This document shows, piece by piece, positions 1 through 49,440 of a stretch of 49,440 bases of DNA. The position numbers and the translations under genes were made by a program. The stretch comes from Candidatus Thorarchaeota archaeon (GTDB taxonomy: Archaea; Asgardarchaeota; Thorarchaeia; Thorarchaeales; Thorarchaeaceae). Location of the stretch: the NCBI GenBank assembly GCA_048884785.1, contig JBHLQM010000015.1, positions 1-49,440 of the forward strand, read 5' to 3'. A model generated the notes under the pieces. It saw only the letters and a program-made list of their open reading frames with translations. It searched no databases and was not told the origin of the DNA. Position 1 is the first letter of the stretch. Each line of letters starts with the position of its first letter.

Positions 1-16
1 CGATAATAGCAGTTCC

Positions 17-52
17 AAAAAAAGGGGAGAAACACCCGCTCTGGGCGGGTGT
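17..52 (-). terminator. Putative terminator of the 63..2885 gene
   Basis: Stem ACACCCGC/GCGGGTGT (32-52) just past the stop, followed on the minus strand by TCTCCCC and a T7 run (17-23). Confidence 0.6.
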
Positions 53-62
53 ATCAACTAGA

Positions 63-2885
63 TTATTTCTTCTTCTTGGACTTTGTCGCTTTCTCAGCAG
101 CCTTTCCACGTCTACTACACACAATCGCTCCTATAATCAATACCAGAGCAATTGCAGCTCCAATAATAATCAAGGTTGTCGTATCTATTGGAAATCCAGG
201 GACAACCGTGACCATCACAGTGTCACTTGCAGAATTACCAGATTCATCGAAAACCACAATGGTGAGGTTATATACACCTGGTTCGAGACCAGTGATTCCA
301 CTAATCACAAGGGAACCTGATGTCCATGAGTCTGTTTCTTGTTCTGTTCCGTTGAGGTACAAGATGAATGTACCAGGATACAGATCCGTTACAGTCCAAG
401 TCACTTGGATAACTCCTGAAGCAGTGAAGTCCGCAGGACTGTTGATGATAGGTGGTGTAGTGTCCACGACTTCAACGATGACGGTATCTGATTCCGAAAT
501 ACCGAACTCATCAGTTACAGTGAGAGTGACAAAATGCACTCCTGGATCTAACCCATCTGCATCGTAGCTGATTCCAGAACCATCCCAGACATTTGAGCCT
601 TGAGGCGTTCCATTTAGATCCACTTCATACGATCCGGTTGTGGTTGTGTAGCTTTTTGGATTCCAAGTTATGTCATGCCCAGTTGAGCCGGCTTCAAATC
701 CAATATCTGCAGGGTGATCAAGGAAGGGTCTTAGCATGAATGTAATTTCATTCATCCATATCTCAAACGAATCGATATAGGTCGTATCATCATAGTCCGA
801 ATGATAGGCATCGAGTAGCGGTCCATTTACAAGGGCCCTTCCGTTCAAACCTAGGAGAATACTTACATTTGTTTCGCTTTGGCTTGACGAGAATCCTGCA
901 AGTGCCGTTGCGTTATCATACACAGTCAGATTGGTAGCTGTTGTGCCCCATCCAAAGTCTACCGTATCATTGATGGGTCCTGAACCTAGATCCACTGGAA
1001 TATTGAAGATGGGCGCTGACGGATCCCAGAAGTAGGTCTCTGGCACTGGAGAGAAGGTGTTGCCAGAATCAAATCCAATGTAGCTCCATAGCTCAGATCC
1101 GGCCACCGCAGCATATCTCCATGTATCCATGATCAGCCTCGTATCAGGATGAGCAACTAAATAGTCCAATATCTCAGGAAATGCGGCTTCGTAGGCGTAA
1201 TTGATGTTATCGAAAATCAGCAGGTCCCATTCTCCTAGATGAAGGCTCATGTTGAAGTATGTATAACTTATCGTCATCATATAGTCTATGCCCAAATTAT
1301 GTAGAGCAGTTGCGACTTGCCCTCTGTATGCATTGCTGTGGAATGCTACACCTGCACTATCAAACATGACCAGAGCTTTTGCAGTAGATGCAGTCAACCA
1401 ATTTGCCGAGTTCAAGGCGAATTGCTCATTTGCAGCCATAGGCAGCCGGAGATTATCAAACATGTTCATCTCTCCTGAGAGCACTACCCGTCCCGCACCA
1501 TAGTTCTGTGCTGCCACTCCGATGTTTGTACCATTCTTCCAGACAGCGACTGATTCACCTGTCATGTTGATGTAGTTTCTATAACTCACAGCCAAGTAGG
1601 TACAGCCTTCAAGAGTTGGATGGGGTCCAGAAGGATAAAGATTGTAGTCATCTAAGATGTTTTTGTCACTTAATTGCATATCAAAGCCATCTAGCAGGAA
1701 GTTCAGGAAAAGGTGCCCTTGTCCTCCTCCTCCTAGGCCACTTCGATCACCGAGCAATAATGCACTTCCTCCATTGGCAATCCACTCATTGAATACTACT
1801 CTCTCCGCATCTGTATAGTTCAAATCTGGCCAGTCAAGGATAATCATATCATAATCCGAAAGTCGCTCTATTGTGAAGTTACCTCCAGCGGAAGGATAGA
1901 ATTTATCGAATGTGTAACTGTGATTAACAAGTAGTGATCTCAACTGTGTGAAGCTATTCTCCGAATTGTAGACAGTAGCGTAAAGATCATCCCAAGGATC
2001 AACACAGAGCCTTGGTTGGTGTGAAAGATCATATGCAATCCTTGCCTTTGGTCTTGGGGTAATCCAATCTATTGAATCTGCAATGATTGAATCGAACTCT
2101 GAAGGCATATGTGTTCCATTACCATAGATTAGAACCTGTCTGCCTCCTACCACATCATTATCAATTGCTAGAACAATTCCATTATCACTGCCCTCATTGA
2201 CCACAGTTGTTACTGGATTGTTAACGTTCGTCTCCAGCCCATCCTGATTATACAAGAGTACTGGCTCGGTGGAATGAGAAATTGTATCATTAATGTGGAA
2301 CTGAGTGGCAACAGGATGCCTCGCTGAAACATTGAAATCATCTGCGGAAAAGTAGGTCCAAATTGGATTCCCTGAAATGCCCAATTGGCCAAAATCGCCA
2401 TCATAGAATGGACCTAGGTGACCAAAATACGACATATACCCAGCTACTAAACCAAAACCAAGAATTCCACCTCCACCTAGCCAGAAATCCTTGACGTAGT
2501 AGGTGATGTTCTCTCTTGGAATGTTGTTAACCATGACAAAAACATCGTAATTGATTGTTAGAAGTTCATGATTCAGAATATCTGCAAACGTAATTGTGTC
2601 AACCTCATGGCCTGCAGCTGTTAGAATACTAACAACCCCCGAGATTTCGTTTGTAGCTATTCCTCCGGTAGCATAGCTTGGTAATGTTGTATTATCTTCA
2701 TCATAAACAGCCACCTTGATTGTCCTATCAACGAATTGCGAATCAAGGTATTGTCCCATTGGTTGCTGTCCCGCTAATTCTGGCGTGCTTACATATTGGA
2801 TGCGTGTCCCATTGAAATAGGTTGGAACCATAGCAATACCAGATAGAAACAGCACTACTAGTAAAAGTGATAAGATGCGTTTCAT
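63..2885 (-). CDS. Secreted, C-terminally anchored surface protein with tandem flavodoxin/class-I-GAT-like (DUF4350/GldG-IFT52-like) domains and two Ig-like domains
   Basis: Signal peptide MKRILSLLLVVLFL; domain RIAYDLSHQ...LSDYDMIILDWP...WIANGGSALLLGD; Ig-like repeats (VDTTPPII, GVYNLTIVVFDESGN); TM helix with Lys-rich tail; SD GAGGTGG. Confidence 0.75.
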   Translation of the reverse strand: MKRILSLLLVVLFLSGIAMVPTYFNGTRIQYVSTPELAGQQPMGQYLDSQFVDRTIKVAVYDEDNTTLPSYATGGIATNEISGVVSILTAAGHEVDTITFADILNHELLTINYDVFVMVNNIPRENITYYVKDFWLGGGGILGFGLVAGYMSYFGHLGPFYDGDFGQLGISGNPIWTYFSADDFNVSARHPVATQFHINDTISHSTEPVLLYNQDGLETNVNNPVTTVVNEGSDNGIVLAIDNDVVGGRQVLIYGNGTHMPSEFDSIIADSIDWITPRPKARIAYDLSHQPRLCVDPWDDLYATVYNSENSFTQLRSLLVNHSYTFDKFYPSAGGNFTIERLSDYDMIILDWPDLNYTDAERVVFNEWIANGGSALLLGDRSGLGGGGQGHLFLNFLLDGFDMQLSDKNILDDYNLYPSGPHPTLEGCTYLAVSYRNYINMTGESVAVWKNGTNIGVAAQNYGAGRVVLSGEMNMFDNLRLPMAANEQFALNSANWLTASTAKALVMFDSAGVAFHSNAYRGQVATALHNLGIDYMMTISYTYFNMSLHLGEWDLLIFDNINYAYEAAFPEILDYLVAHPDTRLIMDTWRYAAVAGSELWSYIGFDSGNTFSPVPETYFWDPSAPIFNIPVDLGSGPINDTVDFGWGTTATNLTVYDNATALAGFSSSQSETNVSILLGLNGRALVNGPLLDAYHSDYDDTTYIDSFEIWMNEITFMLRPFLDHPADIGFEAGSTGHDITWNPKSYTTTTGSYEVDLNGTPQGSNVWDGSGISYDADGLDPGVHFVTLTVTDEFGISESDTVIVEVVDTTPPIINSPADFTASGVIQVTWTVTDLYPGTFILYLNGTEQETDSWTSGSLVISGITGLEPGVYNLTIVVFDESGNSASDTVMVTVVPGFPIDTTTLIIIGAAIALVLIIGAIVCSRRGKAAEKATKSKKKK

Positions 2886-3088
2886 ATCTCCACCTCAATT
2901 CTAAAATTGGGTATCTTAAAGGAAAAGCTTTAGCTAATAAAGTTCACTCGCATAATGAAAGAATCTCATTTTGAATGCATGCTGCAGGTCCTACCAGCAA
3001 AAGAAAAAGAGTGGAGAATCAGATTCCTGTATTATATATCACAGCCTATTGTTCAATCTAGTGACTATGGTTAACACAATCAGCACTG

Positions 3089-3682
3089 CTACCTTAATTT
3101 TGTGATTAGTTTCGACCAAAGCATTTCTCCAATTTGCCTATATCCATCAATGCTCAAATGGAGGCCATCCCCCGAATCAAACTGCGGCACCAAGATGCCT
3201 TGAGAGTCTGACAAATGTGAAAAAACATCAGCAATCAAAACCAAAGGAAACCGAGACCCTTCGCTTAGTATTCTACTATTTAGCTTGGACTGGATGTATT
3301 GATGATGAGGAATTCTGGACCCAATTGGCGGAATCGTACAGGCAATCGTTTTAATCCCTAGTGTTGTGCTTTCTGACCAGAGATCTGCTAGAGCTTCATA
3401 TATTGTATCAGGTTCATATCCCCACCCCAAGTCATTCGATCCTGCCATTATTACCACGATATCATATGATTCTCTTGATAGAATTCTCCTAAGCCGGGGT
3501 TTCATCATCGTAGCAAGCTCCCCTGGAACTCCTTGATTATGAAACTGGATTGCTGTAACTCCTTCTCTTCTCGCCGACTCCAAAATCCAAAACCCATATT
3601 GTGACCGTACGTCCCCACCATATCCTGGCTCATACCCCGGAGTACCAGCAGTGAGACTATCACCGAATCCAAGAATTCTCAT
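3089..3682 (-). CDS. SGNH/GDSL-family hydrolase
   Basis: Blocks FGDSLTAG, NQGVPG, GSND, DGLHL. Start moved to the ATG at 3682 (MRILGFGDS), which follows an AGGTG SD. Confidence 0.9.
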   Translation of the reverse strand: MRILGFGDSLTAGTPGYEPGYGGDVRSQYGFWILESARREGVTAIQFHNQGVPGELATMMKPRLRRILSRESYDIVVIMAGSNDLGWGYEPDTIYEALADLWSESTTLGIKTIACTIPPIGSRIPHHQYIQSKLNSRILSEGSRFPLVLIADVFSHLSDSQGILVPQFDSGDGLHLSIDGYRQIGEMLWSKLITKLR

Positions 3683-3693
3683 AGCCGGCACAC

Positions 3694-3864
3694 CTAGTAA
3701 TAGGAAGTTTTCTCTTCCGAACGCCATTCGTATCTGCAATCGTTGCAAACGAATTCGTCCCATCTATCTGCGTAGCCACCACCAGTATATTCGCTTATTG
3801 ATTCTCTCTCTACTGAGGAGCTTCCACATTTTGGGCATCTAGGAGGATATTCGTCGCCTGACAA
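3694..3864 (-). CDS. Small zinc-ribbon protein (56 aa), absent from the ORF track
   Basis: Hand translation from TTG: MSGDEYPPRCPKCGSSSVERESISEYTGGGYADRWDEFVCNDCRYEWRSEEKTSYY*. Two CxxC motifs, GAGTGGTG SD, stop 11 nt before the SGNH start. Confidence 0.8.
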   Translation of the reverse strand: MSGDEYPPRCPKCGSSSVERESISEYTGGGYADRWDEFVCNDCRYEWRSEEKTSYY

Positions 3865-3990
3865 TAGACACCACTCTATTCGGATATGTTGCTTGTAGTA
3901 TTAAATTGTGCTAGATGAGGATTCCAAATGATTCTTATCTTACGCTAGTGCAAATAATACCGGATTCGCAATCGTTTAGGAGGAAAAAAT

Positions 3991-6366
3991 ATGCATGCAA
4001 GAAAGGCTTTGCCGGTTGCTATGTTATTTCTGATGTCGTTTCTTCTAATGGGAAATCTGATCAATACCTCAACTGATGGGATTTCATTAAAGCTTGATTC
4101 GAAACCCACAAAGGTTTCATCAGTATCATATGAAGAGAGAGGTCCACTCATCATAAACAATGACTCTCACTTTCTTGACCTGGTTAGTACTTATTCATGG
4201 TCTGGCTCAGGAGAAGTTGGTACTCCTTATGTAATTGAAGGGTACAATATCACTTCGGATGGAAGCTGTCTTGTAATTGGAAATGTATCTTGGTATTTCG
4301 AGGTTCGTGATTGCTATTTCGACTCAATCTCAACTACTCCTTACCAGAGCTATGGGATTTTCTTCCAAAATGTGACTCATGGCACTATTGTTGATTCCTT
4401 TGTCACAAACAAGAATCAAGGTATCTGGTTTAATGCAAGCCCCTATAATGTGGTCCAGAATTGCACCATCTGGGAATGCTCAGCTAACGGAATTGATATC
4501 GGCTACAGCAACTACACAATCGTGGATGAGAGCACGATAGCCGACTGTGGTTCAAGCATGATGGTTTACAGGAGCAACTTCACCCAAGTGATGAGAAACG
4601 ATATTTATGGCGGAATGGGGGGTGTTTCAGTCTGGTATTGCCGAAATTTCACGATTTCAGAAAATTTCATTTACGAGAGTATAATTGGAATTTCCGATAG
4701 TGGCATCCGTTTCTATGAAACGGACAATTCATCAATTATTGCTAATGAGATTTTCGGAAATACCATGAATGGTATCTATATCGACCTAGGTCAGCACAAC
4801 TACATATTCGACAATCATATCTACAATAACAGTAATCATGGCATAGACGTGATGAGCTCCGGAAATATCACTATCATACAGAACAACGTTCATGAAAACG
4901 GTTGGTGGGCAACAGCTCCGAACATGCTCTGTGGCGTCTATCTTGGGTCATCTGGAGATATCCTCGTTGAGGGGAATCAGATATGGAATAATACACTCTC
5001 AGGCATATCGATGTCTTCTACCACATTTTCAACCATTGTCGGAAATGAGATTTTCAACAATACAGACAATGGAGTCGCTGGAATAAATGCAGATAATATT
5101 ACAGTAATTGATAATCAAATCTCTGGCAATGGGTGGGATTATGAAGGGTCAGTAATAGGCATTAGTGGCGGAATCTTCACTGGTTGGGCCATCGATGGTT
5201 GGAACATCGAAAGCAATCATATTTGGAATAACACAAATCATGGTATCTCGTTTGTGGGTCCCTCTACCTGCAATGCTACAGGGAATCGTATCTGGGATAG
5301 CAATATGACTGGCATCTACCTCAGCGAGTGCAGTAGAATCCTGGTTGAAGGGAATACGGTCTATGATAACATTATGGGAATTGAACTGACGGAAGCCGCC
5401 AGTACTAGCAACGTGACAAGTAATATTCTCTATGACAATGATTATGGAGTCTACATCGAGTTGGCGCATGAGTCCTTCATATACAGCAACGATATTGGTT
5501 GGAACACCGTAAATGGATTCGAGGCGGAAGGTAGCTACAACTACTGGCATGACAATGAGAGTCTAGGGAACTGGTGGCACGATTATTCTGGGACTGGAAA
5601 TTACAGCATTGCCAATGCAACAGGTGTCAGCAACTATGATATCTATCCACAAAAGAACATGTGGTTAGACTCTGCCACGTCAATCGCATTTGAGATTAGC
5701 TCAACTGGTAATACGCTAGAGTTTGATGCATTTGCTTTGAATCCACAATCATATAGTGTCTATAGAAACGGAACTCTATTTGATAGCAATGATAACTGGG
5801 ATGGTGGTCCAATTTCACTAAATGTGGATGGTATCCCTGCTGGGGTTAATGAATTTCTGCTTAGTGTCTACCATGTATCGATGCATGCGGTAAGTGTTTA
5901 CTCATATGCTGATGTCACTGATTTGACTTCACCACAATGGATCATCCACCCCTTTGACCAAACCATTAATGCAGGTGAGGCTTTATCTGCGCAGTTTAAT
6001 GCCACAGATGTTTCTGGTATTGACTCATGGTGGGTGAATGATACTGTGAACTTCAAGATTGATAGCACAGGACTACTCACAAACAACACCAATTTAGCGG
6101 TCGGCGACTATGGTTTACGGGTTCATGTCAATGATACATTCGGCAATATCGCAGATTACGAGATAAAAGTTAGAGTTCTCTATGTAGAGCCAACTACGAC
6201 GCCTACAACGACAACTACACCAACTACCACGCCAACAGCAACAACTACTCCAACAGGACCCATAGAGCCATTTGATCCTGGCCTAATGATTATTGTTTCA
6301 GCCATTGTAGGAGGAGGAGTAGTCGTTCTGGTGCTGGTTCTTATAGTTCGTAGACGTACACCATAA
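3991..6366 (+). CDS. Surface protein with parallel beta-helix (NosD/CASH-like) repeats, Ig-like domains, Thr/Pro linker and C-terminal TM anchor
   Basis: Signal peptide; GSGEVGTPYVIEGYNI; many N.I..N..GI repeats; GNWWHDY; PTTTPTTTTTP linker; TM plus RRR; SD AGGAGG. Confidence 0.85.
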   Translation: MHARKALPVAMLFLMSFLLMGNLINTSTDGISLKLDSKPTKVSSVSYEERGPLIINNDSHFLDLVSTYSWSGSGEVGTPYVIEGYNITSDGSCLVIGNVSWYFEVRDCYFDSISTTPYQSYGIFFQNVTHGTIVDSFVTNKNQGIWFNASPYNVVQNCTIWECSANGIDIGYSNYTIVDESTIADCGSSMMVYRSNFTQVMRNDIYGGMGGVSVWYCRNFTISENFIYESIIGISDSGIRFYETDNSSIIANEIFGNTMNGIYIDLGQHNYIFDNHIYNNSNHGIDVMSSGNITIIQNNVHENGWWATAPNMLCGVYLGSSGDILVEGNQIWNNTLSGISMSSTTFSTIVGNEIFNNTDNGVAGINADNITVIDNQISGNGWDYEGSVIGISGGIFTGWAIDGWNIESNHIWNNTNHGISFVGPSTCNATGNRIWDSNMTGIYLSECSRILVEGNTVYDNIMGIELTEAASTSNVTSNILYDNDYGVYIELAHESFIYSNDIGWNTVNGFEAEGSYNYWHDNESLGNWWHDYSGTGNYSIANATGVSNYDIYPQKNMWLDSATSIAFEISSTGNTLEFDAFALNPQSYSVYRNGTLFDSNDNWDGGPISLNVDGIPAGVNEFLLSVYHVSMHAVSVYSYADVTDLTSPQWIIHPFDQTINAGEALSAQFNATDVSGIDSWWVNDTVNFKIDSTGLLTNNTNLAVGDYGLRVHVNDTFGNIADYEIKVRVLYVEPTTTPTTTTTPTTTPTATTTPTGPIEPFDPGLMIIVSAIVGGGVVVLVLVLIVRRRTP

Positions 6367-6376
6367 TGGTGGGAAG

Positions 6377-6406
6377 AGGAGATAAAACTCCTCATTCCTA
6401 TTTTTC
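6377..6406 (+). terminator. Putative terminator
   Basis: GAGGAG/CTCCTC stem followed by a T-rich tract immediately after the stop at 6366. Confidence 0.45.
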
Positions 6407-6740
6407 AAATGGGGTGTCCCTGACTGTCTTGTCAAAGCATTCCAATCTTCTTCCCAAACCCAATCATTTCACATCATGGATAGATATAATCCGATGAAGA
6501 AGAATACTAGGACCAAAAGGAAGAAGAGAGTTGTAAACACTGATACCTTTTTCATGATAGAGGTTTGAATCGAGCATTAATAGAGAAGGTTTTCTGAGGA
6601 AGCAATGCAAGGTACAGAAATGAGACTTTCCTTGCAGTTGCTTTCTCCGAGGCAAGTTGGGCTTTCTACAATACCAAGGATTGGCGACTAAATGGAAGTG
6701 AGGAGTTATAGCCCCTCACATCCTTCTATTTCACCGCACC

Positions 6741-7943
6741 CTAGAAGAACGTAGGTTGTACCTCACTCACGCCCTTTGGTGGTTCCATTTCTCTGGTTTC
6801 TTGAACAGAAAGAACCTCAACAAGATTGTATTTCTTTGAGCCCATGCCAAGTCCTTCCGCATAATCAGTTACTAGATATGGGTTCTTCATTGGTCCGTGC
6901 AGTCTCGCAAATGGGTGTAGGTCAGCAGCTGGATCAAGGTTAACATGCCTGAAGTATGGCGGAATCATACTTTCAATGAGGCCCTCCTTGGCGATAAGAT
7001 CCAGAGTTGCCATTTCAATCGCCACAATATCTCGACTGCCTAGAATCCCAATATCATTTACAACAGGAGGCTGGCCAATACCCCAGCAATCACACAATGC
7101 AGTGATGTCAATGGCGATGTTAAGGAAGAATACTTTATCATTGTCAAAGGTTTTGAGGACTTCATTTGCTCCTCTTGCCATCAGCTCCTGAAAGAGTGCA
7201 TAATTCTCTTGTTTCAAATCTAGGCATCCTACATCCTTGTCTGCCTCCATGCACTCAAAGCATTGGTCACACATGCCAAATGCCACGCTTAGAGAATGTT
7301 TTTCCTCGTCATACCTGATATGCCCTTCCGGGCATGCCTGTACAAGCTTCCTTGCATGCTCCGGAGTACATTTCTCAGGATCCCAGAACGGAATGCTCGC
7401 TTCAATACCATGTATCTTTCTCCAACGAGAAGGACCATGATAGCCTCCCAATGCAATGTTCTTGATTGCACCGCCATATCCACAAGAATTGTGACCCTTA
7501 GTATGAGATAGGTCAATCAAAACGTCGGCATCACGAAGAACTCCTGCAAGTTCTAATGTTTCGACATTATGAAAATTAAACTCAGTCTTTTGGGTATAGC
7601 CATCTTTCACTCCTGCAATTGGGATGATAGGACATCCACAGGTTTCTGATGTATACCCTCGCTCAGCAGCATTATAAACTGCTGTTGGATTATCTGTGAC
7701 AAAAGGGAATCCTCCAGCCTTTTTTACTGCTTGTGCGACTCTTCTTACAAAAAAGACTGGAACAGTCTGGTATCCATCCCTAAAGCCAAGATGCATCTTG
7801 ATAGCGACCTTGTCTTTTGGCTTGATTGTGGAGAAATCAAGAAGCTCAAGAATCCGCTCAAATTTCGCAGCAATTGAGGCAAATTCGCCAGGATTTCCGT
7901 GCTTAATTGATCCAAAGTAGACCTTTGATATTTCGGGACTCAT
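6741..7943 (-). CDS. DUF362-domain Fe-S protein
   Basis: KVAIKMHLG, SHTKGH, GGAIKN, LCDC, DIGILGSRDIVAIE; ferredoxin-like insert (ACPEG, CDQCFEC). Confidence 0.85.
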   Translation of the reverse strand: MSPEISKVYFGSIKHGNPGEFASIAAKFERILELLDFSTIKPKDKVAIKMHLGFRDGYQTVPVFFVRRVAQAVKKAGGFPFVTDNPTAVYNAAERGYTSETCGCPIIPIAGVKDGYTQKTEFNFHNVETLELAGVLRDADVLIDLSHTKGHNSCGYGGAIKNIALGGYHGPSRWRKIHGIEASIPFWDPEKCTPEHARKLVQACPEGHIRYDEEKHSLSVAFGMCDQCFECMEADKDVGCLDLKQENYALFQELMARGANEVLKTFDNDKVFFLNIAIDITALCDCWGIGQPPVVNDIGILGSRDIVAIEMATLDLIAKEGLIESMIPPYFRHVNLDPAADLHPFARLHGPMKNPYLVTDYAEGLGMGSKKYNLVEVLSVQETREMEPPKGVSEVQPTFF

Positions 7944-8047
7944 AGTCCTAACATCAGATAGGTTTGAATAAAACAGTTCCTTTTCTCGTGATTATATGAT
8001 ATAGATTAAATGGATGTTGGCTTCCACAATGAAAAGAAGGTGAATAC

Positions 8048-9226
8048 ATGGTTAATGCACCGGAATCTCCGAATTCGGGGGATGAGAAAAGAGACCCCAC
8101 TCTAGTCTTCGGAACTGCAAGCTTTATGAATGACATGAGTTCTGATATGATAGCTCCAATATGGCCGACCTTCTTGTACAGTTACCTTGGTCTGTCTTTC
8201 TTAATGGTTGGTTTCATAGATGGTCTTGCCTTGACAATAACATCTCTCTCCAAGCTCGGTGCGGGGTATGAATCCGATCGAACAGGCAAGAGAAAGCGAT
8301 ACATAACAGCCGGGTATTTTCTGTCCATGATTTCTCGAATTGGATTTGCATTATCGAGTGGATTCATCACTATTACAATAGCAAAATCACTGGACCGGCT
8401 TGGTAAAATGCGTGGCCCTCCACGTGATGCCATGGTTGCTGCTCATGTATCCGAGGAACGGCGAGGTAGGGCATTTGGGATTCTGAGGGCAATGGATAGT
8501 GGTGGAGCACTTGTTGGCTCTATAATTACGTTTTTTCTCTTCGCAATGTTAGGATATATTGGAATAATATTGCTTGCAACGATTCCAGCTGCAATATCTG
8601 TCATAGTGATTGTTCTCTTCATTAAGGAAGGCCGCGGTAAGGATGTTTTCAAAGGTGTTAGCTTTTCAGGACTGAACAAGAATCTCAAGCTGTTCTTCTT
8701 AGCATCAGTCCTATTTGCCTTGGCAACATTCAGTTATTCCTTCTTGATTCTGTTCTCGAGCCCATATTATTCTCTGTACATGCTTCCCTTGCTATACATT
8801 CTCTTTACACTCTCAGATGCAGCGAGTGCCTATCCATTTGGTCGTGCATCCGACAGATATGGCCGCAAACCAATACTGGTTCTTGGGTTCCTCTTCCTCG
8901 CACTTTCTGCTGGGTGGGCGCATCTTGCTACTGATTGGTTGAGTGTTCTTCCTATGTTTATTCTATTCGGGCTTTCAGCAGGAGCGTTGACTCCTGTACA
9001 AACAACTCTGGTTGCGGATCTTGTGGAGGAAGAGAGACGCGCAAGCTTAATTGGAGCGTTTCAAATGGTGGTTGGCATTGCTGCTTTACCCGCCGGAATG
9101 ATCATTGGCTATTTATGGGAGAGTTTTGGGTCTCTAGTCGCATTTGATTTCTCACTTATGCTGGCGCTTATCGCTGTCGGTTTCATGATGCTTATTCGGA
9201 TTCCAAAGCCGCAAAATAGGGAATAG
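8048..9226 (+). CDS. MFS transporter
   Basis: About 12 TM helices; motif A twice (GYESDRTGKRK, GRASDRYGRK). Confidence 0.9.
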   Translation: MVNAPESPNSGDEKRDPTLVFGTASFMNDMSSDMIAPIWPTFLYSYLGLSFLMVGFIDGLALTITSLSKLGAGYESDRTGKRKRYITAGYFLSMISRIGFALSSGFITITIAKSLDRLGKMRGPPRDAMVAAHVSEERRGRAFGILRAMDSGGALVGSIITFFLFAMLGYIGIILLATIPAAISVIVIVLFIKEGRGKDVFKGVSFSGLNKNLKLFFLASVLFALATFSYSFLILFSSPYYSLYMLPLLYILFTLSDAASAYPFGRASDRYGRKPILVLGFLFLALSAGWAHLATDWLSVLPMFILFGLSAGALTPVQTTLVADLVEEERRASLIGAFQMVVGIAALPAGMIIGYLWESFGSLVAFDFSLMLALIAVGFMMLIRIPKPQNRE

Positions 9227-9229
9227 AAC

Positions 9230-9790
9230 CTACATCATTTGTTGACCTGCAGCTCTTCTGATAAGATTTCCAAGACCGAATCCGGAGAGCATATACAGGG
9301 GGAAGTATGTGAGACCGAAACCTGTTCCCGGCAAATCCACGCCTATCATTCCTTCCAGCCATGGAAAGACTTTGGTGACGTTGAAGGGTAATATTGCGAC
9401 AGGATTATTCCCGTATATTGCAGCAAGCACTGAAAAAATCAGGATAAATGGAATATAGAAAATCAGCATCGGCTTACAGCGAGATGACATCATATTGCTC
9501 TGTAAACGCATTATTCTAGATTGGCTATCCATAACCTCTTGAAGGAGCTGAGGGTCCCCTGTCTTCCTCGCTTCATTGAATTTCGCCTGCCACGCCTTCA
9601 CTTCCTCCATGTCTTCCTTCATTTTTTCAGGATCTGTCAGCTTGTTTGTTAACACTATTGAAACAAGTGCAAGCAATACACTCACAACGAGAATGAAAGG
9701 CGCTGAGTAAGGCATTTTTGAAACAGGTTCAAAGAATGCTGCCAGATAATTGATGAAGTCACTGATAAAATCCTGCATGGACTGTTCCAC
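9230..9790 (-). CDS. EMC3/TMCO1/DUF106 (Oxa1 superfamily) membrane insertase
   Basis: TM1, then a coiled coil (TDPEKMKEDMEEVKAWQAKFNEARK...Q), then KPMLIFYIP TM2 and a C-terminal TM3. Confidence 0.8.
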   Translation of the reverse strand: MEQSMQDFISDFINYLAAFFEPVSKMPYSAPFILVVSVLLALVSIVLTNKLTDPEKMKEDMEEVKAWQAKFNEARKTGDPQLLQEVMDSQSRIMRLQSNMMSSRCKPMLIFYIPFILIFSVLAAIYGNNPVAILPFNVTKVFPWLEGMIGVDLPGTGFGLTYFPLYMLSGFGLGNLIRRAAGQQMM

Positions 9791-9932
9791 CGATGTGCCG
9801 AAAATGTATGATTCATTTTAAGGCTTGTCTATTCTACATTTAATCATCATATTTCGAATAATTTTTACATGTGTGCAATACATATTTTGTGGCATACCAA
9901 TTGCCTATTTTGCTAAAAGCGGTGTTATAGCT

Positions 9933-10322
9933 ATGTCAAATGAAGAACAAGTACTAGAGGAATTGAGAGAGATTAGGAAACTCCTCACTCCTCCGAAACC
10001 CCCAGAACCTCCAAAAGGTTTCGTTGACGAATTCGTAGTGTTTCTGAAAAAATCGAAGGTAATGGGATTGGCTGTTGCCTTTATCCTTGCTCTGTACATT
10101 GGGGCCTTGATTCAATCGTTTGTCTTTCATATAATTATGCCAATCATTGGCGTTTTTATCCCAAGTACTGAGAGTTGGGATTCATTCTATATACAGCTAA
10201 CTGATAGTCAGTTATCCCGTGTAATGATTGGAACCTTTACAGGCAATCTCATCACGTTCATTGTCATTGCGTTCATAGTATTCCTATTGGTCAAGCTCAC
10301 TTCCAGACTTGGATTGGAGTAG
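9933..10322 (+). CDS. mscL: MscL-family mechanosensitive channel
   Basis: FVDEFVVFL...VMGLAVAFI...IIMPII...IGTFTGNLITFIVIAFIVFLLVK; start reassigned to the ATG at 9933. Confidence 0.8.
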   Translation: MSNEEQVLEELREIRKLLTPPKPPEPPKGFVDEFVVFLKKSKVMGLAVAFILALYIGALIQSFVFHIIMPIIGVFIPSTESWDSFYIQLTDSQLSRVMIGTFTGNLITFIVIAFIVFLLVKLTSRLGLE

Positions 10323-10342
10323 CCCTCACATTCAGCGAATTC

Positions 10343-10365
10343 GGCTGCCTTTTGAAAAGGTAGCT
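10343..10365. terminator. Hairpin after mscL
   Basis: GCTGCCTTT-TGA-AAAGGTAGC imperfect palindrome about 20 nt after the stop. Confidence 0.35.
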
Positions 10366-10532
10366 CATAACTGACATATCATGGTAGTCCAGATGCTGCG
10401 TTCACGGATAGGATATCAGATATGGCATGTTCAGGATCTGCATATGTATAGAAACACCGCTTTAGGCCGTAATTGTCTGGTAGAGTAAGGCTTAACAAAG
10501 ACTGCTCTTTTTCTGGACTGAGGATGTTTCAT

Positions 10533-12932
10533 ATGGCAAAAGAGTTGCAGGTTGAGAAGTATAGAAAATTCTGTTCGCCCAATCTCATTAGATGCAAGAC
10601 TACTGAGGATCTCTCTCCAATCGATGATATTATTGGACAGGAGCGGGCATTGAAAGCTTTAAGCTTTGGCCTTGAAATTGAAGAGAAAGGCTTCAATGTT
10701 TATGCGGCGGGTGCTCCTGGAACAGGAAAGACCACAACCGTCAGCGCATTTCTTGAAGATGTTGCTAAGTCGCGGCCTGTACCTCCGGATTGGTGTTATG
10801 TTTACAATTTTCAGAATCCATCGGAGCCAAATGCCATTAGATTGACACCTGGATGGGCACATCAATTGCAGAGAGACATAAGTGACCTAATCTCAGCAGC
10901 CAGAAATGTACTTCCTGATATATTCGAGAGTGAAGATTACATCACTCGAAGACAGGCCACAACCAAAGCAATTGAGACAGAGCGTGCAAATCTCTTCAAC
11001 AAAGTCAACCAGTATGCTCAGAAGAAAGGATTCATGCTAAGAAGCACCCCGAGTGGCCTACTTGTTATTCCAATGCTGAATGGTCAACCTCTTGCCGATG
11101 AGCAAATTGCCACACTGGATCAAGAAACTCTAGATAAGATTACAAAAGCTCGAGAAGAGATTGATGTTGAACTTCGGAATGCAATGAGGGAGTTAAGGAA
11201 ACTAGAAACTCAAGTAAGTTCCAAGTTGGAGAATCTCAATCGTGACGTGGCACTGTTTGCAATCGGGCATATAATCACAGACTTGCAGACCATATATTCG
11301 AAAAACGAAGAAGTGGTTAAGTTCATCGATGATGTGCAAGAGAGCATTCTTGGCAACATAGGCGCATTCATTGAGGCCAAGAACATATCGGGTCAACCCC
11401 CGGAAGCACAATTCGCCAGTGAGCAATTCTTCAAGCGATATGAAGTAAACATAATGGTGACCAATAAGGATCTAGAAGGTGCACCAGTTGTAGTCGAATA
11501 TAATCCAACATATAGCAATCTTTTTGGCCGCATAGAAAAGGAAGCACGATTCGGTGTGTTGACAACCGATTTTTCGATGATCCAACCAGGGTCGCTTCAT
11601 AGAGCAAATGGCGGGTATCTAATGATTCCTGTTCAAGACCTAGCCAGAACACCTGCCTCATATGAGAGTCTAAAACGGGCTCTGAAGAATGGGAATATAA
11701 CAATTGAAGACATCAGCTTTCCGGGCGCTCCTATATCCGCGAGAGGACTGCAGCCTGAGCCAATAGAATTGAATGTCAAGGTGGTTTTGGTTGGAGATTC
11801 CCAAGTCTATGAGATGCTATACACACAGGACCCGGACTTCAAAGAGCTGTTCAAGGTAAAAGCGCACTTTGACACATCCATGGACCGAACAGAAGAAAAC
11901 ATCCAGAAATACGCGGCTGCAATGGCAAATGTATGCACTAGAGAAGGACTAAGGCATCTTGATGCGGAAGCGGCTGCTAAAATCATCGAATACAGCTCTC
12001 GCCTTGCCGACGATAAGGAGAAGCTCTCCACACGGTTTGCGGACATTTCTGACATAATCCGTGAAGCTACATTTTACGCAACGCAGGATAAGGCTCCACA
12101 TGTGACTGCAGTTCACATAACAAAAGCAATTGAAGAGAGAATATACCGTTCCAATCTCATTCAAGAGAAGATTCAGGAAATGATTCAACGCGGCGTGATT
12201 CTGATCTCAACTGAGGGAGAGGCTGTAGGTCAGATCAATGGTCTAAGTGTTATGAGATACGGTGATTTTGAATTTGGAGGGCCTTCAAGAGTCACGGCCA
12301 GTGTTGCAGTCGGTCGCCAAGGAATCATTGACATTGAGAGGGAATCCGAAATGGGCGGTCGAATTCACACAAAGGGTGTGATGATACTGAGCGGCTATCT
12401 CTCGAGGATATTTGCTCAAGACAAGCCATTGGGGCTTTCTGCACGTCTAGTTTTCGAGCAGAGTTACTCTGGCGTGGATGGTGATAGCGCGTCAAGCACA
12501 GAGCTCTACACATTACTCTCTGCCCTTTCCGGAATTCCAATCAAGCAGTGTTTTGCTGTAACAGGGTCAGTGAATCAACATGGTGAAGTGCAGGCAATCG
12601 GAGGAGTAAATGAAAAGATTGAAGGTTTCTATGAAATCTGTAAAGCGAGAGGGCTTACGGGTGAACATGGTGTACTGATTCCCGAAAGCAATATACAGAA
12701 CCTTATGTTGAAAGAAGAGGTTGTGGATGCGGCAAAGAACGGTCTTTTCCATATTTATCCTGTGAAGACCATTTCTGAGGGCATAGAAATTCTTACAGGG
12801 AAGAAGGCCGGCGCTCGAAAACAGGATGGCACATTCAAGACAGGAACAATATTCGATCTTGTGAACAAGCAATTGATGGAATTTGCTGGAAGGCTCAAAG
12901 AGCATCAATATCAGCAAGACTCAAGACTGTAG
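10533..12932 (+). CDS. Lon-family (S16) protease, soluble LonC/YcbZ-like type
   Basis: IIGQERA, GAPGTGKT, PGSLHRANGGYL, catalytic Ser in GDSASSTE and Lys in NEKIEGF; coiled-coil insert and no TM segment. Confidence 0.9.
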   Translation: MAKELQVEKYRKFCSPNLIRCKTTEDLSPIDDIIGQERALKALSFGLEIEEKGFNVYAAGAPGTGKTTTVSAFLEDVAKSRPVPPDWCYVYNFQNPSEPNAIRLTPGWAHQLQRDISDLISAARNVLPDIFESEDYITRRQATTKAIETERANLFNKVNQYAQKKGFMLRSTPSGLLVIPMLNGQPLADEQIATLDQETLDKITKAREEIDVELRNAMRELRKLETQVSSKLENLNRDVALFAIGHIITDLQTIYSKNEEVVKFIDDVQESILGNIGAFIEAKNISGQPPEAQFASEQFFKRYEVNIMVTNKDLEGAPVVVEYNPTYSNLFGRIEKEARFGVLTTDFSMIQPGSLHRANGGYLMIPVQDLARTPASYESLKRALKNGNITIEDISFPGAPISARGLQPEPIELNVKVVLVGDSQVYEMLYTQDPDFKELFKVKAHFDTSMDRTEENIQKYAAAMANVCTREGLRHLDAEAAAKIIEYSSRLADDKEKLSTRFADISDIIREATFYATQDKAPHVTAVHITKAIEERIYRSNLIQEKIQEMIQRGVILISTEGEAVGQINGLSVMRYGDFEFGGPSRVTASVAVGRQGIIDIERESEMGGRIHTKGVMILSGYLSRIFAQDKPLGLSARLVFEQSYSGVDGDSASSTELYTLLSALSGIPIKQCFAVTGSVNQHGEVQAIGGVNEKIEGFYEICKARGLTGEHGVLIPESNIQNLMLKEEVVDAAKNGLFHIYPVKTISEGIEILTGKKAGARKQDGTFKTGTIFDLVNKQLMEFAGRLKEHQYQQDSRL

Positions 12933-13051
12933 CTTGTCTTTCAAAGCAAAATCTGGAAATTCCATTCGCCTAAGCAACCTGCAAAATGAAATAGATACAA
13001 GACGTTTCTTTAAATTGATACATTCGACTGTTGAAATTACGAGGTGCTCAT

Positions 13052-14791
13052 ATGCCTGATGTGAAAGAAGCCACCGAGTGGATCAAGCAAATTATGGATG
13101 TCGTTCATGATGGTATGCTTGTGATTCAAGAAGAGGAAATAATTCTTGCAAACGACATTTTAGCTAACTTGTTGGGCTATCAGGAAGACGATTTGCTTGA
13201 TATGGACTTTGAGGACCTCGTTGATCCAATATCAATTCGTCACAACCAGGCACAGATTCAGGCTCTGATTTCAGGCAAGAACCTCACGAAGTTCAATACA
13301 AGACTGAAAAGCAAGGATGGTACCGTTCTCCAAGTTGAAGTAAACCCTGCTTTGATAGACATCGGTGATGAACCGTGTGTTTTGGCAGCAGTTCGAGACA
13401 TATCAAGGCAAATTGCATTGGAAGAAGCTGTAATGCAACTAGAACAGCGATTTGCCTCCCTTTATGACCTCTCTCCGGTGCCCTACCTTACTTTAAACAA
13501 TGACGGAATTATTACTCAAGTGAATGAAGCCACTGAGGAATTGCTGCTACAAAGTGCCGATGAGATTATGGGACACTCACTCTCAGAATTTCTTGTTGAG
13601 CGACCAGAAAGAGATACCTACGATCCGAGTGCAGCAATTATCCACGAAGTCATGAGAGGGAAGAGCGTCAAAGGCATAGAACTCGAAATGAAGCAGAAGG
13701 ATGCCAAGTCGACATGGGTAAGTGTAAGCTCCAGGTCCCTGAATCCTGATTCTGAGAGACCTTCAGAGATTGCTCTGACTGCTGTGGATGTTACCCGACG
13801 GAGAAATGCGGAGAAAAGACAGCGCGAGGAAAGCGAGCGGGCCAATCTATACTTCGAACTTATGACCAGTGATTTGAATATTATTCTTCAGAGCGTCCTT
13901 TTTGCTCTGGAGGACCTAAAATTGTCGCTACAGATGACCGACCGCGAGTTGACACTCATTCGGGATTCATCATGGAATCTCCGACGTGCAGCCCGGCTCA
14001 TTGTGAATATGGGCGTTCTACTATCTCTTGGAAGCTCCCCTCCTGCAAAAGGAAAAGTGAATCTTACTCCTCATATCAACAGAGCCGTCCTTGAAGTAAA
14101 ACGTGACTTTGAGGGAAAGACCCTTGAATTCAAATCTGATTTGCCGCAGAAGGATTTTGAAGTAACGGGCCACGCATTTCTCCACAATGTCTTCTTCAAT
14201 ATTCTCCATAATTCTATGACGTACGATGAAAAGGAACCTGTTGAGATTAAAGTGAAGGCAAAGCTGGAGGAGTATGGCCGAGAAGTCAGAATTGAATTTG
14301 AAGATCAAGGTCCAGGAATATATGCTGAGCAAAAGCAGGATATTTTCAGGCGTACTCATGACCCAGAGAGTAAAGTAATCGGAAAAGGTCTCGGGCTAAC
14401 CGTCGCGGACCGATATATCTCACATCTTGGCGGTAGAATCTGGGTTGAGGATAGAATCAAGGGAGACCCCTCAAAAGGAAGTAGGTTTGTTGTTATCCTG
14501 CCTAGATGGCGTGAGAAGGCTGAGCTGCCTGTAATTACATTCTATAAATCTGAACATTGTGTGTTTTGCGGTCCAGTCTTTGAAACTCTCTCTGCAATTA
14601 TGGACGAAATCGGCGTGGGCCGTTCAGTTATAGAAGTAGTAAATATTGATGATCCATCAGCAGGAATTACTGAGGACGATTTGCCTGCGTTGCCCACAAT
14701 ACAGATGGGAACTGAACAGCTGACCGGGTTCCTCTCGGAGGAGGATTTGAGAGCAGGCGTTATGCGCCTTCTTACTACCAACTCAGCATAG
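13052..14791 (+). CDS. PAS-PAS histidine-kinase-like protein (H-box His replaced by Ser) with C-terminal CxxC thioredoxin-like domain
   Basis: Two PAS domains; ELMTSDLN; FFNILHNS, EDQGPGI, GKGLGL, GGRIWVED; tail FYKSEHCVFC...ALPTI; SD GAGGTG. Confidence 0.85.
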   Translation: MPDVKEATEWIKQIMDVVHDGMLVIQEEEIILANDILANLLGYQEDDLLDMDFEDLVDPISIRHNQAQIQALISGKNLTKFNTRLKSKDGTVLQVEVNPALIDIGDEPCVLAAVRDISRQIALEEAVMQLEQRFASLYDLSPVPYLTLNNDGIITQVNEATEELLLQSADEIMGHSLSEFLVERPERDTYDPSAAIIHEVMRGKSVKGIELEMKQKDAKSTWVSVSSRSLNPDSERPSEIALTAVDVTRRRNAEKRQREESERANLYFELMTSDLNIILQSVLFALEDLKLSLQMTDRELTLIRDSSWNLRRAARLIVNMGVLLSLGSSPPAKGKVNLTPHINRAVLEVKRDFEGKTLEFKSDLPQKDFEVTGHAFLHNVFFNILHNSMTYDEKEPVEIKVKAKLEEYGREVRIEFEDQGPGIYAEQKQDIFRRTHDPESKVIGKGLGLTVADRYISHLGGRIWVEDRIKGDPSKGSRFVVILPRWREKAELPVITFYKSEHCVFCGPVFETLSAIMDEIGVGRSVIEVVNIDDPSAGITEDDLPALPTIQMGTEQLTGFLSEEDLRAGVMRLLTTNSA

Positions 14792-15135
14792 GAAACGCAC
14801 CGAACGTCACATTGAATCGCCAAAGCAGTAGAAGGAATCATCAAGAGCTGCTTTGGCATTCGATTTGAACCTGAATCGGCATTTATGAGGCGGATTCCTG
14901 CACATGAAAGTGATAAAATGAGCTTTTTAGTAAAAACACTGGACTTGTCCATTTTTGAACATATTCTCGGTTTCACTGCACGATTCTAATCCTGCAAATT
15001 GCCGAATAACTCAATTCTTCGACTCCATAAATCTATAATCATATTCAGGGAGTATAACCTGTGCTATCGTGATTCACATTCTAGTGAACCAGCTTAGTAT
15101 GCACTATCTGGCATCAGTCCACAGGGGTTTGATAA

Positions 15136-15633
15136 ATGGCTTCTGTCATTCATATTCCCAATTCTACTTTTAGTCGTGAGGTAGCTTCCGTCCCAGGCGG
15201 TGAAGCAATTAACAAATGCATCCAGTGTGGAATATGCACTGCAAGCTGTATGGTTGCTCGTGCATCAGAGAAATACCGTCCTCGCAAATTGATCCAAAAA
15301 ATACTGATTGGAAAAAGAGAAGAAGTTCTTCGAAGTGAGCAGCCTTGGTTCTGTATGACTTGCCGAATGTGTGAACAGAACTGTCAAGAGGGTGTTAGTC
15401 CAGCTGAGGTGTTTCATGCCGTCAGATATCTTGCTGCACGCGATGGACATGTGCCACAAGTTTTCCGAAAGGCTTTGAAAACTCTTTTTGAAGATGGGTG
15501 GCTTCTGAGCTATGCATATTCAGATTTTGCGGAAGATGAGAGAGATGATTTAGGTCTGAATCCTGATCTTACCTGGAATAGAACATTCGTTCGTCGGATA
15601 AAAGAGAAGTACTTCGGGGAGGCCAATATTTGA
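15136..15633 (+). CDS. hdrC: Heterodisulfide reductase subunit C
   Basis: CIQCGICTASC, PRKLI, WFCMTCRMCEQNC; precedes and overlaps hdrB. Confidence 0.85.
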   Translation: MASVIHIPNSTFSREVASVPGGEAINKCIQCGICTASCMVARASEKYRPRKLIQKILIGKREEVLRSEQPWFCMTCRMCEQNCQEGVSPAEVFHAVRYLAARDGHVPQVFRKALKTLFEDGWLLSYAYSDFAEDERDDLGLNPDLTWNRTFVRRIKEKYFGEANI

Positions 15634-16505
15634 GAGAGATCCTCCTCTATCGCGGCTGTACAACACCTGTTAGATTACCTGCCTACGAGGCGTCAACAAT
15701 TGCAGTATTGGAGAAACTAGGTGTAAAAGCAATAGAATTCAACGATACGAATTGCTGTGGTGCCCAATATGTTGAATCTCTTTCCAAACATGCATATGCG
15801 GCAATGAGTGGTAGAATTTTAGCGCTTGCTGAGAAAGAGGGACTTGACATTCTTGCTCTTTGCGGTGCATGTTCAGGATCCTTGAAAATCAACAAGCATC
15901 TCCTCGACTCCGATATTCATCTCCGTGACGAAGTGAATTCCCTTCTAGAAGATGAGGGCCTCAAGTATTCTGGAAAAGTAAAAGTCCGACACCTCTTACA
16001 GGTTCTGAACGAAGATATAGGTCTGCCAACAATCGAACGGGCAATTGTACGAAAATGCAACGGAGTTAGACTTGCAGCTCATTATGGTTGTCATGTAACT
16101 CGTCCAGTGGAAATTGTTCAAGTAGATGATCCTGAAAGGCCCTCAATTCTGGACAGATTGATTGAAGTTGCAGGTGGGGTGGCTGTAGACTATGTGGGGA
16201 AAACGCACTGCTGTGGAGGGCCAATGCTTGCAATGGATGAGTCTTTGGCTACTGAAATAGGATTTAATAAGATACAGAATGTGGCTTCTGCAAAAGCCGA
16301 GGGGATTGTGACAGCCTGTGTATTTTGCGATATTCAGCTTACTCAGGTTCAGTTCGGCAAGCCGCTACGTGTATCCAGATTGCCAATAATGCCAATAAGT
16401 CAGCTACTAGGTTTTGCCCTTGGAATTGATGATGATGTTTTGGGAATTGGACTTAACAGAATCAGTCCGGAAGCTATTCTTCATGCCACTATGGAGGTTC
16501 AATAA
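15630..16505 (+). CDS. hdrB: Heterodisulfide reductase subunit B
   Basis: Two CCG domains (YRGC...CCGA...CGAC; HYGCH...CCGG...CVFC). Confidence 0.9.
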   Translation: MREILLYRGCTTPVRLPAYEASTIAVLEKLGVKAIEFNDTNCCGAQYVESLSKHAYAAMSGRILALAEKEGLDILALCGACSGSLKINKHLLDSDIHLRDEVNSLLEDEGLKYSGKVKVRHLLQVLNEDIGLPTIERAIVRKCNGVRLAAHYGCHVTRPVEIVQVDDPERPSILDRLIEVAGGVAVDYVGKTHCCGGPMLAMDESLATEIGFNKIQNVASAKAEGIVTACVFCDIQLTQVQFGKPLRVSRLPIMPISQLLGFALGIDDDVLGIGLNRISPEAILHATMEVQ

Positions 16506-17843
16506 ATGATTCAGAGTACAAGTTATGTTAGTAGAGTACGACATTTCGTTTCTGATAATGCGCTAATCGTGGGCGGAGGAGTGGCCGGTATGCAGGCCGC
16601 GCTTGACATCGCCAACCAGGGCTTCAAAGTGTATCTTGTAGAAAAAACATCATCTATTGGAGGACGTATGGCCGCAATAGATAAAACATTCCCAACTCTG
16701 GATTGTTCTGCTTGTATATTGACACCAAAGCTCAGTGAAGTTGCACGACATCCGAACATAGAACTACTAACGTATTCTGAGATGGAAGATGCCTCTGGCC
16801 ATGATGGCAATTTCAAGGTGAAAATTCGCAGAAAAGCACGCTATGTTCATGAAGGTAAGTGTTCTGGATGTGGTGAATGTGCTGCAATATGTCCTTCGGA
16901 GGTTCCCTCAGAATTTGATGAGAGAATTGGATTTCGCAAAGCAATCTATTTGCCTTTTCCTCAAGCAACTCCTGCCGTATATACAATAGATATGGCCTCC
17001 TGCATTGGATGCAAGAGGTGTTCAAAGAGATGTGAACGTGGCGCAATTGACTATGAGATGAAAGACAAAATAATCAAGCTGCAGGTAGGAGCTATTATTG
17101 TGGCTACTGGGTACAAGCTGTTCGATGTCAGTGAATATCCACGCCTTGGATATGGTCGCTATCATAACGTTATCAATGCAATGGAGTATGAACGACTGAT
17201 CAATGCTGCTGGACCTACACATGGTCACCTTATTCGGTTAAGCGATGGAAAAATGCCAAAGAATATTGGCTTTATACAGTGCGTTGGAGCTCGAGATGTA
17301 AACAAGGGATCGCCCTATTGCTCACGTGTGTGTTGCATGTATGGTATAAAGAATGCAGTTATGGCCAAGGAACATGACCCTGAAGCCGAGGTGACCATAT
17401 ACTATGCCGACATCAGGGCGTTCGGGAAGGGGTTCGAAGAGTTTTATGAGATGGCAAAAACCCGATTTGGAGTTCATTTTGTTAAGGGCAGAGTTGGTGA
17501 GGTTATGGAGGATTCAGAAACCCAAGACTTGCTTGTTGAAGTCGAGGATATAATGTCAGCGCATCTCACTGAAGCCCGGCACGATATGCTTGTAATCTGT
17601 CCCGGACTCAAGCCGCCAGATGGTCTTGATGCAGTCGCCAAGAAGCTTAAACTGCATCAGTCTATAGATGGGTATTTGGATATCCACGATTCATTCTTGG
17701 CTCCTGTTGAAACCTCTATTCCCGGAGTATTCACATGTGGGTGTGCTGACGGTCCGAAGGATATTCCCGACAGTGTGACAGCAGGAAGCGCCGCTGCCAT
17801 GCGGGCAACAATTATTCTCTCGAGGGCGGGTGATTTGCTGTGA
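16506..17843 (+). CDS. hdrA: HdrA-like flavoprotein (FAD/TrxR core plus inserted ferredoxin; lacks the N-terminal domain and C-terminal ferredoxin)
   Basis: GGGVAG, KTFPTLDCSAC, CSGCGECAAICP, CIGCKRCSKRC, QCVGARD, CSRVCC, GPKDIP. Confidence 0.9.
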   Translation: MIQSTSYVSRVRHFVSDNALIVGGGVAGMQAALDIANQGFKVYLVEKTSSIGGRMAAIDKTFPTLDCSACILTPKLSEVARHPNIELLTYSEMEDASGHDGNFKVKIRRKARYVHEGKCSGCGECAAICPSEVPSEFDERIGFRKAIYLPFPQATPAVYTIDMASCIGCKRCSKRCERGAIDYEMKDKIIKLQVGAIIVATGYKLFDVSEYPRLGYGRYHNVINAMEYERLINAAGPTHGHLIRLSDGKMPKNIGFIQCVGARDVNKGSPYCSRVCCMYGIKNAVMAKEHDPEAEVTIYYADIRAFGKGFEEFYEMAKTRFGVHFVKGRVGEVMEDSETQDLLVEVEDIMSAHLTEARHDMLVICPGLKPPDGLDAVAKKLKLHQSIDGYLDIHDSFLAPVETSIPGVFTCGCADGPKDIPDSVTAGSAAAMRATIILSRAGDLL

Positions 17844-19591
17844 GTGAAAGTGAAACTCCTAGAATAGGTGTGTTTGTGTGTCACTGCGGTCACAATATTG
17901 CAGGGGTCGTTGATGTTGTGCGTCTGGCAAAGGAAGCCGCATCTTTTCCAAATGTCGTCTTTAGCACGGATGAGATGTTTATGTGCGCCGATGGCGGGCA
18001 GGGACTCATTCGAAGAAAGATCAAGGAATTTGAACTCAATCGAGTTGTTGTGGCAAGTTGTTCACCAAGAATGCACGAACCAACATTTCGCCGTGTAGTA
18101 GAAGAGGCCGGTTTGAACAGGTACTTGTTCGAACAAGTAAATCTTCGTGAGCACGTTTCGTGGTGTCATATGCGACAGCCAGAAGCTGCAACTCAGAAAG
18201 CCATCGACCTAGTACGCATGTCAGTGGCACGTGCGGCAATGCTACAAGAATTGCCAGTTAAGAAAGTCGATGTATTTCCATCAACTCTAGTGGTTGGTTC
18301 TGGAATTGCGGGGCTCACAGCCGCGCTCGATATTGCTGATCGTGGTTTTGATGCTGTCATTGTTGAAAAAGACAAGATTCTGGGAGGGCATGTGGCAAAA
18401 TGGACACATCTCTTCCCATCAGACCAAATTGGAGAACAGGTAATTGAACCTCTTGTTGAGCGATTGATGAGACATGAAAAAGTGAGAGTTCTACGTGATA
18501 GTAGAGTAGTGAAATTTGATGGCTATATTGGCAACTTCGATGTTACAGTACAGCATAATCCTACTGGATCACAGCAGTCCTTCAAAGTTGGAGCGGCGAT
18601 TATTGCTACGGGATTTGAACCCTTCAAGCCCATTGGATACTATGCCTATGGCAAATCTCCAGATATTATCACATTAGCCGAGCTCCAAGAAATGCCACGA
18701 CGATATGAAATATTCAAACCAAGCAACGGTCGCCTTGTCAATAGACTTGCATTCATCGGGTGTGTGGGATCTCGTGAGCCCGGTTTGAAAGGACATGAAC
18801 ACTGTTCTCGACATTGTTGTGCTGCGCTGGCAAAGGCAGCATCAGATTTGCGAGAACGTGTCGAAGAGGTCATTGTTCTTTACCAGGACATTCGTACCTA
18901 TGGGAGAGGGCATGAGGAACTACATAGGCTGGCAAGAAGTAGAAACGTCATATATAGCAAGTTCCCTCCGGATGACAAACCAAAAGTGGAGATAGAAAAT
19001 GGGCGGCCCACTATTACTTGGTACGACGTGCTATCTGAAGATGAACTGAAGTACGAGCCTGACTTGATAGTACTGGCATCAGCAATGCTCCCTCCGAGTG
19101 ATATTGAGGAAACTGCAAAGATGTTTAGCCTAACCCGGAGCGGAGATGGCTTCTTCAACCCAGAGCATATCAAACTTGCTCCATTAACAACACATACTGC
19201 AGGAATTATGATAGCCGGCGCTGCACAAGCAGCAAAGAATGCCCATGAGGCAGCCATTGATGCTAGCGGCGCAGCCGCAAAAGCAGTTTCATTAATGGCC
19301 CGTGGTCAAGTTGAAATCGAATCCACTATAGCACAAGTGAATTCCGAGAGATGTTCATCATGCCATACCTGTGTTTCAGCATGCCCCTATGGTGCTATGG
19401 CTATGGATTATACAGTAACGCCTGAGGTTGCTTTCGTTACGGAAGCGAAATGTCATGGCTGCGGCACGTGTGCTGGTGGTTGTCCAAGTGGCGCAATTAC
19501 GATGTTGCATTCAACAGACGACCAAATACTAACAATGGTCCAAGCCTATTTGGGCTCCACAGGAGGGCAGCAAAAAGCAAAAATTGGATGA
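17840..19591 (+). CDS. hdrA: HdrA-like flavoprotein (N-terminal domain, FAD core, C-terminal ferredoxin; lacks the inserted ferredoxin)
   Basis: RIGVFVCHCG, ASCSPRMHE, GSGIAG, GCVGSRE, CSRHCC, CSSCHTCVSACP, CHGCGTCAGGCP. Confidence 0.9.
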   Translation: MSESETPRIGVFVCHCGHNIAGVVDVVRLAKEAASFPNVVFSTDEMFMCADGGQGLIRRKIKEFELNRVVVASCSPRMHEPTFRRVVEEAGLNRYLFEQVNLREHVSWCHMRQPEAATQKAIDLVRMSVARAAMLQELPVKKVDVFPSTLVVGSGIAGLTAALDIADRGFDAVIVEKDKILGGHVAKWTHLFPSDQIGEQVIEPLVERLMRHEKVRVLRDSRVVKFDGYIGNFDVTVQHNPTGSQQSFKVGAAIIATGFEPFKPIGYYAYGKSPDIITLAELQEMPRRYEIFKPSNGRLVNRLAFIGCVGSREPGLKGHEHCSRHCCAALAKAASDLRERVEEVIVLYQDIRTYGRGHEELHRLARSRNVIYSKFPPDDKPKVEIENGRPTITWYDVLSEDELKYEPDLIVLASAMLPPSDIEETAKMFSLTRSGDGFFNPEHIKLAPLTTHTAGIMIAGAAQAAKNAHEAAIDASGAAAKAVSLMARGQVEIESTIAQVNSERCSSCHTCVSACPYGAMAMDYTVTPEVAFVTEAKCHGCGTCAGGCPSGAITMLHSTDDQILTMVQAYLGSTGGQQKAKIG

Positions 19592-19622
19592 TATCTAAGC
19601 ATTCCTCGATGAGGGGCTTGAA

Positions 19623-19856
19623 ATGAAACGATTTGCGCCTTTCTTTGAACAAAAGCAAAACGAAGTCAGAAATCAGCGGCAGATTATTCAGCTAGCACTA
19701 TCTGAGGAACCAGCTTCTGTTTCGCGTCTGGCGGAGAAAACAGGGATGGCTAAGGATTTGATTGTCTGGAATCTGATGGGCCTTTTGAAGTGGGGTAAAA
19801 TTGTAATCGCTGGAGAGAAAAACAACGAGCTCATTTACTCATTGAAGGAAGTATGA
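19623..19856 (+). CDS. Small winged-helix protein at the end of the hdr cluster
   Basis: ALSEEPASVSRLAEKTGM...LMGLLKWGKI; SD GAGGGG. Confidence 0.75.
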   Translation: MKRFAPFFEQKQNEVRNQRQIIQLALSEEPASVSRLAEKTGMAKDLIVWNLMGLLKWGKIVIAGEKNNELIYSLKEV

Positions 19857-19882
19857 TTCACAAAGGATACTATCAGGCTCAT

Positions 19883-20935
19883 TCACATCCATTCTTTCCC
19901 GCGGAAATAAATGAGTAAAACAATGCCAATGATTACCATTGAAATGAGGAGAAACGGATATCCCCACACCCATTGTGTTTCAGGCATATACTGGAAGTTC
20001 ATGCCATAGATTGATGCAAGAAGGGTAAGAGGTATGAATATCGTTGAGATGACAGTTAGCACTCTCATAACTTCATTCATTCTATTGCTGACACTGGAGA
20101 GGTATATATCAAGCATCCCTGTCAGGGAGTCGCGATATGTTTCGAGAAGGTCTGTAATGCGAATAACATGGTCATAGAGGTCACGCAAGTATATTTGTGT
20201 ACTTTCGTTTATCAGTGAAGGTGCCTCACGGCTCAACCTGAATACAACTTCTCTCAAAGGCCATACAAATCTTCTGAACAAAATGAGATTTCTTTTCAGC
20301 TGGTAGATTCTTGATAACATCTCTCTCGACGGTTGCTTTATGAGGTCATTCTCCAATTCTTCAATGATGTCTCCGATTTTCTCAAGAACTACGAAGTAAT
20401 TGTCTATGAGGAGATCAACCAAGGCATATGTTAAGTAATCAGTTTTTGTAATCCTGATTCTAGTGCCTTGTTGATGTAGCCTTTTTATGATGGGCTCGAA
20501 AATTGGATTGGCAGATTCCTGGAATGAAAGAACAAAATTGTCGCCTAAAATGAAACTGATTTGCTCAGATGCTATTGTTTCGGAATCTTCATCATACGAA
20601 AAGGATCTAACTACAATGAAGAGGGTCCCATCAACCATCTCAAGTTTGGGCCGCTGTTCCGTACTTGAAATATCCTCAATAATGACAGGGTGCACTCCAA
20701 AATTTGATGCTATAGTTTCGATTGATTTGACGTCATGGACTCCATTAACATTAATCCACCTCATGACTTCTGGTTCGGATGGAGGAACACATTGCGCAGG
20801 TGTAGCTGTATCGATTTTCTCCATTTTCTGAGGTGAATAATCTATGGACATGATTCTGATTGATTCAACAAGCTTTAATCCGGTATGGACAACTGTACCT
20901 GGCGGCAAACCAACCTTTGAGCCATATTCACTCAT
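19883..20935 (-). CDS. corA: Magnesium/cobalt transporter CorA
   Basis: GLPPGT, WINVNG, QRPK, YLRDLYDH, YGMNF signature, MPE loop. Confidence 0.95.
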   Translation of the reverse strand: MSEYGSKVGLPPGTVVHTGLKLVESIRIMSIDYSPQKMEKIDTATPAQCVPPSEPEVMRWINVNGVHDVKSIETIASNFGVHPVIIEDISSTEQRPKLEMVDGTLFIVVRSFSYDEDSETIASEQISFILGDNFVLSFQESANPIFEPIIKRLHQQGTRIRITKTDYLTYALVDLLIDNYFVVLEKIGDIIEELENDLIKQPSREMLSRIYQLKRNLILFRRFVWPLREVVFRLSREAPSLINESTQIYLRDLYDHVIRITDLLETYRDSLTGMLDIYLSSVSNRMNEVMRVLTVISTIFIPLTLLASIYGMNFQYMPETQWVWGYPFLLISMVIIGIVLLIYFRGKEWM

Positions 20936-21082
20936 TGAAATTCATTGAATAGGACAAGGTTTTTCCACATAAGATTGACTATTTTTCTGTGTTCTCAGAA
21001 TAGCATGGTTTTGCTCCGTGTTCCACAGAAAAGCTCAAGTAGGACAAGGGATTTCTCTAGTTAGAGTGGCTTTGGGGTTTCA

Positions 21083-21625
21083 ATGGTGAGTGTAAATTAT
21101 CCAGACAATCTGAGATTCCTTGATGTAGTGATTGGTATCATTTCACTTGGTCTTGGGTTTTGGATAATTCTCGATGCGTCGTTGGTTTCAACAACCATTA
21201 TTTTCCTCATGGGTTTGGTACTGGCTGCTCTGGGATTCGGACGCATTGCAAAGGGCATCTTTTGGCTGGAAATGAGGAATGAGAAACGAGCGGTCAATAT
21301 TCTAGTAGGGATAATTTCAATGGGTCTGGCAGTTGCAGTATTTTTGCTTGCGTGGCTTGCGCTTGAGCTGCTGGTTATTATTGTGGCACTTGGAATACTC
21401 ATCATGGGCGTCGCAAGAATCTATCTGGGATTTTCTGAAAATGAAATGCAAAAATCGGGTAGAGCACTCAACTTGGCGGTAGGTGTAGTAGCCATTATTG
21501 TGGGAGTCTTTTCTATGATATTCCCTGCAATTGGGTTCTTCACCCTTGCTTTTGCCATCTCATTGGCATTCGTTTTCTTTGGATTATCTCGAATTCTTGG
21601 CGGAATTTCAGGAAAGGTTTGGTAA
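21083..21625 (+). CDS. DUF308/HdeD-like membrane protein
   Basis: Six short TM helices in a repeated G-I-I-S-x-x-L-G pattern. Confidence 0.7.
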   Translation: MVSVNYPDNLRFLDVVIGIISLGLGFWIILDASLVSTTIIFLMGLVLAALGFGRIAKGIFWLEMRNEKRAVNILVGIISMGLAVAVFLLAWLALELLVIIVALGILIMGVARIYLGFSENEMQKSGRALNLAVGVVAIIVGVFSMIFPAIGFFTLAFAISLAFVFFGLSRILGGISGKVW

Positions 21626-21669
21626 TCTATCGGAGAGGATATTTAGAGAATCCAAACCATGAACTGAAA

Positions 21670-22548
21670 TCATAATATTCTCTCAAGAAGAACTACTTCC
21701 ATCTCTCCCAATTCCCGATTTATCCAGTCAAGTGAATTGAGAGCTTCCCTGAACTGCATACCATACGTAACCATAATCTGGCTGTATCCTCTTTTCTTTG
21801 CCTCCTGAATATGAAATGAAAAATGTTCAAAGAATAGATTAGGATTCTTGGCCAATATTGTGAATGCCCATGTGGGTTCATGCATATCGTATCTTACTAT
21901 TCCAATAGAGAGGGCATTGACACCCTTTTCATTTCGATTGGCCCAAAATTCTGCCTCTCCCAACTTGTACAGCCCCATCGGTGCATCTCCCATCCCTATT
22001 GTTGCGTCGTATGCTTTCCAATCTACTACAACAACTCCATTGGGTACCAGGCCTGATTCCGCTATCGCCTTGAATTCAGCTATCGGATTTATAGCTATGA
22101 TCTTTGAAGATGGAAATGACCACTCAATCTTTCTAATATCCTCATGCCAGTAGACTCCAAACGACTGCAGTTTCTTCATTCCACTTTTGAATGCCAAATG
22201 AAGGGAATGCTCATTCTGGGAATCTGTCGTAAACCTTATCCTTTTGGCTCCGATCTCATACGCCATCTCGATTAGTTTGTCGGTTAGAATTGATGCATAC
22301 CCCTTCCCTCTGTAGTTCGGATGCACCCTCAATCCTTCCATCCAGCCTGTAGTTCCTTCATCAATCAGCCTGAGGTTGGCAAGTGCAGCTATATGTCCAT
22401 CCTGCTCAATAGCTAGGGTATGACATGTCTTGTCCTTCAGCCACTCATCGAAATAATGAGGCAGGTAATCATGTCCATCCCAGGTGTTTCGTGCAATCTC
22501 CAGGATATCATCCTTATCAGATTCACGAAGAGGTCTTGTGTATACCAT
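21670..22548 (-). CDS. GNAT-family N-acetyltransferase
   Basis: WDGHDYLP, WMEGLRVHPNYRGKGYA, NEHSLHLAFKSGM. Confidence 0.9.
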   Translation of the reverse strand: MVYTRPLRESDKDDILEIARNTWDGHDYLPHYFDEWLKDKTCHTLAIEQDGHIAALANLRLIDEGTTGWMEGLRVHPNYRGKGYASILTDKLIEMAYEIGAKRIRFTTDSQNEHSLHLAFKSGMKKLQSFGVYWHEDIRKIEWSFPSSKIIAINPIAEFKAIAESGLVPNGVVVVDWKAYDATIGMGDAPMGLYKLGEAEFWANRNEKGVNALSIGIVRYDMHEPTWAFTILAKNPNLFFEHFSFHIQEAKKRGYSQIMVTYGMQFREALNSLDWINRELGEMEVVLLERIL

Positions 22549-22729
22549 GCCTCGCTCTCAAGCATGTTACTTAATCTAGATTTCGAACAGGCCATACCAT
22601 AGATCGTGCCCTCTCATGTTAGAAGTCGAACAAATTCTTGAAACCTCAAATTTGCTTTAAAAGATAATAGTGGCAATCATGATAATGCTAGATTTGGTTC
22701 TCCCTTTCGGTTTTTGTTGATGACAATTC

Positions 22730-23179
22730 TCATGTTGCTTGAGAGTTTCTGCTTAGTTTGTCTTTCCAGAAAATGTAAGCGACAGAGGCACCAGCCAAAA
22801 GCAAGACCTCATTAACCCAGATCATGAAATAGAAAGGATTAGGAATATACGCAGAGAGAAGCATACTATAATTCAACGGTAAATTCAACTCATACAATAT
22901 GATGAATAACAATCCAGATGCACCGGTCCATAACGCACCAATGCTGTTCTCTCCGTTACCCTTCAGAATGCTAGCACCCAGAACTAAACCAAAGAAACCG
23001 ACCATTATCTGGACCATATAGAGGAAGGCTGTTGAAGGAGTGCATCCATCATATGTACATCCCGTAAAACTGGGATTAGCAAAATACCACGCACTGATTC
23101 CGTTAATGACCGGAGATATTCCCGAAATCAATAGGACGACTGGACCAATGATTGCTATGTTCTTGACATTCTTACTCAC
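22730..23179 (-). CDS. Hypothetical 4-TM membrane protein
   Basis: Four hydrophobic segments; loop CTYDGC; SD GAGGTG before the GTG start. Confidence 0.65.
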   Translation of the reverse strand: MSKNVKNIAIIGPVVLLISGISPVINGISAWYFANPSFTGCTYDGCTPSTAFLYMVQIMVGFFGLVLGASILKGNGENSIGALWTGASGLLFIILYELNLPLNYSMLLSAYIPNPFYFMIWVNEVLLLAGASVAYIFWKDKLSRNSQAT

Positions 23180-23307
23180 GCGTCACACCTCAATTTTAAT
23201 TTCATTAGACATAATTGCACCTACTCAATTTGAAACCTCAATTATCGGCGTCAAATGTGGTGGATTATTTAGTATATAATCGTTCTATTCAATTTGCATT
23301 GAAGTTC

Positions 23308-23329
23308 GACTTCGAGAACTCTCGAAGTC
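23308..23329. promoter_or_regulatory. Perfect inverted repeat between divergent genes
   Basis: GACTTCGAGA-AC-TCTCGAAGTC. Confidence 0.4.
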
Positions 23330-23589
23330 ATAGGAAAAGTACGTTCCTCCGATGTAGATTTTGAATCGAGTCTCTACGAATCTAAAAGAAACTGATGCAT
23401 CTCATTGTTGCTAATGAGTAATATGTAAGCTATAACACGTAATGCGTAAGTTAAAATCATACCCAACCATACTATGTTTTTAGTCTATTCCAAAAATGTG
23501 GAGGAATTGGGGAAACACTGTAACTGAGCACCTTGGATATTACATGGGTTTTCTATTACTGGAATAGATTTCCAATAGGAGGAGAGAGT

Positions 23590-24594
23590 TTGAAAATAAA
23601 AAGAGAGAAGACTCTTGCGTTGTTTGTAGGTATATGCATGGTCTTGACATTGTTTATGGCGGGTTTTGTTACAACAGCTGACGCAACAGGAACAATTGTC
23701 GAAACTGGATATATTTCGCAAGATGAAAACATATGGCACATCATAACAATACCTGAAGGTCCGGAAGTCGAAATCAAGCTGATGTGGGACGAACCGAAGC
23801 ATTATGTTATTGATCTTGATTTTGCTGTAGCCGGAGTAATGTATCCTCCATGGGAGTTTCCATGGCCATGGATTGGAGGATCCTTCAGGAATCCTGAAAT
23901 TGCATACTTGAACGAAATCGCTGATGATAAGCCTATTGCGATTGTTGTTAACGGATGGGTTGTTCCTGGAGATGGAGTAGCCTACCGCCTCGAGGTGACT
24001 TATGGTTCTGATATAATTCCAGATCCCTATGCTGAATCAGGCGGAAAAACCGTGGGAGAGTTGACAAGTTTTCATCATGCTTCCCGATTAGGTCTCTATA
24101 ATGCAGATAAACAAGGCGCCCCAGGTATGTTTGCAGAATCCAATCCTTCACGACAGAGCATTATGGGATTTTTGTCATTTTGGAATTTCTACTTGAGCAA
24201 AATGTATTATGGGCTCTATGAATATGGTGGATGGGCTGGACCAGCTTACTACGCAGGAGATGCCCTTCTGGTCGGTGCAATGGCATGGGCATGGTCGATG
24301 GATCTATACACCAGAGAAGAAGCTCAAGCTGAAATGGAAATGATGAATGTTCAATACAAGGTTGATAATATTCCGCTCGAAGAACTCGGTCATACTACTG
24401 AAAAACTAATTCGACCTGATTACTTGATTCGCGAATGGTATTACCGATGGCCTGCAGCAATCTTCAAACCTGGTGAGCTTTATGACCTGCTACCTTACAA
24501 TGCAGATGGGTTGCACACCTTACAACTCGAATATTATGATGTTGATGACCAGATGACCTATGAATTTGAGTGGTATTTCTATCTACTCTGGTAA
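23590..24594 (+). CDS. Secreted hypothetical protein with an N-terminal PPC-like beta domain
   Basis: TTG start after AGGAGGAG; signal peptide; IKLMWDE...IDLDFAV...NPEIAYL...YRLEV. Confidence 0.65.
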   Translation: MKIKREKTLALFVGICMVLTLFMAGFVTTADATGTIVETGYISQDENIWHIITIPEGPEVEIKLMWDEPKHYVIDLDFAVAGVMYPPWEFPWPWIGGSFRNPEIAYLNEIADDKPIAIVVNGWVVPGDGVAYRLEVTYGSDIIPDPYAESGGKTVGELTSFHHASRLGLYNADKQGAPGMFAESNPSRQSIMGFLSFWNFYLSKMYYGLYEYGGWAGPAYYAGDALLVGAMAWAWSMDLYTREEAQAEMEMMNVQYKVDNIPLEELGHTTEKLIRPDYLIREWYYRWPAAIFKPGELYDLLPYNADGLHTLQLEYYDVDDQMTYEFEWYFYLLW

Positions 24595-24622
24595 CTGCAA
24601 AAAGATAGTTTATGAACAATGG

Positions 24623-24662
24623 TGAGGTTGCGTTTTCTGCGCACCTCATCCCATTTCTTTTT
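24623..24662 (+). terminator. Putative terminator
   Basis: TGAGGT...ACCTCA stem followed by a T-rich tract. Confidence 0.45.
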
Positions 24663-25091
24663 GGACAACATCAATCTGTTTCGTCATTTTCTTGAATTCA
24701 GTCTCATCTGACATCCAACTAATGGTTTCACTTGCATGTCTTATCCCCTACCCGATGTAGATATTGAGCCTCCGATTTGGAAACCCTGTATATTGAGCCC
24801 CCTAGATACTGCTGGAAAGAGAAGTCTATCCTTTCAGAATCGTGTAATAACATATTTTTGATTAAATTTGAGCTTATTCAATTAAATGAAAGTCTTATTA
24901 GAAAACTATGGCTTATCAAAAAGAAATCTGAGACTCTCCATGATTTCTTTTGTTTGAGTTGTTGTGCTGGCTGTTCACTCATTTCTCTGGAACAACCATG
25001 AAGAGCGACTCCTCTATCATTCATATTATCGAATGTTTAAAATAGTATTTAGCCACTAGTTATGGGCGCAGGGTGAAAGTGGAGGCTAAGT

Positions 25092-26915
25092 GTGACTGAG
25101 ATGAGTTCAGGTCTTGCAAAACGGTTTGTGCTCTTGTCGATAGTATTGTGGATGTTTGCATCTCCGGTATTCGTTAATTCTCAGACAGAATACTCCTTTA
25201 CATTGAACGGACCCCATATCGAGAAGATAGCTTTCATAGTAATGAATGATGGTGTGATAGGACTTCTGGATGATGAAGTTGACATGGGCTCAGAAATGGT
25301 AGATCCGGCCTATGTTGACACATTGTCCCAAGCAGAGAATATAGAGATCGAAAGTTCACTCAGGAATGGCTATGGAGTTCTGGTGATTAACTGTGCTAAA
25401 TATCCTTTCAACATAACTGCATTCAGACGTGCAGTCGCTTTTGCTTTGGATAAGGAAGCCATATCCGATGATGTATGGGATGGCATGTCTCAGCCACAAG
25501 ACTCTATCATCCCTGCTGTGAATCCTTGGACAGTCGAAGGACAGCTATCATATACGTACTATGAATCCAATATAGAAGTTGGAAACCAACTTCTAGATGC
25601 AGCTAATTTCCTAGATATTGATGACGATGGTTTTCGAGAAGCCCCGGATGGTTCAGATTTCCAAGTAAGAATCGAATGTGCCCATCTATCGCAAATAGCA
25701 ACTGAAGTGGGAGAAATAACCGAAGATGCATTGCTGGCTCTAGCTCTTGATGCAAATTCTCGTCCGACTGATTTCTATGAATACCTGAATCGACTCTATT
25801 ATCACGGTGATTATGATATTGTCTTTTTCGGACTTCAATTTGATTTGGATTTTGATTGCGATTGGATGGCTTCAGAATTTCACTCCGACAATGCAGATGT
25901 TCCTTTTAGGAACTGTGCGAATTTTAGGAATGCAACATTCGATGAATTGTCTGAAGACCTCATAAACTCGATTACATATGAGGAAGTTTGCGAAGCAGCT
26001 ATGGAACTTCAAAAAATCTTGGTCTATGAGTGTCCTTGGATTATCTGCTTTGAGAACTTCTACATAAGCGCACATCGAACAGATAGATTTGAGGGTTTCA
26101 TTAGCATACAAGGTACCAATTGGTGGACCTATTATCAAGCACGCCTTAATGAAAATCTTGGAGGTCCCTTTGGTGGTACTTTGAGAGTTGCTCAAGCCTT
26201 GGGGCCAGACACCTTCAACTTCATGTTAACAGGTTCAGGTTATTCTTGGGATATTCTTTCTGAATTGTATGATCCCCTTATACGACTTGACCCCTGCGGA
26301 AATGATGTAAATTGGCTCTGTGAGAGCTATGCAATTCGGACGCACAGTGACAATCCAAGTATACCTGATGGTTATACTCGAATTATTTTTGATTTGGTGC
26401 AGAATGCTACATGGATAGATGGAACTCCACTGACGGCAGAAGACGTTGCATTCACGTTTAATTACTACAGAGATACAACGAGCAATCCGTTTGGTTGGGA
26501 TCTTTCAGACATGACTGCCGTGTACGCTCCAACGCCCTATCGAGTCATTTTTGAATATAGTACAGAATCATACTGGCATCTTCATACCGTATCCTACAAA
26601 CCAATAATTCCGAAACATGTCTTTGAGAACATTGGTCTGGCCGGATGGAACCTATGGAACCCGCACCCTCCAGAAGATGAGATGGTGACTTCTGGACCGT
26701 TTAATGTTTCAGAGCACATTGACGGAGAGTTTACAGAGTTGACAAGAAACGATGCATACTTCAGAGGATTTGATGATGATGTTCAAAGAAGTACCACAAG
26801 CGATGCTCCTCCTCCCAATTTCATCATGGTTCTATCAGTAGGGGTATTTAGCGCGGTAATTGCTGTTGTAATTGGAGGAATGGTCATTCTAAGACGTCAA
26901 GTTCTGGGTGCTTGA
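25092..26915 (+). CDS. Family-5 (OppA/DppA-like) ABC substrate-binding protein, circularly permuted, C-terminal TM anchor
   Basis: FRRAVAFALDK in the first half; GGTLRV, LYDPL, WIDGTPLTAEDVAFT and SGPF in the second half. Confidence 0.85.
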   Translation: MTEMSSGLAKRFVLLSIVLWMFASPVFVNSQTEYSFTLNGPHIEKIAFIVMNDGVIGLLDDEVDMGSEMVDPAYVDTLSQAENIEIESSLRNGYGVLVINCAKYPFNITAFRRAVAFALDKEAISDDVWDGMSQPQDSIIPAVNPWTVEGQLSYTYYESNIEVGNQLLDAANFLDIDDDGFREAPDGSDFQVRIECAHLSQIATEVGEITEDALLALALDANSRPTDFYEYLNRLYYHGDYDIVFFGLQFDLDFDCDWMASEFHSDNADVPFRNCANFRNATFDELSEDLINSITYEEVCEAAMELQKILVYECPWIICFENFYISAHRTDRFEGFISIQGTNWWTYYQARLNENLGGPFGGTLRVAQALGPDTFNFMLTGSGYSWDILSELYDPLIRLDPCGNDVNWLCESYAIRTHSDNPSIPDGYTRIIFDLVQNATWIDGTPLTAEDVAFTFNYYRDTTSNPFGWDLSDMTAVYAPTPYRVIFEYSTESYWHLHTVSYKPIIPKHVFENIGLAGWNLWNPHPPEDEMVTSGPFNVSEHIDGEFTELTRNDAYFRGFDDDVQRSTTSDAPPPNFIMVLSVGVFSAVIAVVIGGMVILRRQVLGA

Positions 26916-26952
26916 GATCACACCTATCTCAAGCTTCCTTAATTTGTCCAGT

Positions 26953-26992
26953 TTTAGCGTGTGTCAAAAACAAGAGTCTTGACTACGACTGG
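26953..26992 (-). repeat. Displaced copy of the eutA 3' end (att-like direct repeat of 31021-31060)
   Basis: 36/40 identity by hand alignment; encodes PVVVKTLVFDTR* versus EutA PVVVKTLVFDIH*. Confidence 0.85.
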
Positions 26993-27203
26993 GAATACGT
27001 CCTGCCTAGAATCACACATCTATGGTTCACATAGTGCTTGTGAAATCGTGATAGTTGATTGCACTCTCCATGATGGACTCTAAGTCTCTCTTAGCGTCAT
27101 CATTGATGAATGGATAGTACATAGTTATTGTTCCAAGAGGTTTCATATGATCCCACGCGAATCTTCTTCTACTAACTGTGCACTAACATGGATTTGAAAT
27201 CTG

Positions 27204-27305
27204 TGTATGACATACAGCAGTGAGTATTCTGTTGATGAATATCAGTTCTCAAGAAATGCGTTCTCATGGAGGCATTTTGCGAGCATTCGTGTAGGATACT
27301 ATATC
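27204..27305. repeat. 102-bp dispersed repeat, copy 1 (long imperfect hairpin)
   Basis: 98/102 identical to 30668-30769. Confidence 0.9.
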
Positions 27306-27396
27306 AATGTGCAAGGAGTTCAAATTCCCATCTCTGTTAGTCTTGAATACTTCAATGGCTATATTTGAAATCTTACATTCAAACGAATAACTTTAA

Positions 27397-28632
27397 TTGC
27401 ATAATTTGAAGCGCGGAAATAGAGCTGAGCCACCGTTGATCTCCTATAAAACAATCCTAACATTCTCGTTGATTGTAGCTCTTACTCTTTCCATGAGCAA
27501 TCATCAGTACGCAATTAGTCAATCATCAAATAGAGATTATTGGCCCACAGATGAGTGGAGAGTAGTCACGCCTGAAATTCAAGGAATGAACTCGTCGCTT
27601 TTGAATGATATGCTTTCACGAGTTGATGATCTGAATTTAGATATTGATTCTGTATCAATAATTCGAAATGGATACCTTGTGTTCCATGAACTACCATCAG
27701 GAAATTATGACGGTACTGCAATGCATGTCCTGGCATCTGTTGCAAAGAGTGTATCCTCCGTATTGGTTGGTATTGCAATTGATCTAGGTTACATCTCAAA
27801 TCTATCTCAGAGAGTTATTGATTTCTTTCCAGATAGAACCATCGATAATATGGATGGCCGTAAGGAAAATTGGACACTAGAGCACCTACTAACAATGACC
27901 TCAGGTCTTGAATGGGACGAAGTTTCGTATTCCTATGAGAGTTCTTTGAATAGTTACTCCCAGTTGACACAGAGCGAGGATTGGATTCAGTTCATGTTAG
28001 ACCTTCCAATGGAAACTGAGCCAGGAACCTCCTGGACATATAACTCAGGGTCAGTTTTTCTAATTTCACCTATCATCGAGAGTCTTACTAATATGACCCT
28101 AGGAGAATTCGCTGAAGAATATCTCTTTAGACCTCTTGGGATCACAAATTACTATTGGGAACAGAATCCAAATGGGTTCTACATCGCAAATGGGCATTTT
28201 GGTCTTGCTACGTTAGACCTGGCAAAAATTGGCTTTATGTTATTAAATAATGGAACTTGGGAGAATAACCAGATTATCTCAAGTGATTGGATTCAAGAAT
28301 CAAAAAGAACAAGACATTTCTTTTCTGATGATAGAGGATATGGTTATCTTTGGTGGACATTACCTGATATTGATGTCTACTATGCCTTGGGAGCATACAA
28401 TCAACATTTGTTCATTTCTCCAGATCATGATCTGGTTGTAAGCATCACCGCAAGTATTGCTGGCAATAATCCTGTTCTGTCATTATTCAGGAATTACATT
28501 CTTCCCTCAATTATAGGTCCTATACAAAGTATCCCATTTTTCCTTAGTCCCACAGTTACTTTACTAGTCATCGTTGCGATTGGATCTGTAATAGGAGTGG
28601 CAGTAGTAGCATTCTTTCGTAAGAAAGGATAG
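27397..28632 (+). CDS. Serine hydrolase, beta-lactamase/class-C-like family, membrane anchored
   Basis: SVAK (SxxK), HLLTMTSGL, WTYNSG, GYGYLWW, ALGAYNQ; signal peptide and C-terminal TM. Exact start uncertain. Confidence 0.88.
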   Translation: MHNLKRGNRAEPPLISYKTILTFSLIVALTLSMSNHQYAISQSSNRDYWPTDEWRVVTPEIQGMNSSLLNDMLSRVDDLNLDIDSVSIIRNGYLVFHELPSGNYDGTAMHVLASVAKSVSSVLVGIAIDLGYISNLSQRVIDFFPDRTIDNMDGRKENWTLEHLLTMTSGLEWDEVSYSYESSLNSYSQLTQSEDWIQFMLDLPMETEPGTSWTYNSGSVFLISPIIESLTNMTLGEFAEEYLFRPLGITNYYWEQNPNGFYIANGHFGLATLDLAKIGFMLLNNGTWENNQIISSDWIQESKRTRHFFSDDRGYGYLWWTLPDIDVYYALGAYNQHLFISPDHDLVVSITASIAGNNPVLSLFRNYILPSIIGPIQSIPFFLSPTVTLLVIVAIGSVIGVAVVAFFRKKG

Positions 28633-28669
28633 TCTTGGGAAAATCTAGCGCTGATTATAGATGATATAT

Positions 28670-29629
28670 TCAACCAAGAAGTGATGAGAGAAGTTTCATT
28701 TTTTTGTCAATGAAGTCCATGACTTTTGATTTGGGCACGCTGGCTGCCAAATTTGATTCAACCTGCTTAAACGACAATTCCAACAGCAAATTAAAACTCC
28801 CTGAGATAACACTGACAAATGCGATTAATTCAAGATTGTGCCAATGATTGTTTGGGATTCCCTTTCTCGCAAAGTGTTCTTCTTGCATTAATGTTGCGGA
28901 TTCAGATTCACTGAATAGATATACTATGTCGTATAGCTTATCCGCAATGCAACATAGGCTGAGATCCAGTAGCATAGCCCTGCCTTGCTGAAATACGATG
29001 TTGTCTTCATAGAGGTCTCCATGTGCAGTCACAGGCTTCCAAATCATTCCTTCAATTTGCTCATGTATATCTTGTACTTGGTGCAGGAATTGCTCAAGTC
29101 GTGATGAAATTCGTGAATCAAGCATTGCTTTCCACCTCATTAGGTTTTGTTTCAATGGACTCATCAATTCGTTAACATAGTCATTGCCATCTTTGCTTCT
29201 GTGTAAACATGGTAAGTCAATTTGATTGAGCCTATCCAATGTTTCAGTGAGCTGATTGTAAATATGACCTTTGATGTCGTTTGGACTTGAGTAAATATGT
29301 CCCTCTAGGTATTCGAGTATAATGAATGGTATTTCTCCATCTGCATCCAAATATCCTGTATACAAAGGTCTTGAGCAAATCTCATGTGGGGCCAGAGCTT
29401 CATGAATCGAGAACAGTCGAGTGAAATCGGTTCCATCTCTAGTCGGTGGAAACTTCACTATTATTTTCGGAACACTATTCACATTTCCAGTAAAATTGAG
29501 CGAAGACCAGCCATCGAGTGATATCGGCGAGAGTGTCATCTTCTCGTCGAAATCAACAACGGAGGAAATCTGCTTCTCAATTTCCAACAGAGGAATCTTG
29601 TGGACTGTATCAACAACTCTGCTCTTCAT
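28670..29629 (-). CDS. Aminoglycoside-phosphotransferase/choline-kinase-like protein
   Basis: GWSS loop, IIVKF, ILEYLEG, AHGDLYEDNI, LLDL. Confidence 0.8.
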   Translation of the reverse strand: MKSRVVDTVHKIPLLEIEKQISSVVDFDEKMTLSPISLDGWSSLNFTGNVNSVPKIIVKFPPTRDGTDFTRLFSIHEALAPHEICSRPLYTGYLDADGEIPFIILEYLEGHIYSSPNDIKGHIYNQLTETLDRLNQIDLPCLHRSKDGNDYVNELMSPLKQNLMRWKAMLDSRISSRLEQFLHQVQDIHEQIEGMIWKPVTAHGDLYEDNIVFQQGRAMLLDLSLCCIADKLYDIVYLFSESESATLMQEEHFARKGIPNNHWHNLELIAFVSVISGSFNLLLELSFKQVESNLAASVPKSKVMDFIDKKMKLLSSLLG

Positions 29630-29777
29630 CCTGTCATCTACCTATAGAATCACAATTAAGTTCTGTCCTGTGTTATTCTCCAGACGCCATTTTTTGATAC
29701 TTTGCTTTAATCTGTCATTTTTGTGAATTGCTCTCGGCTTTAGAACATCACTAGTCTTCGAGCCAACTTGGATTTCG

Positions 29778-29947
29778 TAATTTTTTGCAAAGCTTGGTGT
29801 CTAATTGTTCAAATATTAGCTATGTTAAACAATGATTTTACATTTTGGAAATTACGGTCGAGGCAGTGAGCATAATTTTTTGCAAAGCTTGGTGTCTAAT
29901 TGTTCCAATATTAGCTATCTTAAACAGTGATTTTATATTTTAGAAAT
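29778..29947. repeat. Tandem 75-bp duplication (29778-29852 and 29873-29947)
   Basis: 70/75 identity, period 95 bp, AT-rich, between divergent genes. Confidence 0.9.
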
Positions 29948-30119
29948 GTATATGAATATACTTTGGAGGTAGAACAAATAGCAATTGTTCAGAGAAAGAA
30001 ACGCAGATTCAGGAGGGGAACAAATATCCGGACTACCTCCATACAAGAGTCTCGAAAGAGGCGTTAGAATGAGTTTTGAAAGTAATTAGAAATTAACTGA
30101 GACGAGGTGATAAAAGAAG

Positions 30120-30605
30120 ATGAAAAGAAAACTTGCAACTGGTATTTTAGTTTTTGTTCTTTCATGTATTCTGTTGACTTCTGTGACGGCAGTGTCTGCA
30201 GCAAAACCCATTGAAATGACGGTCATATGCACACCATTAGTTGTCGAGTTGGATTTCGAGGAGCTACCCAGCGGAATTATGAAGGTTACCTTCTGGACGA
30301 ATCAAACATGGACGGGAGATTGGGAAGGAATTGCCGAGCAAGGTGGAACAGGCATGATTAGACCAGCGGATCATGGAAAGGCCTCGATAATCCTAGATTG
30401 CTTCGGGGAGTTCACTGGCACTATCCAGGGCAAAACGGGCACCGTAGTCTATTACATGCGGAACAACATTAATCCAGAGGGCGAGTATTTCAGTGCAATA
30501 ATGACAATCATTCGGGGGACAGGTGAATTGGCAAATATACACGGGCATGGAGTTGTTGTCGACGACATAACCACGCGAATCTGGGTTCACTTCGACCCGA
30601 GTTAG
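30120..30605 (+). CDS. Secreted beta-barrel protein (DUF3224-like)
   Basis: Signal peptide ending VSA-AKP; WTGDWEG, FTGTIQGKTGT, GTGELANIHGHG; SD GAGGTGA. Confidence 0.7.
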   Translation: MKRKLATGILVFVLSCILLTSVTAVSAAKPIEMTVICTPLVVELDFEELPSGIMKVTFWTNQTWTGDWEGIAEQGGTGMIRPADHGKASIILDCFGEFTGTIQGKTGTVVYYMRNNINPEGEYFSAIMTIIRGTGELANIHGHGVVVDDITTRIWVHFDPS

Positions 30606-30612
30606 AACCATC

Positions 30613-30638
30613 CTTTCCCTCTTTTTTTTTTGCTTTTC
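30613..30638 (+). terminator. Oligo-T terminator
   Basis: Pyrimidine tract with a T10 run directly after the stop. Confidence 0.55.
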
Positions 30639-30667
30639 ATGCTCTGATTAGGGCGTAGACTGTGTGC

Positions 30668-30769
30668 TGTATGACACACAGCAGTGAGTATTCTGTTGAT
30701 GAATATCAGTTCTCAAGAAATGCGTTCTCATGGAGGGATTTTGCGAGCATTCGTGCAGAATACTATATC
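30668..30769. repeat. 102-bp dispersed repeat, copy 2
   Basis: Direct repeat of 27204-27305; AGTATTCTG...CAGAATACT closing stem. Confidence 0.9.
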
Positions 30770-31021
30770 CTGTGCCATCGTACTTGCAGGTAAACTGAGA
30801 ACCAAAGCACCGATTACATATGCAGTAAACCACACTCGCTTTGAATTCATATCAAAAGCTCCTAGCCAATTTCCTATCCGGAATCAGTGATGTTCAACCG
30901 TAATAAGTTTGACTTCCACCCAATATAGTTGGGAAGAAGAGCACCCAAAATAGGAGCTTAAAATGAAATCTCATACAATATGGGGAGATGACGACTATGT
31001 ATTTCAAGGCGTTTACAAGGT

Positions 31022-32461
31022 TTAGTGTATGTCAAACACAAGAGTTTTGACTACGACTGGCACAACAACTCCTTCAATAATTGGTTCACCAATATCCACA
31101 AAGTCGCCATCCTTTAGTGCTATTTCATCAATGGACAGAATTTCATTGGATATGCCAGTTTCTCTTCGCATTACATTCCCGACACTATTTCCAATATCTG
31201 TGTCAAAGCACATCAATAGGGGTTTCCCAGTGGCAATTGTGTTTGGCAGCGCATCAACAACGCCCTTGGCGAATTCAGCGAGGTTCTCATAGGATGGTCG
31301 AACTGCGTCATTAAAGGCGAGAATCAAATCGTCATTGCCTTCTATTAGGTCAAACCTCTTAATCGCTTCTTTAATTGCTGAACTGACATCACTCGCCTTT
31401 GTCTTGCTTCTAGGAATATGGGGTACTACTGCAGGTAAATTTCTTAGGGGATAGGAAAGTCCTGAAGACAGAAACGTTGTTGAGCCACTCACAGAGAGAT
31501 TGAATTGTCCGGCTCCAATAACAGTAGCCCGTATCTTATGGTCTGGTTCTTCCAATGGAAGATTCTTCTCCAGAGACAAAGTACGGATGCTTTCCGCGAG
31601 GTATCTTCCAAGGTCACAGAAATCTTCGTCTTCTGTTCCATAGATGTATTCCGCAACCCCGCCTGAGAATGTTATTGCATCAATATTGCCAATATAAGTC
31701 AATGGAGTTGTCATTAAAAGCATCTCAGCCAAGCTTGATTTTGGAGGTCCTTGAAGGACATCAACGAGGGCTTCCGCGAGGGCCTGAGCCAATTGCTTTT
31801 TCGTGTTCTCATCAATATGATCACCAATCTCAAGCGATAGTCCTATCTCACGTGCAACTCTTCTGCCCGTATCTTCGAGGCGTACAATAACACCATCCCG
31901 GTCGGTTGCGACGAGTCGCCCGCCTACATTCACCGCAGTCGTGGAAATGATCTTGCCCTGCTGGCATACCGCAACATTGGATGATCCTCCGCCGATATCG
32001 ATATTCATGATGGTTCTTCCGGTTAGCTCCGACTTTGAAACAGCTCCGGAACCATAGGCGGCGAGCACAGATTCGAAGTTGGGTCCGGCGGTTGCAGCAA
32101 CGAATTTTCCTGCCTCACCGGCAAGCACGTTGACAATTTCCTCGGCATTCTGTTTCTTCGCAGTCTCGCCTGTGATTATCACTGCTCCAGTGTCAATACT
32201 TCGAACATCAATCCCGGCAGCGGCATAATCAGCCAGGAGAAGGTCTCTGAGAGCATCGTAATCGATATTCTTAGGATCCTTGAAGGGAGTTAGATGGATT
32301 GGACCAGTATGGAGTATCGAGCGGTCGGTTATTTCAAATTTCTCGGTCCGGCTAGTAAGGTCTTTTTCAAGAACAATCTTTGAAAAGATTACATGAGAAG
32401 TCGAGGATCCGATATCAACGCCAACACTTGTTAGTTCCATTCTGGTGGTCTTTAGTTGCAT
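31022..32461 (-). CDS. eutA: EutA-family reactivating factor (actin-like ATPase)
   Basis: SVGVDIGSSTS, TGAVIITGETAKKQNA, FVAATAGP, NIDIGGGSSN, FSGGVAE, IRATVIGAG, PVVVKTLVF. Start reassigned to 32461. Confidence 0.9.
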   Translation of the reverse strand: MQLKTTRMELTSVGVDIGSSTSHVIFSKIVLEKDLTSRTEKFEITDRSILHTGPIHLTPFKDPKNIDYDALRDLLLADYAAAGIDVRSIDTGAVIITGETAKKQNAEEIVNVLAGEAGKFVAATAGPNFESVLAAYGSGAVSKSELTGRTIMNIDIGGGSSNVAVCQQGKIISTTAVNVGGRLVATDRDGVIVRLEDTGRRVAREIGLSLEIGDHIDENTKKQLAQALAEALVDVLQGPPKSSLAEMLLMTTPLTYIGNIDAITFSGGVAEYIYGTEDEDFCDLGRYLAESIRTLSLEKNLPLEEPDHKIRATVIGAGQFNLSVSGSTTFLSSGLSYPLRNLPAVVPHIPRSKTKASDVSSAIKEAIKRFDLIEGNDDLILAFNDAVRPSYENLAEFAKGVVDALPNTIATGKPLLMCFDTDIGNSVGNVMRRETGISNEILSIDEIALKDGDFVDIGEPIIEGVVVPVVVKTLVFDIH

Positions 32462-32549
32462 TTCTACATATCCGCCTCTACTAGCCAGCGCTTGTGAAAT
32501 CCCATTTTTAGCTTTATGATATGAGTATCTTTTTACATTAGAACTTGCC

Positions 32550-33410
32550 CTAGAAAGCAACATCTTGATTCGAGGATGTCTGGCAGTGCACAATCCTAAT
32601 TGGGATTGTCAGAGATCTATCTATTCCCAAACGTTTTCTAAGGATCGCTTTCAAGTCATATGAAGCACTGAATAGCTTCCCTGATATCGATGGCTGAACA
32701 TTTCTTTCGATGTCGAATTCGAAGCCTATCCACGTTTCTTTGGTTATATCCTCCTTCACAAGGTGCCCGATTACCACAGGATACGACATTTCTCGAGATT
32801 GATTATCAGCCATTGCCTCTTCTGTGAGTATAATCTCGAAGTCAACACCATCGACACCTGCAATGGAGGGAATCATAATCTTACCCCGAAGTGGTTGTTC
32901 TATGCAGAAGCTATCTGAATCAAGCATCAGCGTTAACCAGTCCTCCTGCCTAATGATGGGATTTGAGTTAATTTGCCCAACGGCGTCTCTGACAATTAGG
33001 GGAATCATAGCAGTATGGTCTGGAGCATGTGGAGAAATGACACGAGCTTCTAACGTGTACTCAACTCTTGCCATTTCACAGCGGAACGTAGGGGGTGCCT
33101 CAATTGGAATTCTGATTGAGAACGGTACACGTATTGTATTGCTGTTGACATGCCCTTCTTCATTCAAGACAATTTCATTCCTATAATGCAGATAGCTCTC
33201 AGAAAAAACACGAGATACCTCTTCTCCGCCAAAGAACTCTCCACTCACATGCGTTGCTGGAAAACGGATTCGTGTTTTCTCATATGCCTTCAAAGCAAGA
33301 TGTATTTCTGTAAAATTGAGTTGGAACTTTGATGTGATTGCCACATCACCGTATACTGTACCCCCCAAAAAATGAATCCTGCCAACTGTCTCTAGAGCAA
33401 TCTCAGCCAT
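32550..33410 (-). CDS. Arrestin-fold protein 3 (N and C domains)
   Basis: GGTVYGDV, VPFSIRIPIEAPPTF...VEYTLEA; C-domain FCIEQPLRG...QPSISGKLFSASYDLKA. Confidence 0.75.
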   Translation of the reverse strand: MAEIALETVGRIHFLGGTVYGDVAITSKFQLNFTEIHLALKAYEKTRIRFPATHVSGEFFGGEEVSRVFSESYLHYRNEIVLNEEGHVNSNTIRVPFSIRIPIEAPPTFRCEMARVEYTLEARVISPHAPDHTAMIPLIVRDAVGQINSNPIIRQEDWLTLMLDSDSFCIEQPLRGKIMIPSIAGVDGVDFEIILTEEAMADNQSREMSYPVVIGHLVKEDITKETWIGFEFDIERNVQPSISGKLFSASYDLKAILRKRLGIDRSLTIPIRIVHCQTSSNQDVAF

Positions 33411-33420
33411 CTAAGCAACC

Positions 33421-34278
33421 TCAATAAATTGATTCGAAGGAGAAGTCGTCATCTGGCAAAAGAGGACAGTAACAAGTATGTATTGGGAGATAGATGGAGG
33501 TGTCAAAATCCCATGGGATATCCATTGTGACTTTTAGGAAAACCTTACTTGACATTATTTCAGACTCATAGGTCGCAGGGACCTTAGTTGAGGATTTCAA
33601 TCTCATTTTTATCCAGCTGTTTCCTAGTATCCTTTCCTCAGGAAAGAACTTGGTCAGAATGATCCGATCACCATCTCGGTGAACTCTCTTCGCTTTTGCC
33701 CATTCTCTATTGATTAGATCGACCCGCAATCCTCTGATTTTTCTTTCATCTGAAACACAGACTCGGAATATCAGATCATCTCCAATGCACAAGACATCTC
33801 TCGGTATCTCAACCTGAAGATCTGGGAATTGCTTGTGATCAGATATCTCTGTCAGCTCTCTTGACTGTCGTGGACGTGAATAGCTCTTCACGATTACTTC
33901 TCCGCCGCTTTTTATGTCAAAGGCCCAAGGAATATCCAATTTAGCTGTTAACATGTACTCAACATTTGACCAGCGACCATGATATGTACTTGGATGCCCA
34001 ACAGGTATTTCAAAACTGAATGGTAGATGTAGTTCTCCAGGGTTTATGTCCCCCTCTTCTTGAAGAATCACCATCTGATCACTGTAAACCTTCTCTTCTC
34101 GATAGGTTGTACTGGAATCTCCATTGCTAACAACGATTTTAGTGTGTTCGCGTGCAAGGAATCTAACTGTTGCTCTATTGATTTTGAATGAGCTATCACT
34201 TGATATTATTAGGTTCCCATTGATTTTCTCGCCAGCTTCGTAATTCCGTTTTGGTATGGCGATTCTGAGTCTCTTGAT
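33421..34278 (-). CDS. Arrestin-fold protein 2; probable ATC start at 34278
   Basis: Frame open 68 codons upstream of the tracked ATG (IKRLRIAIPKRNYEAGEKING...AREHTKI); PGELHLPFSFEIP, VEYMLTAKLDIPWAFD. Confidence 0.8.
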   Translation of the reverse strand: MKRLRIAIPKRNYEAGEKINGNLIISSDSSFKINRATVRFLAREHTKIVVSNGDSSTTYREEKVYSDQMVILQEEGDINPGELHLPFSFEIPVGHPSTYHGRWSNVEYMLTAKLDIPWAFDIKSGGEVIVKSYSRPRQSRELTEISDHKQFPDLQVEIPRDVLCIGDDLIFRVCVSDERKIRGLRVDLINREWAKAKRVHRDGDRIILTKFFPEERILGNSWIKMRLKSSTKVPATYESEIMSSKVFLKVTMDIPWDFDTSIYLPIHTCYCPLLPDDDFSFESIY

Positions 34279-34294
34279 TCGCTATCCCTCCTAT

Positions 34295-35167
34295 TCATTG
34301 GAACATCAAATCGCTAGATGTTTCTCTTGATGAAGACGAACTGTCATATTCATTGCATCGAAGTATGCTAATTGGAATAGCAATTTCCCTATCAAATCCT
34401 CTTGGAATATCAATGACCACTTTGAGAAGAACTTCCACTGATATTAGAGGTCCCGTATACGTATAGGGTGCTGAAACTGTTGGGATTTCAATAGACATCC
34501 AACTTCCTTTGGTAATTCTCTCGTTTTCAACGAATTCGCTTGCAACTCTTCGGCGCAATTCTGCCTTGTAACCCTTCGCAACTGCGGTTTCATTAGCCTG
34601 CAAGTCAACTCGTATTCCACGCATCTTTTCAAACTCCCTAGATACTCTATATCGTGCTTTAATATGGTCGCCACAGCAGACTTCATTGTTCTCAACTTCC
34701 GCCTCTAGCACGACTACTCCATCATCCTCTTCTAATCCACTCTGAGTTTGTGGATTCGCTCTGTTTGAAGAACCATGTACGACAAGATTCACCGTTTCGA
34801 TTGGGTCTTTTGCCCATGATATTTCTATCCTACCCTCCAAAAAGTACTCGATATTCGCTCGTTCACCCTTATAGCTTGACGGAGCATCTTCAGGGATAGC
34901 AAAAGAAAATGGAACACTTATCTCGCCTTCTTCAAGTTTCCCAGGTTCTCTTATAGTCAGCTTTTCATTAGCATGAAAATAGTCTTCAGTGTAGACGTGA
35001 GTATATTTGCCCACCTGCTTTGTGACTAGTGTATGTTCTCTGCAAATGAAAGATATGTACATCGCATTAAAATCAAAGGCTTTGTCGCATATGATTTGAG
35101 CGATTCCTGAAACTGTATCTCCAGCATTATACTCTGTTTTCTCTACAATAACAGATATCTTGCGCAT
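34295..35167 (-). CDS. Arrestin-fold protein 1
   Basis: YNAGDTVSG, REHT, VPFSFAIPEDAPSSYKG, IEYFLEGRIEISWAKD; C-domain CGDHI, RGIRVDL, DIPRGFD. Confidence 0.82.
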   Translation of the reverse strand: MRKISVIVEKTEYNAGDTVSGIAQIICDKAFDFNAMYISFICREHTLVTKQVGKYTHVYTEDYFHANEKLTIREPGKLEEGEISVPFSFAIPEDAPSSYKGERANIEYFLEGRIEISWAKDPIETVNLVVHGSSNRANPQTQSGLEEDDGVVVLEAEVENNEVCCGDHIKARYRVSREFEKMRGIRVDLQANETAVAKGYKAELRRRVASEFVENERITKGSWMSIEIPTVSAPYTYTGPLISVEVLLKVVIDIPRGFDREIAIPISILRCNEYDSSSSSRETSSDLMFQ

Positions 35168-35276
35168 TGAGACTCTCTCTCCTATCACTATGAAGCGCTT
35201 CGAGTGAACGCTTTTGATGTTTTCCCACTATATCGATGCCTTCTTGTATCTTTATGTTTCCATCTTCTTGATTGTC

Positions 35277-35786
35277 ATGGAGTTCATGGATATTATTAGA
35301 TATCGGCGTAGCATTCGCAAATACATTGAACGAGATGTGGAGGATGCGAAGATCCACCAGATCCTAGAGGCCGGTCGTTGGGCACCTTCAGCTTCGAATA
35401 GACAACCTTGGCATTTTATTATTGTAAAAGACCCTGCTATGCGGAAGAAGCTAGCTGCTATTCATCCATACGGCGGATTTATGGCTGAATCGCCTGTAGT
35501 TATTGTTGTACTTGGAGACCCCAATAAAAGTCCAAAATACCACCTTGCAGATCCTCACAATGCGGTTCAAAACATGATTCTAGCTGCATACGCTCAGGGA
35601 CTTGGATCATGTTGGATGGGTGTACGAGATACTGATATTGAACCAAAATTCAAAGCCCTTTTACAAGTACCCGATTATTTGAGAGTGATTTGCTCAATTT
35701 CCATCGGGTACCATGAGATTCAGGTAACGCGCACCCGTGAGCCTCTAGAAAACCTGGTATCCTATGAGCTTTTTAGCAAGAGATAG
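35277..35786 (+). CDS. Nitroreductase-family protein
   Basis: RRSIRKY, APSASNRQPWHF, QNMILAAYAQGLGSCW. Confidence 0.93.
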   Translation: MEFMDIIRYRRSIRKYIERDVEDAKIHQILEAGRWAPSASNRQPWHFIIVKDPAMRKKLAAIHPYGGFMAESPVVIVVLGDPNKSPKYHLADPHNAVQNMILAAYAQGLGSCWMGVRDTDIEPKFKALLQVPDYLRVICSISIGYHEIQVTRTREPLENLVSYELFSKR

Positions 35787-35799
35787 TAGCGTGACCAAG

Positions 35800-36204
35800 A
35801 TGACAGGAACGAAGGATTTGTCAGAGCTTTTGAAGGCAATGGCACCAAAGGTTCGTGAGAGAGATTTAGTTTTCTGTACTATTCCTTGGGAAGACATTCC
35901 TGATACCACAATCGATCCTCTTTGCTTGTTCAAAGAGGAGGAAGGATTCAGTCTTATCTTGACTAAGAAACAGGCGGATTCTCTTGGATTGAATTATGAT
36001 GGCGTTTGGACAAGAATTGAGCTAATGGTTCACTCGGATCTTATGGCGATAGGTTTTCTTTCAGCAATATCAAAGGCTTTAGCCGATGGTGAAATAAGCG
36101 TTAACGTTGTTTCAGCACATTTTCATGACCATCTCTTTGTCCTCTCTGATCAGGCAAAGAAGGCAATAAAGCTGCTAGAACAATTGAGCAAAGATTTACC
36201 TTAG
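35800..36204 (+). CDS. ACT-domain protein (DUF2241/ACT_7 type)
   Basis: FKEEEGFSLI, HSDLMAIGF, NVVSAHFHDHLFV. Confidence 0.85.
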   Translation: MTGTKDLSELLKAMAPKVRERDLVFCTIPWEDIPDTTIDPLCLFKEEEGFSLILTKKQADSLGLNYDGVWTRIELMVHSDLMAIGFLSAISKALADGEISVNVVSAHFHDHLFVLSDQAKKAIKLLEQLSKDLP

Positions 36205-36692
36205 AGGGATATAATCACATCCCTTGCATGCTTCCCTGAGAGATAGTCAATGTCAATCCTTCCTATGTTGACCTTTCGAATTGAACTGTCATTAAATTGC
36301 TCGCTAATTACAATCTGCGGATTTTCCTCGAGCTGATTAACCATAATAGTGAGAGCATAGCGTTTCTCTTCAAGGTCTGTGACGAAAGTTACTCGCCCTC
36401 GGAACTGAGTTGTTGCAAAATGGTGATCACATTTTCCGTGAGCATAACCGTAGTCTAATAGTGCTTGACCCCAAACAAGGTTATTCCTCTTTAAGATGTC
36501 AATTTTCTTGCCTTCCTGTGCGCAATGAAAGTAGATACAATTCTTGCTCTCATCGTAGCCATGACTTAATGTAACAAGGTATGGCTCATTCTCCAAGCTC
36601 ATAGCTATGGTCACGTATTTTGCGCTTCTCAGAATGTGTACAAGTTGCCCCCTATCTGTAATTGCCTTCTCTTTTCGTCTCATTTCTCTCAT
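36201..36692 (-). CDS. Pyridoxamine-5'-phosphate-oxidase-like (NimA-type) flavin-binding protein
   Basis: MRRKEKAI, PYLVTL, IYFHCAQEGKK, LSGK. Confidence 0.88.
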   Translation of the reverse strand: MREMRRKEKAITDRGQLVHILRSAKYVTIAMSLENEPYLVTLSHGYDESKNCIYFHCAQEGKKIDILKRNNLVWGQALLDYGYAHGKCDHHFATTQFRGRVTFVTDLEEKRYALTIMVNQLEENPQIVISEQFNDSSIRKVNIGRIDIDYLSGKHARDVIISL

Positions 36693-36790
36693 CAATACAT
36701 TCCTCGGACTTACCACGTCTTAGTTTGTATCATCCAATTACCTTTTCAGTCAACATGGTTTCCCAAACTTGAATATATTTGGTGGGAAAA

Positions 36791-37588
36791 ATGACTCTTC
36801 GCCTCGGTACTTCTTTCTTTTCTGGTTGTACAATACCATTGACTGAATTCCTAGACATGTGCAACGAATTGAAGATGAAGTATATTGAAATTCAACTGGA
36901 ACCTCCGTATTTTCCTTCTAGTATGACACAAGATGATAAAGAGACATTAAGGAATCTCATTTCAGATTCATCCCTTATTCCCCTAGTCCATGCACCATAT
37001 GATGATGTAAACCTGGCAAGCTTGAAAGAGCCAATCAGACGTGCATCTCTAGGCATCATGAAAGACTGTATAGACATCTCCTCAGAGATAGGATCGTCAA
37101 GTATTACCATTCATGCCGGCTCCTGTCCGTCAAACCAAATCGCTCGCCATGAAGATGCAATTCAGAGATTCAGGGCCAGTCTACTTGAGCTAGTTATGTA
37201 TGCGCATGATAGTGGAGTAAGAATCGGTGTTGAGAACAAGCAGGTTGGAAAGGATCGAGAGATCATCCTCTTTCCAAAAGAACATCTTGAAGTTGTTCAG
37301 GATTATAGTGATTTTGACGTTGGTGCGGTTTTGGATATCGGACACGCAAATACTACAGGGGTTGACTTGGTAGAATATATCAAAATAATGAAGTCATATC
37401 TCTTGGAGGTCCACCTACACGACAATGATGGTACTGCAGATTTGCATTTGGGTCTCGGAGATGGCACAGCCGACCTTAAAACCGTGATACAAGAACTGAG
37501 GTCAATAAGATATCACGGTCCAGTGATTCTTGAATTAGATACACGGGAACACTTGGAAAATGCAATTCGGTTTATTCAGGATATCTAA
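36791..37588 (+). CDS. Sugar-phosphate isomerase/epimerase (AP-endonuclease-2 TIM barrel)
   Basis: VHAP, NLAS, IHAG, VEN, LDIGHA, VHLHDNDG, DLHLGLGDG, ILE. Confidence 0.9.
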   Translation: MTLRLGTSFFSGCTIPLTEFLDMCNELKMKYIEIQLEPPYFPSSMTQDDKETLRNLISDSSLIPLVHAPYDDVNLASLKEPIRRASLGIMKDCIDISSEIGSSSITIHAGSCPSNQIARHEDAIQRFRASLLELVMYAHDSGVRIGVENKQVGKDREIILFPKEHLEVVQDYSDFDVGAVLDIGHANTTGVDLVEYIKIMKSYLLEVHLHDNDGTADLHLGLGDGTADLKTVIQELRSIRYHGPVILELDTREHLENAIRFIQDI

Positions 37589-37645
37589 TGGAGTCTTTTG
37601 AGGGAAAGGGCATCTTTTTGAATCAGACTATGCGTATCTTTCTTT

Positions 37646-38599
37646 ATGGTTTCCTTTAATGATATTGAGGCAGCTCATGAGAGAATCAAGGCCTACATCG
37701 TTCATACACCTGTTATGACCTCGACTACTGTAGATAAAATGATGGAAGCATTCGTTTTCTTGAAATGTGAGAACTTTCAGCGAGTTGGTGCGTTCAAATT
37801 CAGAGGTGCCCTGAATACAGTTTCGCTGCTTACTGATGACGAGAAAAAAAAAGGTGTTGTAACTCATTCTTCTGGAAACCATGCACAGGCTTTGGCACTT
37901 GCAGCCTCACTCCTTGGAGTGAAGGCCACCATTGTAATGCCTGAGAATTCGCCCCGGGTCAAGGTTGATGCTACAAAAAGCTATGGCGCCGAGATTGTTT
38001 TCTGTAAATCGAATGTACAGAGCCGAGTTGAAACTGCTCAGAAGCTCATTGAGGAACATGGGTTCACACTTGTGCATCCCTACAATGACGAGCGAATTAT
38101 TGCTGGGGCAGGAACCGCCGCATTAGAATTGATGAAAGAGCATTCCCCTCTGGATATCGTAATTGCACCAGTAGGAGGTGGAGGTCTATTGAGCGGCACC
38201 TCGATTGCTGTGAAAGGGCTTTCTAGAACAACTGAGGTTGTGGGAGGGGAACCTGAAAATGCAGATGATGCCTACAGGTCACTGCGAGACGGTGTTATTC
38301 ATCCGAGCATAAACCCAAATACTATTGCTGATGGTTTGCGAACTTCATTGAGCGATTTGACTTTTCGAGTTATCCGAGAAAATGTATCCCGAATTGTGAC
38401 AGTATCTGAAAACGAGATTGTATCAGCAATGAGAATTCTATGGGAACGGATGAAGATCGTTGTTGAACCATCAGGAGCAGTTCCTCTCGCTGTAGCTCTT
38501 CGCATTAGAAGTGAGCTCCATGGGAAACGCATTGGCCTGATTCTAAGTGGTGGAAATGTAGATTTGGATGGATTCTTTGCACAGTATGGTTCCCAATGA
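37646..38599 (+). CDS. PLP-dependent threonine/serine dehydratase (serine-racemase-like)
   Basis: KCENFQRVGAFKFRGA, SSGNHAQ, PVGGGGL, VEPSGA, SGGN; no ACT domain. Confidence 0.92.
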   Translation: MVSFNDIEAAHERIKAYIVHTPVMTSTTVDKMMEAFVFLKCENFQRVGAFKFRGALNTVSLLTDDEKKKGVVTHSSGNHAQALALAASLLGVKATIVMPENSPRVKVDATKSYGAEIVFCKSNVQSRVETAQKLIEEHGFTLVHPYNDERIIAGAGTAALELMKEHSPLDIVIAPVGGGGLLSGTSIAVKGLSRTTEVVGGEPENADDAYRSLRDGVIHPSINPNTIADGLRTSLSDLTFRVIRENVSRIVTVSENEIVSAMRILWERMKIVVEPSGAVPLAVALRIRSELHGKRIGLILSGGNVDLDGFFAQYGSQ

Positions 38600-38711
38600 T
38601 GCTAATTACATTCGGCATACCCTCTCCAACAAGGGAGTTCTTTTGGACGTATTTGAATACGTAGTAATTTCTAATACAATAAAGGAAAATGTGGTATGAC
38701 GGGCTAAGCCA

Positions 38712-39812
38712 ATGGACCGATGGATAATGCATATTGACATGGATGCCTTTTTTGCATCCGTCGAACAATATCGGATTCATCCAGAGCTAATCGGAAAACC
38801 CGTTTGTGTGGGTCACGATCCCAAGCAAGGTAAAGGAAGAGGCGTTGTAAGGGCTGTGTCCTATGAGGCGAGGGCGTATGGTATTCATTCTGGAATGCCT
38901 GTTTCAAAAGCCTATAGACTCTGTCCGGAGGCTGTTTTTGTACGAGGAGAGTTCTCTAATTACACTGAAGCCTCAGATGAGATTATGTCAGTGCTTGCTC
39001 GATTTGCTGATGGAGGTAGAGTTAGGAGAGCAAGTATCGACGAGGCCTATATAGAAGTGACTTTTGGAGTACAGGACTATGCTTCCCCAGTTGAGATGGC
39101 TAAAGACATTCAAGCTGCGATGAAGCAAGAAACCAATCTTCCTTGTTCTATTGGAATTGCGCCAAATATATCCGTGGCAAAGGTGGCTACTGGAACTAAG
39201 AAGCCTAATGGTATTACAATGGTGGGACCCAGTACAGAGGCCGTAGCTAAATTTCTCTCGCCACTTGATGTTCAAGTCCTAAACGGGGTCGGCGCAAAGA
39301 CCGCAGAGCATCTGAGAAACCATGGTATTGAAACTCTTGGACAGATACAGAAAATGACTGTCCCACAACTATGGCCAATAATGGGTCGTGGATCTGCTTG
39401 GCTCTTGAATAGAGCATCTGGAATTGATGATCGGCCATTGATTGATAATGGACCTAGGATTAGGAAATCCATTAGTAAAGATCGTACATTTATGGAAGAC
39501 GTAGAGCCAGAATCTGTTGATTATCTGAGAGGAGAAATATCCAGGATCTGCAAGAGGATTGCTGAAAGACTATCTTCAAAATCACTCCAATTCAGGACTG
39601 TCACTATAAAACTTAGATACAGCGATTTCTCTACTATCCAACGAAGTCGGAGTATTCCTACAAGTACAGGTGACGCTTCAATTCTAGAAAAAACTGCATT
39701 AAACATCTTTGAACATGAACGAGATAAAAAGCGCTATGTCCGCTTACTTGGGGTTAAGGTTTCGGGACTATCTGAAATATCGGCTCAAGCGTCAATTACT
39801 GATTTTCTGTGA
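38712..39812 (+). CDS. dinB: DNA polymerase IV (Y family)
   Basis: HIDMDAFFASVE, YEAR, SIDEAY, KPNG, GVGAKT, RLLGV; C-terminal PIP box QASITDFL. Confidence 0.95.
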   Translation: MDRWIMHIDMDAFFASVEQYRIHPELIGKPVCVGHDPKQGKGRGVVRAVSYEARAYGIHSGMPVSKAYRLCPEAVFVRGEFSNYTEASDEIMSVLARFADGGRVRRASIDEAYIEVTFGVQDYASPVEMAKDIQAAMKQETNLPCSIGIAPNISVAKVATGTKKPNGITMVGPSTEAVAKFLSPLDVQVLNGVGAKTAEHLRNHGIETLGQIQKMTVPQLWPIMGRGSAWLLNRASGIDDRPLIDNGPRIRKSISKDRTFMEDVEPESVDYLRGEISRICKRIAERLSSKSLQFRTVTIKLRYSDFSTIQRSRSIPTSTGDASILEKTALNIFEHERDKKRYVRLLGVKVSGLSEISAQASITDFL

Positions 39813-39893
39813 TAAAGTCGGATGCTTCTTATGTTCTGCAGCCTTCCCAATTTCGACTAATGATGGCGTTGCTTCATCTTGGTGCGTGCGTGA

Positions 39894-40607
39894 ATGAGAG
39901 AAAACTCCGAAGTCTACACCTCGAAATTCATAGATCGGCCAAATAGATTTCTTGGCCGTGTTCTGCTTAATGGTAATGCCGTAGAGGTCTTCATTCCCAA
40001 TCCTGGCCGAATGTATGAGTTGATGGTGCCTGGAAAGGAGGTCTATGTCAGACCAGTATCCACATCCCATCGAAAAACACGATTCAATTTGATAGCAGTA
40101 AAACATGATGGAGTCATTGTATCAATTGACTCGAATCTGCCTAATGCATTCATGAAACAAATGTTCAGAAAAGGACAGATGAAGGAATTCGAAAACTTCT
40201 CAACAATAATAGCTGAGCCGCGAGTCTATGATGGTCGATTCGATTTCAGACTTGAGGGTGATTCGCAAGTTGCATTTATTGAGGTAAAATCGTGTACACT
40301 GGTTGAACGTGGTAGGGCCATATTTCCAGATGCTCCTACAAAAAGAGGTACACGTCACATGCTTTCACTTGCTCGGGCTATCAAAGAAGGTCTAGCTACG
40401 AGGGCAGCTGTTTTTTTTGTCATTCAGCGGCCCGATGCTCGAATCTTTTCTCCTAATGATCCCACTGATTCTAACTTTGGTAATGCTCTGCGAACAGCGC
40501 AACGGAAAGGTGTCGAAGTATATGCCCTTAGTACACAGGTAGTAAACTGGGATCTTTCATTTATTGGTCAGGTTCCATTGGAGCTAGACTATTTTTCCTC
40601 AGAATAA
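39894..40607 (+). CDS. sfsA: DNA/RNA nuclease SfsA
   Basis: RPNRF, NPGRM, RFDF, IEVKSCTL, FPDAPTKRG. Confidence 0.93.
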   Translation: MRENSEVYTSKFIDRPNRFLGRVLLNGNAVEVFIPNPGRMYELMVPGKEVYVRPVSTSHRKTRFNLIAVKHDGVIVSIDSNLPNAFMKQMFRKGQMKEFENFSTIIAEPRVYDGRFDFRLEGDSQVAFIEVKSCTLVERGRAIFPDAPTKRGTRHMLSLARAIKEGLATRAAVFFVIQRPDARIFSPNDPTDSNFGNALRTAQRKGVEVYALSTQVVNWDLSFIGQVPLELDYFSSE

Positions 40608-40671
40608 TAGGGTTTCTTCAGATATGGCTTGATGCATCAAACTTTTTTGGTCTAATTCTTTTGAAGATTTC

Positions 40672-41814
40672 ATGCGAGGAAAGATAGGAGCAAGGGTTTT
40701 ACTGACGATTGGCAATTGGTATAGGTTTCTATTCATTCTTGTTTTGCTCCTGCTATTCCCGTATCGTCTATATTTTTCAGATAATAGTGTTTTAGCCTAC
40801 GAGAGTCTTTTCTTTATTCTGAATTTCAACTGGGGCAATATCATATATTATAACGAATTCTCCTTCATTAGTTTGGTGAACTTGCTCCTCGTAGCCATCC
40901 CCAGCGTTTATTTCACATTTCGCAATATTCACCGGCGAGAAAAGGAATCAATGGCAGTTCTAGCTCTAATCTGTACTGTCCTAACATTTATTGTATTGAC
41001 AATTATCGATTTTTCAGGAATGATTTCACGCCATCAAGTAGATGTGAATCCGACTCCCAATCTACAGTATCTTCCAGGCTTTGGCATCTTGCTTCTATTA
41101 TTTACTGTTTTTGTTCCAATATTCCGAGAGTACGGCCCATGGAGAACCAAAAATGCGGCCAGGAAACGAAGTCCAAAGTCTTTGATGCCATCAACAATTG
41201 GAGCCTGTGTGGCCCTTCTACTGTTAGTTCTTCCTGCTTTCGTGCAAATTGTATTCCTGAATCAAGGAAATATTTCGTACTGGACAGTTCAATTCACTGC
41301 ACCTTTTTATACAGCAGTAGTCCAGCTAATTTCATTTGATGCCAATCTAGAATTAACAGCTACGTTTGTATTTGGAGGCTATTATTTCTTCCAGAATATA
41401 ATTCAAGCTTACACCTTTAGTAGCATATTCTCATTCTCTCTTCTATACCACTTGAGAGGTAGAATACGTTATCGAGTATTTCTTTTCATCACACTTGTAA
41501 CACTGGCACCTTCGTTATTTCTAGTGTTCCTACAGGTCATATCTGTGCTGGCATTTTCTTCCTTACCACTCCTGATTCCACTGCCATTGCTACATATTTT
41601 CGGTTTTCTCTTACTTGTTAGAAGCAAAGCAATTATAGCAAGAGTTCCCAAAGATGATCTGCAAGTGTATCAACCGGAGGAAGTAAAGGTTCCTGTTCTA
41701 TACATTTTGAGGTCAATTATCATTCGAATAAACAGGGCAATAAAAAATAATGACAAAGCCCTTACAGATGATTCTAAGAATAGGTCAAGGAAAGAGGAGG
41801 ATTATATTCAATGA
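40672..41814 (+). CDS. Hypothetical multi-pass membrane protein
   Basis: About 8-10 hydrophobic segments, apparently in two similar halves; co-oriented with the ABC genes. Confidence 0.7.
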   Translation: MRGKIGARVLLTIGNWYRFLFILVLLLLFPYRLYFSDNSVLAYESLFFILNFNWGNIIYYNEFSFISLVNLLLVAIPSVYFTFRNIHRREKESMAVLALICTVLTFIVLTIIDFSGMISRHQVDVNPTPNLQYLPGFGILLLLFTVFVPIFREYGPWRTKNAARKRSPKSLMPSTIGACVALLLLVLPAFVQIVFLNQGNISYWTVQFTAPFYTAVVQLISFDANLELTATFVFGGYYFFQNIIQAYTFSSIFSFSLLYHLRGRIRYRVFLFITLVTLAPSLFLVFLQVISVLAFSSLPLLIPLPLLHIFGFLLLVRSKAIIARVPKDDLQVYQPEEVKVPVLYILRSIIIRINRAIKNNDKALTDDSKNRSRKEEDYIQ

Positions 41815-41826
41815 GGAGCCCTGCTT

Positions 41827-42798
41827 TTGCAAATCGGCAAAAACCCAAAGCGCCAAGGAGGCTATTCTGAAATCTTGAAATCGGAAAAAGAAATCATCTC
41901 CCGAATGAGCGGACCAGAGCTAATTCGACTCGCGCAAGCCCTCAGCTTGCCTTTAACAAGCAGACATGTTGCAAGAGCTATAATTGAACAAGACTTGTAT
42001 GACGCCATTATCTCCTCCAGAAGTCCATCTTCAAAGGAAGAAGTAAGCAAACTTCGGACTCCAGCAATCGAAATCAAGGGCATGCGAAAGGAATTTGGAC
42101 GGAAAGTTGCAGTAAATGCTTTGGATTTGGCAGTGAATCCTGGCGAAATTGTAGGACTAGTAGGACCAAACGGGGCCGGAAAAACTACAACACTTAGAGT
42201 TCTGACTGGAATAATAAAACCAACCAATGGCGACGTGTTTGCAAATGGGTTTGATATTTCAAGGAGTCCCATTAAGGCCAAGATGAGAATTGGCTATATT
42301 CCAGAACGTCCTACTTGTTATCCTAGTCTAAGAGTTCTGGAATACCTTACTTTCATTGCTAGAATTTATGATATTCCCAGAATTGATGCACTCCTAAGAA
42401 TTAGGGAGTATGTTGATTTATTCCAACTAGATGAATTTCTGTCAAACTATATCGGGACACTTTCAAAAGGTAATCTGCAGCGGACATTGCTCGCTGGGAT
42501 TTTCGTACGTGCGCCACCTTTCATTCTTGCACTTGATGAGCCAATATACGGTTTAGATCCGAGGGGTGCCTGGAGCTTGAAGGTTCTTCTGAGAAGGTTG
42601 AAGAAGGAAGGTTCCGCAATATTGGTCTCGACACACATTCTTGAGGTTGCAGAAGGTCTCTGTGATAGATTCTACATCATGAACTATGGTGACATAGTTG
42701 GTTCTGGCAGTCTCAGCGAGCTAAAGGCTCAGTGCCCCGGAACAAATAGTCTCGAAGAAGTTTTCCTTACTTTGACTGGTGGCATTCCTGAGGAGTGA
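41827..42798 (+). CDS. ABC transporter ATP-binding protein (ABC-2/exporter type) with N-terminal extension
   Basis: GPNGAGKTT, LSKGN, LALDEP, STH. Confidence 0.92.
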   Translation: MQIGKNPKRQGGYSEILKSEKEIISRMSGPELIRLAQALSLPLTSRHVARAIIEQDLYDAIISSRSPSSKEEVSKLRTPAIEIKGMRKEFGRKVAVNALDLAVNPGEIVGLVGPNGAGKTTTLRVLTGIIKPTNGDVFANGFDISRSPIKAKMRIGYIPERPTCYPSLRVLEYLTFIARIYDIPRIDALLRIREYVDLFQLDEFLSNYIGTLSKGNLQRTLLAGIFVRAPPFILALDEPIYGLDPRGAWSLKVLLRRLKKEGSAILVSTHILEVAEGLCDRFYIMNYGDIVGSGSLSELKAQCPGTNSLEEVFLTLTGGIPEE

Positions 42799-44387
42799 AT
42801 CGAATGAGGGTTAAAACACCTTTGCTGATTAAAAATGAGCTAAAAATGCTCTATAATCAGTTCATCATCGCAATCACTACCCCTTCAATGCTGGCATTTT
42901 ATATAATCACATTTTCAGGAGCCTTATTTGTAAGTTCAATAACCTCAACATTGTTTAATCTAGCACCTCTCTTTACTCCTCTTGGAAGCCTGATTGAGTC
43001 GATTATTGATCGATCGGCTGTCTTTACAGCTCTTGGTCTCCTAACACTAACATCAATCATAGGAGGCTACTTTGGAGGTGGACCTGCAGAAGTTCTCGAG
43101 AGTCCAGATGAGTATATTCTAATGCCCTCTCCGGTACATCCTCATCAATTGTTTATTGGGCGATATATTCGTAGAATTATAAGAAAATTCTTCTATATTG
43201 TCATTGGAGTGGTAATCGTTATCCCATTGATTTCTGAATCTGGATTAGTAGCGGGTTCGATTTTACTTGTTCTAGGATCTATCATCGTATTTCTTGAAAT
43301 CAACTACTTTCTGGGAAGCATCAGTGGTATCTTGAAAAAGAAACTAGGCTACCGATATTCAGGTAGATTTAGACATATCCTATTGCCGGTAATTCTAGCA
43401 ATCATATACATACCTTCACTTCCTTTTTCAACCTGGCACCCTTTTGTACAATTGTCTATGCCAGGAAATCTGATGTCCATTGTTTTAATGGAATCAACTG
43501 GGATTCACAATGTTGGTTTTAGTGTCCTCCCTGTTTTTGGCTTGCTTTTACTTTCCTATTTTATTGCTCTACTAGTTCTCTCAAACATTAGCGACTACGA
43601 CTATTATGAAATGTTCTCAATGAATATGTCGAGAGAGGAAGCAGAAGGACGTTTCAGCAGAAGCATTAGGGGCCAAGTTGATTTCTCAGAATCAAGGTAT
43701 AATGACCCGATGATATGGATAATACTCAAGGATTTCTGGAGCAAAATGAGAACTCCGCTTCAATTCTGGAAATACCTATATGTTGCCTTTGGAACTATAT
43801 TCGGATTATATCTGATCATCATCCAGCCTAGCTGGCTGATGCCTATTCCTTTACCTCCTCAATATATGCATTCAGTCACTCCTGCATTTCTTCTTATCAT
43901 TATTTTAGTAACCCAAATGGCCGCTCTCACATCACTTTTGGCGTTTGTAGATGAGAAAGATAACATCTATCTCCTTCGTGCCAGTCCGTTCAAATCCAAG
44001 GACATTGTTCTCGCTAAATATATCTTGAGCGTTCTAGAGGTGTCTCTCACTGCCCTGCCAATCTATCTCTTCATACTCTACTTTTTCAGAGTGCCAGGCT
44101 CATTCTATTTGGCGTCTCTTGCTGCACCAATGATCATTGTCTTCTCTTCTACGGGGATTATGGCCGGAGCATATGTTCCTGTTTTTACTAATGATCCGAA
44201 GAATCCTCCTGTACCTCTTGCATTCTCATTCCCATCAATTAATTTGATTCTCGGTGGAATAATGATTTGGATGGCCTCGGTTTTCGGAACGGATCCATTC
44301 CTAATTGCATTGCTGCCAGCATTTACATTGGTGATGGTGGTTCTCTTTCTCTCACTTTCTAATCATGCTCTCAAATCATACAGGTGA
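42795..44387 (+). CDS. ABC exporter permease
   Basis: About 12 TM helices, duplicated halves (LMPSPV...RY; LRASPF...AKY); overlaps the ATPase stop. Confidence 0.8.
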   Translation: MNRMRVKTPLLIKNELKMLYNQFIIAITTPSMLAFYIITFSGALFVSSITSTLFNLAPLFTPLGSLIESIIDRSAVFTALGLLTLTSIIGGYFGGGPAEVLESPDEYILMPSPVHPHQLFIGRYIRRIIRKFFYIVIGVVIVIPLISESGLVAGSILLVLGSIIVFLEINYFLGSISGILKKKLGYRYSGRFRHILLPVILAIIYIPSLPFSTWHPFVQLSMPGNLMSIVLMESTGIHNVGFSVLPVFGLLLLSYFIALLVLSNISDYDYYEMFSMNMSREEAEGRFSRSIRGQVDFSESRYNDPMIWIILKDFWSKMRTPLQFWKYLYVAFGTIFGLYLIIIQPSWLMPIPLPPQYMHSVTPAFLLIIILVTQMAALTSLLAFVDEKDNIYLLRASPFKSKDIVLAKYILSVLEVSLTALPIYLFILYFFRVPGSFYLASLAAPMIIVFSSTGIMAGAYVPVFTNDPKNPPVPLAFSFPSINLILGGIMIWMASVFGTDPFLIALLPAFTLVMVVLFLSLSNHALKSYR

Positions 44388-44395
44388 TAATATTC

Positions 44396-46357
44396 TTACT
44401 TCCCTTTTCTTGCTAGTCGAAGTGCATTGGCTATTACTAAGAGCGTGAGCCCCATATCTCCGATCGCAATAGCTATCCACAATGTCACTGCACCAAAGAT
44501 TGCCAAAATCCCAATGAGTATCTTTACGCTAATAGATATTGCAACATTCTGACGTACGATTTGCATCGTCTTCTTCGAACGGGAAATTAGTCTTGGAATT
44601 CTTCTCAGGTCTTGATCCATCAAGGCAATATCTGCCGTTTCCAATGCGGCATCGCTTGAAATTACTCCCATTGCGATTCCGACATCGGCTGCCGCTAACG
44701 CTGGAGTATCGTTTACACCATCTCCAACCATCACAGTTGGGCCCGTTGCGGAGAGCAATTTTACATGCTCCACTTTCTTCTCAGGAAGAAGCTCTGCTTG
44801 ATAATCTATGAATCCTAAACTAGCGGCGACTTCATGTGCAGAACTTTCTGCATCGCCTGTAAGCATGACCGTCTTGATACCTAACTTTGCTAGTTTATCA
44901 AGCGCTTCTTTTGTCCCCTCGCGAATTGCATCTCCCAATATTATTGTGCCAAGGTGCAATCCATCTTTGACTACATAAACAAGTGTCCCATTACCGCAGT
45001 CATGGAATTCAGAGGGAATGGAAACATTGTTTTCAATGAGCATTAGGCGGTTTCCGATAATATAGTTACTATCTCCGATCGATCCCCTTACTCCTCGTCC
45101 TGGGATATTCAAGAAATCTCTGGCTTGCGGAACTATGATTCCCTCTTCTTTTGCCTTTGAAACAAGTGCCTGTGCAATTGGGTGTTCTGACATAATCTCA
45201 AGAGCAACTGCAGCCGCAAGAATGTCCTCTCTTGAGGAACCATTATGCAAACAGATATTCTCTACAGACAACGTTCCTTGAGTTAAAGTTCCTGTTTTGT
45301 CAAATGCAACTATTTTGGCTCTACTAAGTGATTCCAAGTAGTTGGAACCTTTTATCAAGACTCCTTCTCGTGCTGACCCTGCAATTGATGAAACCATGCT
45401 CACAGGAATCGAGATGGCAAATGCGCACGGGCAAGATACAACAAGTAGAGTGAGTCCTCTATAGACCGAATCCTCAATAGTTGCGCCCAAAAGGAAAGTT
45501 GCCAACCCCAATATTAAAGCTCCAGCTACAACTATTGGCGTGTAGATGTGAGAAAACCTCGAAACAAAACGTTCAGGCGACGATTTCCCTTTACGGGCTT
45601 CTTGAACAAGTTCGACAATTCGTGATAGAACACTGTCTTTCGACCTTTTTGTTACTTTTATCTCAAGATAACCATCGATATTGATTGTTCCAGCAAATAC
45701 GGCATCACCCACAGATTTTGAAACAGGTATCGATTCACCCGTAATTGGAGCTTGATTGACTGTTGAAGATCCTTGAACAACTTCTCCGTCCAGTCCAATC
45801 CTTTCTCCAGGTTTCGCAACATATACCTGTCCAACTTGCACATCGTCGGGGGAAGAGCACGATTCTATTCCATCTTGCTTTAGAGTAACGCTCGGAGGCT
45901 CTAAATGTATTAGCGCTTCAATCTCCTTTCTGACGCGGTCTCCTGATTTTTCTTCTAGCAGCTCAGCAATAAAGAAGAGAAACATCACAGCTGCTCCTTC
46001 AGCAGGATCTCCAATAATGATTGCACCAAATGCAGCTACGGTCATTAGGAAACTTATGCCAAGATGTCCTTTCAAGAGCCCTTTGAGGCCATTAGGAATT
46101 ATCCATCTTCCAGAAGACAAAACGGCGATTATGAAACTGGCATATACAAAGTACCATGGATATAGCATATAGCTGAGTAGAAATCCAATGAGTATGAATA
46201 CTGCTGAAGAAAGAGCAAGAACATATTTTATTCGAAAACTCACTGATTCCTTTGTTGCCCTTTCAGCCTCACAGTGATGACAGACAGGCCTATTCTCCGC
46301 TGATATGGTTTCTTGCAGTCCTGAGTATGGTTCTGATGCATTCGTCTTGGAGCTCAT
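44396..46357 (-). CDS. P1B-type heavy-metal (Cd/Zn/Co) ATPase
   Basis: TGES, SCPC, DKTGT, SEHP, GDGVND, N-terminal CHHC. Start uncertain because it overlaps the ArsR gene. Confidence 0.93.
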   Translation of the reverse strand: MSSKTNASEPYSGLQETISAENRPVCHHCEAERATKESVSFRIKYVLALSSAVFILIGFLLSYMLYPWYFVYASFIIAVLSSGRWIIPNGLKGLLKGHLGISFLMTVAAFGAIIIGDPAEGAAVMFLFFIAELLEEKSGDRVRKEIEALIHLEPPSVTLKQDGIESCSSPDDVQVGQVYVAKPGERIGLDGEVVQGSSTVNQAPITGESIPVSKSVGDAVFAGTINIDGYLEIKVTKRSKDSVLSRIVELVQEARKGKSSPERFVSRFSHIYTPIVVAGALILGLATFLLGATIEDSVYRGLTLLVVSCPCAFAISIPVSMVSSIAGSAREGVLIKGSNYLESLSRAKIVAFDKTGTLTQGTLSVENICLHNGSSREDILAAAVALEIMSEHPIAQALVSKAKEEGIIVPQARDFLNIPGRGVRGSIGDSNYIIGNRLMLIENNVSIPSEFHDCGNGTLVYVVKDGLHLGTIILGDAIREGTKEALDKLAKLGIKTVMLTGDAESSAHEVAASLGFIDYQAELLPEKKVEHVKLLSATGPTVMVGDGVNDTPALAAADVGIAMGVISSDAALETADIALMDQDLRRIPRLISRSKKTMQIVRQNVAISISVKILIGILAIFGAVTLWIAIAIGDMGLTLLVIANALRLARKGK

Positions 46358-46616
46358 AGTAAATATTCCTTCCATCTCGTGTGTGTTTTACGAAACCCAT
46401 GTGCTCTAGCTTTGCCAATTGATGGCTGACACGACTTATGTCAATGCCAAGTGCATCGGCAATCTCAGATACAAAGAGTCTTTCAGCTTGCGTTAGTTCT
46501 GCGATGATTCTGACTCGTGTCTGGTCTGATAGGGCTTTGAAGATCTTTACTACTTCATCAACCTCAACACCGTGTAGTCGAACAGGGTATGACTTGGTCT
46601 TCGAAGATTGCATCAT
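46290..46616 (-). CDS. ArsR/SmtB-family metalloregulator
   Basis: FKALSDQTRVRII, VSHQLAKL, RDGRNIYY; SD GAGGTG before 46616. Confidence 0.9.
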   Translation of the reverse strand: MMQSSKTKSYPVRLHGVEVDEVVKIFKALSDQTRVRIIAELTQAERLFVSEIADALGIDISRVSHQLAKLEHMGFVKHTRDGRNIYYELQDECIRTILRTARNHISGE

Positions 46617-46639
46617 CTGACACCTCTTGCCTTTGACAC

Positions 46640-46663
46640 TTGAACATTTGAACAAACGTTCAA
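46640..46663. promoter_or_regulatory. Probable ArsR/SmtB operator
   Basis: TTGAACATTTG-AA-CAAACGTTCAA near-perfect palindrome with a TGAAC core, between an AT-rich TATA-like box (46674-46688, minus strand) and the SD. Confidence 0.7.
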
Positions 46664-46816
46664 ATAATAATGGGCTTATTAAATATAATGATTTAGGATT
46701 GCCTTGCCAATGGATGTTTGAATGATTCGCCACAATAAGTGTTATCAATAGATATAGGCTGACAGCACTGGGACCGATTGGTTTGACGATTATGTCACAT
46801 CAATAATGAAAGTTAG

Positions 46817-48616
46817 ATGAAGAATGTAAATCCGCAGATTATCCTAGGGGATGCGAGTGTGAGCAAGAGAAGAATGCCTAAAGCCGATATAGGAAGTCAA
46901 ATGGGCTCAGTTTACGAAAGGATTTTTCACTCAGCTCGCGATGGTGTTGTCGTAATTCAAGATGGAAAAATTGCCATCGCTAATCCGTCGTTCAGTGCTC
47001 TAACACAATATAATGAATCAGACTTATTGGGTATGAGTTTTGCCGAGTTGTGTGACGAGTCATCAACTACTGAACGAAGGGTTGAAGATAAATCGAATTC
47101 GACTTTTCGTATCAATATTATAGCAAGGACATCCAAGACCGTTCCGGTTGACATTGCACTAACGAAATTCGAGTATGAGCAGAAGCCAGCTCTTTTAGCG
47201 ATAGTTCGTGATGCGTCTTTTCAAATTGACCTAGAGCGGATTGCCCAAGCATCAGAGAGTAAGTATAGAAACCTCTTTGACTCATCCCCAATGGCCTACT
47301 TTTCGCTGAGCCCACATGGAATAATCCAGCAAGTGAATAATGCAGCAGCAGAACTTCTAGGATATCCAATTGAGGACCTTGTGCGGCGAAGCATATCGTC
47401 ACTATTCCCACAGAATGGAACATTCTCAGATAGTGGCAAAGTCCTCATTTCAGAAATAATGCAAGGAAAGGAGATCAAAGATCTAGAGGTTCAGATGGTT
47501 GATTCAGAAGGAAAGAGAATTTGGGTTAGTATAACTGCAAGTCTTCTGAAAAACCCAGGAATCATAAATGCAATTGGTCTGATGGCTGTAAATATTGATA
47601 GAAGAAAACTTGCTGAAGCTCGGGCATTTGCTAATCAAGAGCGGGCCGCATTGATTCTAGAAGTTATGACTCATGATTTGAATAACGTAAACCAGAGTCT
47701 TCTCTTTTCGCTTGGTCTGATTGATGTGCTTCCAGATCTTTCTCAACCGGGAAAGAACCTTGTTCAGCAAACCATTGATGAAGTAAAGAGGTCAGCTAGA
47801 ATGATCTCCAATCTTCGCTCAATATTTGACATGGGCGACTCTCCCCTTGAGTCGGAAGCAATGGACCTTGCTCCAATTGTTCAACAAGCGCTTCATATGG
47901 TTGAAGAAGAAATGCCATCAAAGAGGATCCTGCTCGGAATGGATTTTCAAAAAGGGGACATGATTATTGAAGGGCATCCTAAACTTCAGACAGTTTTCTT
48001 CAATATGCTTCTAAATTCCGCTCAATTTGATTCAAAGAATGAAGTTGTCATCAATCTTTCTTCGAAAAAAACCAAGTCAGGAGAAAAGATACGTCTGGAA
48101 ATAGAGGATTTTGGAAGAGGTATACCCGATTCTTTGAAAGAATACATCTTTAGAAGATCGGGACACCCAGACGCTCAGATTGTCGGACGTGGCCTTGGTC
48201 TAACTTTGGTTGATAGAATAATAAGTAGTCTGGGTGGAGAAATATGGGTTGAGGACCGAGTAGAAGGAGATTATTCACAGGGAGCTCGCTTCATATTGAT
48301 GATGCGTCTTTGGAATGAACGGAAAATACTCGAATGTGGTAGATTATCATGCGTTTCCTTCTATAGATCTGAGCATTGCCTATTTTGCGAACCTACTTTT
48401 GAAATACTGCAAGGAGTTATGGATGAATTAAGCATTCCCGTTTCTTTGCTAGAAGTGGTCAATGTTGATGACCCGCTTGCTGGAATCAGAGAGAGTGATC
48501 TGCCGATGCTGCCTTTCACAAAGATATGCAACCATGAAATTGTTGGCTTTGCCGATATTGATGACGTGCGAGTGGCTTTGATGAACCTCCTTATGCATCC
48601 GTGCTATCCCTACTAG
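46817..48616 (+). CDS. PAS-PAS histidine kinase with C-terminal CxxC thioredoxin-like domain
   Basis: EVMTHDLNN, FFNMLLNS, EDFGRGI, GRGLGL; tail FYRSEHCLFC...MLPF. Start may be 46874. Confidence 0.88.
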   Translation: MKNVNPQIILGDASVSKRRMPKADIGSQMGSVYERIFHSARDGVVVIQDGKIAIANPSFSALTQYNESDLLGMSFAELCDESSTTERRVEDKSNSTFRINIIARTSKTVPVDIALTKFEYEQKPALLAIVRDASFQIDLERIAQASESKYRNLFDSSPMAYFSLSPHGIIQQVNNAAAELLGYPIEDLVRRSISSLFPQNGTFSDSGKVLISEIMQGKEIKDLEVQMVDSEGKRIWVSITASLLKNPGIINAIGLMAVNIDRRKLAEARAFANQERAALILEVMTHDLNNVNQSLLFSLGLIDVLPDLSQPGKNLVQQTIDEVKRSARMISNLRSIFDMGDSPLESEAMDLAPIVQQALHMVEEEMPSKRILLGMDFQKGDMIIEGHPKLQTVFFNMLLNSAQFDSKNEVVINLSSKKTKSGEKIRLEIEDFGRGIPDSLKEYIFRRSGHPDAQIVGRGLGLTLVDRIISSLGGEIWVEDRVEGDYSQGARFILMMRLWNERKILECGRLSCVSFYRSEHCLFCEPTFEILQGVMDELSIPVSLLEVVNVDDPLAGIRESDLPMLPFTKICNHEIVGFADIDDVRVALMNLLMHPCYPY

Positions 48617-48679
48617 TTGCTCTCCGATTAGATAGACCAAAGATTATTCAATACAGCCAGTTCAAGTTCTTTGATTAAG

Positions 48680-49440
48680 ATGGAATTCGGGATACAGATT
48701 GAACCACAGTTTGGTTTCACACATGAGGAAGTGGTTGCAATCGCGGAAACATGTGTGAAGAATGGCTTCTCTACAGTTTGGTTCTCTGATCACTTTATGC
48801 TGGATGGTGCATCTACGGATAGGTCTCTACTTGATCCTTGGTTGCTAATGACATTGCTAGTCAGTAATAATCCAAATGTTCGTGTTGGAAGTCTAGTATT
48901 CTGCAACAACTATCGCCATCCTCCTATTCATGCGAAAATGGCAGCTAGTCTTGATGTGATATCAGGGGGAAGACTCGAGTTTGGTATTGGCGCAGGCTGG
49001 AAGGAAATGGAATACGAATCGTATGGTATTGTCTTTCCGGATTCGCTAACCCGAATTTCTCAACTTTCGGAAGCCGTGCAAATCATTCGGGGAATATGGA
49101 CAAACGAGAAGTTCTCCTTCTCGGGCAAACACTACACAGTTCGAGATTTGATATCGTTTCCCAAGCCCGTGCAAAATCCTCATCCAACTATTTGGATTGG
49201 CACAATGTATGGCCGAAAGAGGATGGTTGAGCTCGCTGCAAAGTATGGTGATGGCATTAATGTAGCTTGGGCCTTCACTGCTAATGATTGCAGGAGGATT
49301 TTCGAGCGGCTGGACAGCATCGCGGAGAAGTATAAGAGAACCAAACCAATCAAGAAGTCTGTTGGCTTTTGGACACACTGCTTTGAGTCAAAAGATGAGA
49401 TGGAACAAGCCATTGCTGATGGTGCAAAAAGGCGGAATAT
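48680..49440 (+). CDS. LLM-class (probably F420-dependent) oxidoreductase, truncated by the window end; absent from the ORF track
   Basis: MEFGIQIEPQFG...WFSDHF...YRHP...LDVISGGRLEFGIGAGW...PKPVQNPHPTIWIG. Confidence 0.9.
   Translation, partial: MEFGIQIEPQFGFTHEEVVAIAETCVKNGFSTVWFSDHFMLDGASTDRSLLDPWLLMTLLVSNNPNVRVGSLVFCNNYRHPPIHAKMAASLDVISGGRLEFGIGAGWKEMEYESYGIVFPDSLTRISQLSEAVQIIRGIWTNEKFSFSGKHYTVRDLISFPKPVQNPHPTIWIGTMYGRKRMVELAAKYGDGINVAWAFTANDCRRIFERLDSIAEKYKRTKPIKKSVGFWTHCFESKDEMEQAIADGAKRRN

Follow-up and report, generated by a model that had tools for sequence, protein, structure and literature searches.

Paired sensor-kinase genes with a C-terminal CxxC thioredoxin-fold domain in one family of Asgard archaea: a probable histidine kinase and its predicted pseudokinase paralog

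Closest described systems

The precedent of a histidine kinase covalently joined to a thioredoxin (Trx)-fold domain is SasA of cyanobacteria, in which this domain is used for signalling rather than metabolism; it is found at the N-terminus, lacks a CxxC motif and binds KaiC. In the two archaeal proteins considered here, A and B, the domain is instead C-terminal, its CxxC and cis-Pro are invariant and its KaiB scores are sub-threshold. Hybrid histidine kinases resemble A and B in carrying an extra globular domain after the HATPase on a short linker; however, in A and B this extra domain presents a Trx fold rather than that of a receiver, with no Response_reg match. Thiol/disulfide control of a two-component kinase is known for ArcB and RegB/PrrB, whose redox-active cysteines are found inside the kinase's own linker or DHp. 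A comparable control is proposed here, with no homology implied, although in A and B a whole Trx domain is appended.

Additionally, pseudokinases of the DivL and ChrS type signal by protein contacts. The structure of the pseudo-histidine kinase DivL of Caulobacter (PDB 4Q20) was among the matches of the search that also brought up KdpD, and a pseudokinase variant of ChrS has reportedly been described. As predicted for A, the DHp/GHKL fold is kept in both cases, the acceptor His is replaced and a working paralogous kinase is present. A differs from them in its C-terminal CxxC Trx domain, in being archaeal, in the variable nature of the replacement (S/N/T/Q/Y) and in the loss of the Mg-binding Asn in most orthologs. 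Concerning the tail itself, the described proteins most similar to it are MJ0307 (PDB 1FO5), Mt0807 (1NHO) and the Pfam family Thioredoxin_3 (PF13192), with which it shares a length of ~85 residues, a minimal Trx fold, a CxxC at helix 1 and a cis-Pro before strand 3, the profile alignment being full-length. MJ0307 and Mt0807 are free-standing, whereas here the domain is placed on the C-terminus of a kinase or pseudokinase; the motif reads H-C-x-F-C-x-P, in contrast to CPHC/CPYC; and B and many standalone relatives carry an additional set of four cysteines.

The gene pair and its distribution

Asgard archaea are the closest known archaeal relatives of eukaryotes and, to our knowledge, their signalling is almost entirely uncharacterised. 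The window analysed, a stretch of 49,440 nucleotides from a Candidatus Thorarchaeota archaeon, carries two forward-strand genes for which an initial annotation had proposed a PAS-PAS-DHp-HATPase organisation followed by a tail of ~85 aa, and the open reading frames, the Pfam matches and the paralog alignment agree with this description. Gene A (13052..14791, + strand) encodes 579 aa from an ATG at 13052, which is also the length of its database orthologs, and an alternative TTG start at 13031 would give 586 aa. Gene B (46817..48616, + strand) encodes 599 aa; translation might instead begin at 46859 (residue 15), the start used in databases, which would give 585 aa. The two are paralogous over their full length (36% identity, E=8e-127) and are soluble sensor-kinase genes of one signalling-protein family that comprises two lineages, the His-less A lineage and the B lineage. 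The build common to both consists of a PAS-PAS sensor, DHp helices, a GHKL ATPase, a tether of ~10 residues and the minimal Trx-fold domain (~85 aa). Two PAS domains and HATPase_c (E=2.4e-18 in A and 1.1e-15 in B) were recovered in each protein by the Pfam scan, which found Response_reg (PF00072) in neither. Annotation pipelines currently label these genes as 'PAS domain S-box protein', the Trx tail being overlooked because Pfam calls none on any tail.

Within the Asgard phylum, only one GTDB family has the fusion, and its named members are all Candidatus Thorarchaeota. The A tail was found in 76 of the 85 other genomes of this family and in 0 of 314 genomes elsewhere in the phylum, and the B tail in 82/85 genomes of the family, as well as in 23/23 high-quality ones counting G000. 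The B type is found alone in four genera, and each genus seen with the A type also has the B type. No description of a kinase-thioredoxin fusion of this kind was found in literature searches, two archaeal or Asgard kinase censuses included, which agrees with the earlier remark that the architecture was not recognised as characterised. The pair constitutes a near-universal, family-specific sensor set in which a redox-type Trx domain takes the place where hybrid kinases carry a receiver, and in which this domain was kept, its motifs fully conserved, after the loss of the His.

It had also been pointed out that the window is devoid of receiver domains, and this is the case: the five Response_reg matches of the genome are all on other contigs, and a cognate response regulator was found neither in the window nor in the conserved neighbourhoods. 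The description of the pair as having no response regulator is therefore true of the window and unremarkable beyond it, given that the genome holds 17 HATPase_c matches (not necessarily all sensor kinases) versus five receiver domains, all of them elsewhere.

The kinase core

The initial annotation considered both genes to be histidine kinases, which is credible for B, where all kinase motifs are intact, and does not hold for A. In B, the His codon of the H-box MTHDLNN (47672..47674, + strand) encodes the predicted phospho-acceptor, which aligns with the phospho-His motif SHDLRTP of KdpD, and no B-lineage sequence whose H-box region is intact lacks the acceptor His. According to the paralog alignment, the equivalent position of A is occupied by a Ser codon (13868..13870, + strand; LMT-S-DLN). 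The N, G1 and G2 boxes are kept in A (FFNILHN, DQGPG and GKGLGL) and likewise in B. Across an alignment of 53 sequences (A2), composed of 52 A-lineage members and paralog B, the acceptor column holds Ser in 37, Asn in 11, Thr in four and His in one, which is B itself; of the further A-lineage members inspected, L032 carries a Gln and P0086 a Tyr, and P0085 keeps the His. Ser was dismissed as a substitute phospho-acceptor in A, since the column also admits Asn and Thr, plus Gln and Tyr in related members. Moreover, the Mg-binding Asn of the N-box is replaced by Phe or Tyr in 37/53 sequences, and the G1 box is degenerate in some A-lineage orthologs.

Because the acceptor His, the N-box Asn, G1 and G2 are all kept, B is most probably a genuine histidine kinase capable of autophosphorylation, which would serve an orphan receiver elsewhere in the genome. 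On sequence grounds, A is not a histidine kinase but a predicted pseudo-histidine kinase, whose His-replaced DHp/GHKL body appears to be kept under selection. Full-length intact A ORFs were recovered from eight genera (g1, g4, g6, g7, g11, g12, g14 and g16), and mean pairwise identity in the A lineage reaches 0.70 for DHp, 0.66 for Trx and 0.61 for CA. Invariant columns number 61 in the alignment of 53 sequences, B included, and 81 among the 52 A-lineage sequences, the latter counted within the five domains and the linker.

The A-lineage clade (SH-aLRT 99) was found nested among B-type sequences in a midpoint-rooted tree from a quick search. A is read as a derived duplicate from B-type sequences, and both 'nested' and 'derived' hinge on the assumed root. 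The early branches of this clade, g16 (Gln) and g12 (Ser), still carry the four extra cysteines typified by B. In the scenario proposed, the acceptor His would have been lost first, giving way to S/N/T/Q/Y, and the four cysteines later; the Mg-binding Asn has also been lost in most members, with DHp and the CxxC tail staying the best-conserved parts.

The thioredoxin-fold tail

The tail of A (14528..14791, + strand) was modelled by AF2 with a pLDDT of 88.9 and a pTM of 0.80 as a minimal beta-alpha-beta...beta-beta-alpha Trx fold (E11-15, H22-36, E43-47, E65-68, E71-74 and H79-93). The limits previously assigned to it agree with the modelled domain, the first strand of which begins at ~14534. 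The top Foldseek matches listed for this model were Trx-fold proteins, mostly thioredoxins and glutaredoxins (prob 1.0, TM 0.5-0.68), and the tail of B (48335..48616, + strand) matched Thioredoxin_3 clusters in Atlas structure searches (TM 0.64-0.71). A profile built from the tails together with standalone paralogs (A1) matched 1FO5 (E=3.5e-10) and 1NHO (E=3.8e-9) in the PDB, with CxxC and cis-Pro aligned. These standalone paralogs match the tail at E=3.6e-10 and pass the Pfam Thioredoxin_3/Thioredoxin models (Thioredoxin_3 E=3.4e-10), whereas the Pfam threshold was passed by 0/25 kinase tails. Direct Pfam/NCBIfam scans of the tails gave sub-threshold matches only (Glrx-like, E=0.044), among which those to HTH_CodY and TraF-like models were discarded as spurious. 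Because the tails-only profile was marginal against 1FO5 (E=0.02), the assignment relies on the bridging paralogs and on structure prediction; the sequence homology of the tail to Trx depends on these paralogs, which are also contained in the AF2 input alignment. Taken together, the AF2, Foldseek and profile matches bear out the proposed assignment of the tail to MJ0307/Mt0807-type Trx folds.

The tail motifs named in the initial annotation are present in both genes, FYKSEHCVFC and LPALPT in A and FYRSEHCLFC and LPMLPF in B, and the Cys pair that it had singled out proved to be strictly conserved, along with the cis-Pro. In A, the active-site-like motif CVFC (14558..14569, + strand; Cys codons 14558-14560 and 14567-14569) is preceded by an invariant His, and the putative cis-Pro is the second Pro of LPALPT (14693..14695, + strand). 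C503 and C506 are invariant in 53/53 family members, as are H502, F505 and P508. Since the patterns S-x-H-C-x-F-C-x-P and LPxLP are invariant in all 53, these motifs are far beyond chance. The CxxC, which opens helix 1, and the putative cis-Pro, before strand 3, align with CPHC and with the VPT cis-Pro region of 1FO5, respectively. In an AF2 model of the CA and Trx domains of B (pLDDT 88, linker ~80), confident docking of Trx on the ATPase was not predicted (pTM 0.66).

Proposed mechanism and alternative explanations

We infer that the CxxC tail is a thiol-redox switch module, operating by disulfide/dithiol or mixed-disulfide chemistry, and that the design, specific to this lineage, probably links thiol chemistry to signalling. 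The best explanation overall, which is somewhat favoured, holds that B is a working kinase gated by the Trx thiol switch and that A is a pseudokinase and a plausible regulatory partner of B. In B, the short tether would transmit the state of the CxxC to the ATPase/DHp core, and kinase output would thereby be gated. In A, a phosphate relay from the canonical site would be impossible, and signalling would proceed via thiol chemistry and contacts with other proteins. The CxxC tail is retained in the His-less lineage, where phosphotransfer from a canonical His cannot take place. The suggested partnership between A and B is based on their co-occurrence and linkage in one family, where common descent could be enough to explain the synteny. 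Should the CxxC be a switch, the pair would offer a clear example from nature of a two-component scaffold with thiol chemistry built directly into it, as well as a tractable set, composed of a working kinase and its dead twin, for studying the origin of pseudokinases.

The same Trx clade was found in other Asgard lineages fused to a His-less PAS-Trx-kinase, to Arf/Ras GTPases and to V4R in an architecture survey by exhaustive profile search, while a word-based search with the B tail for longer fusions returned close B orthologs only. Because this clade is fused to such varied Asgard signalling proteins, a portable sensor or regulatory role is favoured over that of a housekeeping reductase, and its occurrence on small GTPases of these archaea hints that redox control may reach further into Asgard signalling. 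A broader and more tentative proposal, possible but rather doubtful, is that the H-C-x-x-C Trx is a portable Asgard thiol-switch domain, independently appended to histidine kinases, His-less pseudokinases, Arf/Ras-type small GTPases and V4R. In His-less kinases it would replace the phosphotransfer output through disulfide exchange with a partner, or redox-dependent binding to it, and A and B would form a heteromeric redox-plus-phosphate unit.

The tail could otherwise be an enzymatic output, namely an enzyme that reduces or oxidises the disulfides of specific target proteins, with the PAS/DHp/ATPase body controlling its access or activity as a regulatory scaffold in both lineages. The invariance of the CxxC, of the preceding His and of the cis-Pro even in a His-less lineage with eroded ATP-binding residues is in agreement with such a signal-gated oxidoreductase, as are the standing of Trx among the best-conserved A-lineage domains and the PDB entries of MJ0307 and Mt0807, the nearest relatives with a solved structure, which label them thioredoxin or probable thioredoxin. 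Nevertheless, this seems unlikely, given that the preservation of every kinase motif in B argues for real phosphotransfer, that neither a thioredoxin reductase able to recycle the Trx nor any other evident redox partner was found linked, and that a sensor role is more natural for the same Trx clade on GTPases and V4R.

Improbable to a greater degree is a non-redox docking domain of the SasA/KaiB kind, in which the Trx fold would be an interaction module that recruits a partner or the sister kinase, its cysteines being structural or metal ligands. SasA offers the precedent, a pseudokinase such as A must work through contacts, and the profile matched KaiB chains weakly (1WWJ, E=0.0013; 1R5P, E=0.0027). 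Nonetheless, these scores are all below threshold and the best matches are redox-active thioredoxins; in Pfam, KaiB was matched, again below threshold, by standalone paralogs and P0146 and not by the tails. Furthermore, the 53/53 invariance concerns CxxC and cis-Pro, a redox signature, and KaiB and SasA domains are without CxxC, the SasA domain being N-terminal besides.

Extra cysteines and gene neighbourhoods

The tail of B contains six cysteines (CGRLSC, 48335-48352; CLFC, 48377-48388; one after beta3, 48527-48529; and one at the C-terminus, 48602-48604; all on the + strand). The four lying outside the CxxC, absent from A, follow an all-or-none pattern in Trx-like sequences (31 with all four and 32 with none, n=77). 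Judging by this pattern, they probably form one metal site, for Zn or Fe-S, on the far side of the domain from the CxxC. Upstream of B, a divergent ArsR-family regulator (46290..46748, - strand; Pfam HTH_5, probable ATG near 46616) is followed by a P-type ATPase (44396..46375, - strand; Pfam E1-E2_ATPase and Hydrolase), presumably of the heavy-metal type, whose sequence shows a CPC motif and, at the N-terminus, a CxxC. The pairing of ArsR with the B lineage is kept in eight loci from seven further genera, in six of which the ATPase is also present, ArsR being alone in the seventh.

This arrangement would suit a sensor of metal or thiophilic stress, in which the six Cys and the His of the B tail bind Zn, Cd, another soft metal or Fe-S as the signal, tying B to ArsR and the P-type ATPase. 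The all-or-none behaviour of the extra cysteines is what one metal site predicts, and a palindromic operator-like site is found in the shared intergenic region. However, the palindrome is present in 3/9 genera only, the conserved block also includes unrelated genes (an ABC ATPase and a 530-aa protein) and may, within this one family, reflect nothing more than shared ancestry, and structural Zn is the more usual role of a four-Cys site on the far side from the active site. The A lineage, moreover, has neither these cysteines nor the ArsR/ATPase neighbourhood and yet keeps the CxxC. The metal-sensing role is considered a little less probable still than the docking one. Finally, that A is a decaying duplicate without a function of its own, as its losses (acceptor His, Mg-Asn in most orthologs, part of G1 and the four Cys) might suggest, was rejected as hardly credible, being contradicted by the intact full-length ORFs in eight genera, the invariant columns in both alignments and the 66-70% mean pairwise identity of DHp and Trx.

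The neighbours had been correctly named as an hdr cluster after A and a luciferase-like monooxygenase after B, and it is the implied synteny with hdr that did not hold. The cluster following A comprises HdrC-like, HdrB-like (CCG) and two HdrA-like genes assigned by Pfam (15136..19591, + strand). Only three genera (g1, g4 and g14) have it beside an A-lineage gene, and its arrangement takes two forms among them. In G320, a closed genome from another genus, the orthologous hdrB is ~2.1 Mb from the A-lineage gene; HdrB paralogs number 5-9 per genome. A functional link between A and hdr as a conserved feature was thus rejected. The luciferase-like gene directly downstream of B (48671..49438, + strand; Pfam Bac_luciferase) runs past the window end, and a gene of this type directly follows the B-lineage gene in four other genera, whereas in a fifth it lies 4 kb upstream.

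Two PAS-type genes with a thioredoxin-like tail

Two open reading frames on the forward strand, gene A (13031/13052..14791) and gene B (46817..48616), align over their full length with 36% identity (E=8e-127), and Pfam places two PAS domains and one HATPase_c domain in each, with neither a HisKA match nor a receiver domain in either. The reading frames, their Pfam content and the tail motifs (FYKSEHCVFC and LPALPT in A, with the Cys codons at 14558-14560 and 14567-14569 of the forward strand; FYRSEHCLFC and LPMLPF in B) bear out the initial annotation of two PAS-PAS-DHp-HATPase genes (DHp, dimerisation helices) carrying a CxxC tail. The start of B is ambiguous: the ATG at 46817 gives 599 aa, and the form in the ESM Atlas and in public databases has 585 aa and starts at residue 15 (46859).

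Over the last ~90 residues of both proteins nothing exceeded a Pfam threshold, the best match being Glrx-like (E=0.044, in A). On four lines of evidence, in which structure models are joined by profile searches and paralogs, this tail is predicted to be a thioredoxin (Trx) fold. Besides A and B, the window's own genome (3.6 Mb in 158 contigs, 91% complete) encodes five small standalone ORFs (88-127 aa) with similarity to the A tail (E 3.6e-10 to 2e-3), several of which exceed the Pfam threshold for Thioredoxin_3 (E=3.4e-10) or Thioredoxin. These paralogs are L003 (C20:43381-43620), L005 (C2:51948-52196), L004, L006 and L007; another HATPase_c gene, at C2:49553-49852, is ~2 kb away from L005. 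A profile built from both tails and the paralogs (A1) matched MJ0307 (1FO5; E=3.5e-10) and Mt0807 (1NHO; E=3.8e-9) from end to end, the CxxC falling on their CPHC/CPYC motifs and the tail proline on their cis-Pro region. AlphaFold2 modelled the A tail, from a 77-sequence alignment, with pLDDT 88.9, pTM 0.80 and a beta-alpha-beta...beta-beta-alpha topology, and all top PDB matches listed by Foldseek for this model were Trx-fold proteins, mostly thioredoxins or glutaredoxins (probability 1.0, TM 0.5-0.68). Additionally, the ESM Atlas provides an independent model of B, which matched Thioredoxin_3 and Grx clusters with TM 0.64-0.71. The assignment to the MJ0307/Mt0807 type, proposed from the sequence alone, is thus supported by the models and by the profile that includes the paralogs.

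A profile of 25 kinase tails alone reached 1FO5 at only E=0.02, yet with the full length aligned in register, and no single tail among them exceeded a Pfam threshold. Therefore, the sequence link to thioredoxins depends on the bridging paralogs, which is why public annotation of A/B-type proteins stops at 'PAS domain S-box protein'.

Conservation and distribution

A database search with the A tail retrieved 65 protein clusters that share the Pfam content of A and are ~577 aa long, all named ones being Candidatus Thorarchaeota. Across 53 aligned sequences, the tail is invariant at the Y, S, H, C, F, C and P columns of the S-x-H-C-x-F-C-x-P region, at L-P-x-L-P and at one Gly, one Asp and one Arg; the expected conservation of the Cys pair was thus found. 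In a survey of 400 genomes of the phylum (A-tail cut-off E<=1e-8), matches to the A tail came from 76 of the 85 further genomes in the window's GTDB family, with each of its 16 genera represented, and from none of the 314 genomes in the 32 other families. The B tail was found in 82 of the 85, and in 23 of 23 high-quality genomes when genome G000 is counted. A typical genome of this family carries the two fused genes plus at least one standalone copy of ~115 aa, and the fused genes often lie on one contig, 18-35 kb apart, as in the window.

A probable kinase and a predicted pseudokinase

The two genes had been described as histidine kinases, which is credible for B, where the kinase motifs are intact, and does not hold for A, in which the acceptor His is replaced by Ser (13868-13870, forward strand, by alignment to the acceptor-His column of B) and whose orthologs are nearly all His-less. 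The His of the B H-box MTHDLNN aligns on the KdpD phospho-His motif SHDLRTP. In the 53-sequence alignment the acceptor column reads S37/N11/T4/H1, the lone H being B itself; across the A lineage (orthologs of A) it is S, N or T, with Q or Y in some members and His only in P0085, whereas the B lineage keeps His wherever the H-box region is intact. In the A lineage the Mg-binding N-box Asn is mostly F or Y (37 of the 53 aligned sequences), although A in the window keeps it; the B lineage retains the Asn. Similarly, the G1 box is degenerate in several A-lineage members and retained as DxGxGIP in the B lineage, and G2 is mostly kept in the former and kept as GRGLGL in the latter.

In a quick maximum-likelihood tree with midpoint root, the A-type sequences all fall in a single clade, with SH-aLRT 99, that is nested within those of B type; P0085 is its only member that retains the His. 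Four genera of the family (g2, g9, g13 and g15) have the B-type gene only, and every genus in which an A type was seen also has a B type. Mean pairwise identity within the A lineage was 0.70 for DHp, 0.66 for the Trx tail, 0.64 for PAS2, 0.61 for the ATPase domain and 0.54 for PAS1. Since DHp and Trx are its best-conserved domains, A is, judged by its sequence, a conserved pseudokinase, and the possibility of a decaying gene was ruled out.

The extra cysteines of B-type tails

Four extra Cys are common to B, every other B-lineage tail and many of the standalone relatives (L003 and L005 carry the full set): a C-G-R-x-x-C pair just before strand 1, one after strand 3 (I-x-I-C) and one near the C-terminus. 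Within the A clade, the g16 member (acceptor Gln) and the g12 members (Ser), which are early branches, retain them, and the core clade including window A has lost them. Among 77 Trx-like sequences the set was all-or-none, with all four in 31 and none in 32, and the few partial cases include sequences ended by a contig end. Reasoning from Trx topology, all four would face away from the CxxC, at the other pole of the fold, and the simplest reading of their putative role is one shared site of the Zn(Cys)4 or Fe-S kind. For the B ATPase-Trx fragment, AlphaFold2 gave a pTM of 0.66 and a mean pLDDT of 88, which falls to ~80 in the CGRxxC linker; each domain is confidently predicted, but the model does not define how the two are placed relative to each other.

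Further fusions of the Trx module and its possible mechanism

An exhaustive profile search gave 494 matches at E<=1e-3. Among the best 150 of these, every long match with kinase similarity was a full-length relative of A or B, and further long matches show this small CxxC Trx clade in signalling proteins of other builds: PAS - Trx - ... - HATPase_c in P0148 (Pfam run on this protein only; its cluster-mate P0143 is named 'Asgard group archaeon') and its near-identical cluster member P0223 (659 aa), Trx - Arf-type GTPase in P0147 (an NCBI record), Ras-type GTPase - Trx in P0182 (Heimdallarchaeota) and Trx - V4R in P0201 (Jordarchaeales). All of them retain the CxxC. The H-boxes of P0148 (ELTSTKLVEPL) and P0223 (EVTSTKLLEPL), aligned by eye to the canonical SHELRTPL, have Thr at the acceptor position, so these proteins are also His-less.

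Such repeated fusion to signalling domains favours a putative regulatory or sensor role for the module. The tail CxxC could act as a dithiol/disulfide (or mixed-disulfide) switch, the state of which would be relayed through a ~10-residue tether to the ATPase/DHp core. B would phosphorylate an orphan receiver. For A, with no phosphate relay from the canonical site, the surfaces of DHp and Trx would be the means of action, and B a plausible target. DivL-CckA and RetS-GacS are pseudokinase/kinase pairs to which A and B are likened, no homology being claimed. As alternatives to a redox switch, the tail could be a signal-gated oxidoreductase output or, leaving redox chemistry aside, a docking domain of the KaiB/SasA kind.

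A census of archaeal two-component systems reports receiver-thioredoxin-reductase fusions in Heimdallarchaeota and never mentions thioredoxin in connection with a kinase (PMC5847659), and a 2023 paper on Asgard sensor kinases mentions neither thioredoxin nor Thorarchaeota (PMC10343646). Nothing of relevance came from full-text searches for fusions of a kinase with a thioredoxin domain, and within these sources the view that the architecture is not a characterised one is sustained. The components are of known kinds (PAS kinase, pseudokinase, small archaeal thioredoxin), and it is the kinase-Trx combination, its paired kinase/pseudokinase form and the four-Cys variant that appear undescribed.

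Genomic context

A is preceded by a Lon-like protease gene and followed by HdrC-like, HdrB-like (CCG) and two HdrA-like genes, as assigned by Pfam. The protease gene (10473-12932) encodes LonB-like AAA (AAA_32), LonB LID, LonC helical and Lon_C domains, and its long ORF begins at a TTG, which makes the start provisional. The Hdr-like cluster (15136-19591) contains two separate HdrA-like genes of 445 and 583 aa. The reported position of A before an hdr cluster is correct for the window, but the pairing is not conserved: among regions of 18 kb taken from other genera, only those of g4 (same order) and g14 (with Hdr on the upstream side) have Hdr genes adjoining the A-lineage gene, and none lies within ~8 kb of it in g6, g11, g12 or g16. 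The closed genome G320 has its orthologous hdrB ~2.1 Mb away from the A-lineage gene. HdrB (CCG-domain) paralogs number 5-9 per genome in G320, G336, G353, G372 and G392.

The genome has five receiver domains versus 17 HATPase_c matches, which may include proteins other than sensor kinases, so that an orphan kinase is not unusual in this Thorarchaeota genome; all five are on other contigs, in agreement with the absence of a receiver from the window.

On its upstream side B is flanked by the genes of a divergent ArsR-family regulator and of a P-type ATPase that has a CPC motif; downstream is an LLM oxidoreductase, whose initial identification is confirmed by Pfam. Four other genera also have the LLM gene directly 3' of B, and in a fifth it is 4 kb upstream of B. 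Complete copies of the block 'ABC ATPase, 530-aa unknown protein, P-type ATPase, ArsR / kinase B' occur in seven fetched loci from six further genera, and partial ones in four more. These neighbours give rise to a further alternative, in which the tail would be a metal sensor tied to the ArsR/ATPase genes. The divergent intergenic region between the ArsR-family gene and B contains an 11-2-11 palindrome (TTGAACATTTG..CAAACGTTCAA, 46640-46663) that looks like an ArsR/SmtB-type operator candidate. Its TGAAC...GTTCA motif (background 0.09 per kb) recurs in the corresponding position of loci L027 (g11) and L035 (g2) and is absent there from six other genera examined. Block and palindrome may reflect co-regulation, or only inherited synteny in one family. 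At 41827-44387, the ABC-transporter ATPase gene of this block, conserved in many genera, adjoins the 530-aa ORF, which has no Pfam match and is possibly its permease partner.
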